A stretch of 64,000 bases of DNA, from the NCBI GenBank assembly GCA_964471165.1, contig CAYYEX010000001.1, positions 129,037 through 193,036 on the forward strand. Direction: 5' to 3'. The notes beneath the pieces were generated by a model. The model did not search any database, had not been told where the DNA came from, and saw only the letters and a program-made list of their open reading frames with translations. Within the stretch, counting starts at the first letter, position 1; each line of letters begins with the position of its first letter. Source of the stretch: an uncultured Candidatus Saccharibacteria bacterium (GTDB taxonomy: Bacteria; Patescibacteriota; Minisyncoccia; Phycocordibacterales; UBA2100). A program made the translations under genes and the position numbers. Positions 1-64,000 of this stretch are shown one piece after another.

Positions 1-45
1 CTTCGCATTTGCGCGAACCGGATTTTTTCTTGTGAGCCGCCTTCC

Positions 46-312
46 TCATTGTGCGGCCTCCAAAAACATACCTGAGATGGAGCCGTACGGATGCGGTGGC
101 GATAACTGGTAGCGCTCAGGGTGAACGCAGTGCGGTTTGCCGTAGCAATCCGTAGCTGAAAACACGCGAACAATCGTCCATGTACTGCCGCCTCCGGAAC
201 CGTACAGTGCAATGCGCCCGCGGTCGTTGAGCTGCACAGCCTCTCCAGAGCCGAAGAGACGGCAGCTTCCGCTACTGCCTTCGGTTGGTATTCCTGACTG
301 GTCCATTTTCAA
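46..312 (-). CDS. hypothetical small Gly-rich protein
   Basis: 88-aa ORF, same strand as and 33 nt downstream of the HIT gene; no recognisable motif or signal peptide. Confidence 0.25.
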   Translation of the reverse strand: MKMDQSGIPTEGSSGSCRLFGSGEAVQLNDRGRIALYGSGGGSTWTIVRVFSATDCYGKPHCVHPERYQLSPPHPYGSISGMFLEAAQ

Positions 313-345
313 ACCCCGCCGTGAGTGAAAACCATGAGCAGGTAA

Positions 346-804
346 TCATACCTGCCCATGTGGGTCAATCGATTGGAGTGCGGCTCGTATCATGCCTGCA
401 ACGGCCTGCAATTCGGCCTCTGGGGATGCCTCTCTGCTTCCCGGACGGTATAAAAAGTCGCGTGGTTCGTATTTGAGTACCCCAGTGTCTCCCTCGATTC
501 GCGGAACCACATGCAGATGAAAATGTGGCACCGATTGCCCTGCAAGTACGCCTTCGTTCCATGCATGATTGAATCCTTCAGCCCCGAAACTCTTCTTCAG
601 CGCCCCTTTAACAGTCTCTGCAAGGTCAAACACTGCCGCCCGCTCCTCAGGCGTCATTTCTGCAAACGATGGCACGTGCCGCTTTGGTACCACGAGCGTG
701 TGCCCAGGTGTAATGGGGATGTTCGTGGGGAATGCTTTTGCGAGTTCGTTTTCTGAGATGACGCGCGCCTGGATGTCTGCATGTTCGCAAAAAACACACT
801 CCAT
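346..804 (-). CDS. HIT-family (histidine triad) nucleotide hydrolase
   Basis: 152 aa; N-terminal CxxC and histidine-triad motif HFHLHVVPR. Confidence 0.8.
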   Translation of the reverse strand: MECVFCEHADIQARVISENELAKAFPTNIPITPGHTLVVPKRHVPSFAEMTPEERAAVFDLAETVKGALKKSFGAEGFNHAWNEGVLAGQSVPHFHLHVVPRIEGDTGVLKYEPRDFLYRPGSREASPEAELQAVAGMIRAALQSIDPHGQV

Positions 805-805
805 A

Positions 806-1396
806 TTAATTAAAGTGATTCATCGCAATCATCGGGCCCTCCGCCACGATAACGTCGATTGCTTCGGCCACTCGCTTGAATACCTTCTTAAGCTCATCGA
901 GCTCGGATTCTTTGAACTTCTTGAGGATGAAATCGTTCACCACCTTGTCTCCCTCTGGCTTCTTGAGCTTTCCGCCAGGAGTTTCCGGTGAGATGCCGAT
1001 ACGGATACGCGTGAACTTCTTTGTCTTGATTGCTGTCGTAATGGATTCGATTCCCTTGTGACCGCCGCTTCCACGGTCAAACGACAACTTAATCTTCCCT
1101 ATTGGTAAATCGAGGTCATCGTAAACCACAATGAGCCGTTCTGCCGATTTAACATTCTTCACGAGTTTGCTCACCGCGAGGCCCGACTTGTTCATAAAGG
1201 TGTTTGGAAGCTGCAGTGCAACCAGTGTTGTTTTTACTGTCGCCCCTGTTGTGAGCGACTGGGACTTTTTGTCTTCTTTCCATACAGGCGCACTCGCGTA
1301 CTTTGCATAGTGCATAACCGCCATCCGGCCGGCATTGTGGCGAGTGTTTTCGTACTCCACACCGGGATTTCCGAGCCCTGTAACGACCCATGTCAT
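806..1396 (-). CDS. pth: peptidyl-tRNA hydrolase
   Basis: 196 aa; N-terminal GLGNPG...YENTRHNAG signature of Pth. Confidence 0.9.
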   Translation of the reverse strand: MTWVVTGLGNPGVEYENTRHNAGRMAVMHYAKYASAPVWKEDKKSQSLTTGATVKTTLVALQLPNTFMNKSGLAVSKLVKNVKSAERLIVVYDDLDLPIGKIKLSFDRGSGGHKGIESITTAIKTKKFTRIRIGISPETPGGKLKKPEGDKVVNDFILKKFKESELDELKKVFKRVAEAIDVIVAEGPMIAMNHFN

Positions 1397-1728
1397 ATGC
1401 GCGGCATCATACCATCGCTTTGGGAAAGACCACGACGATAAAAAACCATCAAATCATTACTCGGCAGAGCATCTGGAATCCTTATTTCTGCACTCCTCTG
1501 GAAAAGTTTTAACCGAGCTTGAAATTAAAATCTTTTTTTTAAAAAAATGTGCGTGTTCTTAACATTTTTTTGAAAAAATAAAAAAGTTATCCACAGTTTT
1601 GTATTTTTCTCGGTCAAGCGATGCCAAAGACTTTGTGTCAACGGCATCATCGGAGTATAGTGCTCGCACATGAAATCCGTTGGATGTGGTTCTGATGGAA
1701 AGTCACTCACAAGGAGGATGTTATCGCT

Positions 1729-2376
1729 ATGAACGATACACTTCACATCAACCCAGAAGGCGCGCAGACACATCAAGGCGCACCTCATCCTGTCATGGAC
1801 GACAACTCGTCTCCACGTTCACTCATTATCTACACAGTTGTCGCGCTTGCGCTGGCATTTTTTATTCGTTTCTTCATCGCCGCGCCATATGTGGTCAATG
1901 GCGCCTCGATGGTCCCTGCATTCTACGACTATCACTACCTCATCATCGACCGCGTCTCCTATGATTTCGGGCAGCCACAGCGTGGCGACGTGATTGTGCT
2001 CGATTTGCCCCAACAAACCTCTCGCGCACTCATAAAACGAGTCATTGGACTCCCGGGAGAAACGATTGTTCTCAAGGCTGGTACGGTAACCATCATTAAC
2101 GCCGGGCACCCAAGAGGATTTGTGCTATCGGAACCATATCTTTTACCGGAAAACATTGGTGGACCAACCGACATAACCGTAACACTGGGCGAGGACGAGT
2201 ATTATGTGCTCGGTGACAATCGCCGTGTTTCCGCTGACTCGCGTACCTGGGGAGTGCTGCCGAAAAAAGATATCGTGGGGCGTGCACTCTTTCGATTGTT
2301 TCCATTCAACAACATAGATTTTCTTCCCGGCACGGTCCGCTACGACGACTCTTCCATTACAAATACTAATTCATAG
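1729..2376 (+). CDS. lepB: signal peptidase I
   Basis: 215 aa; TM anchor, GASMVPAF catalytic Ser box, GDNRRVSADSRTWG box; AAGGAGG RBS 8 nt upstream of the ATG. Confidence 0.85.
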   Translation: MNDTLHINPEGAQTHQGAPHPVMDDNSSPRSLIIYTVVALALAFFIRFFIAAPYVVNGASMVPAFYDYHYLIIDRVSYDFGQPQRGDVIVLDLPQQTSRALIKRVIGLPGETIVLKAGTVTIINAGHPRGFVLSEPYLLPENIGGPTDITVTLGEDEYYVLGDNRRVSADSRTWGVLPKKDIVGRALFRLFPFNNIDFLPGTVRYDDSSITNTNS

Positions 2377-2384
2377 AGCGCACT

Positions 2385-3599
2385 ATGATCAGACTGAAGG
2401 ACACAGGACACGGGAACACTGCAGAGTTCCTGCAAAACGCGATTCGTATCGCAGAGTATTACGGATTTGTTCCGCTCGACGACATGAAGGGACAAACCAA
2501 GGAACGAGACGAAGCGGCACGCAAAGTGCAGCTGGCTAAAAGTGACACGGAGATAGCGTTTGCCCGTAAAGACGAGCGCGCACTTGCATCAGTGGCACGA
2601 CGCGCTGTATCGGTTGCGCGGGCCCAGACTGGCACCACACTGCTTGCATGGCGAACAACGCAGGGCCAGGCAGATGGTCCCACAATCTCGCTTGAACTCC
2701 ACGTGCTCGGTTCACAATCCGCGATTGCTGAAGCGATACTGCTTGTAGTTGCAAACACGATTGCAGAAGAAGCTGGTATCAAGGACCGCTACCTCTCCAT
2801 CAACAACATCGGCTCGCACGAATCGTCGAACCGCTTTGTGCGTGACATCGGTTCCTACTTGCGCAAACACATCGAATCAATTTCCCCCACGCTACGCCCT
2901 CGTGCCGCCACCGACCCGCTCGGCACACTCGTGCAGTTGATTGAAAAAGGACACCCCGCGGCACCACGCGCCCCGCAATCGATGGAGTATCTAACTGAAG
3001 ATGAACGTCGCAAGTTCTGGGACTTGCTTGAATACTTGGAAGTGTTCGGCCTTCCCTACGAACTTTCTCCGCATGTACTCGGTTCTCGTGACTGCTGGGC
3101 GCATTCACTCTACGAAATCTCGTCGACCGACGAAGAGAGCGGTGCACGCGTTGGCTTCGCGCTCGGCGGACGCTACGACCCGCTTGCAACCCGCTTTGCA
3201 GCTAAGCACATCCCGGCCGCGATGATTTCCATTGCATGCGAAGTGCGCGGCAAAACCACCTTCAAAAAGGAGAACCGTGCGATGCCATCGATTTACTTTG
3301 CCCACCTCGGGCCCGAGGCACGCCGCCGCGCACTGATGGTGCTCGAAAGCCTGCGCCGTGCCGAAATCCCCGTTCATCAGTCGCTCCTCTACGACAAGAT
3401 TGGAGAGCAGATGATTCGCGCCAAGGAACTCGCAGTGCCGTACATTCTCATCATGGGGTACAAGGAAGCCATGGAAAACACCATCCTGGTGCGAGAAGTA
3501 GCGACCAATTCCCAGGATGCGGTGCCGGTGGACGAGCTACCCAACTACCTGCGCCGACGCCGCATGGGCACATGGAAGGCACTCTCGCCCAGTATCTAA
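2385..3599 (+). CDS. hisS: histidyl-tRNA synthetase-like protein (class II aaRS fold; catalytic motif 2 not recognisable)
   Basis: 404 aa; HisRS insertion-domain-like middle region, motif 3 GGRYDPL, C-terminal anticodon-binding-like domain; no RPE or FRYERPQxGR motifs seen in the N-terminal ~95 aa. Confidence 0.55.
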   Translation: MIRLKDTGHGNTAEFLQNAIRIAEYYGFVPLDDMKGQTKERDEAARKVQLAKSDTEIAFARKDERALASVARRAVSVARAQTGTTLLAWRTTQGQADGPTISLELHVLGSQSAIAEAILLVVANTIAEEAGIKDRYLSINNIGSHESSNRFVRDIGSYLRKHIESISPTLRPRAATDPLGTLVQLIEKGHPAAPRAPQSMEYLTEDERRKFWDLLEYLEVFGLPYELSPHVLGSRDCWAHSLYEISSTDEESGARVGFALGGRYDPLATRFAAKHIPAAMISIACEVRGKTTFKKENRAMPSIYFAHLGPEARRRALMVLESLRRAEIPVHQSLLYDKIGEQMIRAKELAVPYILIMGYKEAMENTILVREVATNSQDAVPVDELPNYLRRRRMGTWKALSPSI

Positions 3600-3645
3600 G
3601 CCCTCAGTTGACTCATCCCATTATTCTTGGTATTCTCGAGCCCAC

Positions 3646-3993
3646 ATGTCAATCAATGCAGAAGTAACGAAAGTCGGCAGCGAATCCGCCATCGCGGTTA
3701 TTCGTAAGTTCAGCCGCCGTGTTCAGGGCACCGGTCTTATCAAGAACGCCCGCAAGACACGCTACTACGAACGAAACGCTTCAAAGTCAGTTCAGAAAAA
3801 GCGCGCACTCAAGCTCATCAAGCGCAAGGCTGATTTCAAGCAGCTCATCAAGGAAGGCAAGGTGGCAGAAACGCCTACCCGCCGCGGCTACAACCGTGAC
3901 GCCAACCAGAGCCAGGCTGCAGCAAACAAGGCGGAACAGAACACAAACTCTGGAGCAGCACGATTCGGAGAAAGCACACCAATCGCTCGCTAA
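3646..3993 (+). CDS. rpsU: 30S ribosomal protein S21 with basic C-terminal extension
   Basis: internal ATG at 3646 of ORF 3517..3993; N-terminal EVTKV...IRKFSR...ARKTRYYE pattern typical of bS21; Lys/Ala/Gln-rich tail. Confidence 0.55.
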   Translation: MSINAEVTKVGSESAIAVIRKFSRRVQGTGLIKNARKTRYYERNASKSVQKKRALKLIKRKADFKQLIKEGKVAETPTRRGYNRDANQSQAAANKAEQNTNSGAARFGESTPIAR

Positions 3994-3998
3994 ACCCC

Positions 3999-4388
3999 AT
4001 GGGTTCGCCCACTACAGGTATCAAGACGACAATCCGCGGCTCAGTGCCGCGGATTCCGTTTGAGGCCATGGCAAAGGCTGTACTTGGAGCGAACTACTCG
4101 CTCTCGCTTGTGGTGTGCGGCGACACTTTGGCTCGACGAATTAATACCCAATATCGCAAGAAAACGTATTTCCCCAACGTGCTATCTTTCCCGCTCTCAA
4201 AAACAGAAGGCGAGATATTCCTCAACATACGCAAAGCAGAGCGCGAGGCGCGGCAAATGGGCACCACCACAGGGAAACGTGCGGCACTCCTCTTTGTGCA
4301 TGGCCTTTTTCATCTCAAAGGGCTGGACCACTCCGACAAAATGGAAGCCGAAGAGCAGCGAATCCTCCGCCGTTTCAATCTAGCGTAG
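3999..4388 (+). CDS. ybeY: endoribonuclease YbeY (rRNA maturation factor)
   Basis: 129 aa; PNVLSFP and zinc-site HGLFHLKGLDH motifs. Confidence 0.85.
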   Translation: MGSPTTGIKTTIRGSVPRIPFEAMAKAVLGANYSLSLVVCGDTLARRINTQYRKKTYFPNVLSFPLSKTEGEIFLNIRKAEREARQMGTTTGKRAALLFVHGLFHLKGLDHSDKMEAEEQRILRRFNLA

Positions 4389-4445
4389 GAAATCCCCCAT
4401 TTTTTAGCTGTATATGAAGGCCGGGCGCGGTATACTTGCCCTACA

Positions 4446-5615
4446 ATGCGCACCTTTTACACCGGTATCGACATCGGAACTTTCAATGTGAAGGTGGTTA
4501 TTGCGGCCCCAGCAGAAAACCCGGAGGCTCCAATGCAAATAGTTGGCACTGGAACGGCGGTATCAAAAGGCATGCGCCACGGCTACATCGTCGACCGTGC
4601 CGAAGCAACGCGCTCAGTGCGCGAAGCGCTCATGCGCGCACAAACTGCAGCTAAGGTCACCGTCAAAAGCGCGCGCCTTGCACTCGGCGGCGTAGGACTC
4701 GACGACATTCGTTCAACCGGAGACGTCACACTGACGCAATCCGGCGGCGTCGTGACGGAGCGCGATATTGAGCGCGCGATGCAAGATAGCGAAAAACGTG
4801 CCACACCAAAGCTCGTGAATCGTGTTGTCATTCACACCATACCGCTTGAATACCGCGTCGATGGCAACAAAGTATTCGGTAAACCGGCAGGACTGCAGGG
4901 CACAAAACTTTCTGTAGACACGTTGCTCGTCACACTCCTTTCGCAGCATCACGACGACCTCATTGAAGCGGTCGAAGCCGCTGGTGTGGAAGTGGAGAGC
5001 GTTATGGCTTCTCCACTTGCGGCCTCACTCGTTTCCCTCACCAAGGCTCAAAAAATGGCGGGCGTGTGCCTTGCCAACATTGGAGCGGAAACTCTTTCAA
5101 TAATTGTGTTCGACAACGACACGCCGATTTCACTTAAAGTATTTCCGGTCGGTTCCGGCGACATCACCAACACCATTGCACTCAACTTTCAAATTCCACT
5201 CTCAGAAGCGGAGCAAATGAAACGCGGAGGTGTAACTGGAGCAGATATTCCCCAGAAAAAAGCAGACACTATCGTCACGGCTCGACTGAAAGATATGTTT
5301 ACCCTCATCAACGGACATTTAAAGGTAATCGGGCGTCAGCGACTCCTGCCCGCAGGAATTGTGATTACCGGCGGCGGCTCTGGCTCAAACTCTGCTGCAG
5401 AAATAGCAAAGGCAGTTCTCAAACTTCCCTCGCAAGTCGGACAAATCGCAAACGTCGCGCGCACTGCGTCGACTGATGCAACGTGGGCGGTGGCATACGG
5501 TCTGTGTCGCTGGGCATTTGCAGAAGACGCATCAGACAAAGGCTCCACACTCGGCGAAGTGCTTTCATCTGGTTGGCATTCATTGAAACAAAGTTTCCGC
5601 TCACTTCTTCCGTAG
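4446..5615 (+). CDS. ftsA: cell division protein FtsA
   Basis: 389 aa; actin-fold GIDIGT N-terminus, ITGGGS motif, directly upstream of ftsZ. Confidence 0.85.
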
Positions 5616-5746
5616 AAAACAATGAATTTTTTCTGTGCAATACCGAAATGCCGCTTAAATGCGGCGTTTTTTCGATGCAATTCAGACATGAATGGTATAG
5701 AGAGTCAACGTTGCCCTTTCCCTCAAAATGCTATGATGTGCCCACT

Positions 5747-6961
5747 ATGTCCAAGCAAGTAAAGCCCGAAGTAGAATCATTCGCACGAATACGAGTTATC
5801 GGGGTCGGAGGATCGGGTGGAAACACGGTCAACCACATGGTGACCTCAGGCGTCCAGGGCGTCGATTTCATCGCGGTAAACACCGACGCACAAGACCTCC
5901 ACAAGTCGAAAGCCAAGCACAAAATCCACATCGGTAAAACACTTACCCGCGGCCTTGGTACCGGTATGAACCCAGATATGGGCAAGCAAGCTGCCGAAGA
6001 GACACGCGAAGAAATCCAAGACGCCATCAAAGGCTCCGACATGGTGTTCGTTACCTGCGGCATGGGAGGCGGCACCGGCACTGGTGCTGCCCCAGTTGTA
6101 GCAAAAATCGCGCGCGAGCTTGGCGCACTCACCATCGGCGTTGTAACGCGACCATTCGCATTCGAAGGCCAGCAGCGCATTCGCCTGGCTGAGCAGGGTC
6201 TCGCCGAGCTTCGCAAAGCAGTCGACGCGTCAATCATCATTCCAAACGACAAATTGCTCGCAATCGTGAGTCGCGAAACAGGCATCAAGAACGCTTTCGC
6301 AATGTGCGACGATATACTGAAGCAGGCAGTCGAAGGAATCTCGGACCTCATTACACAAACAGGAATCATCAACGTCGACTTCGCCGACGTGCGCGCAATC
6401 ATGGCAAACGCCGGTTCTGCTCTTATGGGCATCGGAACTGCGATTGGTGAAAAACGCGCAGAAAACGCAGCGCGCGCCGCAATCAATTCCCCACTCCTTG
6501 AAGTTTCAATTACTGGAGCAAAGGGCGTACTCTTTTCTATCGCGGGCGGCGATGATTTGGGAATGCTCGAAGTGCAAGACGCTGCAAACGTTATCACCGA
6601 AGCAATCGACCCAGAGGCAAAGGTTATCTTTGGTGCCGTTACCGACGAGTCACTCAAGAAGGGTCAAGTTCGCGTTACAGTTATCGCAACGGGATTCCCA
6701 GAAACTCCGGCTCGCCCAGCAGGTGCCACGTTTGCAACCCGCGTGATTCCTTCGCGGGGCAAGGATGCCGATGTTCCCCCCGTACAGGTTGCCCCGCGAC
6801 CAGAGCCTAAGAAAATCATTGATGCACTCGCGACTGAAAAAGCGCAAATGCGCGAAGAAAAGAAGCCAGAAGTACGTATTCAGGACACTTCAATAGAGAC
6901 TCCCTCTTCCGACGAAGACGACAGTTGGGGCGGACTTCCTTCCTTCTTGCGAAGGAAATAG
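5747..6961 (+). CDS. ftsZ: cell division protein FtsZ
   Basis: start at internal ATG 5747 (MSKQVKP); GVGGSGGN tubulin signature, GMGGGTGTG; acidic C-terminal tail. Confidence 0.95.
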
Positions 6962-7040
6962 GTTGTAGGTTGTAGTAGAATACGGGAACGCATTTTACGT
7001 ATGCAACTATTCCCTATAACCTATTCCCTATAACCTATCT
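6961..7040. promoter_or_regulatory. repeat-rich trxB upstream region (tandem GGTTGTA x2; tandem ATTCCCTATAACCT x2 abutting the ATG)
   Basis: direct reading: ggttgtaggttgtag ... attccctataacct attccctataacct atct ATG; the two repeat types are imperfect inverse complements (AGGTTGTA / TATAACCT). Confidence 0.4.
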
Positions 7041-7961
7041 ATGTACGACCTCATCATTATCGGCGGCGGCCCCGCAGGTGCGAGCGCCGCGATTTACGCT
7101 GCTCGCAAACAGCTTAAAACCATTCAGATTACGTCTGAATGGGGTGGGCAGAGTGTTGTGTCTTCAGAGATTCAAAACTGGGTCGGCACACCCGCAATTC
7201 ACGGCGCTGAGCTCGCAGAAGCACTCAAAAAACATGTCGAGACCTACAAGGGCGATTTTCTCGAAGTTGTCTCTCCTGCGCTCGCCACAAAACTCGAGGC
7301 ATTCGATGACCACGTGGAGGTCACTCTCGATACCGGTACGGTCTACTCGGCTAAGTCGTTACTCATAGCCTCCGGTGCTAACCGTCGCAAACTCGATGTA
7401 CCCGGTGCAGCGGAGTTCGATAACAAGGGCCTCACCTACTGCGCATCCTGCGATGGCCCACTTTTTGGCGGTATGGATGTAGCGGTTGTAGGCGGCGGAA
7501 ACGCAGCATTCGAAACAGCACTCCAGCTCATCGCCTACTGCAAATCGGTAACACTTCTCAACCGTTCAGAAACATTCCGCGCAGACGAAATCACCGTAGC
7601 GGCAGCAAAGTCAAAGCCGAACTTCAAAATCATCACAGGTGTCACCCCGAGCGAGGTGGTTGGTGAGGGCTTCGTAAGCGGAATAAAATATAAGGACGCG
7701 GCAGGAAACGAGACGCTCTTACCAGTTGCTGGAATTTTTGTGGAAATCGGTCTCATTCCAAACTCCGACTGGGTAGGCAACGTAGTGGATATGAACGAAG
7801 TCAAACAAATCAAAGTTGACCCCCGCACACAGCGCACGTCGCACCCGCGCATCTGGGCCGCGGGCGACATCACTGATGGCGTGTACCACCAAAACAACAT
7901 TGCCGCGGGTGACGCCGTAAAAGCACTGGAAGACATCTACATGTTCGTCCACAAAAACTAG
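7041..7961 (+). CDS. trxB: thioredoxin-disulfide reductase
   Basis: 306 aa; FAD GGGPAG motif, redox-active CASCDG, second Rossmann GGGNAA. Confidence 0.9.
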   Translation: MYDLIIIGGGPAGASAAIYAARKQLKTIQITSEWGGQSVVSSEIQNWVGTPAIHGAELAEALKKHVETYKGDFLEVVSPALATKLEAFDDHVEVTLDTGTVYSAKSLLIASGANRRKLDVPGAAEFDNKGLTYCASCDGPLFGGMDVAVVGGGNAAFETALQLIAYCKSVTLLNRSETFRADEITVAAAKSKPNFKIITGVTPSEVVGEGFVSGIKYKDAAGNETLLPVAGIFVEIGLIPNSDWVGNVVDMNEVKQIKVDPRTQRTSHPRIWAAGDITDGVYHQNNIAAGDAVKALEDIYMFVHKN

Positions 7962-7971
7962 TCCGCTCGTT

Positions 7972-8622
7972 TTACGCCGTTATCTTCTTTATCACCGCAA
8001 AAGCGCGGTCGATGTCTTTTTCCTCGAACAAAATTGAGAGTTCGGTGCGTACAGACATAACTTCAGTAAAGCTGATTCCTTCAAACGCCAGCGCTTTCAG
8101 TATCGGATAGTACACACCGGGCACGCTCAAACTTTCTTCTGGTAGTCGCAGTGTAATTGCACTCAGCTCCCCACTCTTTCGAACCCCACGCGCATTGCCG
8201 AGCGCGGCAATCAAGTCGTTCTCGAGTTCGCGACTCACAATAATAAGTGACTCATGCAAGCCGCGAGAAAAATTGAAAAACGCATCCTTCTTCATATCTG
8301 CAATGTTTACTATTGCCGCAACTACACTGGAGATGTCGACAGTATTCGGGAAGGTATATTCAATTAGTTTTGAGCGCACGGTAATGTCACTCAATAATTT
8401 TAGAAACTTCGTTCCGAATTGTGGTCGCTGCAAGTCTTTTGCTGCACGGTGTACCGCCATGGTAACTGCCTCATCGCTCACCTCCTCGAGCAAAATGTTT
8501 TCAATATCCGGCTTAATGAGGCGTGCAATTTTTGCGTTATTTGCGACCCCCTCGGAAATAGCCGCGCCTAGGAATGGGGACCTCCCCAGTATTTCAGTTG
8601 TAATCTGTTGAATCGTTCGCAT
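7972..8622 (-). CDS. hypothetical protein with C-terminal ACT-like domain
   Basis: 216 aa; C-terminal ~70 aa resembles an ACT regulatory fold; no catalytic motif found. Confidence 0.4.
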   Translation of the reverse strand: MRTIQQITTEILGRSPFLGAAISEGVANNAKIARLIKPDIENILLEEVSDEAVTMAVHRAAKDLQRPQFGTKFLKLLSDITVRSKLIEYTFPNTVDISSVVAAIVNIADMKKDAFFNFSRGLHESLIIVSRELENDLIAALGNARGVRKSGELSAITLRLPEESLSVPGVYYPILKALAFEGISFTEVMSVRTELSILFEEKDIDRAFAVIKKITA

Positions 8623-8739
8623 GTTATAGATATAACAAATGGTTATAAATCTGTAAAATGTGCCTGAAAATTTCGTTTCGGCGCTGTGCCCCGCTACCCT
8701 CGATACAGGCAGGGCAGTCTTGCCGCAACGGGAGGCGAC

Positions 8740-9018
8740 ATGAGCGACTTTATTCCAACGCCGGATGAGTGCAGCAAGTGTGCGGGGGCCATGGGGCTCG
8801 CAAAAGGATGCGCGGTCCGCTTTACAAGGAAATGCGCGGACTGTGGTGAGCGAATATTCGTGTTTCGCTCCCCAACCGCACCCACATTACATCTGTGGAA
8901 ACGCGACTGCCCCAAAGACGTTCCGTTCTATGACTTCGTGCGCAACAAGATGAATGGCCGCGCCCAAGAGTATTCAGCGGCGGCATGGCAAGCACACTCG
9001 CAGACCGCTCCAGCCTGA
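8740..9018 (+). CDS. hypothetical zinc-ribbon protein
   Basis: internal ATG with GGGAGG RBS; CxxC...CxxC (CSKCAG / CADCGE); followed by intrinsic terminator. Confidence 0.4.
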   Translation: MSDFIPTPDECSKCAGAMGLAKGCAVRFTRKCADCGERIFVFRSPTAPTLHLWKRDCPKDVPFYDFVRNKMNGRAQEYSAAAWQAHSQTAPA

Positions 9019-9039
9019 ACAATTCGAGCGCATGGATGA

Positions 9040-9080
9040 AAAACAAAAAAGCCTGGGGTAACCCCAGGCTTCCTGTTTTT
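9040..9080. terminator. bidirectional intrinsic terminator
   Basis: A-run, hairpin GCCTGGGGTAACCCCAGGC, T-run. Confidence 0.7.
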
Positions 9081-9091
9081 CTTGCTAACAA

Positions 9092-9466
9092 TTACCGTGC
9101 CGTGCGACCAGGTACGTTTTTGATTACGAAGTAAAGCGCAATTGCGGCAATTGAGAGGTCGCGGAACGTTACTTGGAACTCTGAAATATTGAACACAACT
9201 ATACCGACAAGCATTGCGAGAGCAGCCGCGGCTGGGTAGAAGATATATTTTCCCCAGAGCAGCCACAGTGCAATAATCACTTCTACAACGCCGAACATGT
9301 GCAAGAGCAGCGTATCGTCTACGATCCCTCGCGTAAACTGCGGAAAATACCCAATCCACGCAAATGGATCGCCCAACGCATTGATTGGCGGGTACAGAAA
9401 CGCGAAGGCGAGGCCAACACGCAACACGAGTTCTGCGAGCAAATCGCGCGACATGTGATTATTCAA
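9092..9466 (-). CDS. DoxX-family-like small membrane protein
   Basis: 124 aa, 3-4 predicted TM helices, composition like DoxX/SURF4. Confidence 0.45.
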   Translation of the reverse strand: MNNHMSRDLLAELVLRVGLAFAFLYPPINALGDPFAWIGYFPQFTRGIVDDTLLLHMFGVVEVIIALWLLWGKYIFYPAAAALAMLVGIVVFNISEFQVTFRDLSIAAIALYFVIKNVPGRTAR

Positions 9467-9989
9467 CTACCGTAACCGAACCGAAGGCCGATGCGTTGAT
9501 GTGGTCGTGGTACCCATGCTTGCCTGTTTTATCAAAGGTGAACGAATAGTCAGTCGTGGCACCCTTGCATTGGTCGAACGGCTTTGCCCCCGTGTATCCT
9601 GCGGCACAGTGAGTCGTGCGCGAGGTCTCATCGTATACCGTGTGTGTCGGGTGTTGAGCGGACGCAACCCACATATTGCCAGTGCTCTCGTTTTTCCATG
9701 TGACCGTGCCGCCCTTCTTGACCGCGACATCTTTCGGAGTGTATTCGGTACCGTTGTACACGACAGTGACCGCCGTCGGTGTTTCGTTGACAATCATTTC
9801 TGGAACCGATTCGTTACCCGGCACGGGCATTGGATTTGAAACCACATTCTCCGCACCCGGCACAGGCGATGCTGCCCCCTCGTTAACCGTTACGTTCGCG
9901 TCAGTCGCACTTTCGGAGGAACTGGTCCACCACCAGTAGCCGCCTGCGATAATGACAATTGCGATAATAATCCACAGTGCATTTTTCAT
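9459..9989 (-). CDS. membrane-anchored plastocyanin/cupredoxin-like domain protein (non-canonical ligand pattern)
   Basis: 176 aa; N-terminal TM anchor, Pro/Val-rich linker, then GGTVTWKNESTGNMW...HPTH...HC...GKHGYHDHI resembling a cupredoxin beta-sandwich; canonical Cys-His-Met spacing not obvious. Confidence 0.4.
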   Translation of the reverse strand: MKNALWIIIAIVIIAGGYWWWTSSSESATDANVTVNEGAASPVPGAENVVSNPMPVPGNESVPEMIVNETPTAVTVVYNGTEYTPKDVAVKKGGTVTWKNESTGNMWVASAQHPTHTVYDETSRTTHCAAGYTGAKPFDQCKGATTDYSFTFDKTGKHGYHDHINASAFGSVTVVE

Positions 9990-10065
9990 ATTTTAGGTGC
10001 GTTACTTCGATGCCTTATATTCTGGCCATTATAACATTTCGATTCATGAAGCCCCGGTGAGCCGT

Positions 10066-10431
10066 TTAGGGCGTTACGGAACCTATTTTGAAGGTTGCGA
10101 GAATGTCTGCCTGTTGTTTTGCGTCATCGTGTTGACCATGGAAGGCTGCTGTTCCATCTTTTCCGCACAGACCTGCGATTGCACGCTCCCCTCCCGGGTG
10201 CAGAGGAATCCAGGCTGTTAGGTCGTATACCCCGCCGTCGATTATCGTCCAACAACCGGCGACAGTTGAGTGCTCGGCGACCATTGCCGCAGTAATGGGG
10301 CCTGCAACGGAGGTAACGGCCGGAGCGTCTTGTACGGCTACCTGCGGTACTTTCGAGCTATCAATCCAGAAAAAAACTCCGAGGGCAACAATCACGATGA
10401 CCGAAACAATGCCGACTAGTTTTTTACTCAT
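10066..10431 (-). CDS. cytochrome b5-like haem-binding domain protein, membrane anchored
   Basis: 121 aa; N-terminal TM; VYDLTAWIPLHPGG plus FHGQH second His, classic cyt b5 fold motif. Confidence 0.65.
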   Translation of the reverse strand: MSKKLVGIVSVIVIVALGVFFWIDSSKVPQVAVQDAPAVTSVAGPITAAMVAEHSTVAGCWTIIDGGVYDLTAWIPLHPGGERAIAGLCGKDGTAAFHGQHDDAKQQADILATFKIGSVTP

Positions 10432-11057
10432 GCGGCAGCAATCCTCGCCAAATAGTCTTTTCCATGCCCCACGTCAGTATTTATCGGAATGTTGCGCTTA
10501 CACAAATCACAATCTGCCTCCGACCACTGGTCGAGTTCTACCGTGAGCATCGACATAAATTCCGGAGGATTCCCTGCCATTTCCCGTGTCACTGCACCGC
10601 GGTTACACACGGCAACTGCAGCAGCCACAGTGGCGCCTTCTGCGCGAGCAACTTCGATTACCTTGCGCAGTGAACCACCGGTGGTTACGAGGTCTTCGAC
10701 AACAAGAATGTTTTTTCCTTTGATGAGTTCGTTGTACCCGCGTTTGATTACAAACCCATCACCATCTTTGTCTGAATATACGCTGTACACTTCCCTGCCT
10801 TCAAGCTCCGACAAGTGATATGCAACCCACTGGGACAAAATAATCCCGCCTGTTGCGGGACCGACAACGACTTCAATATTTTTGCCAACGAAACGCTGTG
10901 CAATTTCTCGACAAAGTTTCGACATCTCGCGCGTATACGGATACATCGCGTTCTTGTTCACATATGTATCCAAGTGCAGCCCCGAAACGCCGACAAAGTG
11001 ACCCGAGCGGAATGCGCCGACTTTTTGTAAAATATCGAGTACGTCTGATTCATTCAT
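10428..11057 (-). CDS. pyrE: orotate phosphoribosyltransferase
   Basis: start at internal ATG (MNESDVLDIL) of ORF 10428..11342; PRPP-binding VVEDLVTTGGS motif. Confidence 0.85.
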   Translation of the reverse strand: MNESDVLDILQKVGAFRSGHFVGVSGLHLDTYVNKNAMYPYTREMSKLCREIAQRFVGKNIEVVVGPATGGIILSQWVAYHLSELEGREVYSVYSDKDGDGFVIKRGYNELIKGKNILVVEDLVTTGGSLRKVIEVARAEGATVAAAVAVCNRGAVTREMAGNPPEFMSMLTVELDQWSEADCDLCKRNIPINTDVGHGKDYLARIAAA

Positions 11058-11163
11058 GTTAGTTTTTCTTAGCAAATACTTTTGTTTAGAAAATCTTACA
11101 CCCGCTCCAAGTTTCTGCATAACAGAAACCTGAGTAGGGTCAGGTCCTCGTAATTCGCGCGGC

Positions 11164-11991
11164 TCATAACGATGCCCTGATTGCACTATCAAGTTCTTGC
11201 GCGGCCGCTCGCGCAGCAGCTTCAAAGTCGGTACCGTTTGAAGCGTACATAATTGCACGTGATGATGCGATGATGATGCCCGCCCCCCGTGCATCCTTGC
11301 CATTCTGTACGGTTTTTTCAATATCGCCACCTTGCGCACCAATACCCGGAATCAGTATGGGCATATCGCGCGCGATAGAACGCACTGCAGCAAGTTCGTC
11401 GGGGTACGTTGCACCGACAACGAGCGCGCAGTTTCCATTCCCGTTCCAGGATTCAGAAACCATTCGTGCAACTGCTTGGTAGAGTGGCGTGCCCCCCACC
11501 TCCATGTCTTGCACCTCGCGTGCTCCAGGATTCGACGTGCGGCACAGCACAATCACTCCTTTATCCGAGCGGTCCAAGAACGGCTTGAGGGCTTCGGAAC
11601 CGAGATACGGATGCACCGTAATCGCATCTGCCTGCAAATAGCCAAAAATCGCATCGACGTATCCGTTGTTTGTGTTACCGATATCGCCTCGTTTTGCATC
11701 GGCAATAACTGGCGCATCCGGTGCTTGCTCGTGGATATATTGAATTGTCTCGCGCAGCACTTCCCATCCGATATCGCCATGGGCTTCGTAAAACGCGGTA
11801 TTGGGCTTGTAGGAACCGGCAATGTCTTTTGTTGCATCAATGATGCCGCGATTAAATGCGAGCAACGCATTGTGCGCGCCATCTTGTTTCAAATACTCTG
11901 GGACCTTTTCATAATCGGGGTCGAGTCCCACGCAGAGAAACTTCTGCTGAGACCAGTTTTTCTCAAGAAGCTCGCGGAAGTCTCGTGCCAT
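11164..11991 (-). CDS. pyrF: orotidine-5'-phosphate decarboxylase (type 2)
   Basis: internal ATG at 11991 (MARDFRELL); LCVGLDPD, IADAKRGDIGNT and C-terminal GIGAQGG motifs; long-form PyrF. Confidence 0.85.
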   Translation of the reverse strand: MARDFRELLEKNWSQQKFLCVGLDPDYEKVPEYLKQDGAHNALLAFNRGIIDATKDIAGSYKPNTAFYEAHGDIGWEVLRETIQYIHEQAPDAPVIADAKRGDIGNTNNGYVDAIFGYLQADAITVHPYLGSEALKPFLDRSDKGVIVLCRTSNPGAREVQDMEVGGTPLYQAVARMVSESWNGNGNCALVVGATYPDELAAVRSIARDMPILIPGIGAQGGDIEKTVQNGKDARGAGIIIASSRAIMYASNGTDFEAAARAAAQELDSAIRASL

Positions 11992-12019
11992 TGCCCGATA
12001 TGCTACCACAGGTTCCGGC

Positions 12020-12484
12020 TCAAAAATCCGCCGGTTGAAACTCGGAGGTTTCGACAACAGAACCGTTTTCGTTGAAGTGAACAGTGCCACGTTGCGGATA
12101 GCCCGCGAGCGCATCAAGGAGCCAGAGAGAGTCCGACACCCACATTTTATCGAGCGGGAGCGCATCGAGCGAAAACCATTCAGGAAACATTTCATCACTT
12201 TCAATAGGTTCGTTTTCCCATTCGAGCGCAATGTAGGCGTGACACTGGAACATTGGCTTGTCCTTGAAATAAAACTGCACATCTGCAATTTTTTTGAGTT
12301 CACTGGGATTGGTAGCAATACCTGACTCTTCAAACAACTCGCGTGCCGCCGCCTCTTCATTACTCTCACCAGCATCCACTTTTCCACCATAACCATTCCA
12401 CTTTCCGGCACCAAAGCGAATCTTTTTCATACCCAAAAGCACCTTTCCATCGCGGATGCAGTAACAAAGTGTGGCCTGTTGCAT
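12020..12484 (-). CDS. NUDIX hydrolase
   Basis: internal ATG (MQQATLCYC); Nudix box GKWNGYGGKVDAGESNEEAAARELFEESG. Confidence 0.75.
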   Translation of the reverse strand: MQQATLCYCIRDGKVLLGMKKIRFGAGKWNGYGGKVDAGESNEEAAARELFEESGIATNPSELKKIADVQFYFKDKPMFQCHAYIALEWENEPIESDEMFPEWFSLDALPLDKMWVSDSLWLLDALAGYPQRGTVHFNENGSVVETSEFQPADF

Positions 12485-12507
12485 CGGGACAGTATGTACC
12501 ACCCTGT

Positions 12508-12542
12508 CCAAAAACAAAAAAGCGCGGCCCCGGGGGCCGCGC
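12508..12542 (-). terminator. intrinsic terminator of cfa
   Basis: perfect palindrome GCGCGGCCCCCGGGGGCCGCGC followed on the minus strand by a T-run. Confidence 0.7.
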
Positions 12543-12564
12543 AATCGTGGCGTGCTGCTGACTG

Positions 12565-13668
12565 TCAGAGGCGCACGGGTGTGTACTGTCGCCGCTCCGG
12601 AGAGAGTACGAACTGGGCAACCGTAATCCGCTCCGCGAGAAAGCTGCCGACAAACGCCATGAAGTAGTATTCGTACTTCCTGTAGTGCTCGAGACCGTAC
12701 TTGGCGATAACGGCATCCTTGCGGGCAACGAGATTCCCGTGCCACGCACGGAGCGTCTTCACGTAATCACCGCCGAAGAACTCTTCGTCAAGAAAGTGGA
12801 AGAGTCCGTCTGTTGCACGACGAAGCGCATCCATTCGTACGAGGTTGCCGCCCGGGAAGATGTGCTTGTCCACCCACGCGTCGTTGGTCGACCCCTTGTT
12901 GCTGATGATGCACTGCAGCGCAAAGAGTCCGTGTTTGGGCAGTGCTCGACGCGCCCTTTCGAAATACGTTCCGAAGTGCCTCGGACCAACGTGTTCGATC
13001 ATGCAGATCGACGTGATCTTGTCGACAATGCCGACGAAATCGCGATAGTCCTGGTGACGGAAATCGATACGAAGATTACCGTACCGGCCCTTGGCGTAGT
13101 CAAGTTGCGGTTGCGACAGGCTGATGCCGGTCACATCCACGCCGTAGTTGGCGGCGGCGTGTGCGGCGAATCCTCCCCACCCGCAACCGATATCGAGCAA
13201 TCGCTCTCCCGGCTCAAGCTCTGCCTTGCGACACATGATTTCCATCTTCGCAGTCTGTGCCTCGTCGAGCGATTCCGTGCCAACAAATCGTCCGCACGTA
13301 TAGCTGTTCGTGGCGCCGAGCACGCCGACGAAGAAATCCGGGTCGAGGTCGTAGTGGTCGCTCACGTTTTGCTGCGCGCGCGGCTTTGTCTGTCGGTCAA
13401 ACAGCACCGAGCGAATCTTCAGCCACATGTGGTCGAGCTGGGGAACGAAGTCGCCGATTCCCGAGCGCAGGATGCGCTCGATCATGAGGTCAATGCGGCC
13501 TACCGTGTACCACTGCTCCATGTACATGTCGCCGAGTCCGATTGATCCCTGCAGGAGCAGGCGCCGGTAGAAGCCATCGTTCTGGACCTGCGGGTCGTAC
13601 TCGTTGGGGCCATTTATGGTCAGGCCGGCACGAGCTAAAAGGTAGGTGACAATTCGCCTTGCAGACAT
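12565..13668 (-). CDS. cfa: cyclopropane-fatty-acyl-phospholipid synthase family SAM methyltransferase
   Basis: 367 aa; LLDIGCGWGG SAM motif and conserved CFA-synthase N- and C-terminal regions. Confidence 0.85.
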   Translation of the reverse strand: MSARRIVTYLLARAGLTINGPNEYDPQVQNDGFYRRLLLQGSIGLGDMYMEQWYTVGRIDLMIERILRSGIGDFVPQLDHMWLKIRSVLFDRQTKPRAQQNVSDHYDLDPDFFVGVLGATNSYTCGRFVGTESLDEAQTAKMEIMCRKAELEPGERLLDIGCGWGGFAAHAAANYGVDVTGISLSQPQLDYAKGRYGNLRIDFRHQDYRDFVGIVDKITSICMIEHVGPRHFGTYFERARRALPKHGLFALQCIISNKGSTNDAWVDKHIFPGGNLVRMDALRRATDGLFHFLDEEFFGGDYVKTLRAWHGNLVARKDAVIAKYGLEHYRKYEYYFMAFVGSFLAERITVAQFVLSPERRQYTPVRL

Positions 13669-13766
13669 TGCAGCTCACTCCCTTCCAGTGTCCAAATCTC
13701 TCTTACCTGCGGCGAGCCTACCATCAGGCTCACTTGAATTCAATCGATACCGGAGAGGGTGCTCAC

Positions 13767-14861
13767 TTACGTGGAATCACGCTCCTGCATTTGGAATGTG
13801 AAAGTAGCGAGGATGTAGAGGATGACTGACCAAATAATCATGCCAATGAAATCTCCCCCGATACCCGAAAGCCCAGTTCCCTTTGTCATGATTTCGCGCA
13901 CAGAATCCGAGAAGTACGTCAGTGGGAGCAGATTAGCTATTGTCTGCAGCCATCCTGGCATGTCTTCCACTGCGAAGAACGTGCCGCCAAGAAACATCAT
14001 CGGGAACACTATTATGTTTGCAAACACCGGCACAGAATCAGTCGTTTTTGCCAAACCTGAAATCGTGAAGCCAAGTCCCAAGAACATGAAAGCCCCCAGA
14101 ATAATCGCCAGCGCAAGCAACAAGAATGAGCCAACGACCTGCACCTTGAAAAGCAGAAGTCCAATCACAATAAATATCGCAGCTTGCACCACCGAAACTA
14201 TCAATCGCACGATTGCATTGGATAACACGAAATGTATCGGACGCATCGGGGTGGCGAGCAGTCGTTTGAGTACCCCTTTTTCTTTGTATTGTGTGAACAC
14301 GAATGCCACCGAAAATACCGCCATCTGCATGATTGAGAGCGCTATCAACCCTGGCAACAAGAATTCGATGTAGCGCAGGTTGTGCGCATTCACCTCCTGT
14401 ACCGCCACAGATGCCACAGGCTTTACACCGGTAACCGCGAATGTCGTCTTGTATATTGATTCATTGATAATGCTCACAACCGCTGCTGCCTCGCCGGCCT
14501 TGCTCGCATTTGTGTGAACGGTGACCGCGCCAGCAGAGGGTCTTCCACTCGCAATAAGGTCGTCAGGAATCTCAACAACAGCAGCTAGGTTTCCCTTCTC
14601 GAGCTCTGCGAGTTCATCGGCGAGGACCCCTTCGTGAACGGTGAATGTGGGAAACTCGCGCATGAGTGCGACGTACGCGGCAGTTTCTGTGTTCGGCGTT
14701 CCGGACACGAGGCCGATATCGATTTTCTGAGGTTTATCGAAGCCGATATACCCGAATATCAGCATGATAAAGAGCGGCATGAAGAGCGTAAAAAATAGTG
14801 CCTGACGGTTGCGCACAAACATTTTTGCTTCAACCTGAATGAGTTTGAGTATTGTGTACAT
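13767..14861 (-). CDS. ABC-2 type transporter permease
   Basis: 364 aa, N-terminal TM plus large extracytoplasmic loop then five C-terminal TM helices; immediately downstream of the ABC ATPase. Confidence 0.75.
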   Translation of the reverse strand: MYTILKLIQVEAKMFVRNRQALFFTLFMPLFIMLIFGYIGFDKPQKIDIGLVSGTPNTETAAYVALMREFPTFTVHEGVLADELAELEKGNLAAVVEIPDDLIASGRPSAGAVTVHTNASKAGEAAAVVSIINESIYKTTFAVTGVKPVASVAVQEVNAHNLRYIEFLLPGLIALSIMQMAVFSVAFVFTQYKEKGVLKRLLATPMRPIHFVLSNAIVRLIVSVVQAAIFIVIGLLLFKVQVVGSFLLLALAIILGAFMFLGLGFTISGLAKTTDSVPVFANIIVFPMMFLGGTFFAVEDMPGWLQTIANLLPLTYFSDSVREIMTKGTGLSGIGGDFIGMIIWSVILYILATFTFQMQERDST

Positions 14862-14883
14862 ACTTTAGTTTGTGATTTGTGTC

Positions 14884-15651
14884 CTACTCACGCAGCGCGT
14901 GGCCGGTAAAGTGCAGAAACACGTCTTCCAGATTTGCCGGCTGTGGAATAGCTTCCTTTGAGAAACCGGTTTTGAGCAGTGTGCTGATGAGGTTTTCCGG
15001 TGTGTCGAGCGTAATGATTTTGCCGTGGTCCATAATCGCAATTCGGTCACAAAGCACCTCGGCTTCGTCCATGTAGTGCGTGGTAAGGATAATTGTTTTG
15101 CCCCGCGCCTTTATTTTCTTTACGAGTTCCCACAAATGGCGACGTGCCTGCGGATCGAGCCCGGTTGTCGGCTCATCGAGAAAAAGTACTTTCGGGTCGT
15201 TTACCAACGCAATCGCAACAGAGAGTCGTTGTCGCTGCCCACCAGAGAGTTCCTTTGCTTGATTTTTTGCTTTGTCGGCTAGCTCAACATCTTCGAGTAA
15301 CTTCACTGCATCCACCTTGTTGCCGTAAAGAGCACCAAAAGTTTCAACGAGTTCAATTAAATTGAGGTTCTCAAAAAAGTTTGATGACTGGAGCTGAACG
15401 CCGATTTCTGCTTTCACGGCATCTGTTTCCTTTGACACGTCTTTTCCATCGAGGTGTATAGAACCCGAAGTCATGACTTTTAAACCCTCCATCATTTCGA
15501 GTGTAGTGGTTTTGCCAGCGCCATTGGGACCGAGGATACCCAGCGTTTCTCCGCGTGAGACCGAAAAAGAAATTGCGTCGACGGCAGTAAAATCGCCGTA
15601 CTTTTTTGTGAGGTTTTTGACCTCGATGATTGAATCGTTTGTTGATGTCAT
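14884..15651 (-). CDS. ABC transporter ATP-binding protein
   Basis: Walker A GPNGAGKTT, signature LSGGQRQR, Walker B ILFLDEPTTGLD. Confidence 0.9.
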   Translation of the reverse strand: MTSTNDSIIEVKNLTKKYGDFTAVDAISFSVSRGETLGILGPNGAGKTTTLEMMEGLKVMTSGSIHLDGKDVSKETDAVKAEIGVQLQSSNFFENLNLIELVETFGALYGNKVDAVKLLEDVELADKAKNQAKELSGGQRQRLSVAIALVNDPKVLFLDEPTTGLDPQARRHLWELVKKIKARGKTIILTTHYMDEAEVLCDRIAIMDHGKIITLDTPENLISTLLKTGFSKEAIPQPANLEDVFLHFTGHALRE

Positions 15652-15769
15652 AGCGTGAGAAAGTATAACCCTCTGAGCCCGTTCCTAAAACGGGACCAAA
15701 TGTCCCACAATGTGGCCTCCAACATGACCTACATGACCTAATAGAGTCGCGCGAGCGCTGCGAACAGTA

Positions 15770-16138
15770 CTAAAAGCCAAGTGCGATTGAGATGAAGACA
15801 AATGCAACACTGGCACCCACGGGCGAGAGCGACTGAACCCCCGGAAATTGCAGCGAGGCCTGTCGTACTCTTATGTAGAGCGGCACAAGTACGACGGCAA
15901 CCACAATGAGGTACAGGGCGATATTGCCACAAACCGAAATGACAGAAACGGTGGGTGAAAAAATGGCAAGTAGCGTGCCGGTGACGACTTCAAATGCGGC
16001 GAGCGAGCCGAGGGCGATTGCAGTCAAGCGATACGCGGAACTTTTACCCGCCACCATTGCAGCGCCCCCAAGCACGAGCGCGCATCCAGTTACAACTGCG
16101 CCAACAATGTGCACAACAAGGAGTGCTGTGTATTCCAT
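15770..16138 (-). CDS. hypothetical membrane protein (3-4 TM)
   Basis: 122 aa, hydrophobic throughout. Confidence 0.4.
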   Translation of the reverse strand: MEYTALLVVHIVGAVVTGCALVLGGAAMVAGKSSAYRLTAIALGSLAAFEVVTGTLLAIFSPTVSVISVCGNIALYLIVVAVVLVPLYIRVRQASLQFPGVQSLSPVGASVAFVFISIALGF

Positions 16139-16145
16139 ATGTAAA

Positions 16146-16214
16146 GTATACCCCGTGAGATAAAGAATGCCTGATGTCGCAGTGAATCGAGAGGACTTAT
16201 CTCATGGGGTATAC
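16146..16214. repeat. 18-bp inverted repeat (GTATACCCCGTGAGATAA ... TTATCTCATGGGGTATAC) enclosing a 33-nt loop
   Basis: seen directly; lies between the response-regulator stop and the membrane-protein start. Confidence 0.6.
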
Positions 16215-16251
16215 CGCAACCCATCTTAGAATTTACTGTGTCAACGCGGTA

Positions 16252-16647
16252 TCAGGAATCGCGCTCTGTAATCATCTTTGTAACTCCCGTGACAATTTCT
16301 TTTGGGAGGAGCTCCGATTTGAGCCAGTGTGCATCTGCTCCAAGCTCCATGATGCGCCCGATTTCAGCGTCTTGACCTTCGTTGGTAAGCGCCACTTTTA
16401 TTCCCCGCTTGTTCAGCTTTTCCACTTGCACAGTGTCAAGAAACTCGTATCCGCTGATGCTCTCGGGCATCGTTACGTCAAACAGAATTACATCCGGGTC
16501 ATATCCACTGCGAAGCGCAGCAAGCGCATCGTACCCAGAGGAAAACTCGGCGACCTGGTAGCCACTTTGTTCCAGTTTTTCTTTATAGACGTCGATGAGG
16601 AGCTTCTCATCGTCGAGTAGGAGTACTTGTTTTTGATGTTCTCCCAT
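16252..16647 (-). CDS. single-domain response regulator (REC/CheY-like)
   Basis: 131 aa; LLLDDE acidic pocket, phospho-acceptor FDVTMP, conserved K in IKVALT. Confidence 0.7.
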   Translation of the reverse strand: MGEHQKQVLLLDDEKLLIDVYKEKLEQSGYQVAEFSSGYDALAALRSGYDPDVILFDVTMPESISGYEFLDTVQVEKLNKRGIKVALTNEGQDAEIGRIMELGADAHWLKSELLPKEIVTGVTKMITERDS

Positions 16648-16720
16648 ATGCAGGCCTGTTCACACAGCATATCAAGCGCACTGAAATAGTCAGGGGGGTC
16701 TGGTGCCTCGTACGTGAAAA

Positions 16721-16762
16721 GACATAAAAAGAACGGCGGGGTCGTGTGACCCCGACCGTTTT
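16721..16762 (-). terminator. intrinsic terminator of ORF 16769..17290
   Basis: hairpin AACGGCGGGGTC...GACCCCGACCGTT with T-run on the minus strand. Confidence 0.55.
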
Positions 16763-16768
16763 GTTGAC

Positions 16769-17290
16769 TCACCGGTTACGATACGTGCGCAGAACGCCGA
16801 TAACCATAATGATCTCTGCTTTGAGTACTTCGCGAAAGGCGGCGACGCTCTTTTGATGTGCGCTCTGCCAGAGCGGATCTATGCTTCGCCGGTCAATCGC
16901 CGCGTGTCCGAACTTGTCTGCAGCCTGTATATCGACGAGTTCGCCGGGACCTTCCGAGAGTGTCCGCACGAGTTCATTGCGAAGTCTACGGATATCGAGT
17001 TCGCCGACCCGAATCAATCTATCGAGCATCGTCTGCGGCATGTACCGGACGATTGAATCGATTGGAATCGGGCCTTCAACGAAACGCGGTTGTCGCGTGA
17101 CGATATCGAAGCTGCGGTGGTGTTCCATCGGGATGGATGCACGAAGCCCGTCATCGGAAACACGCACCTTGGGTGACGTGATGATGCCCGTTGCCGGCAT
17201 TCGCGGACCGCGGATGTCGTACACCACGACTATCGGTTCGCCAATATGCAATACCAGCTTGCTCTCCAGTGCACTGAGATCTCTACTCAT
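16769..17290 (-). CDS. hypothetical protein
   Basis: 173-aa ORF with downstream terminator; no recognisable motif. Confidence 0.4.
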   Translation of the reverse strand: MSRDLSALESKLVLHIGEPIVVVYDIRGPRMPATGIITSPKVRVSDDGLRASIPMEHHRSFDIVTRQPRFVEGPIPIDSIVRYMPQTMLDRLIRVGELDIRRLRNELVRTLSEGPGELVDIQAADKFGHAAIDRRSIDPLWQSAHQKSVAAFREVLKAEIIMVIGVLRTYRNR

Positions 17291-17525
17291 GAGTATGTCT
17301 CCTATGGTTGTGTCAACGAACGAAGCCCCCGCGAGGAGGGCTTCCGAGTACCTAGTTTTGTTTTAGAAATTAGACACGCGCAAACCCTCCGCATCGGAGG
17401 CTCAGATTTGCGTCGTTATTTCGCACGTGTCTCATATTTTGAATGTATCAAGGCGTCCGGGTGTGTCAAATCCTCCCCCTCCCAACGCAAAAGACGCCCC
17501 AAAAAGGCGTCATTTACATTGGATG

Positions 17526-17612
17526 CGGAGAGAGAGGGATTTGAACCCTCGAGACCCTTACGAGCCTGCCGGTTTTCGAAACCGGTGCCTTCGACCACTC
17601 AGCCATCTCTCC
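17526..17612 (-). tRNA. tRNA-Ser (anticodon CGA), long variable arm, no encoded CCA
   Basis: reverse complement GGAGAGATGGCTGAGTGG...CCGGTTTCGAAAACCGG...GGGTTCAAATCCCTCTCTCTCCG folds as type II tRNA; anticodon loop TTCGAAA. Confidence 0.85.
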
Positions 17613-17759
17613 TTGGAGGAGAGCTGGCTGAGTGTTCGACACGTCGTCCGCCTTGCATCGGTTCGCCCTTGCCGGGCTCACAACGATGCATACGCTACGC
17701 GTACCGGATAAAAGAGCTTTCGCTCTTTTATCCACTCAGCCATCTCTCCAGGGGGCGGG
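17596..17759 (-). repeat. inverted and direct duplication of the tRNA-Ser 5' half forming a long imperfect hairpin with inner GNRA stem-loop
   Basis: GGAGAGATGGCTGAGTGG occurs at the tRNA 5' end and again ending at 17759; its complement GGAGAGCTGGCTGAGTG abuts the tRNA; inner 12-bp stem GGATAAAAGAGC-GAAA-GCTCTTTTATCC. Confidence 0.6.
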
Positions 17760-17939
17760 AAAGTCCCACCCCAATGCCGATACCAATACGGTATCTGGCT
17801 CAGATTTTTCCCAAAGGGAAAAATCCAATGATCTGGCCGTCGCTCAAATTACCACACTTTCGATTTGCTTGAAAATACGCTAAGATGCTCGCAATTCGCC
17901 GCTTTGAGGGATTGTCCCGCGAAGCTCCGGCGAAGCCAG

Positions 17940-18011
17940 GGCCCCATCGTCTAACGGTTAGGACGCCGGCTTTTCAAGCCGTTAATCGGAGTTCGATTCT
18001 CCGTGGGGTCA
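17940..18011 (+). tRNA. tRNA-Glu (anticodon TTC), no encoded CCA
   Basis: GGCCCCATCGTCTAACGGTTAGGACGCCGGCTTTTCAAGCCGTTAATCGGAGTTCGATTCTCCGTGGGGTCA; cloverleaf with TTTTCAA anticodon loop. Confidence 0.85.
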
Positions 18012-18022
18012 AAAACAGCGGT

Positions 18023-18056
18023 AAAGGACTGGACTGCTCCAGTCCTTTTCGCGTTT
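18023..18056 (+). terminator. intrinsic terminator after tRNA-Glu
   Basis: AAAGGACTGG-ACTGCT-CCAGTCCTTT hairpin plus T-run. Confidence 0.75.
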
Positions 18057-18190
18057 TTGAAGACGCAGGCATGTTTCGCCAGTAGGCGAAACGGCCGAGT
18101 CCGGGGCTGGAAAATTTCTGAGCGGCGGCGAGGAAATTATTGTGGCTCACACAGGTGCCAGACACGTGCCGGCACTGATATACTCGGTTC

Positions 18191-18769
18191 ATGAGTAAAA
18201 TCCTCTTGGGGGTCGTAGGTGTTGCGATTGTGCTCGTGGGCGGCTTTTTTATACTTAATTCGTACATTTACACTGAAAAGCAGGCGACAGCAGCTACTAG
18301 TTACAAAGACGCTGAATTCTTCATCGATGGAGAGCGCGTACAGCTTGTAAACGGTGTTGCCGAGATGGAGACTGCACCAGGTTCGGCCACAAAAATCGTC
18401 ACCCGCTATTTCGGTAACGAGCTCAAGACAGACCTCGACGGCGACGGCGACGAAGACCTCGCTTTTATTCTTACCCAAGAGCGAGGAGGGTCTGGAACTT
18501 TCTTCTATGCGGTAGCAGCCGTCAACACGGATCGTGGATATGTGGGGACAGAAGCATACCCGCTCGGCGACAGAATAGCGCCCCAGAACACAACCGTAAG
18601 CCCGAACAGACAACATAAACTGGTTGTTGTTTTCAACTTTGCAGAGCGTGCCGCGGGTGAACCCATGACAGCACGACCATCCGTAGGCAAGAGCGTTTAC
18701 CTGAAACTCGACCCTACAAGTATGATGTGGGCCATTGTTGAGCCCAATTTCGAGGGTGAAAGCCGTTAG
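18191..18769 (+). CDS. hypothetical membrane-anchored secreted protein
   Basis: 192 aa; N-terminal TM/signal anchor; no known motif. Confidence 0.5.
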   Translation: MSKILLGVVGVAIVLVGGFFILNSYIYTEKQATAATSYKDAEFFIDGERVQLVNGVAEMETAPGSATKIVTRYFGNELKTDLDGDGDEDLAFILTQERGGSGTFFYAVAAVNTDRGYVGTEAYPLGDRIAPQNTTVSPNRQHKLVVVFNFAERAAGEPMTARPSVGKSVYLKLDPTSMMWAIVEPNFEGESR

Positions 18770-18847
18770 GTTTATAAAAAGAACGCCCGTGCAGTCGCAG
18801 TGACCGCAGGGGCGTTCTTAAGGTGCATCCCGTAACGCTTGAAAGCG

Positions 18848-20551
18848 CTACGTAACGGAGAAATCGGGACTGGAGGAGGACGATGTTGACTGGAAGCCGC
18901 CGGCATCACCGCCGGTGATGGTTACGAAATCAGTGCCGCCGCCGAGGTTGGTTCCCAAGTCGATGGTGTCGAGTACTCCGCCAACGTCTGCCACATCGAA
19001 GTCCGTGGTGGACATCGTGACGCTGCAATCCTGAATCGAACTGGCGTCGTTGTTCGAGTTAATCGACATCAGCAACAACGCTGCGATGACGAACAATGCG
19101 CCCGAGTTATCGTCCGGTGCAGTCGTTGAGCTGGAGTCGCTCGAGACATACTCCGCGTGCTCCGCGCGCACGAAGTCACGATACGTACCACCAATCAGCG
19201 CGAGCGCACGAGCCATCAAGTTCGACTTGAACCCGGCCTTCTTCAGCAACTCCTCGGTATCGCGCAACAGGTGCACATTCTCGTCGTAGGTACCCGGCGT
19301 GAGCGTGAGCGACGCCGCGGTGGCGTAGTTATCCTTACCTGCTCCGTAATGATAACGACTCATCACCGTGAGCGCTTCTTCGTGCTTGCGCACGCGCTCA
19401 TCGTTCGTTCCCGGGAGGTTCAACAGTATCAGTGCTGCAATTCCTGATTCGTGCGAATCGCGGCGACCGGCCGCGATTAGCGCCTTCTCGAGTTCGTTGT
19501 GCGTAGTTGCAAGGGCAACCACTTCACCGGTACGACGAGCGAGTCGCGCACCGATGAAACCGATAATCTTCGACCGTAGTTTCCAGCCGCAGTCACCGAG
19601 CGCGACGCACATCGCGTTGAATCGCGAGTACTTTTCTTGTGCATTCCCACCGGGAATACCATAGATTGCCGCCGCTTCGGAGAGTGTCGACGCAGACGTG
19701 CCGTGACCGTCCGCAATCATGATTTCGTAGATTGCGAACACTTCGTCGCAAATTGTTGCGACCGCGCCGTTGTATGCGGCGATGGTCGCTGCAATTGGTA
19801 GCCGGTCATACGACTCGAATCCTGCGTGATAGATGCGTTCGTTTGCGTAGGTCACCCGAAGCAGTTTTTCCTCGAGGTCGTCGCCCGGCAGCATGCTGAC
19901 GGACAACGCGAACTGCTTCACCTGCGAATCATTGCTGAATCCGCGGGCGAGCAATGCCGTATCTGTTGCAACGAACGCGTCGATTCGCTTCTGCACCGCA
20001 GCGCGAACCTTCGCGAGCTCGTCGAGAAATGCATCGAGTTCCATATCGGCGACCCGCGCGATGCGTGCCTCCAAGAACCCTTTGATTTCCCTACCGAGCG
20101 GCGAGAGCCGAACGAACCGGCCGTCATCCAGCACGAGCTCGCCGAGCTCGTGACTGAGCTTTATCCGCGCTTCCTGCTCAAGCTTCGCCGTGTTCAATTC
20201 CAGCCCCAGCGCCCTTACCTTCGCGTTCTTGGTTTCAAGCTCGGTTTCGGTCTGCTTGATCCCGTCGTTGCCGACGTTCCAAATTGTGGACGCGATGCGA
20301 TAGGTGTTGGAACTCAGCCACCACTGCACATTGTCGCGGGCGGTGATTGCGGCCTTGAGCTGTGAGGCCAAGCGCCTGATGCGGTCGCCTTCGCTCACCA
20401 TCTTTGCAGTCTCCTGCTGCTGCCGCACGACGGTCTGCGTGTCGAGCGAAATCACGAGTCCATGCTCGTAGAGCACCTGCGCCGCACCATATTCTGGCAC
20501 CGAGATGCCTGATAGCGCGTTCAATGCCTCGAGCGCCTGCTTACTATTCAT
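18848..20551 (-). CDS. hypothetical large protein (coiled-coil N-terminus, C-terminal TM segment and S/T/G-rich tail)
   Basis: 567-aa ORF; no catalytic motif identified. Confidence 0.5.
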   Translation of the reverse strand: MNSKQALEALNALSGISVPEYGAAQVLYEHGLVISLDTQTVVRQQQETAKMVSEGDRIRRLASQLKAAITARDNVQWWLSSNTYRIASTIWNVGNDGIKQTETELETKNAKVRALGLELNTAKLEQEARIKLSHELGELVLDDGRFVRLSPLGREIKGFLEARIARVADMELDAFLDELAKVRAAVQKRIDAFVATDTALLARGFSNDSQVKQFALSVSMLPGDDLEEKLLRVTYANERIYHAGFESYDRLPIAATIAAYNGAVATICDEVFAIYEIMIADGHGTSASTLSEAAAIYGIPGGNAQEKYSRFNAMCVALGDCGWKLRSKIIGFIGARLARRTGEVVALATTHNELEKALIAAGRRDSHESGIAALILLNLPGTNDERVRKHEEALTVMSRYHYGAGKDNYATAASLTLTPGTYDENVHLLRDTEELLKKAGFKSNLMARALALIGGTYRDFVRAEHAEYVSSDSSSTTAPDDNSGALFVIAALLLMSINSNNDASSIQDCSVTMSTTDFDVADVGGVLDTIDLGTNLGGGTDFVTITGGDAGGFQSTSSSSSPDFSVT

Positions 20552-20643
20552 CCTCTATTCCCTTCTCATCCGTTATTTCAAGGTTTCAGAAAACGGCCTA
20601 TACAATGCCACAAAAGCGGCAATATGGCAAATGATTACTGGAA

Positions 20644-22161
20644 CTAAAAACTACTGGCCCCCGTCACCTCCATAACGCGGTATTGGATTGTTTTCAAAAG
20701 ACTCTCGTTTTTATACGTGTCGTATTCTGTTGAATATATTTTTCCGTCGGCGTTCGTCCAGGTTTCGTCGAAGAAGGCGTGAGCTTCCGCGATTGCTCTC
20801 ACCCGCTCTCCCGAAACAACCACATTACTCTCCAAATTGTAGTCGCCAATGTTTCGTCGTGTCAGATTCGCCGAACCCGCAATCATTGTTTCCAAAACAT
20901 CGGAATGAAATAGTAGGAGTTTACTGTGACACTGCTCCCCGTGCGTGTCGCACCATCGAATTTGTGTATTCCCTGTTGAATTCTTGAGGAGCTCATCAGC
21001 GACTTGTCTGTTTGGCACTCCATCTTTGTTTCGACCAAACGCATCCTTGTTCGGATCCAGCAGTACGCGCAACTGAACGCCGCGAGCGTCAGCGTTTTTT
21101 AGTGCTGCAATAACTTTGCGGTCAGATAGGTAGAACATTGCCATATCAAGTGTGTCTCCTCGCTTGAGCGCATAAATGTTTTTGAGTACGACGTCTCGAA
21201 TTGCCCCCTCCGTCACGAGTTGCACCGCCACGTCTCCCGTTTCATCTTTTATCTGAGCCGCAAACTGTGCCGGAACGCGCGTGAGAATGGTTCCTGAAAA
21301 ATCGGCGACTGCTCGTTCACTCTCTATCACATCGCGCCACAGTGCAGTACGGACTTTCACCGCCATGTTGCTATGTGCACTCGAGCCGTCGTGCGGATTC
21401 GCCGATGTAATGAGTGTTGCAATGCTGCTCTGTCCGCCAGAAACATAGTCGGCAACCACTACTTTGCGGTGATTTGCTTTAAAATTGAGGGCAGCAAGAT
21501 ATGGCCGTACTCCAAGTTTCGATTTTCGTGCATCAAGAATATTCGGCAAGAAACCGGGGATGTTTGTTGTGGGAATCCACTGAAAAACAGTGCGCCACGC
21601 ACCACTAAATACCGGATTACTATCGCGAAGCGCAGACAGGTTCGTCTCTGTGACAGAAATCCCTGCAGCGCGCAGCTGTTCAATCTGCAGCGACTCGTAT
21701 CCCCCATATATCCCGTTTACCGGGTCAGTAACCACGTGCACGAGCGCGCGGGGCCGCTGTCTCTTTTTTGCAATAAGCGCGTCAGTCAGTTCTTGGGAAA
21801 GCGCGCGGTGCGATGTGGTGGCGCTCCCGAGCATGTCGTTGAACAAAAACATGTCTACGAGCACGTATGACTCGGCGCCGTTAATCATGCGAAATATCTC
21901 GTCGAATATTTCCTGCTCCTGGTGCCGCATGCCGGCAGTATCTGTGTATGTGCGGTCTGCGAAAAATTGTACGCTTGCATTACTTACATTGCGCGCAGGC
22001 CAGGCAACACGCACACCCTTGGGGAGCGGCTTGAAGATTCCATAAACAGCGCCGATTGCAAACACGACAAACAACACGATTGCCGCCTTTTTGAACATGA
22101 GCACATCATACCGTCTCCACGGCGCACATTGTGCCGCCGCGGTATATCCCATGTGATACAC
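20644..22161 (-). CDS. phospholipase D-family protein with two HKD motifs (cardiolipin-synthase-like), membrane anchored
   Basis: HRKVVVAD...SANPHD and HSKLLLFHSD...GSANLT HKD motifs; TM helix near the N-terminus (alternative start ATG at 22098, MFKKAAIVLF). Confidence 0.8.
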   Translation of the reverse strand: MYHMGYTAAAQCAPWRRYDVLMFKKAAIVLFVVFAIGAVYGIFKPLPKGVRVAWPARNVSNASVQFFADRTYTDTAGMRHQEQEIFDEIFRMINGAESYVLVDMFLFNDMLGSATTSHRALSQELTDALIAKKRQRPRALVHVVTDPVNGIYGGYESLQIEQLRAAGISVTETNLSALRDSNPVFSGAWRTVFQWIPTTNIPGFLPNILDARKSKLGVRPYLAALNFKANHRKVVVADYVSGGQSSIATLITSANPHDGSSAHSNMAVKVRTALWRDVIESERAVADFSGTILTRVPAQFAAQIKDETGDVAVQLVTEGAIRDVVLKNIYALKRGDTLDMAMFYLSDRKVIAALKNADARGVQLRVLLDPNKDAFGRNKDGVPNRQVADELLKNSTGNTQIRWCDTHGEQCHSKLLLFHSDVLETMIAGSANLTRRNIGDYNLESNVVVSGERVRAIAEAHAFFDETWTNADGKIYSTEYDTYKNESLLKTIQYRVMEVTGASSF

Positions 22162-22221
22162 ACAGAAATAGTCCGTGTGGTGTATTCAGCAGAAATATCA
22201 CACGAGGTATACTCTGTGTAT

Positions 22222-23298
22222 ATGACTATCCGTATTTCATACGCATTATTCGTGGCAGTTTTAATAGGAGTTCTCGCCACGGCAACAGTTGCCTCTGCGG
22301 CAGTGTCGTGTCCAACAATTACCCGTACACTGAAATACGGTTCGCGTGGTGCCGATGTGACAACACTCCAAACATATCTTGCCAGTAGCAAAGACTTTTA
22401 TCCGGAGGCGGCGATAACCGGATTCTTCGGCCGCGCAACGGAAAAAGCAGTGCAGCGCTTCCAAGCAGCACAGAATATTGTTTCGAGCGGCACAGCCGCT
22501 TCTACGGGCTACGGCTCCGTGGGAGCTAAAACCCGTGCAGCACTCGCAGCATGCAATACGAGCGCAGCGAACGGAACCGCCCTCAACACTCCCGCTACCG
22601 TTGCAACATCTTCAGCAGCAGTGCCACCTGTCACCACGACTCCGCTCGTTCCCGTAACACCGATTGTTCCCAGTGCTCCACTAGTCACGTTTACCGATGG
22701 CGCCACAACAACAGTCACATACGGGGTCGGTCCAATGCCGACAATCAATACCTTTAATCTCGCGCCGAGAATCGTCGACCTTACCAACGACAGTGCGAAC
22801 ATGTACTGGACGTCGTCTAACACTGTTACCTGCAGTGCGGAAAAGTGGAACGGGAGTGGCTACACCGCCGTTTCCGAAAACGTGGGGGTTAATGGCAGTG
22901 TGAACCTTGTTGTCGCCGAAGGTCCGACGACATTCTCATTGAAATGTGTTGGCATCGGAAATAACAGCTCATCTTCCCCCACCACAATTCGCCGTGACGT
23001 CGCAGTACAAATCGCTCATCCAAAACCATCGTGCACCATAAAAACCGACAAAGAAGCGTATGTATACGCAAAAGACTCGATTATCATGTCGTGGACAACA
23101 GTTGGTGCCGACAATATTACGTGGGTCCATGGAGCAGGCACCGACCCTGTGTCCCTTCCATACGGAAATCAGTATCAATCGGGCTCACTCATGCTTTCAA
23201 GCATCGCAGGAAGTAGCCAAACAGTGACGATGAACGTATCCGGCTATGGCGGTAGCGCCACATGCTCAAAAACCTTCTCAATTGTCTCCGCGAGCTAG
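22222..23298 (+). CDS. secreted protein with N-terminal peptidoglycan-binding (PG_binding_1-like) domain and Thr/Pro-rich linker
   Basis: internal ATG 22222 (MTIRISYALFVAVL signal peptide); LKYGSRGADVTTLQTYL...ATEKAVQRFQAAQNI resembles PG-binding repeat. Confidence 0.6.
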   Translation: MTIRISYALFVAVLIGVLATATVASAAVSCPTITRTLKYGSRGADVTTLQTYLASSKDFYPEAAITGFFGRATEKAVQRFQAAQNIVSSGTAASTGYGSVGAKTRAALAACNTSAANGTALNTPATVATSSAAVPPVTTTPLVPVTPIVPSAPLVTFTDGATTTVTYGVGPMPTINTFNLAPRIVDLTNDSANMYWTSSNTVTCSAEKWNGSGYTAVSENVGVNGSVNLVVAEGPTTFSLKCVGIGNNSSSSPTTIRRDVAVQIAHPKPSCTIKTDKEAYVYAKDSIIMSWTTVGADNITWVHGAGTDPVSLPYGNQYQSGSLMLSSIAGSSQTVTMNVSGYGGSATCSKTFSIVSAS

Positions 23299-23301
23299 AC
23301 A

Positions 23302-26010
23302 TCACTCAACATCGAGCGTAAAGCTTGTCGGAATCACTGTGCCACCTACGTTAATCTGTGCCCACACGGTGTATCGTCCGGAAGTTGGAAACAGCACATG
23401 TGCTTCAAAATTCGGTCCGAACGTGGCGGGTGCGACCATGGTTGCCATGGAGTGAATAATCTTTCCATTTTTGATGGCGATTGGTGGATATGGAGTACCA
23501 GGTGGGTGGTATTCACCATGGGTATGAATAAATGCGGAGAGGTCGTTTTTCACAACCGAGATGTGCGAGACTGCCGAAAGATATGGTTGCATATCTGTGA
23601 CAGGCGTACCATTTTTGGCAACGCTGAACGAAAGCGTGGTCACCTCGCCCGCTCCTGCACCGCTTGAATCCATCGTCACGGTGTATCCTTCAAAAACTCC
23701 GGGAGAACTGTACGTGCGCGGCGTTTTGTCCATTCGCCCGCCTCCCTCTACTTGCACAGTGAATTGCTTTGACTCCAGCTGTGTGCCGTGTGCAAAGTCG
23801 ACCGAAACGAGATAGGTTCCCGCTTTCGGGAATGTGTAGTTCACCGTAAACGTCGACGCATCAATGTCCTCCTGTGTGAGAGGGCGCACGTCATCCGGGT
23901 GGATGTGGGCAAACACACTCTCATCTTCACTGACAATCACTGCATGCAGATACTTTTCCATATCGACAAGCAGCGTCGCGGGTGAACCATCGGAATCTGT
24001 AAGTGTGAATGTGAGTTCGGTGGGAATCTGCGCACGAATGACTTTCGGGTGTGTTGCGAGTGCAACCTGCGCCGCAGTGAACGAATTCAGATAATAGTAT
24101 TCACGCGCATCTGAAAACTGATAGAAGTACTGACCCATGCCCCACATACAGCCCTCACGCGCTTCAGCTGAAACAGGAACACCTGCATATGTTGGTTGCA
24201 TCATGTGCCACATATTGCCGTCGCTCACACACGCAAGTGCAAATTCATTTTTAAACAAAGCTGATACTCCCGCGGCCACTGTAAGCATGACTACCGATAC
24301 ACACACGAATCCCACAACCGCGCGCGTCCCCGCATGCCGCAGCTCAATGTCGCCAAACCGGGGCCCTGCGAAGCGCAACAGCGCGGCGTAACCCACACCC
24401 GTGAGCGAGAGTAAAATCATGCACGTCGTAAAGAGGTCGAATGTTCGACCGTGTCCGACGGGTTTTGCAAATGACTCCGACGAGAGCTCAAACGATGCCT
24501 GTGCGTCGTATGCATCTGCACGAGGAACAATCACTGTTACGAGTTTTGTTTCCGTGCCGATAAGCGCGGAAGGAAATACATATCCACCCACGAATCGCTG
24601 CACGAGTGCGGGCTGCAATCCGCCCTCACGCGCCCCAATCACAACGGTTGGAAACGTGTGCGTGCCTTCAATCGTGAGCAGTGTCATGCCGTCTTCGTAT
24701 ATGGAGCGTTCAAGCGCAATGCGTGTTCCTTGGTCAGTCACAGAAAACGCTCGCACAGCATCATGTGGTGGTGGCGAGGTAATGATTACTACCGACGAGA
24801 AGAACACCACGAATGCCGCCGCAGCAGTTGCCGCACCCAATGTTGCCGCGAGATACTTCTTAACCGAGCGCGGTCGCCTCCAGAGCCCGAACACATGATA
24901 GGAGTGCAGTGCAATAAGAACAGCCGCACAGACCAGCAGTGGCAAAAAAGCCTGCCCCCATGCACTGCCCACAATATTCGAAAAACTTTTTAGATGCAGC
25001 CACACAATGTATCCGGCGCTCGCACTCAGTAGAGCAAGATTTGCAGACAAAAGCGCGAATGTGCGCGGCAGTAACTCAGGCACCAGCGCTTCACGCTGCC
25101 GCGATGCAAAAAGCACGCACAGCACAAGAAGTACGCCGAGCCAGAGGTCTTTTTCAATCACGTGTACAAAGTTCACCGCAATCGAAAACTCAGTATGGAA
25201 CGGATTTGCTGTTGCATGGCTGATGAGCGCTCGAAAATACGCAAACACGATGAGTGGCACACCCAGTATCACAAGCGTCGTTCTGCGACTTCTGAAAGCG
25301 AACAACGCTGCGAGCACACCACCGAGCGTAAGCGCAATACCACGAACAATTGTTGAATGCCCCGCAACGGTATGTGTATATAAATGCAATGCTTCCCAAA
25401 TGCCGACGCCGTGCAGGCCCGCAAGTTGATGCGACTTCAGGAGGAGCTGTCCGCACGCACCAAGAAACGCAAAGACTGCGCCAAAGAGTGCGAGGACAAA
25501 AAAGTATTTTCTCAGGCGCGAATCTGGCCACAAGAGATAGAGCGCGAAAACTCCCCACAGTATGCTGTTACCCAAGAACTCGACAAACGTGAGCCCCGCT
25601 TCGGAAGTGCTCGCAATCATTACAACCTCCTCGTTCAACGACGTTGGGGCAACACGAGAGCCAACAGAAAACGCATACGACCCGCGTGTAAAGTGACCAT
25701 CGTCTTTTGAAACAACGCTCCACGTAATTGCATAAATCCCCTCTAGTGCTTTGAGCGGTACAGTGAGCGAGTAGCCGTCTGCACTCACCTGCGCCATTCC
25801 CTCCTCTACGCGTTCACCCGCTTCGTTCGTTACTTTGATACGACTCGAGCCAGACTCGAGTCGCTCACTAAAACGAATCTGTATCACCGTGGGGGCTGAT
25901 TCCAGTTGTGCGCCTGAGTGCGGCTGCATTTCCACTGGTGAAGCATGGGCAGAGACTGCAAGCGGTATCGAAAACAGTACGAAGACTATTGTTGGAATTA
26001 TTTTTTTCAT
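23302..26010 (-). CDS. ycnJ: YcnJ-like copper importer: CopC domain + CopD polytopic membrane domain + C-terminal YtkA-like domains
   Basis: 902 aa; signal peptide then mature N-terminal His (AVSA|HASPV), CopC signature ...GIYAITWSVVSKDDGHFTRGSYAFSV, about 8 TM helices, C-terminal His-rich beta domains (AHIHPDD, IHTHGEYHPPG). Confidence 0.8.
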   Translation of the reverse strand: MKKIIPTIVFVLFSIPLAVSAHASPVEMQPHSGAQLESAPTVIQIRFSERLESGSSRIKVTNEAGERVEEGMAQVSADGYSLTVPLKALEGIYAITWSVVSKDDGHFTRGSYAFSVGSRVAPTSLNEEVVMIASTSEAGLTFVEFLGNSILWGVFALYLLWPDSRLRKYFFVLALFGAVFAFLGACGQLLLKSHQLAGLHGVGIWEALHLYTHTVAGHSTIVRGIALTLGGVLAALFAFRSRRTTLVILGVPLIVFAYFRALISHATANPFHTEFSIAVNFVHVIEKDLWLGVLLVLCVLFASRQREALVPELLPRTFALLSANLALLSASAGYIVWLHLKSFSNIVGSAWGQAFLPLLVCAAVLIALHSYHVFGLWRRPRSVKKYLAATLGAATAAAAFVVFFSSVVIITSPPPHDAVRAFSVTDQGTRIALERSIYEDGMTLLTIEGTHTFPTVVIGAREGGLQPALVQRFVGGYVFPSALIGTETKLVTVIVPRADAYDAQASFELSSESFAKPVGHGRTFDLFTTCMILLSLTGVGYAALLRFAGPRFGDIELRHAGTRAVVGFVCVSVVMLTVAAGVSALFKNEFALACVSDGNMWHMMQPTYAGVPVSAEAREGCMWGMGQYFYQFSDAREYYYLNSFTAAQVALATHPKVIRAQIPTELTFTLTDSDGSPATLLVDMEKYLHAVIVSEDESVFAHIHPDDVRPLTQEDIDASTFTVNYTFPKAGTYLVSVDFAHGTQLESKQFTVQVEGGGRMDKTPRTYSSPGVFEGYTVTMDSSGAGAGEVTTLSFSVAKNGTPVTDMQPYLSAVSHISVVKNDLSAFIHTHGEYHPPGTPYPPIAIKNGKIIHSMATMVAPATFGPNFEAHVLFPTSGRYTVWAQINVGGTVIPTSFTLDVE

Positions 26011-26054
26011 ATGAACCGTACCCGGAGGGGATTCAATCCCCTCCGGGTAAAAAA

Positions 26055-26693
26055 TTACTTTCTGCGCACGATTGCTGCGCCAAGCGCGATAGCCGAGATA
26101 ACAAGTGCCGCAAACGGAACCATAGAATTACCCTCTGTTTCTTTTAGAGACTGGATATCTGCAGAGGTTTCTGGGAAACCAAGTTCGGCCTTTGCCCCGG
26201 GGCATCCGAATCCACCCGTCTTTGATATACGGGCCACGCCGTCGGAAACTTCGACCCTCGTCTTGTCTTCGGTCGCCTCAGCATGACCGGCGGCCTGACA
26301 AGTGAACGTTGCGTTGAATGGAGTCCCTGCAATTTCACCGAATACGCGATACGAAAGCGTTGTCGCGACCGTCGGGAAGAACGGAGCTTTGTATGAACCA
26401 GGGGTGTTGTACACCGTATCAAGCTCCACCTCTTTCTTTTTGTCACCTGCAATCAGCTCAACCTTCAGTGTGTCCTGCAGACCTTCAACGGGCTTCTTGT
26501 CGGAGACAGTGGAAACCCGCAGGTCAACACCACTCTTATCGTCTACTACGAGCGGCTCATTGAGAGACCCAATGACCACCTGATACTGTGTGCCCTTAAT
26601 TTCGAATACTTGCACCTCGTGTGCACTTGCGACCAATGGCGTCGCGAGCATGAGCGCGAGCACCAACGGTACCGCGACAATGACTTTTTTCAT
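26055..26693 (-). CDS. secreted protein with mature N-terminal His and C-terminal TM anchor (possible YcnI/DUF1775-like copper-binding protein)
   Basis: start at second ATG (MKKVIVAV); signal peptide ...VASA|HEVQV; C-terminal hydrophobic anchor; sits next to ycnJ-like gene as in B. subtilis ycnI-ycnJ. Confidence 0.4.
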   Translation of the reverse strand: MKKVIVAVPLVLALMLATPLVASAHEVQVFEIKGTQYQVVIGSLNEPLVVDDKSGVDLRVSTVSDKKPVEGLQDTLKVELIAGDKKKEVELDTVYNTPGSYKAPFFPTVATTLSYRVFGEIAGTPFNATFTCQAAGHAEATEDKTRVEVSDGVARISKTGGFGCPGAKAELGFPETSADIQSLKETEGNSMVPFAALVISAIALGAAIVRRK

Positions 26694-26729
26694 TATTGTA
26701 CGTTTAGTTGAATAGAAAAGAATTTCCAC

Positions 26730-27047
26730 TCAGCCGAACTTTCTGTGAGGCAGTATCCCGCGCCGAAGCGCGTTTGTAATTGTATCGACGTGAATTCGTC
26801 TGTTTGCCGGAATATTCGCACTCAACACGATGAGCACGATACCGACGACTGTGAGTAGATTGAAAACGGGCAGCGCCTTTTTATCGTCGTGACGAAGCGA
26901 GGCGTGAAGTGATTGCCACGCAGTACTCTCTCCGGCTTCGTGATGATTCGTATGCTCGTGACTCACGAGCGCATGCATTGTCCCGCCAAACAAAAGTGAA
27001 CCCGCGAGTATCGCTCCGAATACAATCGCTGCTATTCGCTGCAACAT
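26730..27047 (-). CDS. small 2-TM membrane protein with His-rich loop (HEHTNHHE)
   Basis: 105-aa ORF ending 37 nt upstream of the YcnI-like gene start (26693); histidine cluster suggests metal binding. Confidence 0.4.
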   Translation of the reverse strand: MLQRIAAIVFGAILAGSLLFGGTMHALVSHEHTNHHEAGESTAWQSLHASLRHDDKKALPVFNLLTVVGIVLIVLSANIPANRRIHVDTITNALRRGILPHRKFG

Positions 27048-27080
27048 AGGCCAGAGTATACCCGATGGAATTAGCGCAGC

Positions 27081-28223
27081 TTAGCGCCACTCGCTGAGCA
27101 TCTTTCCTTTGATTCCGATTGCTGCACCGATACCAATGAGCGTGACTACTCCGGTAATGAACACGCCCACATACGGAATCGAGCCGGCAACAAAGAAGAT
27201 AATTGTTCCTGTGAGGATTGTTTTCCAACTGACTTCATATTCCTGCTGTTTGAATATGAATTTGTGCACGGTGCTCCCGATAATAATCGGTGTGAGCATC
27301 GTGCCCACAATCATCATCGCAGCAAACCCAAGCAGGCCGAGAGTACCGAACGCGATGCCAACTACGGTAAAAAGCAACAAGACTGAAACGACAGGCGTTA
27401 CGATGAAAAACACAACACCTCTGCCAAATTCAGCAAGTGTCCTTTTTGTCGCGCGCTGCACGAGTTCATCGGAATATCTTTGGAATACGTAGCCAATAAC
27501 GAGCGCCCCAGCAAAGACCATGAGTATTTTTGCTACAATCCAAATCGAAAACACGGCCACCAGTCCAAGCTTCGCAGCTTCTCGCACATCTGGGCTTTTT
27601 GTATAGGCAGTCTCACCAATCACCAGCGCCCCACCCTCGATTACTGCAGGTTTCGGTGATTTGTATGTAAGCGTGCCGCCAATACGCGCTTTTGGCCCCA
27701 GCGTGATGCTCTCCGCCTGAATATCGACGTTTCCATTGATTGAATTGTTGATGCGAATGTCTCCACCAGCAATATGTGCATCGCCTGCGATTAGTGAATC
27801 AATTCGCACAGAACCGCCTGCAAGCGATATGTCGCCACCGACTTTCGTACCAGAGAGTGTGAGCTGTCCACCTGCGGCAATCACGTCGCCTGTCACCACT
27901 CCTTGAATCACAACCGTGCCTCCTCCAACACGCACATCATCACCCACATCTGAAAGAATCGTCACACTCCCTCCGCCCGCTGCGATATCTGCGCTCACGG
28001 GTCCGTTAATGAGAATATTGCCACCAAAGGTAACAAGATCCCCCTTCACGGTTCCCGAACTCGAAATCGAGCCGCCGAGCAGGTAGAGGTCGTCGGACAC
28101 TGATTCCCCGGCCGCGTGCGAGGGGCTATTCCCGGTACGTATTTCAGAGGCAAGCGCAAAAACTGGCAGGAGCAACACTGTCGAAGTAAAGAAAACGGCA
28201 AACGAGCGTGAGCGTGTAGTCAT
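27081..28223 (-). CDS. secreted/membrane protein with beta-helical bactofilin-like (polymer-forming cytoskeletal) repeats and C-terminal 4-TM domain
   Basis: start at ATG 28223 (MTTRSRSFAVFF signal); many GD/GG(x)V(x)I repeats (GGSVTILSDVGDDVRVGGGTVVIQGVVTGDV...). Confidence 0.5.
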   Translation of the reverse strand: MTTRSRSFAVFFTSTVLLLPVFALASEIRTGNSPSHAAGESVSDDLYLLGGSISSSGTVKGDLVTFGGNILINGPVSADIAAGGGSVTILSDVGDDVRVGGGTVVIQGVVTGDVIAAGGQLTLSGTKVGGDISLAGGSVRIDSLIAGDAHIAGGDIRINNSINGNVDIQAESITLGPKARIGGTLTYKSPKPAVIEGGALVIGETAYTKSPDVREAAKLGLVAVFSIWIVAKILMVFAGALVIGYVFQRYSDELVQRATKRTLAEFGRGVVFFIVTPVVSVLLLFTVVGIAFGTLGLLGFAAMMIVGTMLTPIIIGSTVHKFIFKQQEYEVSWKTILTGTIIFFVAGSIPYVGVFITGVVTLIGIGAAIGIKGKMLSEWR

Positions 28224-28289
28224 GCAATGCATTCTACCTCCCGTACAGGACGCCGCAATTGACACAAAATTGGGGTACACTTCAAGCCC

Positions 28290-30347
28290 ATGGGTACCCA
28301 TCGGCTACGGTTCGGCTACTGGTATTTCGCACTATCCGTATTTCTCTCCGCATTTCTGCTCTTTGCGGTGCAACCGATTGCAAGCAAACACTTACTGCCA
28401 TATTTCGGCGGCTCGTCGTCTGTATGGGCCACCTCGCTGGTATTTTATACATCAATCCTTTTTCTCGGGTACGCATATGTGTATCTGGTCGCGACGCAGC
28501 GCTCGTCCGTGCAAGTGATGATTCATGGAGCGGTGATTGTCACCGCGATGTTCGCAACAATGCTTGCTGTCATTTCGTGGGGCTCAATCTATCCCCCGCT
28601 CGATTGGATAGAACAGAGCTCTCTCTCACCGGCGCTGCGTGTGCTCGTTGCACTTTTTCTTTCAGTTGGTATTCCCTACTTTTTGCTTTCGACCACGGGA
28701 CCGCTCTTGCAGTACTGGTATGGAGTGTCGTCGCAAACTGAGCCGTATAAATTGTACGCACTCTCGAACGCCGGTTCGCTCCTCGCACTCATCTCGTATC
28801 CATTTCTTATTGAGCCATACATAGCGCTCCCGAAAGAGGAAACAATATGGACAGTGCTCTTTTTCCTGTATGCGCTTCTGTTGATTGCCGTAACGCTCTC
28901 GATTCGGAATGTACCGCCCCACGTGCGAGCAAGCGTAAAAGAGGCAGGCAGCGTGGCACGAAAAGCAGCGTGGATTGCCTTCGCCGCACTCCCCGCATTT
29001 CTTCTGGTAGCCACCACAACAGTTCTCACTCAGCTCATTTCCCCAGTGCCACTTTTGTGGATAATTCCGCTTGCGTTGTATTTGCTCACCTTTATCTTTG
29101 CCTTCAGCGGCTACGGGCAAACCATTTATATGCCCCTTTTTGTATTTCTCGCGTCGATTGTCGCGTTCCTCTATACACCAGCATCGCCGAGCGAAATAGT
29201 GAGCGAAGTGATTGCGTATTTCGTGCTGCTTTTCATGGCCTCGCTCATGTGCCATGCGCAGCTCTATAAACTGCGCCCACGCACCGAGGCACTCCCGTTT
29301 TTCTACCTGTGTACCTCGTTTGGTGGTGCGGTCGGTACCGTGTGTGCAAGTTTGCTCGCCCCACTCGTGTTCAACAACTTTTTTGAGTTTCCACTTGGGC
29401 TTGCCATCACGGCGTCGCTCGCTATCTACCTGCTTCCAGCGGATTTTTATCCACGACTCGTGAAAGACCGCACAATAAAGGCAATACGGGTTATTGCTCC
29501 ATTTTTCTTTGCAATGATGCTCACGAATGTTGTGGTCGCGGATGTATCCGAAGATGTTCTCGCATCGCGCAATTTCTACGGCGCGGTGCAGCTGCACTTC
29601 AACGAAGAGGCAACGGTGCTCATGAACGGAACAACCATGCACGGCATGCAAGCCACTGCACGCGAATGGTCCTACATGCCATCGTCGTACTACACACAGG
29701 GCAGCGGTTTCGGGCGTGCGATGCGCGCGGTTCGAACACAACAGGCAGAAGGCCCCGTTTCGGTTGGCGTGGTTGGGCTCGGTACGGGCTCAGCCGCTGC
29801 ATACTGTGCAAAAGACGACCGATTTACCTTTTACGAAATCGACCCGCATATTGAACATATTGCGCGCACATACTTCAGTTACCTTTCTCGATGCAAGGGT
29901 TCCGAAGTACACATTGGCGACGGGCGCCTCGTCCTAGAGTCCCAAGACACAAAATATGATTTATTAGTAGTCGATGCGTTTACCGACGACGCGATTCCTG
30001 CTCACCTACTCACGAAAGAAGCAGTTGCTATCTATTTCGAACACCTTTCGTCTGATGACGGCATTGTAGCGATTCACACATCAAATCGATTTCTTTTGCT
30101 GTACCCCGTTCTGCTCTCGATTGCACGGCTCGATGGTCTCACCGCGATGGTTGTTTACGATGCCGGAGAAGGTGGCCACATGGGTGCCGCGTCACAGTGG
30201 GTGCTCTTATCCAGAAACAAGAAGGTCTTCGATGACCCCGCATTCATTGGCGTGCCTACATGGGCAGCCCCACAACCACTACCGAACGCGTGGACCGATA
30301 CGTATACAAGCCTGTACTCGGTTTTGAGCGTGCCGCTCCCGTTCTAA
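28290..30347 (+). CDS. polytopic membrane protein fused to C-terminal spermidine-synthase-like (aminopropyltransferase-fold) domain
   Basis: 685 aa; about 12 TM helices then GVVGLGTGSAAAYC...LLVVDAFTDDAIPAHL resembling SpeE SAM-fold. Confidence 0.7.
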   Translation: MGTHRLRFGYWYFALSVFLSAFLLFAVQPIASKHLLPYFGGSSSVWATSLVFYTSILFLGYAYVYLVATQRSSVQVMIHGAVIVTAMFATMLAVISWGSIYPPLDWIEQSSLSPALRVLVALFLSVGIPYFLLSTTGPLLQYWYGVSSQTEPYKLYALSNAGSLLALISYPFLIEPYIALPKEETIWTVLFFLYALLLIAVTLSIRNVPPHVRASVKEAGSVARKAAWIAFAALPAFLLVATTTVLTQLISPVPLLWIIPLALYLLTFIFAFSGYGQTIYMPLFVFLASIVAFLYTPASPSEIVSEVIAYFVLLFMASLMCHAQLYKLRPRTEALPFFYLCTSFGGAVGTVCASLLAPLVFNNFFEFPLGLAITASLAIYLLPADFYPRLVKDRTIKAIRVIAPFFFAMMLTNVVVADVSEDVLASRNFYGAVQLHFNEEATVLMNGTTMHGMQATAREWSYMPSSYYTQGSGFGRAMRAVRTQQAEGPVSVGVVGLGTGSAAAYCAKDDRFTFYEIDPHIEHIARTYFSYLSRCKGSEVHIGDGRLVLESQDTKYDLLVVDAFTDDAIPAHLLTKEAVAIYFEHLSSDDGIVAIHTSNRFLLLYPVLLSIARLDGLTAMVVYDAGEGGHMGAASQWVLLSRNKKVFDDPAFIGVPTWAAPQPLPNAWTDTYTSLYSVLSVPLPF

Positions 30348-30354
30348 ATCAATC

Positions 30355-30978
30355 ATGAAGCAGCCCGACTACACCCCGGCAATCCGCGCACTCAAAAAAG
30401 ATTCGAAGTTCGCTCCACTGATTAAACGCCACGGCAAACCGGATTTGTCTCGCGAGCATGGCGGTAGCAATATCTTTCAGTCGCTCGTACGCTCCATTAT
30501 CTTTCAGCAGATATCTGGTTCTGCCGGGCGCTCGATTCACGCACGCGTACTGGCACTCTTTCCACGAAAGCACCCGACGCCTGAGAAATTGCTCGCGATT
30601 ACGGGCGAGGAACTACGTCAGTGCGGTCTCTCCGGACAAAAACTCTCGTACCTGCAAGACCTTGCGAAACGTTGTCTCGACGGAACGATTGATCAAAAAC
30701 GATTTCCGAAGATGACGTCGCAAGAGATTATTGACCACCTCGTGGTCGTAAAAGGCATCGGTGTATGGACCGCACAAATGATGCTCATCTTTCGTCTCAA
30801 TCGACTCGATGTACTCCCTGTCGGAGACCTCGCTATCCGCAAGGGCTTCAAAAGCGTCTACAAATTACGCGGTGAGCCAACGGCAGCGCAGATGGAGAAG
30901 CTCGCACAGCCCTGGCGGCAATACGCGTCTGTCGCATCGTGGTATCTGTGGGCAGAAATGACACCTAAAAAGAAGTAA
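30355..30978 (+). CDS. DNA-3-methyladenine glycosylase II (AlkA-like, HhH-GPD superfamily)
   Basis: 207 aa; helix-hairpin-helix VKGIGVWTAQMM and catalytic Asp region VLPVGDLAIRKG. Confidence 0.8.
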   Translation: MKQPDYTPAIRALKKDSKFAPLIKRHGKPDLSREHGGSNIFQSLVRSIIFQQISGSAGRSIHARVLALFPRKHPTPEKLLAITGEELRQCGLSGQKLSYLQDLAKRCLDGTIDQKRFPKMTSQEIIDHLVVVKGIGVWTAQMMLIFRLNRLDVLPVGDLAIRKGFKSVYKLRGEPTAAQMEKLAQPWRQYASVASWYLWAEMTPKKK

Positions 30979-31025
30979 CAAAAAAGCCCCATTCGACGGG
31001 GCTTTTTTGCTACCTCAAAGTCTAT

Positions 31026-31535
31026 TTACTGCGCCTCGAATGATACGCCGACTGGCCCGCCGTCTGCGGTAATCAGCTGATCCTTCTTGAAGTCGAACTG
31101 TTTGTCGCCATCATCGACATAGATAACAACGCGGTACGATTTGCCTGAAACCGTTGCACGCTGCAATTCAATCGAGCCTGATGTAGCACTCGATGGGAAC
31201 CACGCAGCACCAAGGATGCTCATGTCGTCGCGCACTGCTACCCAGCTCGCACGTGTGAGCGACACCGATGAAAGTGTTACGGTTTCCCCCGCTGCCTGAT
31301 TTGCCACGGTCACGCTCTCGCCATCGCTCGTTGCAGTAACGGTTCCTTTCGGAACGTTATTTGTAGACGTAACCGTTGCTGCCGAAGTAGGTGTGGTGGT
31401 GGTTGTCTCGACTACTTCTGCCGGAGCAGCTACGCGGTCTCGCATAACGAGCCACGCGCCACCCACAACAAGCACGATGACTGCTGCTGAAATAATTACC
31501 CACTGTGTCACGTTGTTCGTTTCCATATCATTCAA
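31026..31535 (-). CDS. hypothetical membrane-anchored Thr/Ser-rich protein
   Basis: 169 aa; N-terminal TM, T/S-rich linker. Confidence 0.4.
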   Translation of the reverse strand: MNDMETNNVTQWVIISAAVIVLVVGGAWLVMRDRVAAPAEVVETTTTTPTSAATVTSTNNVPKGTVTATSDGESVTVANQAAGETVTLSSVSLTRASWVAVRDDMSILGAAWFPSSATSGSIELQRATVSGKSYRVVIYVDDGDKQFDFKKDQLITADGGPVGVSFEAQ

Positions 31536-31683
31536 GAGGACTAATAGTGTTACGGGATGCTATGCCCTGAATAGTAGGACGGCTGCCTCATGTGTCCAAG
31601 TGGTCTATCTGGGGACAATTATTCGACCACAAAGCGCCCAATTGGCTACCAGAAACACCTATAGATAGAGCCCCGGACCGGGT

Positions 31684-32331
31684 TTAGTCCTCGAGCTCTA
31701 CGAGCGCATCCCAAATCTCGGCAGTGGATATGGCTCCCTCGCGAAGAATAATTGGTCGCTCCCCTGAGCAGTCCACCACAGTCGACGGCGCACGTTTCGG
31801 CAGTGTTCCACCATCTACCACACACGCAATCTGCTGCGCATTTTCGCCAAGCTGCTCGAGAATTTCCTCAACCGACTCACACGGCTGCATACCCGCGCGG
31901 TTTGCGCTCGTGGTTGTGATTGGTCCACCAAACGAATCGACGAGTGCCATGCAAAAAGTATTGTCGGGAATACGAATGCCGAATGTGTCGATACCTTTTG
32001 CAATACCGGTTTCAATTCCCGTTTTTTTCTTGAGAATGAGCGTGAGCGGGCCGGGCAAGAAACGCTTTGCAAGAATACGCGCGATTCCATCAACAAATGC
32101 GTAGCGCTCTGCCATTTCCAAATCACGCACAATCGCGTGAATCGGCTTGCCTTCGTCGCGGCCTTTGATTGTGTATATTTTCGCAACTGCCTCGTCGGAG
32201 AGTGCGTCGGCTCCAAGCCCGTAGAGGGTGTCTGTGGGATACAAAATAACCCCACCGCTTTGCAAAGCAGCAAGCGCCGCGGGCACATCAGACGTATGCA
32301 TTCCTCGCGTATTCATGCCCAAAGCATACAT
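31684..32331 (-). CDS. tsaC: L-threonylcarbamoyladenylate synthase (YrdC/Sua5 family)
   Basis: GGVILYPTDTLYGLGADAL signature; start may be the downstream ATG (MHTSDV). Confidence 0.85.
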   Translation of the reverse strand: MYALGMNTRGMHTSDVPAALAALQSGGVILYPTDTLYGLGADALSDEAVAKIYTIKGRDEGKPIHAIVRDLEMAERYAFVDGIARILAKRFLPGPLTLILKKKTGIETGIAKGIDTFGIRIPDNTFCMALVDSFGGPITTTSANRAGMQPCESVEEILEQLGENAQQIACVVDGGTLPKRAPSTVVDCSGERPIILREGAISTAEIWDALVELED

Positions 32332-32392
32332 GAAACAGAAAAGCCCCGCGCGATGACGGAGCTCTCCAGCAGAGAAGAAAAGTCTGAAGCGA

Positions 32393-32629
32393 TTATTGCT
32401 TCAAATAGATGTAGTAGGTGGTGCCATCGACCGGGACGGTGAATGCGAAGGCATAGCCGTCGATTTCACCGTTCGAACCTGACACGAAGTAGGACGCCAT
32501 TCCCTCGATGGAAACGAGGCGCTCCTGCGCGAGCTTATCGCGCGATTCGCGTATTCTCGATACCATCTCTCCCGAGACGGCACCTCCTTCCAACTCGAGA
32601 TCCAAGCTCATGATGACTCCTCCGACCAC
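32393..32629 (-). CDS. hypothetical small protein
   Basis: 78-aa ORF overlapping the 3' end of the kinase-like gene by 22 nt; weak support. Confidence 0.25.
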   Translation of the reverse strand: MVGGVIMSLDLELEGGAVSGEMVSRIRESRDKLAQERLVSIEGMASYFVSGSNGEIDGYAFAFTVPVDGTTYYIYLKQ

Positions 32630-33510
32630 AGTCGTTGCTGCTGGGTTCTTAACTTTTCGATAACGGTCTTTATTGTAACATGATCTCGCACCCCGTCAAC
32701 CGTTTGATATGCCTCTGCAATTGAATCCGCTTTTATGCAAAACCCGAAGTCAATCACATATCCGAGGGGTTTTTCCGGAGTTGCGGGGGCGGGGTCTATC
32801 ATGATGTTTCCTTCACGTATATCACGATGGTAAAAACCCGCATCGTTCATTCGCCCTAAAAACGTCGCCATCCCTTGTTCAAGCGCCGTAAAATTGTAAT
32901 CCCGCGGCAGACGTATGTTCTGTATAAAAATATCTTTCACGGAGTGCCCGGGCACTTTTTCCATTGCGAGCACATAACCTTTTGAAGATGATGCGACAAA
33001 AAATGTATGCGGTACACCAACGCGCGTGTCGATGTGATCTTCAGCAAAGACCGCAACATCTGTCTGATATGCCGCTTCAGTCATGAGGTCGTTTTGAAAC
33101 TCCATCGGCGCACGGATAAGCATTTTATATACGACAGTGATTCCCTCGCCAGTAGTGCCTGACTGCGTCTTGAACTCGAACACTCGTCCGTTTTCCCCGC
33201 GTCCTACCTCAACTTCACGCTCACTCGCATCCTTCCGTTCAAAAATCGTTCCCGGGACGACACCAATCATGTGCAGACCTTCGGATTTGTATTTCGGTAC
33301 AGCAAGCAGTTCACGACGCCTACGCAGAGCAGACTCCAGAAAAGACAGCTGTTCCACGCCGGTAAGTCCGTCCATACGCTCCTCAATCCGAGCCCTACTT
33401 TCCTCAGGAAAGCTATGCAACAAGTCTTCGATCGCGTCATCAAGCTCCTCATCGTTGAGCTTCTCGTGCCCAACGATTTTACGCATTGGGGGCATGTGTT
33501 CATGTGACAT
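32608..33510 (-). CDS. protein-kinase-like fold protein (atypical kinase/phosphotransferase)
   Basis: catalytic-loop-like YHRDIREGNIMID and VIDFGF (DFG) motifs; start codon region abuts the tRNA-Val 3' end, so true start is probably a downstream ATG. Confidence 0.55.
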   Translation of the reverse strand: MSHEHMPPMRKIVGHEKLNDEELDDAIEDLLHSFPEESRARIEERMDGLTGVEQLSFLESALRRRRELLAVPKYKSEGLHMIGVVPGTIFERKDASEREVEVGRGENGRVFEFKTQSGTTGEGITVVYKMLIRAPMEFQNDLMTEAAYQTDVAVFAEDHIDTRVGVPHTFFVASSSKGYVLAMEKVPGHSVKDIFIQNIRLPRDYNFTALEQGMATFLGRMNDAGFYHRDIREGNIMIDPAPATPEKPLGYVIDFGFCIKADSIAEAYQTVDGVRDHVTIKTVIEKLRTQQQRLWSEESS

Positions 33511-33511
33511 G

Positions 33512-33584
33512 TGCGCGATGCAGGAATCGAACCTGCCACCTACCCCACGTCAAGGGGTCGCTCTACCAAATGAGCTAATCGCGC
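33512..33584 (-). tRNA. tRNA-Val (anticodon GAC), no encoded CCA
   Basis: reverse complement GCGCGATTAGCTCATTTGGTAGAGCGACCCCTTGACGTGGGGTAGGTGGCAGGTTCGATTCCTGCATCGCGCA; standard cloverleaf. Confidence 0.85.
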
Positions 33585-33663
33585 TTCTTTCTTTCGGGAT
33601 AAAGATACCGCAAAGCGCGACTGAAAGGAATACCCCCACGTCCAGCGAGGTATACTTTTTGGC

Positions 33664-34200
33664 ATGATTGCGCTCAATACGCAGCACCGGCTCACTCCCG
33701 CAGTTTTTTGGTATTCATCGCTCGCGCCAATTATCGCCTCGTTCGTTGCGGTAGTGGGTGGCGCGTTTGTAAAAGACTTCATTGCGAGCACATGCGCCAT
33801 ATCGGTTTGCCCGTTTTTTGCGCCATACATCATGCCGGTCCTTGTGCTCGCATTTATTGTTGCTGTGCTCGCGCACCCCGTGCTCGACTTCTTACTATTC
33901 TCGTTTCAACTCGCTGAGCATTCAATCACCATAAACTCGGGTGTGATTTTCCGTCAGTACGAAACAATCAACTTTAACCGCATCCAGACACTCGATTTGG
34001 AACGCGGTCCACTCTTGTGGCTCTTTGGCCTTACCGAAGTGCGTCTCTGGACTGCCTCGGCAGACCAGATGAACTTCTCGCTCGAAGATAAAACACTTTC
34101 GTCTCGACCGAGCGCCGACACCACGTTTGTGCTACCGCGTGACACAGCAGTGCATCTGAAAGAATTCATTACAAACGCGAAAGGTCCGGTACAGGCATAA
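33664..34200 (+). CDS. membrane protein with bacterial PH (bPH_2/YdbS-like) domain
   Basis: 178 aa; two N-terminal TM helices then RIQTLDLERGPLLWLFGLTEVRLWTAS pattern typical of bPH_2. Confidence 0.55.
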   Translation: MIALNTQHRLTPAVFWYSSLAPIIASFVAVVGGAFVKDFIASTCAISVCPFFAPYIMPVLVLAFIVAVLAHPVLDFLLFSFQLAEHSITINSGVIFRQYETINFNRIQTLDLERGPLLWLFGLTEVRLWTASADQMNFSLEDKTLSSRPSADTTFVLPRDTAVHLKEFITNAKGPVQA

Positions 34201-34225
34201 TTAACAATGGATATATTTTTTTGAT

Positions 34226-34642
34226 ATGACAACTGCAAAACTCTTTGTGCTCTCGATGGTGGTATTCGCGTTTCTCGACGCAATTTGGATTGGCTACGTG
34301 ATGTCGAGCACCTACAAAGGACTCTTGGGGCCACTCGCCCGCCTGAACGCAGACGGCACGTTCAACATCAACTACATCGCTGCGGTCGGTGTATACGTAT
34401 TGCTCGCCGCAGCAGTCGTATTCTTTGTATTGCCGCGAGCCGGGCTTTCACCATTTTCTGTGTTCCTTTTTGGCGCTCTCATGGGCCTCATCATCTATGG
34501 AGTCTATGACCTCACGAATGCTGCCACGCTCGTGCACTGGCCACTCAAGTTCATTGTGTTCGATATTGCCTGGGGCACCTTTGCCACTGGCCTCACCGCA
34601 CTCGTCGTAACAAATATAGGAAAGATGTTCCATTGGTTATAA
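34226..34642 (+). CDS. small polytopic membrane protein (DUF2177-like)
   Basis: 138 aa, 4 TM helices. Confidence 0.45.
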   Translation: MTTAKLFVLSMVVFAFLDAIWIGYVMSSTYKGLLGPLARLNADGTFNINYIAAVGVYVLLAAAVVFFVLPRAGLSPFSVFLFGALMGLIIYGVYDLTNAATLVHWPLKFIVFDIAWGTFATGLTALVVTNIGKMFHWL

Positions 34643-34686
34643 CTCCGGTGATACATATTCTTTTCGAGTCACGACCAAGCGAAGCG

Positions 34687-36471
34687 CTAATCTTGTAGGA
34701 ACCCACCAGCTTGGTGGTGCCAGAGTTCCGCGTAAATGCCTTTTGTTTTCACAAGTTCTTCGTGCGTTCCCTCTTCAAGAATCTTTCCCCGGTCAAGCAC
34801 AATAATGCGATCCATCTGTCGCAGTGTGGAGAGACGGTGTGCAATTGCAATCACCGTCTTTCCTTCCATCAGCGATTGCAACGCCTTTTGAATTTCGATT
34901 TCACTCTCAGAATCGAGTGCACTCGTTGCTTCGTCGAGGAGCAGCACCGGCGCACTCTTGAGGATTGCGCGTGCTATCGCCACACGTTGTCGCTCTCCGC
35001 CAGAGAGCTTCACACCTCGTTCACCCACGAGAGACGCGTATCCATCACTCAGGCGCAGGATAAAATCGTGTGCCTGTGCCTTTTTGGCGGCCTCTATAAT
35101 TTCATCGTCGGATGCGTCGGGCTTTCCGTAGCTAATATTTTCGCGGATTGTGCGATGGAACAAAAGTGGCTCCTGCGGCACGATGGAAATCGCTCGACGC
35201 AAACTCTCTTGCGTCACCGTTGCAATATCGGCTCCTCCAATTTTTATTGAACCACCCTGCACATCGTGGTGATGCATCAACAAGCGAATGATTGTTGACT
35301 TGCCCGCGCCAGAGCGCCCCACCAAACCCACGCGCTGCCCGGCGGGAATCATGAGGGAAAGATTTTTGAATACCTCCTGTCCATCGAAACCAAATGTCAT
35401 GTTTTCGAATGAAATCGACGCATCCGGCACATCAATATCCACAGCTCCTGCAGGGTCGGGAATTTCGTGCGGCTCAAGAATCTCCGTGAGCGACTCCTGT
35501 ACCTCGCCCCAATTTTCAGCAACAGTATTCAACTGCCCACCCAGGTGCAGAAGCAAGCTATCAACACGGAAAACGATAGTGAGGATAAGCACGATATCCG
35601 CCGGTGCAATCAATCCGAGCGACGCGTAATACACAGAGCCAAACGCCATCGCGCCGCTGAAAACTGCCTGGATGACACCGTTGAGCAAAAGCACACGCTC
35701 GCCGAAATGCCAGTTGCGAAGTCCTGCCAATCGACGCTCGTCGGTAATACTTTGTAATCGTTCCACCTCGTAGATACGGCGCGCGTACTCTTGCATCGCT
35801 GTGATGTTCGACAACAAATCAACGGTGGAACCAGTGAGCTTACTCTCTATCTGCTGTGCTTTGGCCGAAAGCGGCGCGCGCATGCGTGCAAAGAACACAT
35901 TGACCAAGCACACAACCACTACCCACACCAAGAACAAATATGCGAGTGTAGGCTCTGTGTAGAACGCAAAAATAAAGCTTGCAACAATCGAAACGAACGC
36001 CTCAACGAATTGCCAGAGTGTTTGTTCCACGAACGAGCGTACGCCGCTGGCAGCGTGCCCTATTTTATTCGCGAGCGAGCCTGCGAATTTGTTGGAAAAG
36101 TAACTTCGACTGTGGAGCGTTACGTATGCTGTAAGTGTGTAGCGTGCCGTTGCTCGTGCCCCGGTCGCCCAATACGAACCCATCCAACCCGATACTCGGA
36201 ATGCGAGTTGCCCAACGAACACCACGAGCACATAAAGAAATGAGGCGAGTAAAAGCTTTGTGTAGTCGTGCGTCTGCGGAAGCTCCGCAACCGCGCTCGT
36301 AATCATTTTGAATATATACGCAACCGAAGTGAAAAGCGTCGCGGCGACTATTACTGCAATGATTGCAATGAGTGCATAGCCCCACTGCGGACGCGACACA
36401 TACAAAAAGAATCGCAGCGGATTTGTACTCCCAGGAAAGTCGTTCCGCCACATCTTTGGGTTCGCTTTCAT
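34687..36471 (-). CDS. ABC exporter, fused permease + ATP-binding domains (MsbA/lipid A-type)
   Basis: start at ATG 36471 (MKANPKMW); 6 TM N-terminal domain; Walker A GRSGAGKST, signature LSGGERQR, Walker B LLLDEATSALD. Confidence 0.85.
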   Translation of the reverse strand: MKANPKMWRNDFPGSTNPLRFFLYVSRPQWGYALIAIIAVIVAATLFTSVAYIFKMITSAVAELPQTHDYTKLLLASFLYVLVVFVGQLAFRVSGWMGSYWATGARATARYTLTAYVTLHSRSYFSNKFAGSLANKIGHAASGVRSFVEQTLWQFVEAFVSIVASFIFAFYTEPTLAYLFLVWVVVVCLVNVFFARMRAPLSAKAQQIESKLTGSTVDLLSNITAMQEYARRIYEVERLQSITDERRLAGLRNWHFGERVLLLNGVIQAVFSGAMAFGSVYYASLGLIAPADIVLILTIVFRVDSLLLHLGGQLNTVAENWGEVQESLTEILEPHEIPDPAGAVDIDVPDASISFENMTFGFDGQEVFKNLSLMIPAGQRVGLVGRSGAGKSTIIRLLMHHHDVQGGSIKIGGADIATVTQESLRRAISIVPQEPLLFHRTIRENISYGKPDASDDEIIEAAKKAQAHDFILRLSDGYASLVGERGVKLSGGERQRVAIARAILKSAPVLLLDEATSALDSESEIEIQKALQSLMEGKTVIAIAHRLSTLRQMDRIIVLDRGKILEEGTHEELVKTKGIYAELWHHQAGGFLQD

Positions 36472-36498
36472 AGATATATAGTATTCTAACTCTATTGT

Positions 36499-37662
36499 AT
36501 GAAAGTACTTGGAATAGAAACAAGTTGTGATGAGACGGCCGTTACCCTCATAGAGGCGCAGGGCTCGTTCGGTAACGACTTTAAATTCGACGTTCTTGGC
36601 AACGCGCTGTTCTCGCAGGCGTCGATGCATGCCGAGTATGGTGGAGTTTTCCCCAACCTCGCCAAGCGCGAGCACGCAATGAACCTCATTCCCCTGCTAC
36701 GCGAATGCCTCACGCAAGCAGGTGAACTCACCGCATCAAAAAACGAAAATCTCTTTGATGCTGCAGATGAGCTTAAAGTTATTCTGCATCGTGAACCGGA
36801 ACTCCTCGAGGCAATCACTGGCTTCGCGCTCGAAAGCGGCAAACCGAATGTGGACGCGATTGCCGTTACGGTCGGGCCGGGCCTTGAACCCGCGCTTTGG
36901 GTAGGCATTAACTGCGCGCGCGCACTCTCGCTGCTCTGGGGTGTGCCAATTGTTGCGGTGAATCACATGGAGGGTCATATTCTCCTCTCGATGATGGATA
37001 TGGGGCTGCAGCGCCATGTTGATTTCCCACTGCTGAGCCTACTTATTTCTGGCGGTCACACAGAACTCGTACTTTCGCGCGGATTCCGGAGCTACGAGCA
37101 CATCGGCGAAACTCGCGACGACGCCGCTGGCGAAGCGTTCGACAAAGTCGCACGCTTGCTCGACTTACCGTATCCCGGTGGTCCTGAAGTTTCGCGCCTT
37201 GCAGCTGAAGCGCGCGGACAAAATCTTTCTGAACATATTGCGTTTACCCGCCCCATGCTTCGGGATGAAAGTTTCGATTTCTCGTTCTCGGGTTTGAAAA
37301 CTGCGGTGCGCACCGTTGTTGAACAGCGCAGACCCTTAACCGATGAGCTCAAGAAAATTATTGCACTGGAGTTCGAAAATACCGTTTCCGATGTGCTCGT
37401 GCACAAGACTATGCGCGCAGTTGAAGAGTTTGGTGCGCAGACCGTGGTTGTGGGGGGCGGCGTTTCTGCAAACACGCACATTCGCCGCGAACTCCAAGAA
37501 GCGCTGGCCCAGGCTGGCAATCCTGCGAGTCTATTAATTCCCCCGGCAGAACTTGCAACCGACAACGCCATCATGATTGCTATCGCGGGATATTTCGGTG
37601 CACAAGCTTCGCAATATGCTGAGCCCGATTCATTGGTCGCCTCTGGCAACCTTAAACTGTAA
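36499..37662 (+). CDS. tsaD: tRNA N6-adenosine threonylcarbamoyltransferase
   Basis: MKVLGIETSCDETAV N-terminus, HMEGH metal site, Kae1/TsaD family. Confidence 0.9.
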   Translation: MKVLGIETSCDETAVTLIEAQGSFGNDFKFDVLGNALFSQASMHAEYGGVFPNLAKREHAMNLIPLLRECLTQAGELTASKNENLFDAADELKVILHREPELLEAITGFALESGKPNVDAIAVTVGPGLEPALWVGINCARALSLLWGVPIVAVNHMEGHILLSMMDMGLQRHVDFPLLSLLISGGHTELVLSRGFRSYEHIGETRDDAAGEAFDKVARLLDLPYPGGPEVSRLAAEARGQNLSEHIAFTRPMLRDESFDFSFSGLKTAVRTVVEQRRPLTDELKKIIALEFENTVSDVLVHKTMRAVEEFGAQTVVVGGGVSANTHIRRELQEALAQAGNPASLLIPPAELATDNAIMIAIAGYFGAQASQYAEPDSLVASGNLKL

Positions 37663-37664
37663 TT

Positions 37665-38303
37665 ATGAATGAACGCACAGAACGCCCACGCGAAGGTCGT
37701 GCAAAGTTTGAGCGCCAGAAGGTTCATGATGCAATCGAACAACTCACTGCTCTCAATGTTTTGGAGAGCGATAAAGTTCTTATACTTCTCTCCTATGTAG
37801 GCGAAAAGCAACTTGGAGAGTTGAGCGTTCCTGATAACCATCACTTCCAAGGCCACGCCGATGAAATCCGCTCCATACTTCACAAGCTCGGTCTGAAGTA
37901 CGACGAAGAGCAAAAAGCCAACAGTGGTAAACCGATAATTCACTTCGACTTTTCACGAGATCTGTCCGCACTTGAGAAAATTCGAGAATTAAAAATGCGA
38001 CAGAAAACTATGTCTTCAGAAAGCTGGCGCCTCGCGCACGGAAAACTTTTTGGTTTTCCCGATACAGCTATACATGCGTTCGTTACCCATCGCGAGCTTC
38101 TTGAAGAACTACCCGAAGAGGTTCGCAACACACCCGTGGGCAGATTTTACGAACGGGCAGTTTCAATGCGACTCTCAAAAGCTCACTGGCAAAGCGAGCT
38201 AAAAGTGGTCGATGAGTGGATGCGAGCGGCACACGAGGCCGCTCCTAATTACATCTCGCACCTCGTGTCCGACAGCTGGACGCCTCAGGGCGGGACGCGC
38301 TAA
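37665..38303 (+). CDS. hypothetical protein
   Basis: 212-aa ORF translationally adjacent to tsaD (2-nt gap); no motif. Confidence 0.45.
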   Translation: MNERTERPREGRAKFERQKVHDAIEQLTALNVLESDKVLILLSYVGEKQLGELSVPDNHHFQGHADEIRSILHKLGLKYDEEQKANSGKPIIHFDFSRDLSALEKIRELKMRQKTMSSESWRLAHGKLFGFPDTAIHAFVTHRELLEELPEEVRNTPVGRFYERAVSMRLSKAHWQSELKVVDEWMRAAHEAAPNYISHLVSDSWTPQGGTR

Positions 38304-38322
38304 ATCGTGTTAAATTGGCCCT

Positions 38323-40572
38323 ATGGAGCCCCAAAACGACAGCCCTGAGAGAGAGCCATTCCGAGCCCCAGAGGCCTTCCTGAAGCCGTATAACCCCGCT
38401 GAGCGGGAGCCTGAGATGCTTGCGCTCTGGGACAAGGCCGGGTACGCCAACCCCGATGTAATGGTCAAAAAGGGGCTTGTAGCGGCAGATGCCCCCGCCT
38501 ACTCAATCGTCCTACCTCCACCCAACGTAACTGGCACACTCCACATGGGGCACGCCGCCATGCTCGCCATCGAAGATGTCCTCATCCGCTACCACCGTAT
38601 GAAAGGTTTCAAAACTCTGTGGGTGCCGGGTACCGATTCCGCGGCAATCGCGACACAATCAAAAGTAGAGAAAGATATCCAAAAAAGCGAAGGAAAATCG
38701 CGTCACGACCTCGGTCGCGAAGAACTGCTCAAGCGCATTGAAGCGTTTACCGAGGAGAGCAAAACGACCATCATCAATCAAACGAAAAAAATGGGGTCAT
38801 CTCTCGATTGGAGCCGCTACGCATACACGATGGATGAGAAGCGATATGCGGCGGTGATGGAAGCATTTGTACGCATGTATGACGCAGGACTCATTTACCG
38901 TGGCAACCGCATCATCAATTGGGACCCTAAGGGTCAGACTACAATTTCCGACGACGAGATTGTTCGCGAGGAGCGTATGGCAAATTTAGTAACCTTCAAG
39001 TACGCGAAAGATTTCCCTATTCCTGTTTCAACGACGCGTCTTGAAACTAAGGTCGGCGATACTGCCGTGGCCGTACATCCCGATGACGCACGGTATAAAG
39101 AATTTATCGGCAAAGAATATGATGTCGTATTTGTAGACGTCCCACTCCATATCAAGATAGTTGCCGATGAGTCCGTCGACCCGGCATTCGGTACCGGCGC
39201 GCTTGGCGTGACGCCCGCGCACAGCCAGACAGACTGGGAAATCGCTGACCGTCACAAACTTCCTCGCCCGCAAGTAATAAATGAGTACGCGAAAATGATG
39301 ATACCCGGCGCGCTCAACGGTAAAAAAGTACTTGATGCACGGGAATACATAATTGAGTGGCTAAAACAGCAAGGGTTACTAATCGCAGAGGAGCACACGT
39401 TACAAAATGTCTCGACGGCCGAGCGCACTGGCGGCATCATCGAGCCTTTGCCGAAACTCCAGTGGTTTATCGATGTGAATAAGCCAATCGCGTCGCGTGG
39501 CAATAAAAGTCTGAAGGAATTGATGCGCGAAGCGGTGTCTTCCGGTGAAGTGAAAATAATGCCGGAGCGATTTGAAAAAATTTATTTCCACTGGATCGAC
39601 AATCTTCGCGATTGGTGCATCTCGCGCCAAATCTGGTTTGGTCACCGTATTCCCGCATGGACCAAAGTGAAAACGCTCAGCGACGGCACAAAAATCTACG
39701 ATGCGGAACGCGTTGAAGATATACAGATCCATGTTGGCATACATCCACCCACTGAAGGTGAATGGGAACAGGATTCCGATACACTTGATACATGGTTCTC
39801 GGCGGGACTCTGGACGATGACAACGCTTGGCTGGCCCGATGACACAGTCGACCTACAGACATATCACCCGACAACTGTGCTCGAAACCGGCTATGACATT
39901 CTTTTCTTCTGGGTCGCGCGCATGGTACTCATGAGCAAATTCTTACTCAACACCGTCCCCTTTCGCAATGTCTACTTGCACGGACTCGTGCGCGACGGGC
40001 AAGGCCGCAAAATGTCCAAGAGTCTCGGCAACATCATCGACCCGCTCGACATGACGCAAAAGTACGGAGCCGATGCCACGCGCCTCTCACTCATCTTTGG
40101 TGCACAAATGGGCAACGACGTAAAACTCTCCGAAGACCGCATTCGTGGTTTCAAAAACTTTGCCAACAAACTCTGGAACATCACCCGCTTCGTTCTCGAA
40201 AACACATCAGAATTCGACCCGAGCGCAACGCTTGTCGAAGCGGATGCACAACTCATCAAAGAGGCTGAAGCCGTTGCCGCGAGTGTAACCAACCACATCG
40301 ATACGTTCCGACTCGATTTGGCTGCCGACGAGGTCTACCATTATGTGTGGGATCGTTTTGCTGCCGAGATACTGGAGGAGTCAAAACCAATCTTCCGCTC
40401 CGTGGGCGGGGCAGAAAAGAAATCGCGCGAGCGAGCCCTCACCGAAATCCTTTCGATTTCGCTGCGTCTGCTGCACCCGCTTATGCCATTTGTCACCGAA
40501 ACCATTTGGCAGCATCTTCCCCACAAATCGTCGGAACAGCTCATGATTGCGAAGTGGCCTACGGTACAATAG
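38323..40572 (+). CDS. valS: valyl-tRNA synthetase (short form lacking C-terminal coiled coil)
   Basis: class I HIGH region PPPNVTGTLHMGHA, KMSKSLGN; ValRS-type editing/CP1 region. Confidence 0.85.
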   Translation: MEPQNDSPEREPFRAPEAFLKPYNPAEREPEMLALWDKAGYANPDVMVKKGLVAADAPAYSIVLPPPNVTGTLHMGHAAMLAIEDVLIRYHRMKGFKTLWVPGTDSAAIATQSKVEKDIQKSEGKSRHDLGREELLKRIEAFTEESKTTIINQTKKMGSSLDWSRYAYTMDEKRYAAVMEAFVRMYDAGLIYRGNRIINWDPKGQTTISDDEIVREERMANLVTFKYAKDFPIPVSTTRLETKVGDTAVAVHPDDARYKEFIGKEYDVVFVDVPLHIKIVADESVDPAFGTGALGVTPAHSQTDWEIADRHKLPRPQVINEYAKMMIPGALNGKKVLDAREYIIEWLKQQGLLIAEEHTLQNVSTAERTGGIIEPLPKLQWFIDVNKPIASRGNKSLKELMREAVSSGEVKIMPERFEKIYFHWIDNLRDWCISRQIWFGHRIPAWTKVKTLSDGTKIYDAERVEDIQIHVGIHPPTEGEWEQDSDTLDTWFSAGLWTMTTLGWPDDTVDLQTYHPTTVLETGYDILFFWVARMVLMSKFLLNTVPFRNVYLHGLVRDGQGRKMSKSLGNIIDPLDMTQKYGADATRLSLIFGAQMGNDVKLSEDRIRGFKNFANKLWNITRFVLENTSEFDPSATLVEADAQLIKEAEAVAASVTNHIDTFRLDLAADEVYHYVWDRFAAEILEESKPIFRSVGGAEKKSRERALTEILSISLRLLHPLMPFVTETIWQHLPHKSSEQLMIAKWPTVQ

Positions 40573-40576
40573 AACA

Positions 40577-41299
40577 ATGACAGGGCTTGAAGCCGTCGTA
40601 GCAGCCGCCGCAGGCGGTGTTTTGCCGGCGCTCGCATGGCTCTGGTTCTGGCGTCGCGAAGATTCAGCACACCCAGAACCACGTCGACTCATCGCGCTGG
40701 CGTTTCTTGCAGGCATGCTCAGCGTTGCAGTAGTTATTCCGATAGAGCGTTTTGTGCAGGGAGTGGTCAACGACTTCACCATGCCGCTATTCATCTTCTC
40801 GGCACAAACACTCGTTTTCACCGCATGGTCGTTTATTGAGGAGCTAACCAAGTTCTTTGCCGCGCGCCTCACCGTGCTCAAGCGACGCGAAAACGACGAA
40901 CCAATAGACCCGGTTATATACATGGTGGCCGTCGCGCTCGGCTTTGCTGCCGCAGAAAACACACTTTTTTTGCTGAGCCCAATAGGTGGCGATACATTCG
41001 TACAAACATTCATCACCGGGAACCTCCGCTTTATAGGGGCAACGCTCTTGCACGTGCTTTCATCAGCCGTTATCGGTGTAGCGCTTGCCCTTTCGTTCTA
41101 CGCTTCCAAGCGAATCAAGCGCCGTTACACACTCTATGGAGTTATCCTCGCATGCCTTTTGCACAGTGCGTTCAACTTTTTTATACTTAATACAGCGGAA
41201 GAAAGTTTATTCCGCACATTTTCTTTTGTATGGCTGGGGGTAATTGGGCTCCTTGCGGTGCTAGAATACATTAAACGAATCCATCCGCGTTGGCGCTGA
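40577..41299 (+). CDS. PrsW-family intramembrane protease-like protein
   Basis: multi-TM; EELTKF (EExxK), FxxxH and HSAFN motifs of PrsW/CAAX-like proteases. Confidence 0.55.
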   Translation: MTGLEAVVAAAAGGVLPALAWLWFWRREDSAHPEPRRLIALAFLAGMLSVAVVIPIERFVQGVVNDFTMPLFIFSAQTLVFTAWSFIEELTKFFAARLTVLKRRENDEPIDPVIYMVAVALGFAAAENTLFLLSPIGGDTFVQTFITGNLRFIGATLLHVLSSAVIGVALALSFYASKRIKRRYTLYGVILACLLHSAFNFFILNTAEESLFRTFSFVWLGVIGLLAVLEYIKRIHPRWR

Positions 41300-41312
41300 G
41301 CTATTTATCCGA

Positions 41313-41831
41313 ATGCACGTATCCATGATTAAAAAACCCTCATTTTTCTCGAAAATAACCGGTAGCGCAGATAACGCCGAATACGACGACTATTACGCTG
41401 AGCAGCAGGCTGAGCGTGTACCAATGGAAACCAAGGGGGCTGAGCGTCACGTGCGTTTTAATACAGCAGCCGAACACGGCGATGCGCAAGAAGCAGATCC
41501 AGGTGGCGAGCTTGCTGTCGATGTGTACCAGACCAATGATGCCATCGTTGTAAAAGCGCTGATTGCAGGCGTGCAGCCGTCATCCATTGATATCGCACTC
41601 ACCCGCGAAATGCTCACCATTACTGGCTCGCGAGCAGACGAAAAAGAAGTAGAAGAAGATGGCTACTACCAGCGCGAGCTCTACTGGGGTTCATTCACCC
41701 GCACTATCCTCTTGCCCGAAGAAGTCGATGTGGACATGGCCGAAGCATCCGAAAAGCACGGCGTGCTTATGATTAGGTTGCCTAAAATAAACAAAAAAAG
41801 ACAGACGAGGCTTAAAGTGAGGGCTCGCTAA
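41313..41831 (+). CDS. Hsp20/alpha-crystallin family small heat-shock protein
   Basis: alpha-crystallin domain VDVYQTNDAIVVKALIAGV...REL...GSFTRTILLPEEVD...GVLMIRLPK. Confidence 0.8.
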   Translation: MHVSMIKKPSFFSKITGSADNAEYDDYYAEQQAERVPMETKGAERHVRFNTAAEHGDAQEADPGGELAVDVYQTNDAIVVKALIAGVQPSSIDIALTREMLTITGSRADEKEVEEDGYYQRELYWGSFTRTILLPEEVDVDMAEASEKHGVLMIRLPKINKKRQTRLKVRAR

Positions 41832-41838
41832 CGATAAA

Positions 41839-41890
41839 CCCCGAGATTCTCCGGGGTCACGCCCGGCAAGGCATTCTTGCCTCGACAATA
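41839..41890 (+). repeat. dispersed REP/MITE-like element, short form (copy a)
   Basis: ccccgagattctccggggtcacgcccggcaaggcatt...gcctcg; aligns with copies at 47167 and 56347. Confidence 0.6.
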
Positions 41891-41970
41891 CTTTGCCGGG
41901 CCGGACCTACTTGGTGCCGAGGCGCGGCAAGAAGCGACAAACGCGCCTCAAGGTTCGTGCGCGATAAATA

Positions 41971-42001
41971 AAAACGCCCGGCAACCGACCGGGCGTTTTT
42001 T
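41971..42001. terminator. bidirectional intrinsic terminator
   Basis: A-run, ACGCCCGG-CAACCGA-CCGGGCGT, T-run. Confidence 0.7.
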
Positions 42002-42019
42002 CACAGCCCGCACGCGGGC

Positions 42020-42529
42020 TCAACTCATATAGGCAAATCGCCGAAGAACGGGTTCAATATCAGTGCGCCCATAATCATGCAAACACACACGGTTATTGAG
42101 CAAGCTCATCTGGTCGTATCGCAGGACATCCTGCTCCACATGCGAACCTGCAACGAGCGTGTGGAAGCGAAAGCGACGAACGTCGTCTGCCGTTGCTGGC
42201 TCCCCGCGCACCTGCACGTTCACAACCCAGAGGAACGTGAAAATGGTCGGGACGAGGTCGCACTGCGGATACTTTTTCCAAAGTCTCCATTCTTGATAGT
42301 TGGCGATGATTCCGTAGCAGAAGTATATGACGACTGCCCAATACGGATTCACGTGTGTTACGACAAGCCGTTCGCGAAACCCCTTATTTTCCATGCGGAA
42401 GAGGCGCTTCACTGGCCGGATAATCGGCACGCGCGCAAACTTGATTGCATAGCGCTCTGTCAATATTACGAATCGTGTGGCACCTTGATTGGCTATCTGC
42501 ACGAGCGTTACTCCCTGCTCATCGAGCAA
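42020..42529 (-). CDS. hypothetical protein
   Basis: 169-aa ORF; weak resemblance to a kinase-like catalytic loop (LHDYGRTD), not reliable. Confidence 0.35.
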   Translation of the reverse strand: MLDEQGVTLVQIANQGATRFVILTERYAIKFARVPIIRPVKRLFRMENKGFRERLVVTHVNPYWAVVIYFCYGIIANYQEWRLWKKYPQCDLVPTIFTFLWVVNVQVRGEPATADDVRRFRFHTLVAGSHVEQDVLRYDQMSLLNNRVCLHDYGRTDIEPVLRRFAYMS

Positions 42530-43121
42530 TTCGCATAGAGGTACGGTTCAACGTCGCCTGCGTTTTACGAATATCGCTCAGGAGCTCAACAAACAGTTCT
42601 GCTGAATCCTGTTTGAAGTGCTTTGCCAGCGCTGCCCTGCCCTGCACATCGCGAGCTGCTTCGTTGAGTACCAGCGTAAGCAGATTGATACGCGCTTCAC
42701 GCTCATACTTTTTCGCCATGACCGAATCCCGGTCCTTGTTGTAGCGCGCAATCGCATGTGCAAGACACGGATTGTTCTCCGGCAAACACACGGCCAGATT
42801 CAGCACGAGTTCCATCTCGAGCCCCTTGAGGTCGAGCGGCTGCTCTATCGGCGGTGGGAACATGATGTTCTTTGCCACCTCTTGTAATTCTGCCTGGTGC
42901 AAAAACGCAAGAACGAGCACCCCAGTGGTCGCGAACACGGCAACCAAACCGCTGATAAGGCCGTTGAGTAGCGCAAATCCGATATAACGCATGGCGCGTC
43001 CTTCCTCGAGGAACATTATCCCGACGAAACTATGCTCTCGCTCGGGGAGAAGGTCAATCACAACACGACGCCGGACTTTCGTCCGGCGTTGTTCATGTGG
43101 GTGTGGCCCGCTACAGACCAC
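42519..43121 (-). CDS. hypothetical membrane protein
   Basis: 200-aa ORF; probable internal start at MRYIGFALLNGLISGLVAVF (TM helix). Confidence 0.3.
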   Translation of the reverse strand: MVCSGPHPHEQRRTKVRRRVVIDLLPEREHSFVGIMFLEEGRAMRYIGFALLNGLISGLVAVFATTGVLVLAFLHQAELQEVAKNIMFPPPIEQPLDLKGLEMELVLNLAVCLPENNPCLAHAIARYNKDRDSVMAKKYEREARINLLTLVLNEAARDVQGRAALAKHFKQDSAELFVELLSDIRKTQATLNRTSMRIAR

Positions 43122-44058
43122 CTTCTTTTAAAACGGACAGAACGCATCCATAGGCAAATCCACACGCTTCGAGGGGGATTGCATGTGTTGGCACGATGCC
43201 AACCTTGTGCACTTTGGTACCGGGCCCATCGGGGTAGAACTTGGCATGTATGAACCACTCGCCACAGGTGAGCCACAAAGAGAACTCCCCGATTTCCCGC
43301 TTGCACTGCAGTGTTGCTTTGCCAAACGATGTTGTGCCGACGATGCTGCACTTTTCAGGTTGCCATTCAAAGCAAACCACTGCCACCATCCACTCGGAAG
43401 CCGATGCGCTCCCGCCGTTGATTAAAAACACAACGTCGAGTCCTGCAAAGTCGCCAAGCATCGTTGTGCGGTGGGTTCCCTTTTCTGGAGTCTCCGGCCC
43501 AACATGTTTCAGAAATACGAGCTGCGATTTCGGCGAAAACAGTCTATCTGTCACTCTACGAAGTTCGTCAACACCTCCTCCTGGATTCGAACGCAAGTCC
43601 ACAACAACCTTTTTGACCCGTAGTCGTGCGTTGAGTCCGATACGAATGAGCTCTTTCTCAAGCTGCTCGGCGGTATTTCGAAACTTTGGAATGCGAATAA
43701 ACAAATACTCGCCGATAAGCTCCAAGCGCACACGTTCGCCCGCGATAGTGTCAATGAGTGAGGCGCCCGCCGCACGCACATCTTTCAGGAGCGTCGAGTA
43801 TTCATCGAGGCAATGTACCGTGCGCAACTCGGACTCAATTCGAGCACGTGCGTCTGGACTGAGCAACCTGAGCGAAACATCGCGCGCAGCCATGCCACGC
43901 ATCAAACGCACGCAGCGAGCAACATCTTCTTTCGGTGCATGTCGCGTGGTCTCGTACGTTGCTATGAACCGGTCAAACGGTGCTACGTCGCGCAAAGCTT
44001 GAGCGTGTGTGCCACAGCTCAAAATCATTCCAACGAGAACATATGCGAATAGTCGCAT
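43111..44058 (-). CDS. S41-family C-terminal processing peptidase
   Basis: signal peptide MRLFAYVLVGMILSCGTHAQA; catalytic Ser region INGGSASASEW. Confidence 0.75.
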   Translation of the reverse strand: MRLFAYVLVGMILSCGTHAQALRDVAPFDRFIATYETTRHAPKEDVARCVRLMRGMAARDVSLRLLSPDARARIESELRTVHCLDEYSTLLKDVRAAGASLIDTIAGERVRLELIGEYLFIRIPKFRNTAEQLEKELIRIGLNARLRVKKVVVDLRSNPGGGVDELRRVTDRLFSPKSQLVFLKHVGPETPEKGTHRTTMLGDFAGLDVVFLINGGSASASEWMVAVVCFEWQPEKCSIVGTTSFGKATLQCKREIGEFSLWLTCGEWFIHAKFYPDGPGTKVHKVGIVPTHAIPLEACGFAYGCVLSVLKEGGL

Positions 44059-44134
44059 TGTCGGCCCTCCCAATAAACCATATATCCCACGTCATCGTAC
44101 CGATAAATCCGCCTCGTGCGCAAGCGCAACCACC

Positions 44135-47100
44135 TTAGCTCGAAATAGGGGTCACTTCCGTGAGCGCGCGCAGCGCGCATTCTCTGCAATCATCTTTTTT
44201 ACATCCGGCATCCCAGAATGAAAGCGAATAAATTTCTCCGGCCACACGCGCAATCGTTCGCTTTAGTTCCGCCACTGCCGCTTCATCATATTCAAAATCG
44301 TGAACCACGGTTTTTCCTGCTGGATTTGGCTCGATAAACTCGAGGCTCAGTTTGTCCGGTCGCTGCATCTGCGAGAGCTCGAGTAGGATGCAGTAAAAGT
44401 CGAGCTGCCGTTTGTAGTTGCCGTCGGCATTTTTTGTCCCTCCCTCGATTTCGTTGCGGCTTTTGTGCTTGCCTGTTTTGTAGTCAATAACGCGCGTTGT
44501 GCCATCGCCTGAGAACTCAATCACATCAACGAGCCCGCGAAGCAACACTTGCGGAATCACGTTAGCTTCGAGCGGTAGGTACACCTCGAACTTCTTCTCG
44601 CACATCGCAGTAAACTCATAGCCGCGCTCGTTTCGTTCGTGCCAATCGGTAAGCGCGCGGATTCCTTTCTTGTGAGCATCCTCGTAAAGTGCCGGCGCAA
44701 ATCCCTGTCGGTCAATCGAAGTCTTGAGAAGCTCAAGGAGAACCGGGAGCGGTTGATACGTGTGCGTAGAAGCAGAAAGTTCCCGGAACAGCCGCAACGC
44801 GTTGTGAAGCGCGTTTCCGTACATAGAGCTCTGCGTCTGTTTTTCTGGTACGCGCACCAGGCTTCGGTAAAAATATTTCCACGGGCATTCCAAGTAGTTG
44901 TTGAGCGCTGTGGCCGATATGCCCTGCTCCAAAAACGCATCGCGCAAAAATTCTTTGTCGGTCATCGAGTCGGAGCGAAGCGGCATGATGGCAAATGCAT
45001 CTTGTGGTGCAACGGTTGCCTCGAAGGCTTCGGTATCGATTATCTGCACAAGCTGTGGGTCAACTTCGAGCATGAACTGCGTAATCGTGCTTTCGCGACT
45101 GCGCGTAGCAGATGCCACACCGTAGGAAACGGAGACATACTGTTTTGCACGCGTGAGCGCCACATAGAAAAGCCGGCGCTCATCTTCCACGTCTGTATCC
45201 TGTACAGTCGCGAGCGTTGAAAGCGGCAGATTATTGCGTGCCTGACGGTTTCCCCAATGTGCGTCGCGGGCATGCACAATAAACACGTATTCGTATTCAA
45301 GGCCCTTGCTGCGATGTGCGGTTACCAAATGCACGGCGTTTGAACGCTCTTTCGGCTGAGTGTCTGGTTCGATTTCGATACCATATTCCTCGTACAAACC
45401 AATGTCATTCACAAAGTCCTGGCCCGTGTAGAGCGTTTTTGTGGAGCTCAATGTTTCGAGCGTTTGCGCTAAACCGCGCACGGCATTGAGCACTGAGACA
45501 GCGTCTGTGCGTTTGAGTACATAGGAGAGGAATCCGCTTTCATGCAGTACGCGGTCAAAAAAGTCGCGTGCACTCTCTTCGTGCGCAATCTTTGCAAGCC
45601 GCAGCAGACTTTCGGCAAACGATGTGACTGCCGCCGTGTCGTACACCCGTGCGTCTTTGAGGTGCGCGCGCGAAGCAATTACATCCACATACGGTATGCG
45701 GTGCTTCTGCCCAAAGAGCAAAATCTTGTACGTGTCGTGCGACGAAACGCCCGACCACGGGAAATGCAGCGCGTGAGCAAGAAATTCGTCGCTCCCAATA
45801 TGCATACACAGACGCAAATACGTGACGAGTTGCGTAATCGTGTGGTCGTGGAAAATAGTGCTCTTCGAGTCGAGGGCGTGCAAAATACCTCGAAGCGAAA
45901 GTGCTCGCGAGATGCTCCGTGCGTCGGCATTAGTGCGATACATAATTGCAATATCTCCGGGCGCAACACCGCGCCCAATATGCTCGGCAACCGCTGCAAC
46001 AACCCAATTAATTTCCATCTCCTCGCTTGTGAACGCACGTTGCTCCAAGACAGCGTGCGAGGGCTCTTCAAGCTTGCTCTTGAGCTTTGGATGACGCTCC
46101 TCCGGAATTGATTCGCGCATGAGCGAGTGCGCAGCATCGAGCAACACACTCCCCGAACGGTATGAATCGACAAGCGCAATAAGTGTCGCTTTCGGGAAGT
46201 GTTTCTGGAAATACGAAAAACTGTCGAGGCTCGCTCCCTGGAATCGAAAAATGGCTTGCTTCTCGTCCCCCACGATGAAGAGGTTTGGTGAGTCGTGGAA
46301 CGAAGTGAGGAGTTCAAGGAGCTTGTTTTGCGAGCCATTGGCGTCTTGGTGCTCGTCGGCAAGTATGTAGAGATATTTCTCTTGCACCGCAAGGCGAAAT
46401 GATTCGTCGACTTCGAGTGCTCGCACTACCTCGCTAATCATGTCGTCGAAATCAAACTTACGCATTGCAGCGAGTTTTGTTTCATACCATTCGTACACAA
46501 GTCCCAGCTCGTGTTCTTTTTTTAACCTATCTATTTCGGTAACTACCGGGCCCTTTATCTTGCCCTTGTGTGCACCTTTTTGATGCACGGAATCCGGGTC
46601 GTTGGCGAGTTTCTCCAAACGCATCTCTGTGCCAGTGAGCACATCGTGCGGAGTTTTGTGTTCCCGCTTGAGGGTGCTGATGGCACTTTTTACTGACTGC
46701 ACATAAAAGTATGGGTCGCCAAAAGGTTTCAACTTCTCCAGCGGGAGCTCGGTGAGCGCCTCACGGATATACAGAATCGATTCAATATCGGTGAGTGCCA
46801 CGGAGCTAATGATGCGCGGAAAGTATTCTGGATGCGAATGAATTACATCGTTACAAAATCCATGGAACGTGTAGATGCCGACCTTGTATGCAGTTGGTCC
46901 TATCATCTTGAGGAGTCGCTGCTTCATTGCGTCAACCCCGGCTTCGGTAAACGTGAGCGCAAGCACACCATCCGGTGGCGTATCTGTTTTTGTGAGGATG
47001 TTGGCAATTCGTAATGTGAGAATGTGCGTCTTGCCTGTCCCCGGCCCGGCCACCACCATCACTGGCCCTTCGATGGTGTCGACCGCCTTTTTTTGCGCCG

Positions 47101-47149
47101 AGTTCAAGGTGGCGTAGTACTTTGCGAACTGCTGGTTGGAGTTCTGCAT
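44135..47149 (-). CDS. UvrD/PcrA-family helicase fused to C-terminal PD-(D/E)XK nuclease with Cys cluster (AddA/RecB-like single-chain helicase-nuclease)
   Basis: start at ATG 47149 (MQNSNQQF); Walker A AGPGTGKTH, helicase motifs, C-terminal DYKTGK...CKKDDCRECA. Confidence 0.85.
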   Translation of the reverse strand: MQNSNQQFAKYYATLNSAQKKAVDTIEGPVMVVAGPGTGKTHILTLRIANILTKTDTPPDGVLALTFTEAGVDAMKQRLLKMIGPTAYKVGIYTFHGFCNDVIHSHPEYFPRIISSVALTDIESILYIREALTELPLEKLKPFGDPYFYVQSVKSAISTLKREHKTPHDVLTGTEMRLEKLANDPDSVHQKGAHKGKIKGPVVTEIDRLKKEHELGLVYEWYETKLAAMRKFDFDDMISEVVRALEVDESFRLAVQEKYLYILADEHQDANGSQNKLLELLTSFHDSPNLFIVGDEKQAIFRFQGASLDSFSYFQKHFPKATLIALVDSYRSGSVLLDAAHSLMRESIPEERHPKLKSKLEEPSHAVLEQRAFTSEEMEINWVVAAVAEHIGRGVAPGDIAIMYRTNADARSISRALSLRGILHALDSKSTIFHDHTITQLVTYLRLCMHIGSDEFLAHALHFPWSGVSSHDTYKILLFGQKHRIPYVDVIASRAHLKDARVYDTAAVTSFAESLLRLAKIAHEESARDFFDRVLHESGFLSYVLKRTDAVSVLNAVRGLAQTLETLSSTKTLYTGQDFVNDIGLYEEYGIEIEPDTQPKERSNAVHLVTAHRSKGLEYEYVFIVHARDAHWGNRQARNNLPLSTLATVQDTDVEDERRLFYVALTRAKQYVSVSYGVASATRSRESTITQFMLEVDPQLVQIIDTEAFEATVAPQDAFAIMPLRSDSMTDKEFLRDAFLEQGISATALNNYLECPWKYFYRSLVRVPEKQTQSSMYGNALHNALRLFRELSASTHTYQPLPVLLELLKTSIDRQGFAPALYEDAHKKGIRALTDWHERNERGYEFTAMCEKKFEVYLPLEANVIPQVLLRGLVDVIEFSGDGTTRVIDYKTGKHKSRNEIEGGTKNADGNYKRQLDFYCILLELSQMQRPDKLSLEFIEPNPAGKTVVHDFEYDEAAVAELKRTIARVAGEIYSLSFWDAGCKKDDCRECALRALTEVTPISS

Positions 47150-47166
47150 AAGAGCGCCAGTATATC

Positions 47167-47210
47167 CCCGAGTTACACCGGGGTCACGCCCGGCAAGGCA
47201 TTGCCGAGGC
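47167..47210 (+). repeat. dispersed REP/MITE-like element, short form (copy b)
   Basis: ccccgagttacaccggggtcacgcccggcaaggcattgccgaggc. Confidence 0.6.
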
Positions 47211-47247
47211 AAGACAAAGCCGCGCCTGCGGTTTGTTTTGTTGGCCG

Positions 47248-47772
47248 ATGCAAGATAGCATCAGCCGTGTGAAAGCGTTTTCCGGCAGAATATTCAAAAT
47301 CGGCATCAATCCATGCCTCGTTCCCCCAGAGTCCGTCATGGAGGCGCTGTTTCAAGACGCGGGTAAACGCTCGGGAGCTATCCCCGTGTGCGGCACCCTC
47401 GAGGGCGCGCCCTACGTGCAAACACTCGTAAAGTTCTCTGGTAAATGGCGCTTCTATATCAACGGTCCCATGCTGAAAGCTTCGGGACTCCAAAACGGAG
47501 ATATGGCGCACGTTGCAATCGAATACGATGCTCGCTCGCGCACGGTGCCTCTTGGTGTGCAGCTCAAGGAAGCCTTGGCAAAAGACAAAGCCGCAAAAAA
47601 AGCATACGACGCACTTGCCCCACACCGCCAAAAAGAAATCAACCGCTATTTAACCGGTCTCAAGACCGAAGCGACATTGCAGCGAAACATTGTGGTCGTA
47701 GTCGACTCGCTTGCGGGCCGCGGCACCACCGGGCTCCATGCGCTCCTGCGCGTTGCGCGCACCGACGACTAG
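47248..47772 (+). CDS. DUF1905/YdeI-like protein
   Basis: start at MQDSISRVKAF; N-terminal DUF1905-like beta region (IFKIGINPCLVPP) and C-terminal YdeI-like helical region. Confidence 0.55.
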   Translation: MQDSISRVKAFSGRIFKIGINPCLVPPESVMEALFQDAGKRSGAIPVCGTLEGAPYVQTLVKFSGKWRFYINGPMLKASGLQNGDMAHVAIEYDARSRTVPLGVQLKEALAKDKAAKKAYDALAPHRQKEINRYLTGLKTEATLQRNIVVVVDSLAGRGTTGLHALLRVARTDD

Positions 47773-47861
47773 TCTGTCCACAGACGCGGCCATTTTTCGC
47801 AACAATATATCGTTTAGGATAAGAAACGGTCCGACGGACCATCCATCAATAACAAAAAGGA

Positions 47862-48086
47862 GTGTATTCCGTAATGTTATCGGCAATAAAAAAGCCTACG
47901 CCTTCCCTCTCGTTTCTCTTCTACCAAACCCTCATCGACTTCTCGTCATCACGATGGCTCCCTGTGTCGTTGCGTATTCATTGGGGAGTGTCGTTCACGC
48001 TCTCGTTCTTTGCGGGGGTGGCACTCATTCTCTGGGTGCTTTTGGGACTGAAGAAGAAACTGCAGGAAAGAAAGGCGTCCGTCTGA
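47862..48086 (+). CDS. small membrane protein
   Basis: 74 aa; AAGGAG RBS 9 nt upstream; 2 TM; followed by terminator. Confidence 0.45.
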   Translation: MYSVMLSAIKKPTPSLSFLFYQTLIDFSSSRWLPVSLRIHWGVSFTLSFFAGVALILWVLLGLKKKLQERKASV

Positions 48087-48100
48087 GCTCTTGATTACTC

Positions 48101-48145
48101 GGTCGCCCCTCGCCATTCACTTGAGGGGCGACCGTTTTGCTTTTG
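48101..48145. terminator. bidirectional intrinsic terminator
   Basis: GGTCGCCCCTC-11 nt-GAGGGGCGACC plus T-run. Confidence 0.65.
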
Positions 48146-48149
48146 AACA

Positions 48150-48569
48150 TTATCGTCGTCCCATAAAGTAGCCGAGAAACGCTGTAATTGAGACAATTAT
48201 GATCACAGCCAGGTAGGATTTTAAATCAGTGAGCGCCTCCAACCAATCCGGAGTCATAAGAAATAGTGAATATATGAATCCGAGCAGTGCACCTGACGCG
48301 AGCCCCGAAGGATGTTCTGGTCGCGAGGCACGCGCAAAGTAAAAAGAAGTGAGTCCGTACCAGATACACAGTATTCCGAGGAATAACCACGTGGAAAAGA
48401 AAACTCCAACATCGACACTGATACTCATTCGGACGACATCAGAAGAAAGTGCATAGGAGATACCAGAGAAAAGCATGATGACTTTCAATAAAAGCCATGT
48501 GCTCGCAAAAAGCAGTGCTCCCGCGATGAGCCCGCGTTTGTATTCAAACCCTTTGAGGGTCTCAATCAT
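48150..48569 (-). CDS. hypothetical membrane protein (4 TM)
   Basis: 139-aa hydrophobic ORF. Confidence 0.4.
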   Translation of the reverse strand: MIETLKGFEYKRGLIAGALLFASTWLLLKVIMLFSGISYALSSDVVRMSISVDVGVFFSTWLFLGILCIWYGLTSFYFARASRPEHPSGLASGALLGFIYSLFLMTPDWLEALTDLKSYLAVIIIVSITAFLGYFMGRR

Positions 48570-48651
48570 ATGTAGTGATTATGACATGGGCCGATTTGCA
48601 TTTGAGGCTTGCAACTGTAATATCTCGTGAGTCGACTTCGGAGAACGCTCC

Positions 48652-49068
48652 ATGTATGAAGCCATGTATCTTGCCTTGTTGTTCGTCGCGGCCTGCGGCG
48701 CCGGCATGTTCGTACAAGCAGTGGTCGAAGAAGGCCATTTTCGATCTGCGATCGTGATCTACGCGATACTACTCATATTCCTTGCCTCTCAGATCTCGCC
48801 GCTCGTCGTCGAGATATTCGAATGGTTGGGGATTATGCAGTCATTCAGTTCGCCCGTGCGCAGGTTCTTCGGCAGTATCCTCGCAAGCGTACCGATCTTG
48901 CTGATCGTTGTAGGTGCAATGATCCTATCTGCCACGCCGACGGATCTCATCGACCCACGTTCACGTGCAGAGATTGCGCGAGCGCGACGGAAGGACTTAC
49001 TCGCGCAGAAGCCTCGCCGAGGCACCTATCGAAGACGGAATCACTTCGTCGAACATACCAATCGGTAG
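48652..49068 (+). CDS. hypothetical membrane protein (3-4 TM) with basic C-terminus
   Basis: 138-aa ORF, terminator downstream. Confidence 0.4.
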   Translation: MYEAMYLALLFVAACGAGMFVQAVVEEGHFRSAIVIYAILLIFLASQISPLVVEIFEWLGIMQSFSSPVRRFFGSILASVPILLIVVGAMILSATPTDLIDPRSRAEIARARRKDLLAQKPRRGTYRRRNHFVEHTNR

Positions 49069-49092
49069 CGCCATACAACATAGTGAACATCT

Positions 49093-49124
49093 CGGCTGGA
49101 CTTGCTCCAGCCGTTTGTTTTTTA
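49093..49124 (+). terminator. intrinsic terminator
   Basis: CGGCTGGA-CTTGC-TCCAGCCG plus T-run. Confidence 0.7.
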
Positions 49125-49241
49125 CATGGAGGGATGTGCTTACCTCGTAATTTGACAAGCGTTCCAAAGACACGCATTGTCTTGGCAGCATCCAAATCAG
49201 GCATGCTCTATCGATAACCCCGACCTGAAAGGAGCTCACCT

Positions 49242-49853
49242 ATGGGCGAGCAACCGAGCGACGAAGACCGCGTGCGTGCGTTGTTGCAGCACGAGATGAA
49301 GATGTCTGCTCCCAACGAGATGCAGCTTTCCGAAGCAATCGCCGACCTTATCATTGGCAACCCGGCAAGTGCGCACGACTTGTTGCTGTTGATTGAAAGC
49401 TACATCGATCGCAGTTTCACCGTCTATACATGGCGGTTCATGCCCGCGGTTCTGATTGGCTTACTCAGCGCTGCAATCTGGTGCGAAAAGAACTCGAAAA
49501 CGTATAACTGCGAGTTCGCCGCCGCACTGCCCGTGACACTCGGGACACTTCTGCGTCGCTACATCGATCGTGCTCCAAACCAGCCCGACAAGACGCACGA
49601 CCTATGCGGCGAGGGGGCCATCGGCAGGTTCAGCGACTTGCTCACGCTGTATACCTCGACCGGCAACCCGGATGAGAACACGCGGCGCATCGCGTTCATG
49701 CTCGGACGTGCAGCGAAATACGGGTCGCATGTTCCCGATTGCACTGCGCCGATTGTCAGTGTAGTGGCGCAGCGCGCACTCACCTTCCTGTGCGCCGGTG
49801 CGCAGATTCGCGCGGTTAACGCTCAGCTCAACGCAGAGCGCATCATTCCGTGA
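49242..49853 (+). CDS. hypothetical soluble protein (first gene of cassette-like array)
   Basis: 203 aa; TTGACA-like box and AAGGAG RBS upstream. Confidence 0.45.
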   Translation: MGEQPSDEDRVRALLQHEMKMSAPNEMQLSEAIADLIIGNPASAHDLLLLIESYIDRSFTVYTWRFMPAVLIGLLSAAIWCEKNSKTYNCEFAAALPVTLGTLLRRYIDRAPNQPDKTHDLCGEGAIGRFSDLLTLYTSTGNPDENTRRIAFMLGRAAKYGSHVPDCTAPIVSVVAQRALTFLCAGAQIRAVNAQLNAERIIP

Positions 49854-49864
49854 GCGAAACAGGC

Positions 49865-50014
49865 ATGCTGCTCGATACAGCCCAGCTATACTTCGCCGGA
49901 TTCGGCAACGCCGAGACAGAAGTGATCTTTAAATCCGCAGCCATTACGGCGATAATCTGCGCGATTCTCAGTGCGGCAGCCGTCCTCTACATTTTCAGGA
50001 AGAGGAAAAAGTAG
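49865..50014 (+). CDS. small TM peptide (49 aa)
   Basis: below the ORF-track cutoff; 11 nt after upstream stop; hydrophobic helix plus KRKK tail; followed by array terminator hairpin. Confidence 0.3.
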   Translation: MLLDTAQLYFAGFGNAETEVIFKSAAITAIICAILSAAAVLYIFRKRKK

Positions 50015-50029
50015 TGCGCGACAGGCTAA

Positions 50030-50055
50030 GGCCGGCATCCAGCGAGGTGCCGGCC
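50030..50055 (+). repeat. array terminator-hairpin module GGCCGGCATCCAGCGAGGTGCCGGCC (copy 1)
   Basis: 8-bp GC stem, 10-nt loop, directly after a stop codon; identical copies at 52205 and 55269. Confidence 0.7.
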
Positions 50056-50170
50056 TGATTTGATGCCTCGGCCCCAAGAATATCTGGGGTCGCAGCCCGG
50101 GAAAGCATTCCCGAGGCGCGTCAATGCAAAGCAGGGCTGAATCCCGGCGACAGCTCGGGAAATTCTCACT
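50056..50170 (-). repeat. dispersed REP/MITE-like element, long form, inverted orientation (copy c)
   Basis: tgatttgatgcctcgg...cagggctgaatcccggcg; reverse complement aligns with copy f at 63178. Confidence 0.55.
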
Positions 50171-50176
50171 CTCCCC

Positions 50177-50192
50177 CTATTCGCGCGAATTA
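50177..50192. promoter_or_regulatory. perfect 16-bp palindrome CTATTCGCGCGAATAG (ATTCGCGCGAAT box 1), overlapping stop codon of 50177..50983
   Basis: seen directly; identical 24-nt context ctattcgcgcgaattagagaatag recurs at 55909. Confidence 0.5.
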
Positions 50193-50983
50193 GAGAATAG
50201 CTTGCGCAGCGCAGGCTCATGCATGACCGCGTGACTGTGACCAAAAATTATAAAAATATTGTCGTGAGTGTGTAGCTCCCGAGCAATATCCTCTACCGCA
50301 AAACAATCACGTATATGCGAAGTAACGCGCCCGACTCTATTCAATGCGGTTTCAGTAATATCTGCGCGTGGGATTGGGTCGACGTATTCGCTCACCATTT
50401 CATCGCTCTCCACGTCAACAGGGTGTCCCACAATCGCTTCTCCAATACGCAGTGCATTCTCATATGAATAGTCGTATCCCCGCCACTCGGTGCTGCGTTT
50501 AAATCTATCGAGAAATGGCTGCGCGTATTCACGAAAGCTATCACCGTTCCCTCGGCGATAGTACTGCGGTAGTACGCGAAAAAGCTCGTATGCAAATATC
50601 TCGTCTGGGGTATACCCTTTTGCAATCAGTTGTTCGTGAACAAACTCGTCACTCGGCTCCGGTGAATTGCACTCGATACCTTTTTCGAGTGCAAGCCGCA
50701 CGGCGAATAATGGTTCGCCTCCTTGCTCTATTGTTTCGCTCTCCGACATTTCGCTCAGCCACACGTGGAACGACTCACGCCGCTCGCGCAACTTTTCTAC
50801 TCCCTCGACGAGCACGAGGTCCGGAGCTGCCTTTTCAAGCGTGCTGCGTATCTGTGCAAACAGAGTATTGTTTGGGTCGCTTACGTGGTCAGAGCCAAAA
50901 TACGTGATTTTCTTTCCGTTGCGTGTGAGTTCAAAAATGTATGGCGATTCATGTCGGATACCGCTGTATTCCTGTGCGTTCAT
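50177..50983 (-). CDS. hypothetical protein (weak TraB/GumN-like N-terminal pattern)
   Basis: start at ATG 50983 (MNAQEYSG); ITYFGSDHV resembles the GxxH box of TraB/GumN family, not reliable. Confidence 0.4.
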   Translation of the reverse strand: MNAQEYSGIRHESPYIFELTRNGKKITYFGSDHVSDPNNTLFAQIRSTLEKAAPDLVLVEGVEKLRERRESFHVWLSEMSESETIEQGGEPLFAVRLALEKGIECNSPEPSDEFVHEQLIAKGYTPDEIFAYELFRVLPQYYRRGNGDSFREYAQPFLDRFKRSTEWRGYDYSYENALRIGEAIVGHPVDVESDEMVSEYVDPIPRADITETALNRVGRVTSHIRDCFAVEDIARELHTHDNIFIIFGHSHAVMHEPALRKLFSNSRE

Positions 50984-51090
50984 AACGTTGTCACCGAGCT
51001 GGGGCGCTTTATGCTCGGGCTGACGCAATACTCTTTTGTCTGGCGAGTCTATTCCCACAACAGGATTATAGCCCCCAGATTTGTTTGTGC

Positions 51091-51123
51091 TGGCATATCC
51101 AGATTTTCAGGCGTAGCATATGG
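51091..51123 (+). promoter_or_regulatory. array promoter-like box (P-box copy 1)
   Basis: tggcatatccagattttcaggcgtagcat; same box upstream of four other array genes. Confidence 0.5.
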
Positions 51124-51150
51124 TTTGGAATTCTCAGTGGAGCGAAAGAA

Positions 51151-51354
51151 ATGGCACAGCCACGCACATTCAACGTCTTCTCACGCAACGTGTGGATTAT
51201 CGCCGGCGGCGGCGTCGGAGGCGGAGTAATTGGTTGGGCGCTTTCCTCATACTACGGAGTGCCAAACATCGACCACGGGCCGTTCACGGCTCTGGGCATG
51301 ATCATTGCGAGTGTCCTTACGGCACTTTTGGTGTTCCGACGCAAGCGCTCCTGA
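51151..51354 (+). CDS. small 2-TM membrane protein (67 aa)
   Basis: GGAG RBS; Gly-rich helix AGGGVGGGVIGWAL; terminator downstream. Confidence 0.45.
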   Translation: MAQPRTFNVFSRNVWIIAGGGVGGGVIGWALSSYYGVPNIDHGPFTALGMIIASVLTALLVFRRKRS

Positions 51355-51357
51355 CGA

Positions 51358-51377
51358 ACGAGCAAGCTCGTTTTCCT
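51358..51377 (+). terminator. intrinsic terminator
   Basis: AACGAGC-AA-GCTCGTT plus TTTT. Confidence 0.55.
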
Positions 51378-51448
51378 ACGGCCGGAATCGCGAGATTCCG
51401 GCACCTTCGTTTTATACATCTGGGTCTTGTTTCGCTCCCGCGTGTATT

Positions 51449-51478
51449 TCAACTCCAGCAATTAATCCAATTGGATTA
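51449..51478 (+). repeat. partial copy of ~100-nt array repeat (R100) containing ATCCAATTGGAT
   Basis: tcaactccagcaattaatccaattggatta vs tcaactccagtaatccatccaattggatga in full copies. Confidence 0.5.
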
Positions 51479-51692
51479 TTTATAGGAGTGACTCCTTGGA
51501 TGCGGATTTCGATTCTCTCGCCAACTCGTACGTATCTCTAAAAGGTTAAACCTTGGAGCACTTTATTGACCCACGCGTATCCGTGACGCAGTATTCACAA
51601 GTTCGGGCTGGATGCTTGAACGAGTGTATCTACCTAGCTACGCGGGATGCGTAGCGGATACTGTGCGGCGGGATGCCGCAAGGAGGTACGTA

Positions 51693-52181
51693 ATGAAAGC
51701 CAAAGCCAAGGCCCAAGGATTTCGGGCTGCATTCCCTTGGATTGATCAACTCTTTCCCGGGGAGAACTACAACTTCGCGACCGCGTCGGTTGATGCCGAC
51801 ATTCTCGATCGTGTGCCCAGCTTCAACTATCCTGAGCTCACGAAGAACCGCATCACCCTGGTCAGTCGGCACGGAACGCTGATGACCGACGTTGCGGGCG
51901 TGAGTGGAATTGTCTCTGCACTCACGATCAACTTCGGTGGCTTCTGCCGGCAGAAGGAGGAGTTGGTCAGCGAAGCACTCGAACGGCTCGGCGATGCGGT
52001 GTCGGACGTTGGATTCATCGTGGTAATCACCCCGCGGGGTCGCCACAAACAGACGAACTTCACCATCTACCACACGCGCGAGAACACCTCTATCGCAGAG
52101 GTTTGGCGGCGCTTGGCGGCAAAAGAAGAGGCGGACGTCCGCAAACAAATACAAGCGGAGATGGAGCCACTTGCGGCCTAA
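51693..52181 (+). CDS. hypothetical protein
   Basis: start at ATG with AAGGAGG RBS (MKAKAKAQGF); followed by array terminator hairpin. Confidence 0.5.
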   Translation: MKAKAKAQGFRAAFPWIDQLFPGENYNFATASVDADILDRVPSFNYPELTKNRITLVSRHGTLMTDVAGVSGIVSALTINFGGFCRQKEELVSEALERLGDAVSDVGFIVVITPRGRHKQTNFTIYHTRENTSIAEVWRRLAAKEEADVRKQIQAEMEPLAA

Positions 52182-52204
52182 CACGGCCCCACATGTTCAT
52201 TCGA

Positions 52205-52230
52205 GGCCGGCATCCAGCGAGGTGCCGGCC
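52205..52230 (+). repeat. array terminator-hairpin module (copy 2)
   Basis: GGCCGGCATCCAGCGAGGTGCCGGCC then GATTCGTTTTG. Confidence 0.7.
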
Positions 52231-52330
52231 GATTCGTTTTGGACGTATCACTCTCTGATATATATCAACTCCAGTAATCCATCCAATTGGATGAACCACA
52301 GCAGTAGGCTATCTCGAGGATAGTTAATTT
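52231..52330 (+). repeat. ~100-nt array repeat R100 (copy A) with 12-bp palindrome ATCCAATTGGAT
   Basis: about 90% identical over ~100 nt to 55295..55392. Confidence 0.65.
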
Positions 52331-52400
52331 TTGATATCAGAGAAGAGGGCGACGATGCGATCTTTGAGAATGCCGCGAACTATTTCGGGCTTGAATTTAT
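52322..52400 (-). pseudogene. 3'-terminal fragment (about 20 codons plus stop) of a second CDA-fold deaminase paralog
   Basis: 52328-52400 about 90% identical to 53291-53370 (3' end of the full deaminase gene); encodes ...FKPEIVRGILKDRIVALFSDIKN* vs ...FNPEIVRGILKDRIVALFADIKK*; similarity ends abruptly upstream. Confidence 0.55.
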
Positions 52401-52462
52401 ATTCAAAGGCCCGACCTTAGAATATATGTAGAGTTGCAAATTAGGACACGTTTCTGTAGTGT

Positions 52463-53233
52463 ATGCAACAGCTGAATGGAAATGTGGAAGGACTCACCGT
52501 GTCCCAGCAACAATACGACTCTTTCGCAAGCAACTATGCAAAAGCCGCCGCCGGCAACGGCGTGAACGATTACTGCAACTACCCGAGCCTGTATGCCGCA
52601 GCTGGAGATTTCGTGGGCAAGAAAGTGCTCGATCTCGCCACAGGGAACGGCAAAGTTGCTCGCGCAGTCGTTGAACTGGGCGCTGCAGAAGTGATCGCGG
52701 TTGACGAGTCGCAGAAGATGATCGATATCGCACGGGCGCAAACTCCGTCGAGCTCGCCGATACGGTACTACACGGAAACCGTGGGCAAACTTGGACACAT
52801 GGACAAGTTCGACGTCGTCATCGCCGGCTGGCTCCTGCACTACGCGAAAAGCGAAGTGTCGCTGCGCGCAATGTGCCACGACATCATGCTCAATTTGAAA
52901 CCGGGCGGCGTTTTCGCGGCAATTAATCCGAATCCGATGAACCCGTTCGGAGGCACTCGTACGCTCGGCACCATGGTGAGCCCACGGCGAGTCCCCTGCG
53001 ACAACGGCGGCGAGATGATCATTACCCTCTACGGCGAGACCACGCAAACGTTCTCGGCGTATCACTGGGAGATGGAAACCTACAAGAAAGCGTTCCGTCT
53101 CAGCGGTCTCGATCTGGAGGTAATTCAGCCGCAGCCAACGGCGCTCGGACTCCAGCGGCTCGGTCCGCTGTTCTGGGACGAAGCGCGCCGGCATCGCATC
53201 ACCTCGATCTTTCGTGCCCGCCGCAGATCGTAA
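52463..53233 (+). CDS. class I SAM-dependent methyltransferase
   Basis: 256 aa; motif I VLDLATGNG, acidic motif II AVDES, motif III-like DVVIAGW. Confidence 0.8.
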   Translation: MQQLNGNVEGLTVSQQQYDSFASNYAKAAAGNGVNDYCNYPSLYAAAGDFVGKKVLDLATGNGKVARAVVELGAAEVIAVDESQKMIDIARAQTPSSSPIRYYTETVGKLGHMDKFDVVIAGWLLHYAKSEVSLRAMCHDIMLNLKPGGVFAAINPNPMNPFGGTRTLGTMVSPRRVPCDNGGEMIITLYGETTQTFSAYHWEMETYKKAFRLSGLDLEVIQPQPTALGLQRLGPLFWDEARRHRITSIFRARRRS

Positions 53234-53258
53234 TGCTGCGCCGAAGGTAATAGCAAGA

Positions 53259-53292
53259 AGGCCGGAGTTCCTCCATGGAACCCGGCTTTTAC
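53259..53292. terminator. bidirectional terminator between convergent methyltransferase and deaminase
   Basis: GCCGGAGTTCC-TCCA-TGGAACCCGGC plus TTTT. Confidence 0.6.
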
Positions 53293-53738
53293 TTTTTGAT
53301 ATCAGCAAAGAGAGCGACGATGCGGTCTTTGAGAATGCCGCGAACAATCTCGGGATTGAATCCGGAATCCTCTGCGAGGTGTTCGATTCGAAATTGTCTT
53401 TCGCGGAGCAAGTCCGGTAAATCACTGCGTGATGCACCGATTACCACTCGCGGAATCTTTGCTTGGAAAATTGCTGCCGCGCACATGAGGCACGGTTCGT
53501 TGGAGCAGTAGATTACACAGTCACTCAGATTATTTGTGCCGAGCACTTTGCAGGCATCGTTTACCGAATGGAGCTCCGCATGAGCAAGCACCGTCTTTTC
53601 TTTTGACTCGCGGCAACGATTTTGCGCAATCACCTCATCCCCGCGAACTATCACAGCCCCAAACGGCCACTCGCCGTCAGCCTTGGCCTCCACGGCCTGC
53701 GCGATGGCCATTTCCATGTATTTTTCGTCCATATCCAT
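53289..53738 (-). CDS. CMP/dCMP-type (CDA-fold) zinc deaminase, TadA/guanine-deaminase-like
   Basis: 149 aa; zinc motifs HAELH and SNEPCLMCAAAI. Confidence 0.8.
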   Translation of the reverse strand: MDMDEKYMEMAIAQAVEAKADGEWPFGAVIVRGDEVIAQNRCRESKEKTVLAHAELHSVNDACKVLGTNNLSDCVIYCSNEPCLMCAAAIFQAKIPRVVIGASRSDLPDLLRERQFRIEHLAEDSGFNPEIVRGILKDRIVALFADIKK

Positions 53739-53763
53739 ATGAGTATTCTAACTCACATCCCCC

Positions 53764-53792
53764 TAGCGAATCTCAATTTTCGGGCGTAGGAT
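53764..53792 (+). promoter_or_regulatory. array promoter-like box (P-box copy 2)
   Basis: tagcgaatctcaattttcgggcgtaggat. Confidence 0.5.
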
Positions 53793-53846
53793 TTGTGCGG
53801 GACCGTGCCCGCCCCGGACACACAACAACTCAGATGGAGCTTGCCC

Positions 53847-54053
53847 ATGAGAACCGGTTTCGCAGTGCTTCTCACTGCTGCGCTCTCGATTGCCCTCGCA
53901 CTCGCTCTTCAGCAGACGATTCTGTTTGCCGAGGCAGAGCTCGGAAAACAATGGGCAATGCCCGCGATGCTGGTTGTCGGCATCCCGGCGAGCTACCCGA
54001 TTCACCTGTTCCTCGAATGGGCGTCGCGATTCTCAGCTCCGCGGCTTGCATGA
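53847..54053 (+). CDS. small 2-TM membrane protein (68 aa)
   Basis: internal ATG with GGAG RBS (MRTGFAVLLTAAL). Confidence 0.45.
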   Translation: MRTGFAVLLTAALSIALALALQQTILFAEAELGKQWAMPAMLVVGIPASYPIHLFLEWASRFSAPRLA

Positions 54054-54084
54054 GCTAGGCCAGAAATGGCATCAGATTTTTCCC

Positions 54085-54110
54085 GGCCGGCATCCAGCGA
54101 GATGCCGGCC
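54085..54110 (+). repeat. array terminator-hairpin module (copy 3, GGCCGGCATCCAGCGAGATGCCGGCC)
   Basis: one loop substitution relative to copies 1, 2 and 4. Confidence 0.7.
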
Positions 54111-54203
54111 TTATTGCATACCCTAGCCTTTCGAAACAATACGGAGTAACCTTTTTGCAGGGAATGTTTGGAAGTCACACGTCCACAGCGGGAGCGAACC
54201 AAC

Positions 54204-54548
54204 ATGGAAGCAGCCTTATCACGCGAAGCAATGATCGGTGAGATCGCCGGATTCTATGGAACCAAATTGGGGCCAGCTGTAGCTCAACGGCTCGCAGATT
54301 TGCCCGACGATCGGGTTTCCAATGCGCACGCACTGATGCAGCGACGTCGCAAGGCGCATGACATGATTGCCGCGTGCATGGCGGCCTACGCCCTGTTCGC
54401 CGACGTGCTCGAAGAGCACTACATGGGACAGAGCATTGCGATTAGCGCGATGACTGGCGAATTCCGCATAGGCTACACCGACGCAGAACTCGCCGCGTGG
54501 AAACTGCCCGAGGGCGACGGCGTGTTCATGATCAAAATCGGACAATAG
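54204..54548 (+). CDS. hypothetical protein (114 aa)
   Basis: internal ATG with GGGAG RBS (MEAALSREAMIGE); degenerate P-box-like sequence upstream (54121..54150). Confidence 0.45.
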   Translation: MEAALSREAMIGEIAGFYGTKLGPAVAQRLADLPDDRVSNAHALMQRRRKAHDMIAACMAAYALFADVLEEHYMGQSIAISAMTGEFRIGYTDAELAAWKLPEGDGVFMIKIGQ

Positions 54549-54573
54549 CCAATTTCGGCGGGAGTACTCACCA

Positions 54574-54750
54574 ATGCCCCACGATGTTATTCGACCCGAC
54601 TGGTCGTATTGGCAATGGCCACCGACCAAAGCGGATTGGGACAAGCTGCGCAGACAAGAGGCCGAGTACCAGGCTCGGCGCGCCGTCGACCCGCTCAAGG
54701 GCGGTCCAATCGAGCAGTTCCTTGCATGGCTCCTCTGTGTGCCATAGCTG
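54574..54750 (+). CDS. small Trp-rich protein (58 aa), possibly coupled to upstream gene
   Basis: below ORF-track cutoff; GGGAG RBS; 25 nt after upstream stop; followed by variant terminator hairpin. Confidence 0.3.
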
Positions 54751-54761
54751 ACCGACATTCA

Positions 54762-54787
54762 GGCCGGGTCCCCCGTTGGACCCGGCC
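54762..54787 (+). repeat. variant array terminator hairpin GGCCGGGTCCCCCGTTGGACCCGGCC
   Basis: 10-bp GC stem; followed by same gatttgatgcctcggc flank as copy 1. Confidence 0.6.
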
Positions 54788-54826
54788 GATTTGATGCCTC
54801 GGCTATGCCTAGCCGGGCTGAATCCC
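54788..54826 (-). repeat. dispersed REP/MITE-like element, short form, inverted orientation (copy d)
   Basis: gatttgatgcctcggctatgcctagccgggctgaatccc; reverse complement of copy e core. Confidence 0.55.
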
Positions 54827-54851
54827 TTTAGTGACGTTTACCCACTATTCG

Positions 54852-54869
54852 CCCATTCGCGCGAATGGG
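54852..54869. promoter_or_regulatory. perfect 18-bp palindrome CCCATTCGCGCGAATGGG (ATTCGCGCGAAT box 2)
   Basis: seen directly; identical copy at 55984. Confidence 0.5.
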
Positions 54870-54877
54870 TCCAATAG

Positions 54878-54906
54878 TGGCGAATCTCTATTTTCAGGCG
54901 TAGGAT
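54878..54906 (+). promoter_or_regulatory. array promoter-like box (P-box copy 3)
   Basis: tggcgaatctctattttcaggcgtaggat. Confidence 0.5.
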
Positions 54907-54930
54907 GGCCGCGGCTTAGGGAGGAACACG

Positions 54931-55242
54931 ATGAATATCAAAGCTGTCTTACTCGCATCGCAGAAGACATTGATCGCAGTTGAACGCCACTACCCCGGTA
55001 TCGAACCGCGCCAGTGGCCGAAGGGACGCCCTGCAAACCTCGAGTGTGACCGTGACCTGTTGGTCGCCGACGCGGTTTGGACGCTGCACAGGATTCCCGC
55101 CATGATCGATGCGAAAGATTCTGACAAGGCTATGCATTCGCTCGGCACCTGTCAGGCAGTTTTGTGGCTCATGAGTGTCATCGAACAATCGGAGCTTGAG
55201 TCGATCAATCGCACGGCCGTCGCGGAATCCGCGGCAGCGTAA
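54931..55242 (+). CDS. hypothetical soluble protein (103 aa)
   Basis: GGGAGG RBS; followed by array terminator hairpin. Confidence 0.45.
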   Translation: MNIKAVLLASQKTLIAVERHYPGIEPRQWPKGRPANLECDRDLLVADAVWTLHRIPAMIDAKDSDKAMHSLGTCQAVLWLMSVIEQSELESINRTAVAESAAA

Positions 55243-55268
55243 CGGAGACCTCTATGTTCACTGATCGA

Positions 55269-55294
55269 GGCCGGCATCCAGCGAGGTGCCGGCC
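55269..55294 (+). repeat. array terminator-hairpin module (copy 4)
   Basis: GGCCGGCATCCAGCGAGGTGCCGGCC then GATTCGTTTTG. Confidence 0.7.
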
Positions 55295-55392
55295 GATTCG
55301 TTTTGTATTTTGTGTCTATCATTCTCTGATATATCAACTCCAGTAATCCATCCAATTGGATGAGTTACAGCAGTGAACTATCTGGAGAATAT
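55295..55392 (+). repeat. ~100-nt array repeat R100 (copy B) with ATCCAATTGGAT
   Basis: aligns with 52231..52330. Confidence 0.65.
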
Positions 55393-55419
55393 TTTTAATT
55401 CCTCGGCTTTTTTGTTCAC

Positions 55420-55448
55420 TAGCGAATACTTGTTTTCGAGCGTAGGAT
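55420..55448 (+). promoter_or_regulatory. array promoter-like box (P-box copy 4)
   Basis: tagcgaatacttgttttcgagcgtaggat. Confidence 0.5.
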
Positions 55449-55487
55449 TTGTGCGGGAATGAACGGCAACAACGGAAGGATTCCGCC

Positions 55488-55871
55488 ATGAACGTCGAGA
55501 CGATGATTATGTTTGTGTGCTTCGCTGCGATAGCGCTCGGTATCACGGTGGGCGGATATCGCACGGCAACGGTTACCCGCGCGCGAATCGATGCCATCAA
55601 AGCCAACGCGGTAATCACTGCGCTGATGGCGGCGCTCATGTGGTGGTACTGGAGCCCCGAAATCAACGAGCTCGCGTTCGGCTTCCGCAACAACTTCCTC
55701 GGCTACACGAGCGCCTTCGTGCTGTGCATGCTGACCATTCCGTTGCCCGTTTTCTTTATCGCGGCAGCAATTGCTCGTTTCAGCGCGTGGGCCGAGTCTG
55801 ACCAAGCCAAGGCAAATCGAAAAGCTGGGCAGCGGCGGTTCTTCGCGGAGCCCTCCCCAATTCCGCGTTAA
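55488..55871 (+). CDS. polytopic small membrane protein (127 aa, 3-4 TM)
   Basis: internal ATG with GGAAGGA RBS (MNVETMIMFV). Confidence 0.5.
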   Translation: MNVETMIMFVCFAAIALGITVGGYRTATVTRARIDAIKANAVITALMAALMWWYWSPEINELAFGFRNNFLGYTSAFVLCMLTIPLPVFFIAAAIARFSAWAESDQAKANRKAGQRRFFAEPSPIPR

Positions 55872-55908
55872 CCTCTGAGCGCGTCGCGCCATCACTCAGA
55901 CCCATTCG

Positions 55909-55924
55909 CCTATTCGCGCGAATT
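55909..55924. promoter_or_regulatory. perfect 16-bp palindrome CTATTCGCGCGAATAG (ATTCGCGCGAAT box 3)
   Basis: identical to 50177..50192 including aattagagaatag tail. Confidence 0.5.
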
Positions 55925-55937
55925 AGAGAATAGCCCC

Positions 55938-55963
55938 GGCCGGCATCCAGCGCGATGCCGGCC
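55938..55963 (+). repeat. array terminator-hairpin module (copy 5, GGCCGGCATCCAGCGCGATGCCGGCC)
   Basis: two loop substitutions. Confidence 0.65.
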
Positions 55964-55983
55964 TGATTTAATACTCACTATTC

Positions 55984-56001
55984 ACCCATTCGCGCGAATG
56001 G
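55984..56001. promoter_or_regulatory. perfect 18-bp palindrome CCCATTCGCGCGAATGGG (ATTCGCGCGAAT box 4)
   Basis: identical to 54852..54869 with shared actattc(g/a) left flank. Confidence 0.5.
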
Positions 56002-56346
56002 GTCCAGAGAGACTATTCGCCTATTCGCGTGCGACCAATGTTTCTTAGCGGTACTCCGCTTTAGAAACATGAAGTACTCTTGTGGTGAATTAGAGAATAG
56101 TTGAATACACACAAGGTGTGCGGTCGCACAGGTTGTGTGTATGTGTCACTTCAAGGTTCGACCTTGAAGTAGGTCTGGTGCGGGCCCCACACCGCCGCGC
56201 AAATCGTTCTTTCCGCGCAGGCCACCTGCAACCGTCCGGGCAATCGCCCGGACTTCTGCTTTATGTCCCCATTTTCTTTCTCTAACGAATGTCTTCCGCA
56301 CAAGGTCCGACCTTGTCATCGCTTGGACTGCGTCCTGATCTAATAC

Positions 56347-56397
56347 CTCCCGAGATACTCCGGGATTCAGCCCGGCTAGGCATAGCCGAGGCATCAC
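56347..56397 (+). repeat. dispersed REP/MITE-like element, short form (copy e)
   Basis: cctcccgagatactccgggattcagcccggctaggcatagccgaggcatca. Confidence 0.6.
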
Positions 56398-56426
56398 TAG
56401 CGAATCTACATTTTCGGGCGTAGCAT
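56398..56426 (+). promoter_or_regulatory. array promoter-like box (P-box copy 5)
   Basis: tagcgaatctacattttcgggcgtagcat, 8 nt before the ATG. Confidence 0.5.
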
Positions 56427-56434
56427 CAGGCTGT

Positions 56435-57421
56435 ATGTACGTGATAGTTGACACAAACATAATTCACAAGGATTACTATTTGTCATCAAAAAAATTCGTT
56501 GCACTATTTGAATACCTAAGAAAAACTCCCCACAAATTGATTATTCCTCAGATCGTTGAGAATGAACTAACGGAACATTTTAGACGTGATGTGGTTAGTT
56601 TACGTGAACTGCAAGGTTCGTTCATTCACGACACAGACAAGCTATTGAAGACAGCGATATCACGCAAAGATATCGATGAAGACGCCGAGTTAAAGAAATA
56701 TATAAAGTTTCTCGAAAAGTTCTACGAAAACAACCCAGTAGAACGAGCACTGCACAATTCGGATTTCTTTCTTGAAATTGTTGAGCGTGCAGTGCGTCGG
56801 CGTGCGCCGTTCGTCAAAGGCGAAAAACCTGACTATGGATTTAAAGATGCAGTACTTTGGCACCATGTTAGAGAAATTGCGCATAAAGGCCACGAGGCGT
56901 TGGCCTTTATTAGTGCCAACACATCTCAATTTGCAAATGCTTCTAAAGACGACTTAAATCCTGAACTCAGAGCAGAGTTGTCCCGCTCCAACACTACATT
57001 TAAATACTTCACAACACTTGAATCTTTTCTGGAGAAGTATGGAGCCCCATTACAAGGTATTACCCACGAGGCCGTTAAAAAAGCACTCGACTTGAAGGCC
57101 CTGGAAATGAAAGAAACAGGCGCATTCAAGGAGGAATTCCTCAAAGAGATATTTGAGTACGCGCTATACAAATCGGTGCAACAAATAGAGTTTGAGAGAC
57201 TCGAATTAAGCAATTTCTTCGTTTCAGCAATGGACAAGAAGTCATACTTCCTTGAAGCAGTGGGTAGCGCATTCGCATGGGTTCTTATATGGGATCCCAC
57301 AACCGAGCCGTACCCTGATGAACTCCGTACAACATTTAAAGCCACCTTGAGGTTTGATCGGAAAACATCCGAACTCGTTGCGGACTCAATATCGATCGAC
57401 AAGTACGATATCCCATTTTAG
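56435..57421 (+). CDS. PIN-like (DUF4935-type) domain protein, AT-rich relative to surroundings
   Basis: 328 aa; N-terminal MYVIVDTNII...(D-x-N PIN start) with extended helical C-terminal region; codon usage visibly A/T-rich. Confidence 0.55.
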   Translation: MYVIVDTNIIHKDYYLSSKKFVALFEYLRKTPHKLIIPQIVENELTEHFRRDVVSLRELQGSFIHDTDKLLKTAISRKDIDEDAELKKYIKFLEKFYENNPVERALHNSDFFLEIVERAVRRRAPFVKGEKPDYGFKDAVLWHHVREIAHKGHEALAFISANTSQFANASKDDLNPELRAELSRSNTTFKYFTTLESFLEKYGAPLQGITHEAVKKALDLKALEMKETGAFKEEFLKEIFEYALYKSVQQIEFERLELSNFFVSAMDKKSYFLEAVGSAFAWVLIWDPTTEPYPDELRTTFKATLRFDRKTSELVADSISIDKYDIPF

Positions 57422-57600
57422 ACAAGTGTTCTTGCCTACATCAAAAAAGTATTCTGAGTCTTTGCAAAACATGAGACTCTTCCGTCTTTTTTTGATAAAA
57501 TCAAGCAATATGACGATTGTTTCAAGGACATCGTTGACATCGATCTCGTCCGCAATGCTCGCCGTGCAAATTTTTGTCGCTTCTGCATTGACCGCGTGTT

Positions 57601-57642
57601 CATTAGCCTGTACGCTGGGACTTCCCAGCGTACAGGCTAATG
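57601..57642. repeat. perfect 19-20-bp inverted repeat CATTAGCCTGTACGCTGGGA...TCCCAGCGTACAGGCTAATG
   Basis: seen directly; 4-nt loop; immediately upstream of an intrinsic terminator. Confidence 0.7.
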
Positions 57643-57651
57643 AAGTGAGTA

Positions 57652-57686
57652 AATAACAAAACCGTGCTTCTTGCGCGGTTTTTTGG
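57652..57686 (+). terminator. intrinsic terminator after PIN-like gene
   Basis: AACCGTGC-TTCTT-GCGCGGTT plus TTTTTT. Confidence 0.65.
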
Positions 57687-57811
57687 ACTGAGATATTTGG
57701 ATGCAGTTCTAGGCGCGGGCGAGGCGGGTTCCGAGCCGTACTGAATGTACGGTGAGGAGCACGGCGACGCACGCAACAACGAAATGCGCCAAATAGTTCA
57801 GTCCATCATAT

Positions 57812-57846
57812 TAAGAAAAAGTCCCCTTCCGGGGACCTTTTCTTAA
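57812..57846 (-). terminator. rpoD terminator (bidirectional)
   Basis: AAAAAGTCCCC-TTCC-GGGGACTTTTT. Confidence 0.75.
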
Positions 57847-59159
57847 TATGATCGGAGCTGTTTTGCTCGTTCGTGGAATCGGATTCGTTCGAGAGCTTTG
57901 GCCTCAATCTGGCGAATACGTTCGCGGGTTACGCCGAACTCTCGGCCCACCTCTTCGAGTGTGTAGCAGATGCCGTCGTCTGTGAGCCCGTTTCGCATTT
58001 CGAGGATTTTGCGCTCCTTTGGTGAGAGCTCGTCGAGAATGCCCATCATCTGCTCGGAGAGGATTCGGCGCGATGCGTCCTGGTCTGGAGCGGCGATTGT
58101 GTCGTCGGCGATGAACGAGCCCAATGTTGAGCGCTCGTCGTCATCTTCACCCACTGGAGATTCGAGTGATACGGTGTCCTGGTTGATTTTCTGAATGGTG
58201 TAAATTTTGTCGACTTCAATGCCCATTTCTGCGGCAATTTCTTCTGGCAGTGGGTCGCGGCCCAAGTGTTGCGAGAGTTCGCGCACCTTCTGCTTGTACT
58301 TGGCGATGGTTTCCACCATGTGCACCGGAATACGAATCGTTCGAGACTGGTCGGCGAGTGCGCGGGTGATAGCCTGGCGAATCCACCAAGTAGCGTATGT
58401 AGAAAACTTAAAGCCCTTGGAGTAGTCGAACTTGTCTACGGCCTTAAAGAGGCCGAGGTTCCCTTCCTGAATCAGGTCGAGGAGGGTCAAATCTGGAGAG
58501 CGGTTTACGTATTTCTTGGCGATAGATACCACCAAGCGGAGGTTGGAGCGTGCCAAAATCGAGCGAGCTTCGTCGTCGCCCACGAGAATGCGCTTTGCGA
58601 GGTCTTTCTCCTGTTCACCGTTGAGCAGTGGGTACTGACCGATTTCTCGGAGGTACATCTGCACAGAGTCGTAGTTGGAATCAGAGCGGCGGTTCTGGAG
58701 CTTCTTGGAAGCGAGCACAGAATCTGCCGAAGTGTCTTCGAGCATGCCGCCGCCTTCGAGCACATCGATGCCGGCCGTCGAAAATCGCTCATACATTTCT
58801 TCGAGCAACGTCATGTTGTCTTCGATTGTTGGGAACTCGCGCAAAATCTCGTCAAACGTTACGTAGCCGCGCTCTTTCCCGAGCCCAATGAGCGCCTGCA
58901 CCTTGTCGGCAGACTTTCCTTTCATTTCAAACTTGGCGCCGGCGAGCACCTGCTTTTTTACCTTGCCGCCCTTAATTTCAACCTTCTGCATTGGCTGTTG
59001 CTTGGCAGGAGTGCGGCCCGCGCGCGAAGTGGCGCTGGTGCGGCGTGGTTTTGCAGGCGAGCGTTTGACCGCCGTCTTTTTGGTCTTCGTTGCGCCAGCG
59101 GCACGATTTTGCTTGCCTGCCTTCTTCACTTTCTTTGCAACTTTTTTTGCTTTTGCCAT
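57843..59159 (-). CDS. rpoD: RNA polymerase sigma-70 factor RpoD with Lys/Ala-rich N-terminal tail
   Basis: regions 1.2-4 present ([44 protein letters not shown]). Confidence 0.95.
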
Positions 59160-59323
59160 GTGGTTGATATTTGAGCCTAATAATTTTTTAATGAAAATGA
59201 TGTGAACCCGCCAAAGTATATATAAACGTGTCGAAACAGCCCCTATTTCAGGAAGCTGCTTTTCAAAGTGTGGCTAGGCCTTATGTACTTACCTACCTAG
59301 TGCCTAACATGGAGATTGTATAC

Positions 59324-61027
59324 CTACCCCTGAATCTGTGCAAGTCGCTTGCGCAGCTTATCCAGCGATTCAAACGCCTTGTCTACCCCAGACTGGTCTT
59401 TGCGCACTTCTGCGTCACGCACCGTGTCAGTCAGAACCGCGATTTCTGCCTGAAGTTTGCTCTTGAGTAGTCCGTTGGAAATATCTTTTGCTTCTTTTTC
59501 AAGCGACGGCACATTCTTAAACATGTCTGCCGCCAAAAAACGCATCGCCTCTGCATCGGTGCCAGGCAAATTGCGCAGCTGTGTAATCACATTCTCACCC
59601 AACGCTTCGCTCAAATCTTTTTCATATGCGACTGTATCGAGTGCAGCATCCGGCGTCGACTCCTGCCAAAGCAGAAGCGCAAACGCCTGGCGCACTTTGT
59701 CGGTCAAAAAGTTTCTCCCTTCAGTTGCTGTGGCAGATTGCTGTTGGTCGGGCGTGCGAGCACGCGGCACGTTGTTGAACGTTTCCATCACTGCGCCTTC
59801 AGACACATTGAGGCGCCGCGCAATTTCGCGCACGTATTGCTCGCGTGCAATCGGGCTTTGCACATCGGCCAAAAATGGCAGCACCACCGCTTCCACATTG
59901 CGGCGAAACTTATCGCGCTCGGGCGCATGCGCATACAGCACGTCGAGCAGAAACGTGATTATGTCTTTGCTGTCGCGAATTGCTGCGCGCCACGCCTCCA
60001 CCCCTTCTTTCAATATCAAATCCGCAGGGTCGCTCCCTGTTGGCAGTTGCGCGACCTTTACGTTCATGCCGCCCTGGAGTGCCGCACGTGCCGCTTTGCC
60101 TGCCGCTTTGATGCCGGCTTGGTCTGCATCGAGCGCAATCACCAGGTTCTCCGTCATGCGCTTTACGAGCGTTACGTGTTCGGGGGTAAACGCAGTGCCA
60201 GAAACTGCCACCGTGTTGCTCCACCCTGCCTCATGCGAGGCAAGCAAGTCCATCTGCCCTTCCACCAGAATGGCAAAATTGTGTTTGCGGATTGATTGCT
60301 TGGCCTTGTCGAAGCCGTAGAGTACGCGTGATTTATGGAACAGCGGCGTTTCCGGACTGTTTAAGTATTTCGGTGCCTCGGGCGATGCGTTTTCTCCGAA
60401 TATGCGCCCTGAAAATCCCACAATGCGCCCCGCAGGGTCGCCAATTGGAAACATGATGCGATTGCGGAACTTATCGGTGAGCCCACCGCGCTCTGAGCGC
60501 TTACTCAATCCCGCTTCGATGATTTCGTTGTCGGAGAACTTTTTGCTTTTGAAGTATTCCGACGCCTCGCTCCACGAATCCCCCGCCCATCCCACGCGGA
60601 ACGACTGCACGATGCCCTCGGATATGCCGCGCTCTTTCATATATTTCTTTGCCTCGTCGTTGAGCCGCGATGTGTAGAAAATGGTGGCAGTTTCGAGGAG
60701 CTCAAACAATCGGTCGCGCGCGTCGCGCAATTCCGGTTTTTCGTAGGTGAGTTGCACCCCCGCTTTTTCTGCAAGCACTTTGAGCGCACCTTTGAAATCC
60801 AGCCCTTCGATTGCTTCTACGAATGAAAAGATGTCGCCCCCCACGCCGCAGCCAAAACAGTGATAGGTTCCACGGTCCGGCGACACGTGGAAGCTCGGTG
60901 TGCGCTCCGCGTGGAACGGACAGCGTGCCCGCGTGCTTGAACCAGCGCGCTCCAGCTTCACGTATTGCGAAACCACATCCACGATGGAAAGCCTGTCTTT
61001 GATTTGCTGTACGGAATCAAATGCCAT
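59324..61027 (-). CDS. dnaG: DNA primase
   Basis: zinc ribbon CPFHAERTPSFHV...CFGCG, TOPRIM ALDADQAG; classical dnaG-rpoD arrangement. Confidence 0.95.
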   Translation of the reverse strand: MAFDSVQQIKDRLSIVDVVSQYVKLERAGSSTRARCPFHAERTPSFHVSPDRGTYHCFGCGVGGDIFSFVEAIEGLDFKGALKVLAEKAGVQLTYEKPELRDARDRLFELLETATIFYTSRLNDEAKKYMKERGISEGIVQSFRVGWAGDSWSEASEYFKSKKFSDNEIIEAGLSKRSERGGLTDKFRNRIMFPIGDPAGRIVGFSGRIFGENASPEAPKYLNSPETPLFHKSRVLYGFDKAKQSIRKHNFAILVEGQMDLLASHEAGWSNTVAVSGTAFTPEHVTLVKRMTENLVIALDADQAGIKAAGKAARAALQGGMNVKVAQLPTGSDPADLILKEGVEAWRAAIRDSKDIITFLLDVLYAHAPERDKFRRNVEAVVLPFLADVQSPIAREQYVREIARRLNVSEGAVMETFNNVPRARTPDQQQSATATEGRNFLTDKVRQAFALLLWQESTPDAALDTVAYEKDLSEALGENVITQLRNLPGTDAEAMRFLAADMFKNVPSLEKEAKDISNGLLKSKLQAEIAVLTDTVRDAEVRKDQSGVDKAFESLDKLRKRLAQIQG

Positions 61028-61052
61028 TCCCGCTATTATGCTCTGAACTCAT

Positions 61053-61093
61053 ATAAAAAGCATGGGGAGGTCCGAACGAGCCGGTCCTCCCCC
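61053..61093 (-). terminator. intrinsic terminator of ORF 61139..61375
   Basis: GGGGAGGTCCG-AACGAGC-CGGTCCTCCCC, T-run on minus strand. Confidence 0.6.
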
Positions 61094-61138
61094 ATGAATG
61101 GATCTTTCCTCGTACAAAGAGCGAGATTTCTTCGGCCT

Positions 61139-61375
61139 CTACTTCACCACGTGCATGTACGGTACAGCTGTGGGTATGCGTCCGGACAACACGGTTACCT
61201 CGGAGATCGTAAAGAAATCGTGGATCTGGATTTCGGAAAAATCCTTACCAGGGAATTCCTTGCTCACGACCGCAATCACTTCGGCAAACGTTGGCCTCGC
61301 TTGAGCACCCCAGACAACAAGTTTCTGGCCGGTGCCCACGTAGTTCTCAATAACCGTAGGTGACTTCACTGCCAT
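61139..61375 (-). CDS. hypothetical small protein
   Basis: 78-aa ORF with terminator. Confidence 0.35.
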   Translation of the reverse strand: MAVKSPTVIENYVGTGQKLVVWGAQARPTFAEVIAVVSKEFPGKDFSEIQIHDFFTISEVTVLSGRIPTAVPYMHVVK

Positions 61376-61394
61376 TGCGGATTCTCCCTTTGCC

Positions 61395-61586
61395 TCACAC
61401 TTTCAGAACGGAGATGAGCCCCATCAGTGCGAAGAAAACGCCCCACCCAAGCTTCGCACTTTCGAACGCCGAACCGATGAGGGAGCTACCGAAAATAATG
61501 AACACCGTCCCTACGAGCAATACGCCGGCAGGGAGACAGCCCTTCTTTGAAAGTCCGTGATCATCCGAATCCTCGTGAAGTGACAT
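61395..61586 (-). CDS. small 2-TM membrane protein
   Basis: 63 aa. Confidence 0.3.
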   Translation of the reverse strand: MSLHEDSDDHGLSKKGCLPAGVLLVGTVFIIFGSSLIGSAFESAKLGWGVFFALMGLISVLKV

Positions 61587-61599
61587 CGCCCATACTCCT

Positions 61600-61902
61600 T
61601 CAGCTGTCGCCCGGCTTCGGCTCGCGAATCATGTAGAAGATTTTCTGATCGCTGAACCGCGGGTCGCCAACCATCTGTCCCGGCTTGAAAATCTCGGGAT
61701 GCAGCATGATGGGTGTGTTTGGCTGGCTCATGTGCACAGTGCGAACCACGGTGCACGCGGCCGCAAGTTTTTGCGGATCCGGGATGTGCATCGCCACCTT
61801 GTCGCGATTCGCCATCTGCACCGCACCAGCGCTGATCGCCGAACAAATCACTGCAACCAGCGCCGCAGCGGCACATGCCTTGCCTACACCCACTTGCCTC
61901 AT
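61600..61902 (-). CDS. hypothetical secreted protein
   Basis: 100 aa; signal-like N-terminus. Confidence 0.35.
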   Translation of the reverse strand: MRQVGVGKACAAAALVAVICSAISAGAVQMANRDKVAMHIPDPQKLAAACTVVRTVHMSQPNTPIMLHPEIFKPGQMVGDPRFSDQKIFYMIREPKPGDS

Positions 61903-62048
61903 GTTCGCCTCCCAGAACTCGCAAGAGCGCCAACCGCTCTACCCGCAACAACCATATGCTCCCGCCTTCTCCATGTCAAAAGCGTGAAAAATCGAAATGC
62001 TGGGCAGCCTACCCTGCCCAGCATCGATATTTTTCCGCGTCAGCGGAA

Positions 62049-62342
62049 TCAGGAATGGTGCGGAATCGCAACCGTCTTGCCATTGTAGAACCGCACCGTG
62101 ACGGACCAGTCGTCCATGCTCATGCCCGCGCCGAAGGCGAAGTCCACCGTCACTTCGTCGACATTCGGATCAGCTTCGATTGCGCGCTGAACTTCTATTT
62201 CAGCCTGCCCGAGCGAGATGTTCCGGGCGCGAGCGCTTTTGATTGCGGTCTCAATCGTCCGAAGGAGCTCCAGCTCCTCGGGCGGAAAGACAATCTTCCG
62301 CACGTTGCGGATTGCGTCGGCGAGCGCGTGTTGAAGCGACAT
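62049..62342 (-). CDS. hypothetical protein
   Basis: 97-aa ORF. Confidence 0.35.
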   Translation of the reverse strand: MSLQHALADAIRNVRKIVFPPEELELLRTIETAIKSARARNISLGQAEIEVQRAIEADPNVDEVTVDFAFGAGMSMDDWSVTVRFYNGKTVAIPHHS

Positions 62343-62432
62343 GGCATCCTCCCTGTGGATGACTCCTGGCCCTTTCGTCTGCCATAGTAATCAAACCACG
62401 CCACCAAAAAACGCAAAGGGATATGGGTGCGC

Positions 62433-62464
62433 GAAAAAAACAAAGCCGGGCTTCTGCACCCGGC
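62433..62464 (-). terminator. intrinsic terminator of ORF 62487..63116
   Basis: GCCGGG-hairpin-CCCGGC followed on minus strand by TTTGTTTTTTT. Confidence 0.6.
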
Positions 62465-62486
62465 ATTGGTCTTGTTTCTGGGGCCA

Positions 62487-63116
62487 CTAGGCCCTGGCGA
62501 ATCCGCATGGTTCGTACCGATGACCCATCGCATCGGTACGATGTTCGGTGCGTAGCGGCCTCACTTCCCCATCGTCGAAACGACCGAAAAGCGATTTACC
62601 CCCGTCGTGCAACCGTACGTCTTTTGGCAAGAGCGCGTATTCGAGTCGGTCTGCAATTTCGCAGAGAATCGAATAACATTCCAGCCCATCGAGATGATGG
62701 CACCGTGCACCTGCAACGATGCGCACGAGGCGCTCCGTATGGTACTCCGGGTCGAGAAACACGAGCAGCATGTCTCCCATCGAATGTGCAAACTCGAGGG
62801 TGTGAACCGCCACGAAATCAGGATGGGAAAACGCCACCACACCGCGATAGCATTCAATCCTCCGCGCCGCTTTGGCGAGCATCTTCTTCGTGATTCGAAA
62901 CCGGGCATCCAGATACATGCGCTCGAGATCAATGAGCACCTGCGGGTAGTCCGGTCCGTACATTTCCGGCACGAGCACATCGCCACGCGCCGAAAGTCCT
63001 TCGCGGTACGTCGGCAGCGGCACCTGCACAAGCAGATACCGGATACGGAAATCCATCCAGAACTTCCGTACAGTGTGGGCGGTACGTTCGAGTAGACTCA
63101 GCGGTTGAATTGTCAT
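62487..63116 (-). CDS. hypothetical protein
   Basis: 209-aa ORF. Confidence 0.45.
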   Translation of the reverse strand: MTIQPLSLLERTAHTVRKFWMDFRIRYLLVQVPLPTYREGLSARGDVLVPEMYGPDYPQVLIDLERMYLDARFRITKKMLAKAARRIECYRGVVAFSHPDFVAVHTLEFAHSMGDMLLVFLDPEYHTERLVRIVAGARCHHLDGLECYSILCEIADRLEYALLPKDVRLHDGGKSLFGRFDDGEVRPLRTEHRTDAMGHRYEPCGFARA

Positions 63117-63177
63117 CGCGTTTCCTCGACAGAAAAACCTAGCAGTACAGTACGCGAGCTGGAAAACCGGTCAAGCA

Positions 63178-63252
63178 AATCCCTAAAGGGATTCAGCCCG
63201 GCTTGCATTGACGCGCCTCGGCGATGCTTCGCCGGGCTGCGATCCCTGTGGG
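63178..63252 (+). repeat. dispersed REP/MITE-like element, long form (copy f), internally inverted-repeated
   Basis: gggattcagcccggc...ttgcattgacgcgcctcgg...gccgggctgcgatccc; reverse complement of copy c shares ttgcattgacgcgcctcgg. Confidence 0.55.
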
Positions 63253-63265
63253 ACCGCGTGCATCA

Positions 63266-63297
63266 CAAAAAAGCCTCGCGAAAGCGAGGCTTTTTTG
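63266..63297 (-). terminator. rpoC terminator (bidirectional)
   Basis: AAAAAAGCCTCGC-GAAA-GCGAGGCTTTTTTG. Confidence 0.8.
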
Positions 63298-63314
63298 TTT
63301 TGGAGCTTCGGAAA

Positions 63315-64000
63315 TTACGCCGAGCGCTGCAATGTTTCCTGCTGTTGCTGTGTCTCCACAACTTCTGCGGGTGCCATCGCTGCAAACTGCGCTTCCATGT
63401 CCTGAATGTAGCCGTACTTCTTGGAGCCCTTGAAGCCGGTGCCTGCAGGAATGAGGCGGCCGATGATGACGTTTTCCTTGAGACCAACCAATCGGTCGAT
63501 TGAGCCAGACACGGCAGCTTCTGCAAGCTTGCGTGGAGTGTTCTGGAACGAAATTGCCGAGAGGAACGAAGCGCGTGTGAGCGATACTTCGGTGATGCCG
63601 AGGAGCAATGGCTTTGCCTTTGCCGGCTCGCCACCAACTTCCTTCTGCACGCCGTTGATCCGGTTGAGTTCGAAATCGGTAATGATTTCCCCTGCCGAAA
63701 CTCCAGTGTCGCCAGAAGCAGCAACCTGCACACGTGAGAACATCTGCTTGACGATGATTTCCAAGTGCTTGCGCGCCGTGGATACACCCTGCAATTCGTA
63801 GATGCGTGTGATTTCGTTGATGATGTACTGCTGTGCGATTTCCTTTCCGCCGAGGAGGAAGAGCTCTTCCAAGTCTGCAGAACCGTCGGTGAGGAATTGA
63901 CCCTTTACCACTGTGTCGCCCACCTTTACGTGAATCGTTCGCAATGGGTGGATGCGGTATTCGGTCTCCTTCTTCACGCCCTTTGCAGTCTTTGCAGTTG
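63315..64000 (-). CDS. rpoC: DNA-directed RNA polymerase subunit beta' (C-terminal part; gene continues beyond window)
   Basis: C-terminal signature NVIIGRLIPAGTGF and preceding conserved beta' segments. Confidence 0.9.
   Translation of the reverse strand, partial: TAKTAKGVKKETEYRIHPLRTIHVKVGDTVVKGQFLTDGSADLEELFLLGGKEIAQQYIINEITRIYELQGVSTARKHLEIIVKQMFSRVQVAASGDTGVSAGEIITDFELNRINGVQKEVGGEPAKAKPLLLGITEVSLTRASFLSAISFQNTPRKLAEAAVSGSIDRLVGLKENVIIGRLIPAGTGFKGSKKYGYIQDMEAQFAAMAPAEVVETQQQQETLQRSA

Follow-up and report, generated by a model that had tools for sequence, protein, structure and literature searches.

Organization of the island

Within the 64-kb window (the whole stretch of DNA under study), we found a lineage-specific hypervariable island whose chromosomal position is fixed across a genus-level clade of Candidatus Kaiserbacteria, ultra-small and uncultivated members of the CPR. 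The island lies downstream of rpoD, the main sigma-factor gene, with which it is convergent; ydeI/OmdA and addA mark its other end. Its genes, and the terminator that closes it, are the following:

49242..50014, +: g01 (203 aa) and overlapping g02 (54 aa, one predicted transmembrane [TM] segment); ORFs, gene calls and TM prediction
50177..51058, −: g03 (293 aa, no family), reverse-oriented
51151..51354, +: g04 (67 aa, one TM segment); ORF, gene call and TM prediction
51693..52181, +: g05 (162 aa, no family)
52324..52396, −: relic of the 3' part of the deaminase gene, 89% identical in DNA and 78% over 27 aa
52463..53233, +: class I SAM-dependent methyltransferase
53289..53738, −: TadA/CDA-type zinc deaminase (149 aa), with a predicted leaderless TAGAAT promoter
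53847..54053, +: g08 (68 aa, TM); ORF, gene call and TM prediction
54204..54747, +: g09 (114 aa) and g10 (57 aa, homologue in L091)
54931..55242, +: g11 (103 aa), a four-helix bundle in its AF2 model
55488..55871, +: g12 (127 aa, two TM segments); ORF and TM prediction
56435..57421, +: PIN_12-domain protein (328 aa) in the rpoD-proximal cargo slot
57658..57684, +: canonical intrinsic terminator closing the island, predicted from sequence

Neither g01 nor g02 matched anything in Pfam, PHROG or NCBIfam. The reverse-oriented g03 has a predicted leaderless promoter of the housekeeping type (GGGGGCTATAAT, 51065-51076). A 37% identical homologue of the methyltransferase occurs in L013, within its island on the rpoD side. 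In the window, the methyltransferase gene is flanked by a 73-nt direct repeat (52324-52396 and 53289-53361), the duplicated 3' end of the deaminase gene. The g11 family is clade restricted, being found also in L003, L092, L098, and other relatives, with only nine matches (E≤1e-3) in a set of 1.84 billion representatives.

Repeated noncoding modules

Between and around these genes are repeated noncoding elements:

50030..50055, +: hairpin H1, consensus copy (pattern search and folding), at which the g01-g02 unit ends
50062..50147, +: long REP-like element REP84, 86% identical to L003 8420-8503
50179-50200: palindrome, overlapped by the 3' end of g03
51091..51119, +: P-box 1, the most divergent copy, on the other side of g03
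51381..51402, +: hairpin variant GCCGGAATCGCGAGATTCCGGC, the clade-typical form, with 23 nt identical to L098 1453-1475 (BLASTN and folding)
51444..51509, +: partial, divergent copy of the ~100-nt repeat
52205..52230, +: hairpin H2
52231-52325, +: ~100-nt repeat, copy 1
53764..53792, +: P-box 2, back to back with the deaminase promoter
54085..54110, +: hairpin H3, followed by the 12-nt linker TTATTGCATACC
54123..54150, +: degenerate sixth P-box
54762..54787, +: hairpin variant
54792-54826, +: short REP-like element
54878..54906, +: P-box 3, directly joined to the extended palindrome CTATTCGCCCATTCGCGCGAATGGGTCCAATAG that starts at 54845
55269..55294, +: hairpin H4
55295-55394, +: ~100-nt repeat, copy 2
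55420..55448, +: P-box 4
55902-55933 and 55978-56010, +: palindromes
55938..55963, +: hairpin H5, between these two palindromes in a run without genes (55902-56010)
56012..56101, +: 90-nt structured element, with the palindrome arms as outer stem and a 57-nt hairpin as core
56362-56396, −: inverted copy of the short REP-like element (35/35 complementary)
56398..56426, +: P-box 5, directly adjoining it
~63187-63266, −: extra REP copy outside the island, behind the rpoC terminator

All five module types lie where the preliminary description had placed them, at frequencies far beyond those of shuffled sequences, and its counts were reproduced (five hairpins, five P-boxes, four palindromes, two ~100-nt repeats plus a partial one, and REP-like elements in both orientations), save that the consensus hairpins are accompanied by two variants (51381 and 54762) and not one. 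In the 79 kb of the 308-kb contig that were searched (the window plus ~9 kb to its left and ~5 kb to its right), the modules are confined to 50-56.5 kb: hairpin, P-box, palindrome, and ~100-nt repeat have no copy elsewhere, and the REP copy at 63.2 kb is the sole exception. That every gene is bracketed by the same modules was too general a statement: P-box and consensus hairpin occur together only at g08, g11, and g12, while g04 combines a P-box with a variant hairpin, the PIN gene has only the P-box, g01-g02, g05, and g09-g10 have only the hairpin, and both modules are lacking at g03, the methyltransferase, and the deaminase.

The hairpin (GGCCGGCATCCAGCGAGGTGCCGGCC; five copies at ≤2 mismatches, none expected in shuffles) stands 14 to 66 nt behind a stop codon in each case and has a predicted stability of -17 to -24 kcal/mol (z, -3.7 to -4.8). 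Its form, GGCCGG(A/G)ATCC-loop-GGAT(T/C)CCGGCC, and its position suggest an intrinsic terminator. Across ~85 rpoD loci, the island side has 47 members of the family in 627 kb and the rpoBC-dnaG side none in 662 kb, and stem positions 9-10, which the search left unconstrained, keep their pairing (80-91% paired) with different pair types. In the relatives, the hairpins have on average 6 T in the 10 nt of tail; in the window, the tails are only moderately T-rich and the hairpins are homogenized (identity of 0.88 within the genome versus 0.70-0.75 to other genomes).

The P-box (TAGCGAATnnnnATTTTCRGGCGTAGSAT; five copies, none expected by chance) is probably a sigma-70-type promoter, judging from its sequence, and differs from the leaderless housekeeping promoters of this genome, which in the window consist of GG-TATACT 6-12 nt upstream of the ATG. 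Unlike these, four of the five P-boxes are followed by leaders of 24-54 nt with GGAG/GGAGG; the PIN_12 start codon lies 8 nt past the -10 element, so its predicted mRNA would be leaderless. P-boxes are also present in L002 (five copies), L003, L092, and L098, in every case on the gene strand. The ancestral junction between units may have been a compact composite of ~70 nt, made up of the terminator hairpin, a T-rich linker of ~12 nt (TnATTTnATACC), and a P-box of the form CTAGCGAAT-N4-ATTTT-N2-GGCGTAGSAT. Such a composite is found in the window (54085-54150), in L098 (2751-2818), and also in L003 and L092; elsewhere in the window genome, the linker would have been enlarged by REP-like elements, the palindrome, and the ~100-nt repeat.

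The palindrome, centered on ATTCGCGCGAAT (50179, 54855, 55912, and 55988; 0.02 copies expected), occurs in 10 relatives spanning family-level divergence, on the island side only. In L015 and L026, an ArsR-family wHTH gene has a leaderless TATAAT promoter whose -35/spacer region overlaps the palindrome, and another copy lies upstream of the next promoter. Single genes have it on both sides (arsR in L015, L026, and L007; DUF167 in L003), and some copies are located at gene 3' ends between convergent genes (e.g., L091 9350). The 90-nt form is 93% identical in L003, 91% in L096, and 78% in L090, and occurs in both orientations relative to rpoD.

The same slot in related genomes

We compared the island with fragmentary MAG contigs of eight relatives (L002, L003, L090, L091, L092, L096, L097, and L098). 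The slot downstream of rpoD was variable in every relative looked at and holds 4-20 small, co-oriented genes without Pfam domains, mostly of different, clade-restricted families, joined by shared noncoding junctions. Most genes of the window's island have no homologue in those of the relatives, and BLASTN matches of the 48.1-57.7 kb region to the eight genomes fall on noncoding modules only: the two assigned to g03 correspond to the palindrome into which the 3' end of this gene extends, and a 23-nt match inside g01 (E=0.007) is regarded as chance. The contrast of conserved flanks and differing coding content thus holds across species as well as within the window.

Between species, the island also differs in gene order and content. 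Shared gene families are permuted in order and retain their strand. A DUF167 gene with its promoter, absent from the window, sits in L003 exactly between two palindromic elements, the second of which is the 90-nt element; since both flanking elements remain intact, simple loss of the DNA between two direct repeats does not explain this indel. One replacement begins exactly behind a P-box, the cargo behind the last copy being PIN_12 in the window, DUF3800 in L002, and PDC-M43A/B in L092. Contigs of the same species are identical or nearly so (L084 and L085 100% to the window; L092-L094 100% to each other, with L095 at 99.96%), so the comparisons are only between species, where fast divergence could mimic the replacement of small genes.

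Origin of the gene turnover

In the 79 kb searched, the modules are restricted to the island apart from one REP copy; they are conserved across species against a background of gene turnover, and the differences are module bounded. Considering these observations, we favor as the probable explanation a variable island of insulated one- or two-gene transcription units in which the repeated terminator-promoter junctions act as recombination homology. Because they lie in direct orientation, the junctions would serve as short stretches of homology at which unequal crossing-over, gene conversion, and double-crossover replacement by the DNA of relatives can take place, and hence units could be duplicated, lost, reordered, and swapped one by one without a dedicated integrase. 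The initial view of exchange rather than tandem duplication was too strong: L002 carries tandem units of ~540 nt whose paralogous proteins share 44% amino acid identity between flanks 92-96% identical, so duplication belongs to the process.

These paralogues would also suit a regulon undergoing fast divergence with no module-mediated exchange, which we regard as unlikely. Here, tandem duplications of a few ancestral genes would have supplied the units, with purifying selection keeping promoter, terminator, and operator (possibly under one regulator acting on the palindrome) while diversifying selection drove the small coding regions past recognition. Relatives of g11 are indeed only 24-36% identical in genomes with RpoD 92-97% identical, and the palindrome at the arsR-type promoter of L015 and L026 resembles a classical operator. 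However, the slot holds unrelated domain families (PIN_12, DUF3800, PDC-M43, a SEC-C protein, and DUF167), presence or absence of DUF167 is clean, gene order is permuted, and the methyltransferase and deaminase occur in the window only. Moreover, neither the window nor, in the close clade, the DNA within 10 kb of rpoD yielded an ArsR homologue, and the palindromes between convergent genes do not fit an operator.

A site-specific cassette system of integron-like logic, with a recombinase encoded elsewhere acting on the palindrome (CTATTC-N-ATTCGCGCGAAT-N-GAATAG) or on its 90-nt form as cassette boundaries, seems improbable. It would account for the island-side restriction of the palindrome, its position on both sides of arsR and DUF167, the two orientations of the 90-nt form, the co-oriented genes, and the gene-free palindrome runs of the window, which resemble emptied junctions. 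Yet no integrase, transposase, or any other recombinase was detected among ~40 ORFs of the window (Pfam-scanned or precomputed), nor a tyrosine or serine recombinase or transposase in the relatives' islands; attC-type core pairs are at chance level, the units have their own promoters, and most unit junctions lack the palindrome. DUF167 lacks flanking palindromes in five other genomes and has one on a single side in L018, and the two arms, each conserved but mutually unlike in L007, L015, L018, and L026, suggest a protein-binding operator. In agreement with the preliminary description, the island is not a textbook integron.

A phage moron has, by definition, its own promoter and terminator for each gene, and a decayed mobile element or prophage remnant could have left such moron-like units behind. 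The lower GC content of the PIN gene region (46% versus ~53%) and the difference between P-box and housekeeping promoters agree with this origin, which is nonetheless very improbable: the small ORFs had no PHROG matches, BLASTN against 50,697 phage records gave none, P-box and palindrome are absent from IMG/VR (where the hairpin pattern had a single, unrelated match), no integrase, att site, or adjacent tRNA was found, and conservation of island position and module family over many species indicates vertical inheritance. An assembly artifact (a chimeric or collapsed repeat region) is hardly credible, since, although repeats break short-read assemblies and the Logan contigs L084 and L085 stop exactly at the hairpin end at 52230, these two independent assemblies match 41693-52230 and 47817-52230 at 100% identity, the same rpoD and g11 recur with unchanged neighbors on a second contig, the repeats (26-130 nt) are below typical read length, and eight independent MAGs share the architecture.

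Cargo and comparison with known systems

The cargo consists mostly of small, clade-restricted proteins, ~40% of them membrane proteins, while the rpoD-adjacent slot takes larger, low-GC genes of defense type. Any biological role of this cargo is inferred, and the proposed defense or toxin-immunity island is only hinted at: PADLOC returned nothing significant in the window, and the same slot of a sister species (L092) contains a complete PDC-M43A/B candidate defense system.

The term "undescribed cassette system" applies in a narrow sense alone, since the elements are of ordinary kinds (intrinsic terminator, sigma-70-type promoter, REP-like) and a counterpart has been described, the PeSLs of T4-type phages, a functional precedent for terminator-promoter junctions (PMC2839356, PMC4122927). 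It is in these phages that such an arrangement is best known. The likeness would be functional, a reused terminator-plus-promoter module joining small genes, whereas the Kaiserbacteria island sits in a cellular chromosome; from integrons, it differs in having neither integrase nor attC-like cores and in units that carry their own promoters. Our best reading by analogy is that this island may work like the PeSL cassettes of T4-type phages, yet in a cell and not as an integron.

Genomic setting and cargo of the island

The window belongs to a 308-kb ENA metagenome contig. The presence of rpoB, rpoC, dnaG, rpoD and tRNA synthetase genes indicates a cellular chromosome, and the relatives of its RpoD place it in Candidatus Kaiserbacteria (CPR/Patescibacteria). 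An origin or terminus of replication at this site was discarded, as the cumulative GC skew changes monotonically throughout the window. The island of small genes, at about 49.2-57.7 kb, is enclosed by the following genes, with an S41 peptidase as a further flanking gene.

Genes flanking the island (positions in the window)
47233-47772, ydeI/OmdA, on the far flank, beside an AddA-type helicase-nuclease
57843-59159 (-), rpoD, adjoining the island, with dnaG and rpoBC beyond

Direct reading of the region was combined with ORF and repeat scans. Only a class I SAM methyltransferase, a TadA/CDA-type deaminase and a PIN_12 protein are identified by Pfam among the island products. For the small ORFs, nothing was added by searches with PADLOC, PHROGs, NCBIfam and PDB sequences (g01, g03, g05 and g08-g12, numbered in order, have no match in any of these or in Pfam), and transmembrane segments are predicted in 7 of the 17 island proteins. 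PHROGs matched only the methyltransferase and deaminase cores, and PADLOC found no complete defense system in the window, only weak single-domain matches (mad2, 1.6e-10, on the methyltransferase core; dCTPase, 2.8e-6, on the deaminase core). A word-indexed homolog search with g11 returned only g11 itself, and an exhaustive HMMER scan of its family gave nine matches at E<=1e-3 out of 1.84 billion representatives. For g11, AF2 predicts with confidence (pLDDT of 93.6) a generic four-helix bundle, for which Foldseek found no PDB match below E=1. An array of polymorphic toxins or orphan immunity genes was rejected, since there is no upstream large toxin gene with a variable C-terminal domain; toxin-domain proteins are absent among the island and its flanks (rpoD, ydeI/OmdA, addA and the S41 peptidase). 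The methyltransferase gene is flanked by a 73-nt direct repeat (52324-52396 and 53289-53361), one half being the deaminase gene's own 3' end and the other a relic of it, which is the footprint of a methyltransferase insertion or of a partial duplication.

Repeated modules between the genes

The noncoding DNA of the island is built from a few recurrent modules, with copy numbers far above those expected in shuffled sequences.

Repeated modules of the island (positions in the window; expectations from shuffles)
26-nt hairpin GGCCGGCATCCAGCGAGGTGCCGGCC: five copies at <=2 mismatches (50030, 52205, 54085, 55269, 55938), 0 expected; two variants (51381, 54762)
29-nt P-box: five copies (51091, 53764, 54878, 55420, 56398), 0 expected
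ATTCGCGCGAAT palindrome: four copies, 0.02 expected
~100-nt repeat: two full copies and one partial copy
REP-like element: two inverted copies (35/35) plus a long form (50062-50147)

These types and counts bear out the preliminary description. Its statement that each gene is bracketed by the same modules stood only in part, because P-box and consensus hairpin occur together only at g08, g11 and g12, and g03, the methyltransferase and the deaminase genes have neither. The hairpins lie 14-66 nt after stop codons, with a computed stability of -17 to -24 kcal/mol, and the units appear to be set apart by seven putative terminator hairpins and served by the five P-boxes and other promoter-like sites.

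Hairpin, P-box, palindrome and 100-nt repeat have no copies outside the island in the rest of the 64-kb window or in ~14 kb more of the contig, a confinement that refers to 79 kb of this genome. The REP-like element has four copies within 14 kb, one of them beyond the island (~63187-63266, minus strand, behind the rpoC terminator), and none in the other ~65 kb searched. This fourth copy lies within a second cluster of small unannotated genes (61.0-63.1 kb, between rpoC and dnaG), which differs between relatives and has no P-boxes or GGCCGG hairpins. Within the island, the perfect 35-nt inverted REP copies at 54792-54826 and 56362-56396 flank a 1.5-kb segment with g11 and g12, which could be inverted; no invertase was seen.

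At most junctions, REP, palindrome or 100-nt elements lie between hairpin and P-box, and these junctions have been enlarged by their insertion. The stretch at 55902-56101 is a run of palindrome, hairpin, palindrome and a 90-nt element without any gene, and looks like a series of emptied junctions. Two smaller features were also recorded. Mini-hairpins built on an AAGG-N5-CCTT core, with outer stems that vary, occur at 51542, 52406, 56153 and 56302, all four in intergenic island DNA, and seven times in the island of one relative (L002). Downstream of the PIN gene, a doubtful 48-aa ORF contains a perfect inverted repeat of 22 bp with a loop of 2 nt (57599-57644), shortly before a canonical terminator at 57658-57684.

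Two predicted promoter classes

Of the 16 TATACT sites, 11 are intergenic, an enrichment, and the motif stands 6-12 nt upstream of start codons with a G-rich stretch ahead of it, a position that indicates leaderless housekeeping transcripts. Such promoters (for example at 4431, 18179, 22208, 27055 on the minus strand, 33651 and 47159 on the minus strand) appear, from their placement before ATG, to imply widespread leaderless mRNAs in this CPR genome. Four of the P-boxes, which read TAGCGA-17-TAGGAT/TAGCAT by count, are followed by leaders of 24-54 nt with GGAG/GGAGG, and the fifth, at the PIN gene, is leaderless; g03 and the deaminase gene have leaderless promoters of the housekeeping type. 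Thus, the putative P-box promoter is distinct from the general (housekeeping) promoter. ECF promoters need a spacing of ~16-17 nt, and reading the P-box as an ECF-sigma promoter (GAAT...CGTA) was rejected because the counted spacing is 13 nt; TAGCGA-17-TAGGAT agrees with the layout of sigma-70 promoters. One relative whose RpoD is 96% identical (L097) has two tandem ECF-type sigma factor genes in its rpoD-side island (10043-11132, minus strand).

A fixed slot with species-specific genes

In the more distant Kaiserbacteria, rpoD is separated from the next conserved genes (PD-(D/E)XK nuclease, HSP20 and PrsW) by 1.5-6 kb of species-specific small genes. In the close clade (contigs L002, L003, L090, L091, L092, L096, L097 and L098, with RpoD 92-97% identical), as many as 20 small genes fill the slot; almost all are convergent with rpoD, and almost all are without Pfam domains. 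For 13 of the 17 window island genes there is no homolog in the close-clade islands; the g11 family is common to the window, L003, L092 and L098. Gene families (F) that are shared keep their strand and change their order between species: F10 F2 F7 F11 ... F12 in L090, F11 F17 F7 F2 in L092 and F7 ... F12 ... F10 in L003. The L002 island contains tandem units of ~540 nt whose flanks are 92-96% identical and whose encoded paralogs are 44% identical.

When 48.1-57.7 kb was compared with the eight close genomes by BLASTN, every match fell on noncoding modules (REP, palindrome, P-box, hairpin and 90-nt element). The two that were assigned to g03 are on the palindrome overlapped by its 3' end, and a 23-nt match within g01 (E=0.007) was regarded as chance. 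The comparison across genomes, as suggested in the preliminary description, showed slot content that differs and modules that are common, at the level of species and among MAG fragments. The contigs with identical RpoD are themselves identical or nearly so (100% for L092-L094 and 99.96% for L095; L084 and L085 are 100% identical to the window), so that all comparisons are between species.

Some differences are bounded by modules. In L003, a palindrome, a promoter, a DUF167 gene and the 90-nt element follow in that order, and in the window the palindrome adjoins the 90-nt element directly, the DUF167 gene and its promoter being absent. Directly behind the last P-box, the window has PIN_12, L002 has DUF3800 and L092 has PDC-M43A/B; this slot precedes a conserved ~120-nt element and the rpoD terminator, and homology between the species is limited to the ~30-nt P-box. 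The L092 genes (11352-12954, minus strand), directly behind a P-box-like promoter in the slot adjoining rpoD, form a complete PADLOC candidate pair, PDC-M43A (E=3.7e-31) and PDC-M43B (E=4.7e-46).

Hairpins of the type GGCCGG...CCGGCC are restricted to the island side of rpoD, with 47 in 627 kb versus 0 in 662 kb of the other side at ~85 rpoD loci. Among 55 distinct copies, stem positions 9-10, left unconstrained by the search, are paired in 80-91% with several pair types, and the tails in relatives average 6 T per 10 nt; pairing and tails together are properties of intrinsic terminators. The version found in the window (CATCC...GGTG) has an identity of 0.88 within the genome versus 0.70-0.75 to other genomes, and the copy at 51381 retains the AATC...GATT form typical of the clade. 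This homogenization points to a recent spread or to gene conversion within the genome. Each of the five P-boxes in the window stands before a different, unrelated gene, and the box recurs, on the gene strand, before other genes in L002 (five copies), L003, L092 and L098. In L098 (2751-2818), L003, L092 and at 54085-54150 of the window, hairpin and P-box are only ~12 nt apart (TnATTTnATACC), forming a compact composite of hairpin, linker and P-box of ~70 nt.

Palindromes and candidate structured RNAs

The palindrome (CTATTC..ATTCGCGCGAAT..GAATAG in its extended form) is the most widely conserved piece. Ten relatives, with RpoD identities as low as 67%, have it on the island side, and each arm consists of two 8-nt repeats, (C/T)ATTCGC(C/G). 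An ArsR-family wHTH gene in L015 (10519-10785) and L026 has a leaderless TATAAT promoter whose -35/spacer is overlapped by the palindrome; a further copy stands before the promoter that follows, and L007 has covaried versions. The 88-aa wHTH gene is flanked on both sides by the ATTCGCGCGAAT palindrome (L015 10490-10796, L026 12350-12659 and, covaried, L007 11700-12030), and this arrangement suggests that the palindrome is a putative operator there. No ArsR homolog was found near rpoD in the close clade, where some palindrome copies lie at the 3' ends of genes. DUF167 was considered as a gene always flanked by the palindrome and rejected, as five of eight genomes have no adjoining palindrome and L018 has it on one side only.

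The palindrome arms also form the outer stem of the 90-nt element, which occurs in four genomes, in both orientations relative to rpoD.

Copies of the 90-nt element
window 56012-56101 (+)
L003 4827-4911 (-)
L096 8269-8358 (+)
L090 11239-11328 (+)

Its consensus has 31 pairs, four of them compensatory, and three G-U pairs are kept in all four copies. One copy was seen per genome, with inverted-repeat arms and no identified target-site duplication; possible identities are a small RNA, a MITE and an invertible element.

A second candidate structured RNA, the ~120-nt element at 57683-57806 (+), has the last terminator of the island on one side and the rpoD/bidirectional terminator hairpin on the other. 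Its conservation extends to L090, L002 and L040 and, in part, to L003 and L031; L052 has the element twice. RNAalifold gives 37 pairs, 15 with compensatory changes. The fold is far more stable on the plus strand (-23.9 kcal/mol) than on the minus strand (-12.1 kcal/mol). Neither this element nor the rest of 49-57.9 kb has a credible Rfam match, even at E<=1.

Comparison with known systems

The closest described system is that of the PeSLs (promoter-early stem-loops) in the hyperplastic regions of T4-type phages. In these, ORFans are flanked by composite terminator/promoter motifs, through which indels, replacements and mini-circles arise (PMC2839356; PMC4122927). Both are intergenic composites of a terminator stem-loop and a sigma-70-type promoter (predicted, in the island), repeated many times, concentrated in a variable region and set immediately after the stop codon of one small ORFan and before the SD/start of the following one, as seen at 54085-54150 and in L098, L003 and L092. 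In the PeSLs, the motifs bound the indels and replacements that distinguish relatives; the candidate counterparts here are the gene replacement directly behind a P-box and the DUF167 indel between palindromic junction elements, in comparisons at the species level only, with contigs of the same species identical. However, the present locus is at a fixed site beside rpoD in a cellular CPR chromosome rather than in a phage, its hairpin precedes the promoter instead of overlapping it, and its junctions contain REP-like and palindromic elements in addition. The two are not similar in sequence. Promoter and terminator activity and mini-circles have been demonstrated for PeSLs, and any recombination at the predicted modules of the island is putative. 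An origin of the island from a phage or prophage was rejected: P-box and palindrome scans of IMG/VR were empty, the hairpin pattern had one unrelated match, and BLASTN of 8 kb against 50,697 phage records returned nothing. A P-box scan of JGI metagenome contigs gave three single matches in unrelated contigs, about the chance expectation, and no new islands.

Integron and superintegron cassette arrays share with the island the co-oriented small genes, mostly unknown, with hairpin-forming repeats between them and a content that differs between relatives. They differ in having IntI and attI and in that integron cassettes are promoterless and expressed from a common Pc, the units here mostly carrying their own predicted promoter and terminator. 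Pfam scans of the island, the genes flanking it and 20 additional ORFs of the window gave no IntI-type recombinase, and neither the tyrosine or serine recombinase that the preliminary description proposed to look for nearby nor any other integrase, recombinase or transposase domain was detected among ~40 window ORFs (Pfam scans plus precomputed Pfam). Pairs of attC cores (RYYYAAC/GTTRRRY) number 2 in 8.8 kb versus 1.55 +/- 1.8 in shuffles, none near a junction. Lacking three features (integrase, attC cores and promoterless cassettes), the island is indeed not a textbook integron, as had been said of it at the outset.

Three other systems share some traits with the island. Flexible genomic islands and defense hot spots have a fixed position between core genes and species-specific cargo. 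The rpoD slot has both, with a defense candidate (PDC-M43) in one relative, but it has no integrase or tRNA flanks, its cargo is mostly ORFans of 50-200 aa, and the window contains no recognized defense system. REP/BIME sequences of proteobacteria, which number in the hundreds per genome and have an associated RAYT transposase, are likewise mosaics of short imperfect palindromes just after stop codons, in both orientations and with family-wide similarity; the copies here are local (the island and one nearby) as far as tested rather than genome-wide, and no RAYT/IS200-type transposase was found in the window. Putative mobile promoters, or promoter reuse, have been documented before unrelated genes (PMC3488235; PMC3575422), and the P-boxes are likewise near-identical promoter segments before nonhomologous genes, common to related genomes. 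In contrast to those, they are coupled to a terminator and clustered in one island, not dispersed or IS-associated.

Interpretation

The best-supported reading of these predicted elements is a flexible island of insulated units, in which the repeated terminator-promoter junctions would supply the homology for recombination. The main rival is that the regulatory elements are conserved and the duplicated small genes diverge very fast. The L002 paralogs and the divergence of g11 fit it, and such divergence certainly contributes; however, by itself it fails to account for unrelated domain families in one slot, the DUF167 indel and the permuted gene orders, and we consider it unlikely as the whole explanation. 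It is more doubtful still that Kaiserbacteria have a previously undescribed chromosomal gene-cassette system beside rpoD, with the palindrome or its 90-nt form as the recombination site at which a recombinase acting in trans, or else a host repair enzyme (for instance the neighboring AddA/PD-(D/E)XK nuclease), might capture, excise and shuffle promoter-equipped single-gene cassettes; the system would then be an integrase-free, or trans-integrase, analog of integrons in the candidate phyla radiation.

CPR genomes are tiny and streamlined, and little is known about how gene novelty is generated or transcription regulated in them. The analysis yields putative, testable definitions, at the sequence level, of two classes of promoter and an intrinsic terminator for an uncultivated lineage, and flags two candidate structured RNAs. 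The locus is a fixed hot spot at which the clade keeps dedicated terminator-promoter junctions while the small genes turn over, the same strategy that T4-type phages apply in their hyperplastic regions. If the junctions really mediate exchange, the shuffling of "mobile regulatory cassettes" would extend from phages to cellular chromosomes, and the slot beside rpoD would be a concrete place for surface, host-interaction or anti-phage genes of episymbiotic CPR bacteria.

Follow-up and report, generated by a model that had tools for sequence, protein, structure and literature searches.

Why do five unrelated genes on a contig of an uncultured Candidatus Kaiserbacteria (CPR) bacterium end in the same 26-nt hairpin, when terminators of unrelated genes normally have no common sequence? 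A pattern search of the window (the whole 64-kb stretch of DNA that was analysed) found the 26-mer GGCCGGCATCCAGCGAGGTGCCGGCC, hereafter hp26, five times, on the + strand only, and no further match in the window. As an earlier model-made reading of the letters alone (the sequence-only reading) had stated, the copies start at 50030, 52205, 54085, 55269 and 55938 and differ by at most two substitutions: the first, second and fourth are exact, the third has one mismatch and the fifth has two. All fall within 6 kb, and chance expectation is nil (matches in 0 of 100 dinucleotide-preserving shuffles). The five genes on their 5' side share no BLASTP similarity with one another. The copies, a stem variant at 54762 that was also confirmed, and two further hairpins of the same family are as follows.

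50030-50055, + strand: hp26 copy 1, exact; 15 nt past the stop of a 49-aa gene (49865-50014); then the flank-B module; -26.1 kcal/mol, z -3.5
52205-52230, + strand: hp26 copy 2, exact; 23 nt past the stop of a 162-aa gene (51693-52181); then flank A (GATTCGTTTTG)
54085-54110, + strand: hp26 copy 3, G18A giving a perfect 10-bp stem; 31 nt past the stop of a 68-aa gene (53847-54053); 3' flank unique
55269-55294, + strand: hp26 copy 4, exact; 26 nt past the stop of a 103-aa ORFan gene (54931-55242); then flank A
55938-55963, + strand: hp26 copy 5, A16C and G18A; 66 nt past the stop of a 127-aa gene (55488-55871), with a D3-type palindrome between stop codon and hairpin
54762-54787, + strand: variant GGCCGGGTCCcccgttGGACCCGGCC, stem GGCCGGGTCC; 14 nt past the stop of a 57-aa gene (54574-54747); then flank B
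51381-51402, + strand: family member GCCGGAATCgcgaGATTCCGGC, stem GCCGGAATC; 26 nt past the stop of a 67-aa gene (51151-51354); then TTCGTTTTA and a diverged D4 palindrome
53261-53286, no strand assigned: family member GCCGGAGTTCC...GGAACCCGGC; methyltransferase (+) and deaminase (-) genes converge on it; rich in A on its upstream side and in T on its downstream side, like a bidirectional terminator

Measured from the gene calls, the copies and the variant lie 14-66 nt past a stop codon, within the 11-70 nt given before. The hp26 copies are not an assembly artefact, because independent Logan unitigs match the window at 100% identity to the end of copy 2 (L023 and L024) and straight through copy 5 (L056). 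Logan unitig ends fall exactly at 52230, the 3' edge of copy 2.

Folded as RNA, hp26 forms a 10-bp GC-rich stem with a 6-nt loop (-21 to -26 kcal/mol, z -2.5 to -5). The substitutions had been placed entirely in the loop. This holds for the 10-nt loop assumed at the time, but in the RNA fold G18A lies within the stem, where it converts a U.G pair to U-A. hp26 shows the full set of sequence features of an intrinsic terminator: a GC-rich stem-loop with a T-rich tract on the gene strand, tens of nucleotides past the stop codon, with compensatory changes. A generic terminator scan detected copies 2 and 4. Among 34 family hairpins, the 10 nt on the 3' side of the stem contained on average 6.0 T, compared with 2.3 expected, and the 10 nt on the 5' side only 3.5 A. 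For hp26 itself the T content of the tails is only moderate (5-6 of 10 in the five copies), that of copy 3 being poor (TTATTGCATA), and G.U mismatches on the gene strand outnumbered A.C ones, but not significantly. We infer that hairpins of this family do terminate transcription. Tails of the TTTCGCTTTT type were also observed 3' of non-family hairpins outside the island described below, for instance upstream of dnaG in the related sequences L012, L015 and L019.

A conserved flank had been reported after each copy. Flank A directly follows copies 2 and 4, around which blocks of 41 nt are 100% identical, and flank B, (T)GATTTGATGCCTCGGC, directly follows copy 1 and the variant; the statement does not extend to copy 3, which is followed by TTATTGCATAC, unrelated to either flank, or to copy 5, which is followed by TGATTTAATAC only. 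Hairpins and flanks have been reassorted: hp26 occurs with flank A, with flank B and with a unique flank, flank B is also found after a GGGTCC hairpin, and flank A after GAATC (window) and GGGTCC (L012) hairpins. Because hp26 stands in several flank contexts, the presence of sequence junctions at its edges is supported. The variant itself is nearly identical to positions 12909-12932 of L012, with one loop difference. The earlier conclusion that the identity reflects a common 3' module is upheld, in the sense of a shared, recently related element with an identical loop in several flank contexts.

Members of the family share a stem of the form GCCGG-R-W-TCC, variable loops (3 to 9 nt), T-rich (TTTCGTTTTG-type) tails and compensatory stem changes. 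In six genomes, GCCGG...CCGGC hairpins of at least 7 bp numbered 35 in ~52 kb of island DNA and 3 in ~105 kb outside, a density ~20-fold higher within the islands. The window has seven inside its island and one outside, the latter not being a gene-end hairpin, and 15 kb more of the same contig had none. The survey of this contig covered ~79 kb of its 308 kb (the window and its 15 kb flanks); in the ~70 kb lying outside the array there was no hp26 copy and no family hairpin behind a housekeeping gene; copies behind such genes, by the dozen, were what the sequence-only reading had named as speaking against it. Housekeeping terminators in the window have stems unrelated to the family, and single hairpin arms are nearly absent outside hairpins. 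Stem positions 6-9 vary among copies as CG/AT/GC, AT/TA/GC and TA/CG pairs; structure, not sequence, is conserved in the family stems. Stem likeness was 0.64 within a genome and 0.44 between genomes (permutation p<1e-4), and each genome has its own dominant ('house') stem type.

Often it is not the hairpin alone that recurs but the entire linker, with terminator, palindrome and promoter-like box; this repetition, like the hairpins at 51381-51402 and 53261-53286, had escaped the first inventory. Its parts are exemplified by the following features.

52231-52325, + strand: linker module A; GATTCGTTTTG tail, then TCTCTGATATAT, then D4 palindrome ACTCCAGTAATCCATCCAATTGGAT
50056-50145, + strand: linker module B; (T)GATTTGATGCCTCGGC ... 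GGGCTGAATCCC
53763-53802, + strand: D2 promoter-like box; CTAGCGAATCT..ATTTTCGGGCGTAGGAT
54839-54880, no strand assigned: D3 palindrome; CCACTATTCGCCCATTCGCGCGAATGGGTCCAATAGTGG

Module A recurs at 55295-55394 (~86-100% identity), at 51403-51509 (diverged) and in L012 at 12835-12913, while module B has a short form at 54788-54826 and an inverted copy at 56362-56396 (35 nt, 100% complementary). Other D2 copies are found at 51090-51129, 54877-54916, 55419-55458 and 56397-56436; the 3' end of D2 is ~25-55 nt away from the start codons of the island genes that follow it on the + strand, and its exact 16-mer is also present in L012, L015 (twice) and L019. In all genomes, most island genes have a promoter-like (-10-like) box, GCGTAGGAT, in front of them, and its intergenic copies in the window are confined to the island; the housekeeping -10 boxes are TAGAAT, TATACT or TAAGAT. 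D3-related copies lie at 50163-50200, 55896-55933 and 55972-56006. A MITE-like element of ~90 nt with the same ends as D3 is found at 56012-56100 and also in L012, L019 and L053, and small palindromic elements of this MITE-like kind are common to the linkers of several genomes, in both orientations. Operator-like palindromes that contain ATTCGC repeats occur in the island as well. One complete linker (hairpin, TTCGTTTTG tail, D4, D2) can be aligned between the window and L012, with different flanking genes. The repeats in the window comprise direct repeats of 41 nt (100%) and ~125 nt (~88%) and an inverted repeat of 35 nt (100%).

These linkers belong to a variable island that contains, among others, a gene remnant.

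47233-57421, + strand: variable island; about 17 small genes (14 in + orientation), most without a family match
52324-52398, - strand: remnant of a second deaminase gene; last 24 codons and stop, DNA 89% identical to 53289-53361

The island spans ~10 kb, and most genes of its array are ORFans; it lies between a UvrD/PD-(D/E)XK helicase gene (44135-47212, - strand) and rpoD (57843-59159, - strand). At this position six to seven related genomes have arrays too, whose genes are nearly all different and whose post-gene hairpins are of the family described above. BLASTP of the window island against the related islands gave two weak protein matches only, and BLASTN matches were almost wholly intergenic. 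For the 103-aa protein, no homologue was present in a database of 5.8 billion proteins. The deaminase remnant and the stretch that it matches at 89% (53289-53361) thus form 73-nt direct repeats on either side of the methyltransferase unit; the remnant and the perfect 35-nt inverted repeat are traces of rearrangement. No presence/absence polymorphism of gene units was found between close strains, strain-level contigs being 100% identical or broken at repeats.

On balance, we think that the hp26 hairpins are probably the terminators of single-gene units in a hypervariable island, where linkers with a terminator and a promoter box separate swappable units. The 26-mer would be the Rho-independent terminator stem-loop of these transcription units, and the 'house' variant, in this genome, of a terminator family that is specific to the island and spread across the lineage. 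Each modular linker would consist of the terminator in its 5' part, palindromic modules and the -10-like GCGTAGGAT box, and would insulate each small gene. Because the loop is identical too, the copies are not a set of independent terminators; they would be alike, loop included, through recent shared ancestry within the genome, recombination or insertion having later set hp26 beside different genes and flank modules, with junctions at the hairpin edges. RecA-type homologous recombination between conserved linkers may bring gene units in, remove them and reorder them, natural transformation being a plausible route for incoming DNA; a dedicated integrase would not be required. Judged from the comparison between species only, homologous recombination at linkers is the most likely mode of cassette turnover. 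Flexible genomic islands and 'minimal mobile elements', which are replaced by homologous recombination, likewise occupy a fixed position between core genes and differ in content among relatives, but here conserved linkers lie between every gene, not merely conserved core genes at the flanks. Against this reading, homologous recombination alone does not explain why identity stops sharply at 26 nt in copies 1, 3 and 5; a site-specific or hairpin-targeted process would fit this boundary better.

The sequence-only reading had likened the hairpins, in position, to the attC sites of integrons. The likeness is real in their position 3' of each ORF and in their homogeneity within, and difference between, genomes, both features of sedentary chromosomal integrons (Vibrio cholerae repeats), which also form long, mostly co-oriented arrays of small, unrelated genes, mostly of unknown function. 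Membership among attC sites fails, and hp26 was rejected as one: there are no R''/R' core sites (RYYYAAC/GTTRRRY boxes) at cassette borders, it measures only 26 nt, and no integrase was found in the window and its 15 kb flanks. We regard it as unlikely that the hairpin is an attC-like site, recognised as a folded single strand or as duplex by a recombinase encoded elsewhere, with gene plus hairpin as the mobile cassette. This would account for junctions with different flanks exactly at the hairpin 3' edge and for a variable rpoD-proximal end of the array, the helicase-proximal genes (OmdA, LapA-domain) being conserved. However, attC sites are bulged palindromes of 55-140 nt with extrahelical bases, whereas hp26 has a perfect stem, and no tyrosine or serine recombinase was found among the ORFs and called genes of the window and its 15 kb flanks or among the genes called in related islands, nor was any intI or attI found, and no gene is conserved at the array end across genomes. 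The island genes have their own promoter-like boxes and the hairpins terminator-like T-rich tails, and the range of loop lengths and the compensatory arm changes fit RNA pairing more readily than protein recognition. Arrays of another type, the orphan-immunity gene arrays (rAID-1) of Bacteroidales, end in a conserved XerD-family recombinase gene and have a skewed GC content (Ross et al., bioRxiv 10.1101/471110); the island has neither, and no immunity-protein homology was detected among the window genes.

The sharp boundary, the four different contexts and the conserved loop could also suggest a tiny, selfish, REP-like palindrome. An enzyme acting in trans, such as one of the RAYT/IS200 type, would move it to sites behind genes, where it would terminate transcripts incidentally. 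The MITE-like palindromes common to genomes in the same linkers (56012-56100, for example) point the same way. REP/BIME elements of Enterobacteria and Pseudomonas are short GC-rich palindromes of species-specific sequence just past stop codons, the place that REPs hold in E. coli, and can stabilise or terminate transcripts. Yet REPs are dispersed in hundreds, with a GTAG-like 5' end and a RAYT link, none of which was found for hp26: its copies are clustered, the tetranucleotides directly upstream are CTAA, TCGA, TCCC, TCGA and CCCC (copies 1-5), and the surveyed DNA revealed no Y1 transposase. All five are oriented alike with respect to their genes, target-site duplications are absent, and public collections hold no related copy of the 26-mer, so that we consider this origin improbable. 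As a REP, DNA-uptake-sequence or dif-like element, hp26 failed the defining test in each case. Paired DNA uptake sequences of Neisseria do resemble it, as identical inverted-repeat stems that terminate behind unrelated genes, as do Correia/BOX-type repeats, which are modular, intergenic and endowed with promoter and terminator activity; all of these are genome-wide, with arms abundant singly, unlike the island arms, which occur almost only within hairpins and only in the island.

It is quite improbable that selection keeps the loop for a protein that binds stem and loop, as RNA or DNA, and co-regulates the island genes (through mRNA stability or antitermination, for example). Three copies have the same loop and the other two nearly the same, and the genes' own promoter box and the operator-like ATTCGC palindromes would suggest a regulon, but identical stems in related genomes have freely differing loops (gcagg, gcgga, agg and gcgag on the L015 stem GGCCGGAATCC), three other hairpins of the same island differ in both stem and loop, and the islands have no conserved protein that could be a candidate binder. 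Least probable is an ordinary terminator consensus of the whole species, or a coincidence of base composition, that has nothing in particular to do with the array: GC-rich CCGG stems are simple sequences and the TTTCGCTTTT-type tails are shared with hairpins outside the island, but for the region surveyed this explanation is largely refuted by the empty shuffles, the housekeeping genes devoid of family hairpins, the rarity of single arms and the ~20-fold enrichment in the islands of six genomes.

A pattern search of the 64 kb window for the 26-mer GGCCGGCATCCAGCGAGGTGCCGGCC, with up to three mismatches allowed, returned five copies, all of them (5/5) on the + strand. No further match was found across the 64 kb, and none (<=3 mismatches) in 100 dinucleotide-preserving shuffles. 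From the sequence and the gene calls of the source contig, copies 1-5 lay 15, 23, 31, 26 and 66 nt after the stop codons of + strand genes encoding 49, 162, 68, 103 and 127 aa, which showed no similarity to each other by BLASTP. This bore out the sequence-only reading, which had described five near-identical copies 11-70 nt behind the stop codons of unrelated genes, together with a stem variant, now measured at 14 nt past its stop codon. The hairpins were the following:

50030, + strand: copy 1, exact
52205, + strand: copy 2, exact
54085, + strand: copy 3, one change
55269, + strand: copy 4, exact
55938, + strand: copy 5, two changes
54762-54787: stem variant of the 26-mer, named in the sequence-only reading
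51381-51402 and 53261-53286: additional relatives of the 26-mer, absent from the list of that reading

A conserved flank had also been reported after each copy. This held for copies 2 and 4, which are both followed by GATTCGTTTTG, and for copy 1 and the stem variant, which are both followed by GATTTGATGCCTCGGC; copy 5 retained TGATTTAATAC alone, and the flank of copy 3 was unrelated. The copies are not an assembly artefact, because independent Logan unitigs from separate sequencing runs matched the window at 100% to the end of copy 2 and ran cleanly through copy 5. The unitig ends coincided with the break expected for a k=31 graph at a 41-nt repeat. Breaks fell exactly at repeated hairpins or linkers: the unitigs L023 and L024 ended at window position 52230 and L056 at 55334 and 56391, and L049 and L050 had N-gaps. 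Since short-k assemblies break exactly at the hairpin, such islands are likely to be systematically fragmented or lost in metagenome bins of CPR bacteria.

By an exact match of its RpoD protein, the window was assigned to a 308 kb ENA metagenome contig. The hairpins were all inside a ~10 kb stretch (~47.2-57.4 kb, referred to as the island) between a UvrD/PD-(D/E)XK helicase gene and rpoD-dnaG. The island contains ~17 small genes, 14 of which are on the + strand, and most of them have a -10-like box, GCGTAGGAT, a predicted promoter, upstream. Family matches were limited to an OmdA-domain protein, a SAM methyltransferase, a cytidine/tRNA-type deaminase and a PIN_12 protein, and the 103-aa protein encoded before copy 4 had no homologue but itself among 5.8 billion proteins. 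No defence or immunity system was detected in the island proteins by PADLOC and NCBIfam scans, in which the deaminase resembled TadA with a score under the cutoff. Rfam searches at gathering and permissive thresholds returned no known RNA family in the island, but only three tRNAs and noise.

In the predicted RNA fold of each copy, a 10-bp stem (GGCCGGCAUC/GRUGCCGGCC) closes a 6-nt loop, with energies of -21 to -26 kcal/mol; the G18A change of copies 3 and 5 turns a U.G pair into U-A. Copies 2 and 4 were flagged by a generic terminator scan. The tails, which contained 5-6 T among the first ten bases (that of copy 3 being weak), were weaker than those of textbook terminators and matched the TTTCGTTTTG/TTTGCTTTTG tail found behind many hairpins of the lineage. 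Across 34 hairpins with a GCCGG stem from this island and those of its relatives, taken as one family, the ten bases past the stem on the gene strand averaged 6.0 T, versus 2.3 expected, and the ten bases ahead of it only 3.5 A, indicating that the family is oriented with the genes. Mismatches sorted by strand (G.T 4 vs A.C 2) were too rare to show an asymmetry. A stable GC-rich stem-loop with a T-rich tract, positioned 14-66 nt past a stop codon on the coding strand, agrees with the sequence criteria for intrinsic termination, and the 26-mer thus carries the features of an intrinsic terminator.

We compared the rpoD-adjacent DNA of seven relatives (L012, L015, L019, L020, L021, L053 and L048; RpoD identity 91-97%). 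The closest RpoD relatives bearing a source name were labelled Candidatus Kaiserbacteria (CPR/Patescibacteria). In every relative, the same place was occupied by an array running opposite to rpoD, with 7-19 small genes that mostly lacked annotation; wherever the contig extended far enough, the helicase gene again marked its boundary. The gene content of these arrays was nearly wholly different: only two protein matches, both weak, were found by BLASTP between the window and the arrays of L012, L015 and L019, and the helicase-proximal OmdA gene was the only one conserved at the DNA level. The island cargo of L021 included two adjacent ECF-type sigma factor genes (10043-11132), and that of L020 a response-regulator receiver gene.

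The hairpins following the genes of the relatives belonged to one family, with a stem reading GCCGG and then R-W-TCC-like, a loop of 3-9 nt and a T-rich tail. GCCGG...CCGGC hairpins of at least 7 pairs occurred 35 times in ~52 kb of island DNA versus 3 times in ~105 kb outside; in the window, 7 were inside the island and 1 outside, and a further 15 kb of the source contig had 0. Stem positions 6-9 varied by paired changes between copies (C-G, A-T, G-C); pairing and the GCCGG stem base are what the family conserves. The dominant stem type differed between genomes (CATC in the window, GTCC in L012, AATC in L015, L019 and L053), and stem identity was 0.64 within versus 0.44 between genomes (permutation p<1e-4). 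The window 26-mer is thus best seen as a local, very recently homogenised or amplified form of a lineage-wide, island-specific terminator. A species-wide terminator consensus, for which the sequence-only reading had looked to dozens of copies behind housekeeping genes, was contradicted within the ~79 kb surveyed: no such copies were present, and the terminators of housekeeping genes had unrelated stems, typically an A-tract, GCCC-type bases and a T-tract. We also searched GTDB species-representative genomes and JGI metagenome contigs with a hairpin pattern in which two loop positions could vary freely. This gave 10 single matches, in contigs of ~68-72% GC with unrelated flanks, and no related copy of the 26-mer; in 7/10 the match was to one and the same stretch in unrelated contigs of high GC, two titled Actinomycetota/Actinomycetes.

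Similarity extended beyond the hairpins into the intergenic linkers. Copies 2 and 4 shared 41 identical bases, followed by ~125 nt at roughly 88% identity, a repeat that contains a long palindrome (D4) centred on CCAATTGG. The same linker, with another hairpin stem, aligned with an L012 linker located between unrelated genes. A second linker module (B) was present at 50056 and 54788, and as a perfect inverted 35-mer at 56362. When the window island was compared with related islands by BLASTN, nearly all matches were in intergenic DNA; in short, conservation lies in the non-coding linkers and not in the intervening genes. Aligning the B-type linkers with MAFFT gave no information, as the modules are rearranged.

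Besides the hairpins, the linkers contained a promoter-like box (D2, CTAGCGAATCT..ATTTTCGGGCGTAGGAT), the 3' end of which was ~25-55 nt before five + strand start codons. The exact 16-mer TTTTCGGGCGTAGGAT was found in L012, L015 and L019 and at five sites of the window within 51090-56436, before unrelated genes. In all genomes, a GCGTAGGAT-type box preceded most island genes, usually 15-30 nt past the terminator tail; intergenic boxes of this type were restricted to the island in the window, and housekeeping genes and tRNAs had TAGAAT, TATACT or TAAGAT boxes. The island-specific box TTTTCGGGCGTAGGAT could indicate a regulon of its own or recognition by a sigma factor of another specificity. 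The linkers further contained palindromes (D3) composed of ATTCGC/GCGAAT repeats. Searching viral contigs for the D2 and D3 16-mers gave 11 and 12 single matches with no co-occurring motifs, i.e. chance level.

Several further non-coding elements were noted. At 55896-56030, ATTCGC/GCGAAT hexamers recur at a spacing of ~10 nt, as both direct and inverted copies, and look like candidate binding sites for a DNA-binding protein. A conserved ~125-nt element that separates the PIN_12 gene from the rpoD terminator (57684-57808) had counterparts of 88-90% identity in L012 (11362-11509) and L019 (10202-10364) but none in L015, L020 and L021; it was predicted to fold on the + strand into a long rod-like hairpin (-64 kcal/mol, z -9), had no Rfam match, and is a small-RNA candidate. 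Within the 421-nt gap behind PIN_12, positions 57599-57644 form a perfect 21-bp hairpin, TTCATTAGCCTGTACGCTGGGacttCCCAGCGTACAGGCTAATGAA.

Evidence for exchange at the hairpins was obtained by comparing copies and their flanks. The loops of the 26-mer copies are identical, which rules out their independent origin; as loops vary freely in L015, identity is not demanded by the family, and the copies therefore share recent ancestry. The same 26-mer was joined to module A (52231..52325), to module B (50056..50145) and to one unique flank. A GGGTCC hairpin was joined to flank B in the window and to flank A in L012, and a GAATC hairpin to an A-like flank. These varied combinations mean that sequence junctions fall at the hairpin edges, in support of the earlier proposal that the hairpin is a recombination breakpoint. 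Traces of rearrangement were found as well:

52324-52398, - strand: 3' remnant of a second deaminase gene, last 24 codons (KFKPEIVRGILKDRIVALFSDIKN) and stop; counterpart at 53289-53363
54792-54826 and 56362-56396: inverted repeat of module B, 35 nt, 100% complementary, 1.5 kb apart, bracketing two gene units
56012-56100 (L012 18015-18091; L019 11239-11328; L053 8269-8358): ~90-nt MITE-like element, 78-91% identical

The methyltransferase unit was bracketed by 73-nt direct repeats of deaminase sequence, 89% identical, which appear to be the footprint of an insertion, or of a duplication followed by a deletion. The 35-nt inverted repeat could permit inversion of the DNA between its arms. In addition to its inverted ends (CTATTCGCCTATTCGCG ... 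GAATTAGAGAATAG), the ~90-nt element has an internal hairpin; its orientation relative to the island genes was opposite in the window to that in L012, L019 and L053. The shorter D3 palindromes resemble a direct fusion of the two ends of this element.

We consider it fairly probable that the hairpin is a terminator within conserved linkers and that genes turn over by homologous recombination. The 26-mer would form part of conserved terminator-promoter linkers, and recombination between identical linker segments would delete or invert gene units, or insert them when one partner is a circular or incoming fragment. RecA-dependent exchange is known to need a minimum of ~25 bp, a length that the identical linker segments reach. 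Among contigs sharing the same RpoD, we found no strain pair differing by one gene unit; these contigs were 100% identical, ended at repeats, or had N-gaps at a hairpin.

A competing explanation is an integron-like, integrase-less gene-capture platform beside rpoD in Kaiserbacteria, and perhaps in other CPR bacteria, with the hairpin/linker as recombination site; we regard it as rather improbable. One-gene units, from the GCGTAGGAT box to the GCCGG-type hairpin, would enter, leave and become homogenised by way of the hairpin/linker. The hairpin could then either recombine as a folded single strand, in the course of transformation or replication, or be targeted by an enzyme not yet recognised. 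In its position and its homogeneity within a genome, the 26-mer is indeed similar to the attC sites of sedentary chromosomal integrons. An attC site, however, is an imperfect palindrome of 55-140 nt: it contains L''/L' boxes and extrahelical bases, and its central spacer is unpaired. The unit found here has 26 nt, a perfect 10-bp stem (one U.G) and a 6-nt loop. The pair of R'' (RYYYAAC) and R' (GTTRRRY) core sites, which brackets attC at every cassette border, was present in no intergenic linker, the sole pair within 30-130 nt being inside a gene. Pfam scans of the window ORFs revealed no intI/Phage_integrase, and precomputed Pfam matches for the called genes of the 15 kb flanks of the window and the seven related islands contained no Phage_integrase. 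Thus, of the proposed shared, mobile or recombined 3' module in an attC-like position, the shared, recombined and array-confined character stood, while membership of the attC class failed. The rAID-1 arrays of Bacteroidales also have repetitive intergenic sequences, 'reminiscent of integrons', and a conserved XerD-type recombinase (bioRxiv 10.1101/471110). The island resembles them in having repetitive intergenic sequences between diverse small genes, but not in the conserved XerD-family recombinase at the array end: the array-terminal genes differ, the one in the window encoding PIN_12 and those of other genomes unrelated proteins of 241-344 aa. The defining features of integron attC and of rAID-1 therefore both fail here.

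Nor did other known elements fit. A MITE is contradicted by the lack of target-site duplication around the 26-mer, the ~90-nt element (56012-56100), with inverted ends and both orientations, being separate. The 10+6+10 layout recalls a dif/pdif/lox core site, in which two inverted binding arms flank a fixed 6-8 bp central spacer, but in the family loop length is not fixed (3-9 nt) and compensatory changes alter the arms. Unlike REP/BIME elements, the copies are not dispersed (all in 50.0-56.0 kb, 0 in the other 58 kb of the window and the 15 kb flank) and have no conserved GTAG-type 5' tetranucleotide (CTAA, TCGA, TCCC, TCGA and CCCC upstream), and no scanned protein matched RAYT/Y1_Tnp. A Neisseria-type DNA uptake sequence, whose arm motif is abundant in single copies across a genome, is disfavoured since the arms GCCGGCATC/GATGCCGGC occurred only 4 times outside hairpins in 64 kb; in the relatives too, hairpin arms were nearly always within hairpins.

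The picture that remains is that of an island-specific family of putative intrinsic terminators embedded in conserved terminator-promoter linkers. It is a variant of a flexible genomic island combined with an intrinsic terminator rather than a new class; the hairpin as such is an ordinary kind of element, and what is unusual is the conserved-linker architecture and its confinement to one island. Between relatives at 92-97% RpoD identity, ~10 kb with ~17 genes have been swapped almost completely while the linkers persist. If the linkers enable this swapping of units, they would provide a simple, recombinase-free route to gene-content plasticity and a natural case of standardised 'promoter-gene-terminator' parts. 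CPR bacteria have tiny genomes and are believed to rely on contact with a host and on DNA uptake; a capture platform, if real, would supply such a genome-reduced symbiont with a renewable pool of ORFan genes. Our search of the literature on integrons/attC in Patescibacteria, variable islands of Kaiserbacteria and CPR terminator repeats found nothing relevant.

Two observations were made outside the island. Three positions clustered in 19 nt inside rpoD (58773, 58776 and 58791) distinguished the window from the ENA contig k141_766591 (L022, L004), the rest of the compared DNA being identical. A second, smaller variable stretch was present between rpoC and dnaG (window 61139-63116, L012 5611-8019, L015 5314-8036); it contains small unannotated genes, the content of which depends on the genome, and its hairpins are mostly of non-GCCGG type, with an exception at L012 6707.

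Follow-up and report, generated by a model that had tools for sequence, protein, structure and literature searches.

The question raised by this locus is why a sequence of 29 nt, hereafter called the box, recurs upstream of five genes whose proteins share no mutual BLASTP similarity, as had already been supposed when these genes were called unrelated. The locus belongs to a 64-kb stretch of chromosomal DNA (the window) from a Patescibacteria (Saccharibacteria-labelled) bacterium, in which the boxes lie within an array of small, mostly co-oriented genes. This array extends from an addA-like UvrD/PD-(D/E)XK helicase-nuclease gene, its conserved left flank (44135–47212, reverse strand), to rpoD, the gene of the primary sigma factor and its conserved right flank (57843–59159, reverse strand). 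A first-pass annotation had offered two explanations for the repeat, namely a promoter read by a dedicated sigma factor, or a cassette boundary or recombination site. The analysis reported here points, with a probability of roughly 70%, to a core promoter module of the sigma-70 type that would stay in place ahead of single small accessory genes of a variable island while the genes themselves are swapped in the course of evolution.

Box copies and the genes behind them

All five copies announced at 51091, 53764, 54878, 55420 and 56398 were recovered on the forward strand by motif scan, nhmmer and a repeat finder that detected the family independently: P1 (51091–51119, TGGCATATCCAGATTTTCAGGCGTAGCAT; nhmmer E 2.6e-07), P2 (53764–53792, TAGCGAATCTCAATTTTCGGGCGTAGGAT; nhmmer E 8.3e-09), P3 (54878–54906; motif scan and nhmmer), P4 (55420–55448; core motif scan and nhmmer) and P5 (56398–56426; motif scan). 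In scans of the 64-kb window, the 29-nt consensus with at most three mismatches retrieved three copies against 0.00 expected, and the 17-nt core ATTTTCRRGCGTAGSAT with at most two mismatches retrieved all five against 0.09 expected; neither motif scan nor nhmmer located a further copy in the remaining ~58 kb. From P1 to P5, the start codon follows the 3' end of the box after 31, 54, 24, 39 and 8 nt, respectively; thus, the earlier figure of 9–55 nt was right to within one base (8–54 nt measured).

The genes behind the boxes, all on the forward strand, encode a 67-aa membrane protein (P1; 51151–51354, with the Shine-Dalgarno motif GTGGAG), a 68-aa membrane protein (P2; 53847–54053), a 103-aa protein (P3; 54931–55242, with the Shine-Dalgarno motif GGGAGG), a 127-aa membrane protein (P4; 55488–55871) and a protein with a PIN_12 domain identified by Pfam (P5; 56435–57421). 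Two boxes are arranged back to back with another promoter, P1 with that (TATAAT, divergent) of a gene at 50177–51058 (reverse strand) and P2 with the leaderless one of tadA (TAGAAT). A sixth, degenerate copy had been placed at 54121, and its position stands: the site (54121–54150, forward strand) directly follows the terminator hairpin at 54085–54110, with the junction ATACC/CTAGC also seen at true copies in two related arrays (L009 and L012). Only 16 of 30 positions are identical, and nhmmer reports nothing there at E ≤ 10; the element is plausibly a decayed box copy, a relic that is statistically not demonstrable.

Promoter-like anatomy of the box

Across 16 aligned copies, the information content is highest at CTgGCGAAT, TTTT and G.GTAGgAT and drops to approximately zero in both flanks, with a sharp 5' edge of homology. 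The arrangement of TAGCGA, 17 nt and TAGGAT is present as described earlier, and every one of the five window copies carries TAGGAT or TAGCAT at the place of a -10 hexamer, which shares T-12, A-11, T-7 and a G at -13 with the promoters of core genes. The upstream block is a poorer match to a -35 element; CTGGCG agrees with the local TTGACG at four of six positions with an 18-nt spacer, TRGCGA matches at three of six with a 17-nt spacer, and three window copies read CTAGCG. A promoter scan built on the E. coli consensus did not call the box.

The hexamer TAG[GC]AT occurs within 90 nt upstream of 41 of 94 array genes, and its distance to the ATG is bimodal, being either 6–9 nt (12 cases) or 19–54 nt; the latter class has a Shine-Dalgarno-like motif in all except four cases. 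Such a division between leaderless and led starts is the signature of a -10 element. Within 54.7 kb of arrays the hexamer is found 52 times on the gene strand versus eight times on the opposite strand; 108.6 kb of non-array DNA contain 15 occurrences, both strands summed. Per strand, its density in arrays exceeds that outside them ~14-fold, which could also indicate a separate promoter class. P5 has the leaderless arrangement, its -10 hexamer being followed after 8 nt by the ATG of the PIN_12 gene; the match to the Pfam PIN_12 family sets in at residue 3 of the ORF read from this ATG. There is good support for the promoter reading in the orientation, the post-terminator position, the bimodal distance from -10 to ATG and the conservation profile.

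Actinobacterial-type sigma-70 promoters possess a TANNNT -10 element (TAGRRT in Streptomyces) and give rise to leaderless mRNAs. The box resembles them in keeping T-12, A-11 and T-7, in its weak or variable -35 and in an ATG 6–9 nt past the hexamer; it differs in its 9-nt upstream block and the T-tract of its spacer, whose conservation greatly exceeds what sigma contacts are known to require. In the proposed mechanism, the core promoter module would span from about -37 to about -7, with TAGGAT or TAGCAT as the -10 element and GCG immediately upstream, CTRGCG (18-nt spacer) or TRGCGA (17-nt spacer) as a -35-like element, and the conserved T-tract in the spacer. Transcription would begin ~6–8 nt past the hexamer, through RNA polymerase that probably carries RpoD, the primary sigma factor, so that starts are predicted near 51126, 53799, 54913, 55455 and 56433. 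Of the resulting mRNAs, that of PIN_12 would be leaderless, and the other four would have a 5' leader of ~16–47 nt with a Shine-Dalgarno-like motif.

The dedicated sigma factor of the first-pass annotation found no support, and it seems unlikely that the array forms a regulon of its own in which an alternative sigma factor, or a box-specific activator or repressor, recognises CTRGCGAAT. Such a regulon would account for the use of TAGGAT or TAGCAT at array promoters versus TATACT at core genes, for the strong enrichment of TAGSAT in arrays, and for a CTRGCGAAT block that is conserved as well as the -10 although no -35 consensus was seen in the core promoters examined; moreover, the palindrome ATTCGCGCGAAT of a neighbouring module (D, below) is also built from GCGAAT, and one of the related arrays (L019) contains genes for two ECF sigma factors. 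However, core genes carry GG-TATACT 6–10 nt before the ATG, a leaderless distance, and the small-gene cluster between rpoC and dnaG uses TTGACG/C, 16 nt and then TAGGCT, TAGTCT or TACTGT, so that a canonical TTGACG goes together with TAG..T hexamers in these genomes and no dedicated sigma factor is required. Pfam scans of 40 window ORFs revealed no second sigma factor, and the 162-aa array protein bears no resemblance to one. Because the -35 match is weak (3–4 of 6) and the core promoters have no -35 consensus, the strongly conserved CTRGCGAAT could instead be a regulator site.

Two specific sigma classes were considered and rejected. ECF promoters contain AAC at -35 and CGT at -10, ~16–17 nt apart, unlike the spacing of ~13 nt from GCGAAT to CGTAG in the box, and L019, the only array seen with ECF sigma genes, lacks the box. 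Sigma-54 promoters are marked by GG at -24 and GC at -12, as in TGGCAC-N5-TTGC; the three window copies with CTAGCG do not have the GG, and no TTGC stands at the needed distance.

Conserved modules between unrelated genes

Several further modules accompany the boxes. Terminator hairpins (T) lie on the forward strand at 50030–50055 (conserved hairpin GGCCGGCATCCAGCGAGGTGCCGGCC), 52205–52230 (followed by a T-rich tail), 54085–54110, 55269–55294 (minimum free energy -21.8 kcal/mol, z -3.3) and 55938–55963. The C module is an imperfect palindrome centred on ATCCAATTGGAT that is situated between terminator and box at 55335–55374, with other copies at 51450–51490 and 52266–52305; as composite T-C blocks, 52201–52294 and 55265–55363 are 87% identical over 101 nt. 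The D module is a 33-nt palindromic unit immediately 5' of P3 (54845–54877), with other copies at 50172–50200, 55902–55933 and 55978–56010 and a long form, F, at 56012–56100; in D and F units the arms CTATTCGCC...GGCGAATAG are paired, some units having a 57-nt insert and others lacking it, and such units recur across species. The E module is a hairpin adjoining P5 on its 5' side (56362–56396, forward strand), with a perfect inverted copy at 54792–54826 and relatives at 47180–47214, 50086–50147 and 63180–63246. The T, D and F elements fold strongly (z -3.3 to -6.3); the box itself (minimum free energy -5.8 kcal/mol, z +0.62) folds no better than shuffled sequence. As Rfam gave no match at E ≤ 1 across 47000–57500, a structured RNA (Rfam family, riboswitch or leader) was rejected.

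The same array is present in related genomes, and full-length or near-full-length nhmmer matches, counted in the array part only, number about eight in L009, two each in L008 and L012, and one each in L007 and L023. Every such copy, like all five in the window, is intergenic and lies on the array-gene strand. Between the window and the sister species L009, the modules that contain a box (E-P, T-C-P, D-P and P alone) are collinear and 76–91% identical, whereas identity amounts to just 48–57% at the fourfold-degenerate sites of rpoD, dnaG and rpoC. For instance, the D-P composite at P3 is 87% identical to L009 13420–13360, and the T-C-P module of P4 (terminator, C palindrome and box) is likewise conserved. 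The genes between orthologous modules are unrelated across species, and the breakpoints of interspecies homology and of GC content lie no more than 8 nt from the box's 3' edge; the cassette at 56435–57686, for example, has a GC content of 42% versus 53–54% in its flanks. With collinear modules and unrelated intervening genes, the box coincides with the cassette breakpoints in the sister-species comparison, and the cassette boundary suggested earlier is descriptively supported.

These observations are consistent with boxes that are positional orthologues under purifying selection while the array ORFs are replaced over time, although the high identity of the modules could also stem from recent interspecies exchange. 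Many of the small accessory genes appear to form insulated transcription units, each equipped with a promoter of its own and closed by a conserved terminator hairpin. Since boxes are kept and ORFs replaced, the box would also mark the left boundary of each replaceable gene. A more far-reaching version, to which we attach only tentative belief, holds that the array is a cassette platform free of recombinases: within the conserved, collinear P/T/C/D/E scaffold, whole ORFs would be swapped through RecA-type recombination once DNA has been taken up naturally, with the box serving both as a ready promoter and as left homology anchor. If so, Patescibacteria would have in this array a natural plug-and-play rack for expressing accessory genes.

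Mobile elements, recombination sites and related systems

It is quite improbable that the box is the outward promoter end of a non-autonomous mobile element of the Correia or MITE type, possibly related to D/F, that spread through the intergenic regions of the array. The MITE-like D/F units adjoin P3, GGCGAAT in the 5' part of the box is also the inner part of the D arm (GCGAAT of the box forming the D palindrome as well), and the 5' edge of homology is sharp, all of which such an element would explain. Nevertheless, terminal inverted repeats and target-site duplications are absent at the box, and in two species the copies occupy orthologous positions and are not insertions scattered at random sites. 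The upstream neighbours of the box vary among T, C, D and E modules, and the box is therefore not part of one fixed element. A MITE or Correia element proper was rejected, as CTRGCGAAT and GTAGGAT, the two ends of the box, show no complementarity and are bordered by unrelated sequence.

A site-specific recombination site, at which a recombinase would insert and excise cassettes as at attC or attI, was the last of the original proposals and is very hard to sustain: repeated boundary sequences around small, co-oriented, unrelated ORFs and the breakpoints at the 3' edge of the box would be expected of it, but the box has no dyad symmetry, inverted arms or predicted fold, its conservation profile is that of a -35, a spacer and a -10, and no integrase or recombinase was found either in Pfam scans of 40 of the larger window ORFs or in the Pfam annotation of the gene tables of nine related loci. 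Moreover, where assemblies have the same RpoD protein, their arrays match at 100% identity throughout, so that there is no rapid shuffling. An integron attC or attI site was rejected on the lack of inverted arms, of GTTRRRY and of a fold.

Sedentary chromosomal integrons nonetheless resemble the array in their long runs of small, co-oriented, mostly uncharacterised and unrelated ORFs with repeated boundaries and a content that varies between relatives. The array differs in that no IntI and no attC (R''/L''/L'/R' hairpin) were found, in that many genes are served by a promoter and a terminator of their own and not by one common Pc promoter, and in that the box is asymmetric and stands upstream of the ORF, where attC stands downstream. 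Phage morons are likewise single accessory genes placed between a promoter and an intrinsic terminator, amid conserved genes and with a base composition that may be atypical, as in the PIN_12 cassette. The array, however, is chromosomal, without phage genes nearby, and its promoters and terminators form a shared scaffold that does not arrive with the gene; the PIN homologue in locus L025 stands under a different promoter.

Putative mobile promoters (Matus-Garcia, Nijveen and van Passel 2012; commentary PMC3575422), defined by at least 80% identity over at least 50 nt upstream of non-paralogous genes, share with the box the occurrence of highly similar upstream sequences before non-homologous genes of one genome, in related taxa too, with no known mobile element attached. 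The box is shorter, at 29–40 nt (26–40 nt at 68–96% identity when taken alone, against 87% over 101 nt for the composite T-C blocks), and its copies are clustered in one array, positionally orthologous and paired with equally conserved terminators. Correia elements, ERIC and REPIN are small repeats that carry promoters (PMC3575422); they resemble the box as short intergenic repeats that act as promoters for unrelated genes, with palindromic companions (here D/F and E) nearby, and differ from it in that the box has no inverted repeats or target duplications and is not dispersed in the DNA examined.

Taken as a core promoter module, the box appears to represent a new family of reused promoters, and a literature search retrieved no published account of promoter architecture in Patescibacteria. 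The locus yields a testable consensus, with (GCG)TAGGAT for accessory genes, GGTATACT for core genes and frequent leaderless starts, which could assist in annotating start codons and in designing expression cassettes for the genetic systems newly available in Saccharibacteria (PMC10633639). It also provides a clean case of regulatory DNA that would outlive the genes it drives, with conserved modules, synonymous sites near saturation and replaced ORFs, and it bears on how the reduced genomes of epibionts may take up foreign genes and express them immediately.

A repeated box in front of unrelated genes

A 29-nt element occurs five times on the + strand of the array, the run of small accessory genes between an addA-like helicase gene and rpoD, with copies at 51091 (P1), 53764 (P2), 54878 (P3), 55420 (P4) and 56398 (P5). 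That this box is real, as the first-pass annotation had proposed, is agreed by three lines of evidence: the full consensus, at most 3 mismatches being allowed, is found at 3 sites of the window against 0.00 expected, the core ATTTTCRRGCGTAGSAT, at most 2 being allowed, is found at all five sites (51103, 53776, 54890, 55432 and 56410) against 0.09 expected, and a repeat finder recovered the family independently. No further copies were detected in the rest of the window by pattern scan or nhmmer. The boxes end 31, 54, 24, 39 and 8 nt before a start codon, and the genes behind them are indeed otherwise unrelated; their products are membrane proteins of 67, 68 and 127 aa, a 103-aa protein and a 328-aa PIN_12 protein, among which no similarity was found. 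A sixth, degenerate copy reported at 54121 is less secure, with 16/30 identities to the box and no nhmmer match; however, it comes after a terminator and has the junction ATACC/CTAGC common to true copies in relatives, and it may be a box relic.

Beyond the window, the analysis covers slices of about 20 kb from eight relatives, next to the 64 kb of the source genome. A box HMM built from the five window copies identified complete or nearly complete copies within the arrays of the relatives (about 8 in L009, 2 each in L008 and L012, 1 each in L007 and L023), all of them intergenic and on the array-gene strand. An exact-pattern scan of a genome collection with GCNNATNNNNRTTTTCRRGCGTAGSAT matched one true relative (L003) and, apparently by chance, two further sites, and the same scan of JGI metagenomes and IMG/VR gave chance matches only, within the coding DNA of one phage; the box thus belongs to a narrow lineage and is not carried by phages.

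Probable promoter character and the candidate factor that reads the box

From its sequence and setting, the box is most plausibly a conserved core promoter within a promoter/terminator scaffold that frames replaceable single-gene units. In an alignment of 16 copies, the blocks CTgGCGAAT (-37 to -29), TTTT (-22 to -19) and G.GTAGgAT (-15 to -7) are rich in information, which drops to about zero in both flanks; the repeat is therefore no more than a core promoter. The putative -10 hexamer at its 3' end, TAG[GC]AT, occurs in arrays 52 times on the gene strand versus 8 times on the opposite strand, and 15 times in 108.6 kb of non-array DNA with both strands combined. It precedes 41 of the 94 array genes at seven loci by no more than 90 nt, at a bimodal distance of 6–9 nt (12 cases) or 19–54 nt from the ATG; a Shine-Dalgarno-like motif is present in all but four of the latter class, and the shorter spacing leaves no space for a ribosome-binding site, which implies a leaderless mRNA. 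The ATG 8 nt after the P5 hexamer is supported over the gene caller's downstream TTG by the Pfam alignment of PIN_12, which starts at residue 3 of the ORF beginning there. On the opposite strand, a 104-aa ORF called at 56146-56460 overlaps P5 and is probably spurious.

Upstream of the boxes are terminators, palindromic modules or divergent, back-to-back leaderless promoters, such as those of the gene at 50177-51058 (TATAAT, 6 nt, GTG) and of tadA (TAGAAT, 6 nt, ATG). P3 and a copy at L012 14737 have their first predicted transcribed bases (TAGGATGGCCGCGGCT) in common, and the genes behind them are unrelated. The earlier suggestion of a promoter is partly right and is supported by the gene strand, the hexamer-to-ATG distances, the conservation profile and the position after terminators; the dedicated sigma factor that had been attached to it is not supported. 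A literature search for promoter motifs or hypervariable arrays of Saccharibacteria found nothing relevant.

RpoD is the favoured reader of the box. In the window, core genes such as ftsA and addA carry GG-TATACT 6–10 nt before the ATG without a -35 consensus, and the box shares with these promoters G at -13, T at -12, A at -11 and T at -7. Moreover, promoters of the small-gene cluster between rpoC and dnaG consist of TTGACG/C, 16 nt and then TAGGCT, TAGTCT or TACTGT, so that in these genomes TAG..T hexamers function together with a canonical -35; CTGGCG of the box matches TTGACG at 4/6 positions, with a spacer of 18 nt. An E. coli-type promoter scan did not call the box; since promoters of this lineage deviate from the E. 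coli consensus, that scan was not used as a criterion. Alternatively, a distinct regulator recognising CTRGCGAAT is possible, as GCGAAT doubles as the half-site of the palindromic module D. The box fits neither the ECF nor the sigma-54 type of promoter: its spacing of about 13 nt is not that of an ECF promoter, the CTAGCG copies lack the GG of sigma-54 promoters, and the only array with ECF sigma genes, L019, has no box. Those genes are two in tandem (L019 10043-10531 and 10644-11132), encoding 162 aa each; a 162-aa array protein considered as a divergent ECF sigma factor showed no similarity.

The GG-TATACT element is also found without a Shine-Dalgarno motif at many core genes, for example at 4431, 15667(-), 16150(-), 18179, 27060(-), 33651 and 47164(-). 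Leaderless mRNAs seem common in the window, and the automatic start codons of the addA-like, OmdA-like and PIN_12 genes therefore look misplaced.

Intergenic modules of the array

The intergenic DNA of the array is assembled from a few reusable modules, T, C, D/F, E and the box itself (P), and yielded no Rfam match at the gathering threshold or at E<=1, nor one for E. The hairpin of the T module, a GC-rich terminator, has a minimum free energy of -21.8 kcal/mol. Between the terminator and the next promoter lies module C, an imperfect palindrome of 40 nt with ATCCAATTGGAT at its centre (window 51450-51490, 52266-52305 and 55335-55374; L009 12835-12875). The C sequence is conserved instead of compensated, which points to an operator that a dimeric DNA-binding protein would occupy. 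The D units are palindromes of 33 nt with the core ATTCGCGCGAAT, and F is the 89-nt long form of D with the same arms and a 57-nt internal hairpin (folding z -6.3 and -4.3). These units (window 54845-54877, 55902-55933, 55978-56010, 50172-50200 and 56012-56100; L007 11239-11328; L009 13399-13443 and 18015-18091) look MITE-like, unlike the box, and occur in more than one species; GGCGAAT, the inner part of each arm, is also the sequence of the box's 5' part.

The E hairpin, GGGRTYSCAGC-CCGG-NN-A-RGCA-T-NN-CCG-AGGC, has four fully compensatory NN/NN variants and lies mostly just upstream of promoters, including those of addA, the first gene after rpoC and P5 (window 47180-47214(-), 50086-50147(+), 54792-54826(-), 56362-56396(+) and 63180-63246(-); L008 8743-8759; L009 5514-5530). 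In contrast to all of these modules, P is not symmetric and is not predicted to fold (z +0.62), and the proposal that it is a recombination site is not supported.

Two E copies, 54792-54826 and 56362-56396, form a perfect 35-nt inverted repeat around 1.5 kb that contains two genes behind boxes and 560 nt of non-coding DNA rich in hairpins, a segment that could be open to inversion. The non-coding, hairpin-packed DNA spans 563 nt (55872-56434) and includes a palindrome at 56105-56142 and hairpins at 56148-56172, 56234-56253 and 56300-56316.

Between the window and L009, array coding DNA is not alignable except for the OmdA-like gene, and the intergenic modules are alignable with their order kept: E-P (56362-56426 with L009 12311-12246) at 76% identity, T-C (55289-55375 with 12913-12835) at 78% and D-P (54844-54904 with 13420-13360) at 87%. 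P2 pairs best with 12807-12776 (53763-53794, 91%), and its collinear, positionally equivalent match is 13786-13745 (53761-53802, 81%). Because these identities exceed those at fourfold-degenerate sites (rpoD 57%, dnaG 48%, rpoC 53%), the modules appear to be under purifying selection or to have been recently exchanged.

Gene replacement at a conserved locus

The window is bacterial chromosome, with ftsA/ftsZ, valS, tsaD, the addA-like helicase-nuclease gene (44135-47212, - strand), rpoD (57843-59159, - strand), dnaG and an apparent rpoC 3' end. By the taxon labels of MAG records, its closest named relative is a Candidatus Saccharibacteria MAG (L003/L010), and some more distant RpoD matches carry other Patescibacteria labels. 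All relatives fetched for gene order (L007, L008, L009, L012, L018, L019, L023 and L024) have rpoC, 0–7 small genes, dnaG and rpoD in identical order, followed past rpoD by convergent small genes, for the most part uncharacterised and largely in one orientation, whose run terminates at an addA-like or PD-(D/E)XK nuclease gene wherever the contig reaches far enough. Gene content differs widely among species and array size ranges from 4 genes (L024) to about 20, the extent from rpoD to the nuclease gene being 11339-12921 in L024 and 47213-57842 in the window. Both this array and the rpoC-dnaG gap are expandable insertion hot spots. NCBIfam and PADLOC matches to array proteins were limited to generic methyltransferase, TadA-like deaminase and PIN families, and no defence system was called among them. 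A 73-nt, 89% identical copy of 3'-end sequence from the tadA-like deaminase gene (52324-52396 and 53289-53361) is found beyond the methyltransferase gene 52463-53233 and looks like a scar of an insertion or recombination that brought the latter gene in.

The genes on either side of the orthologous T-C-P module are unrelated in the window and L009. Similarly, the first array gene beside rpoD differs in every species (328, 241, 253, 258 and 260 aa), and a box lies 6–8 nt before its ATG in the window, L009, L008 and L023. GC falls from 53–54% in the flanks of the PIN_12 cassette (56435-57686) to 42% from the ATG on, and it rises again at 57687, the point from which L009 and L007 are homologous once more; the closest homologues of the cassette show just 39–40% identity. 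The earlier idea of a cassette boundary holds as far as this GC break and the unrelated genes around collinear modules. The AT-rich tail of the cassette contains a perfect 22-nt inverted repeat with a 2-nt gap (57599-57644). The nearest homologue (L025, 39% identity) is at another locus, is compositionally foreign in its own contig (GC 33% versus 49%) and stands behind a TATAAT promoter without a box, so that the gene did not travel together with the box. At the PIN_12 position, the promoter appears to have been kept in place while the ORF changed.

Among known systems, the closest concept is promoter reuse by "putative mobile promoters" (PMC3575422), although the box falls below the length threshold of that study. 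The array resembles a string of phage morons in layout, and its layout is also similar to that of an integron cassette array, but it shows no attC hairpin, and no integrase appeared in Pfam scans of 40 ORFs of the window or in the Pfam annotation of nine related loci. Assemblies with an identical RpoD protein have 100% identical arrays, which provide no strain-level breakpoints to place and indicate slow turnover among strains. Natural competence and the integration of DNA by homologous recombination are known from Saccharibacteria (PMC10633639); recombination anchored on the conserved modules is therefore a plausible candidate route by which ORFs of the array may be replaced.
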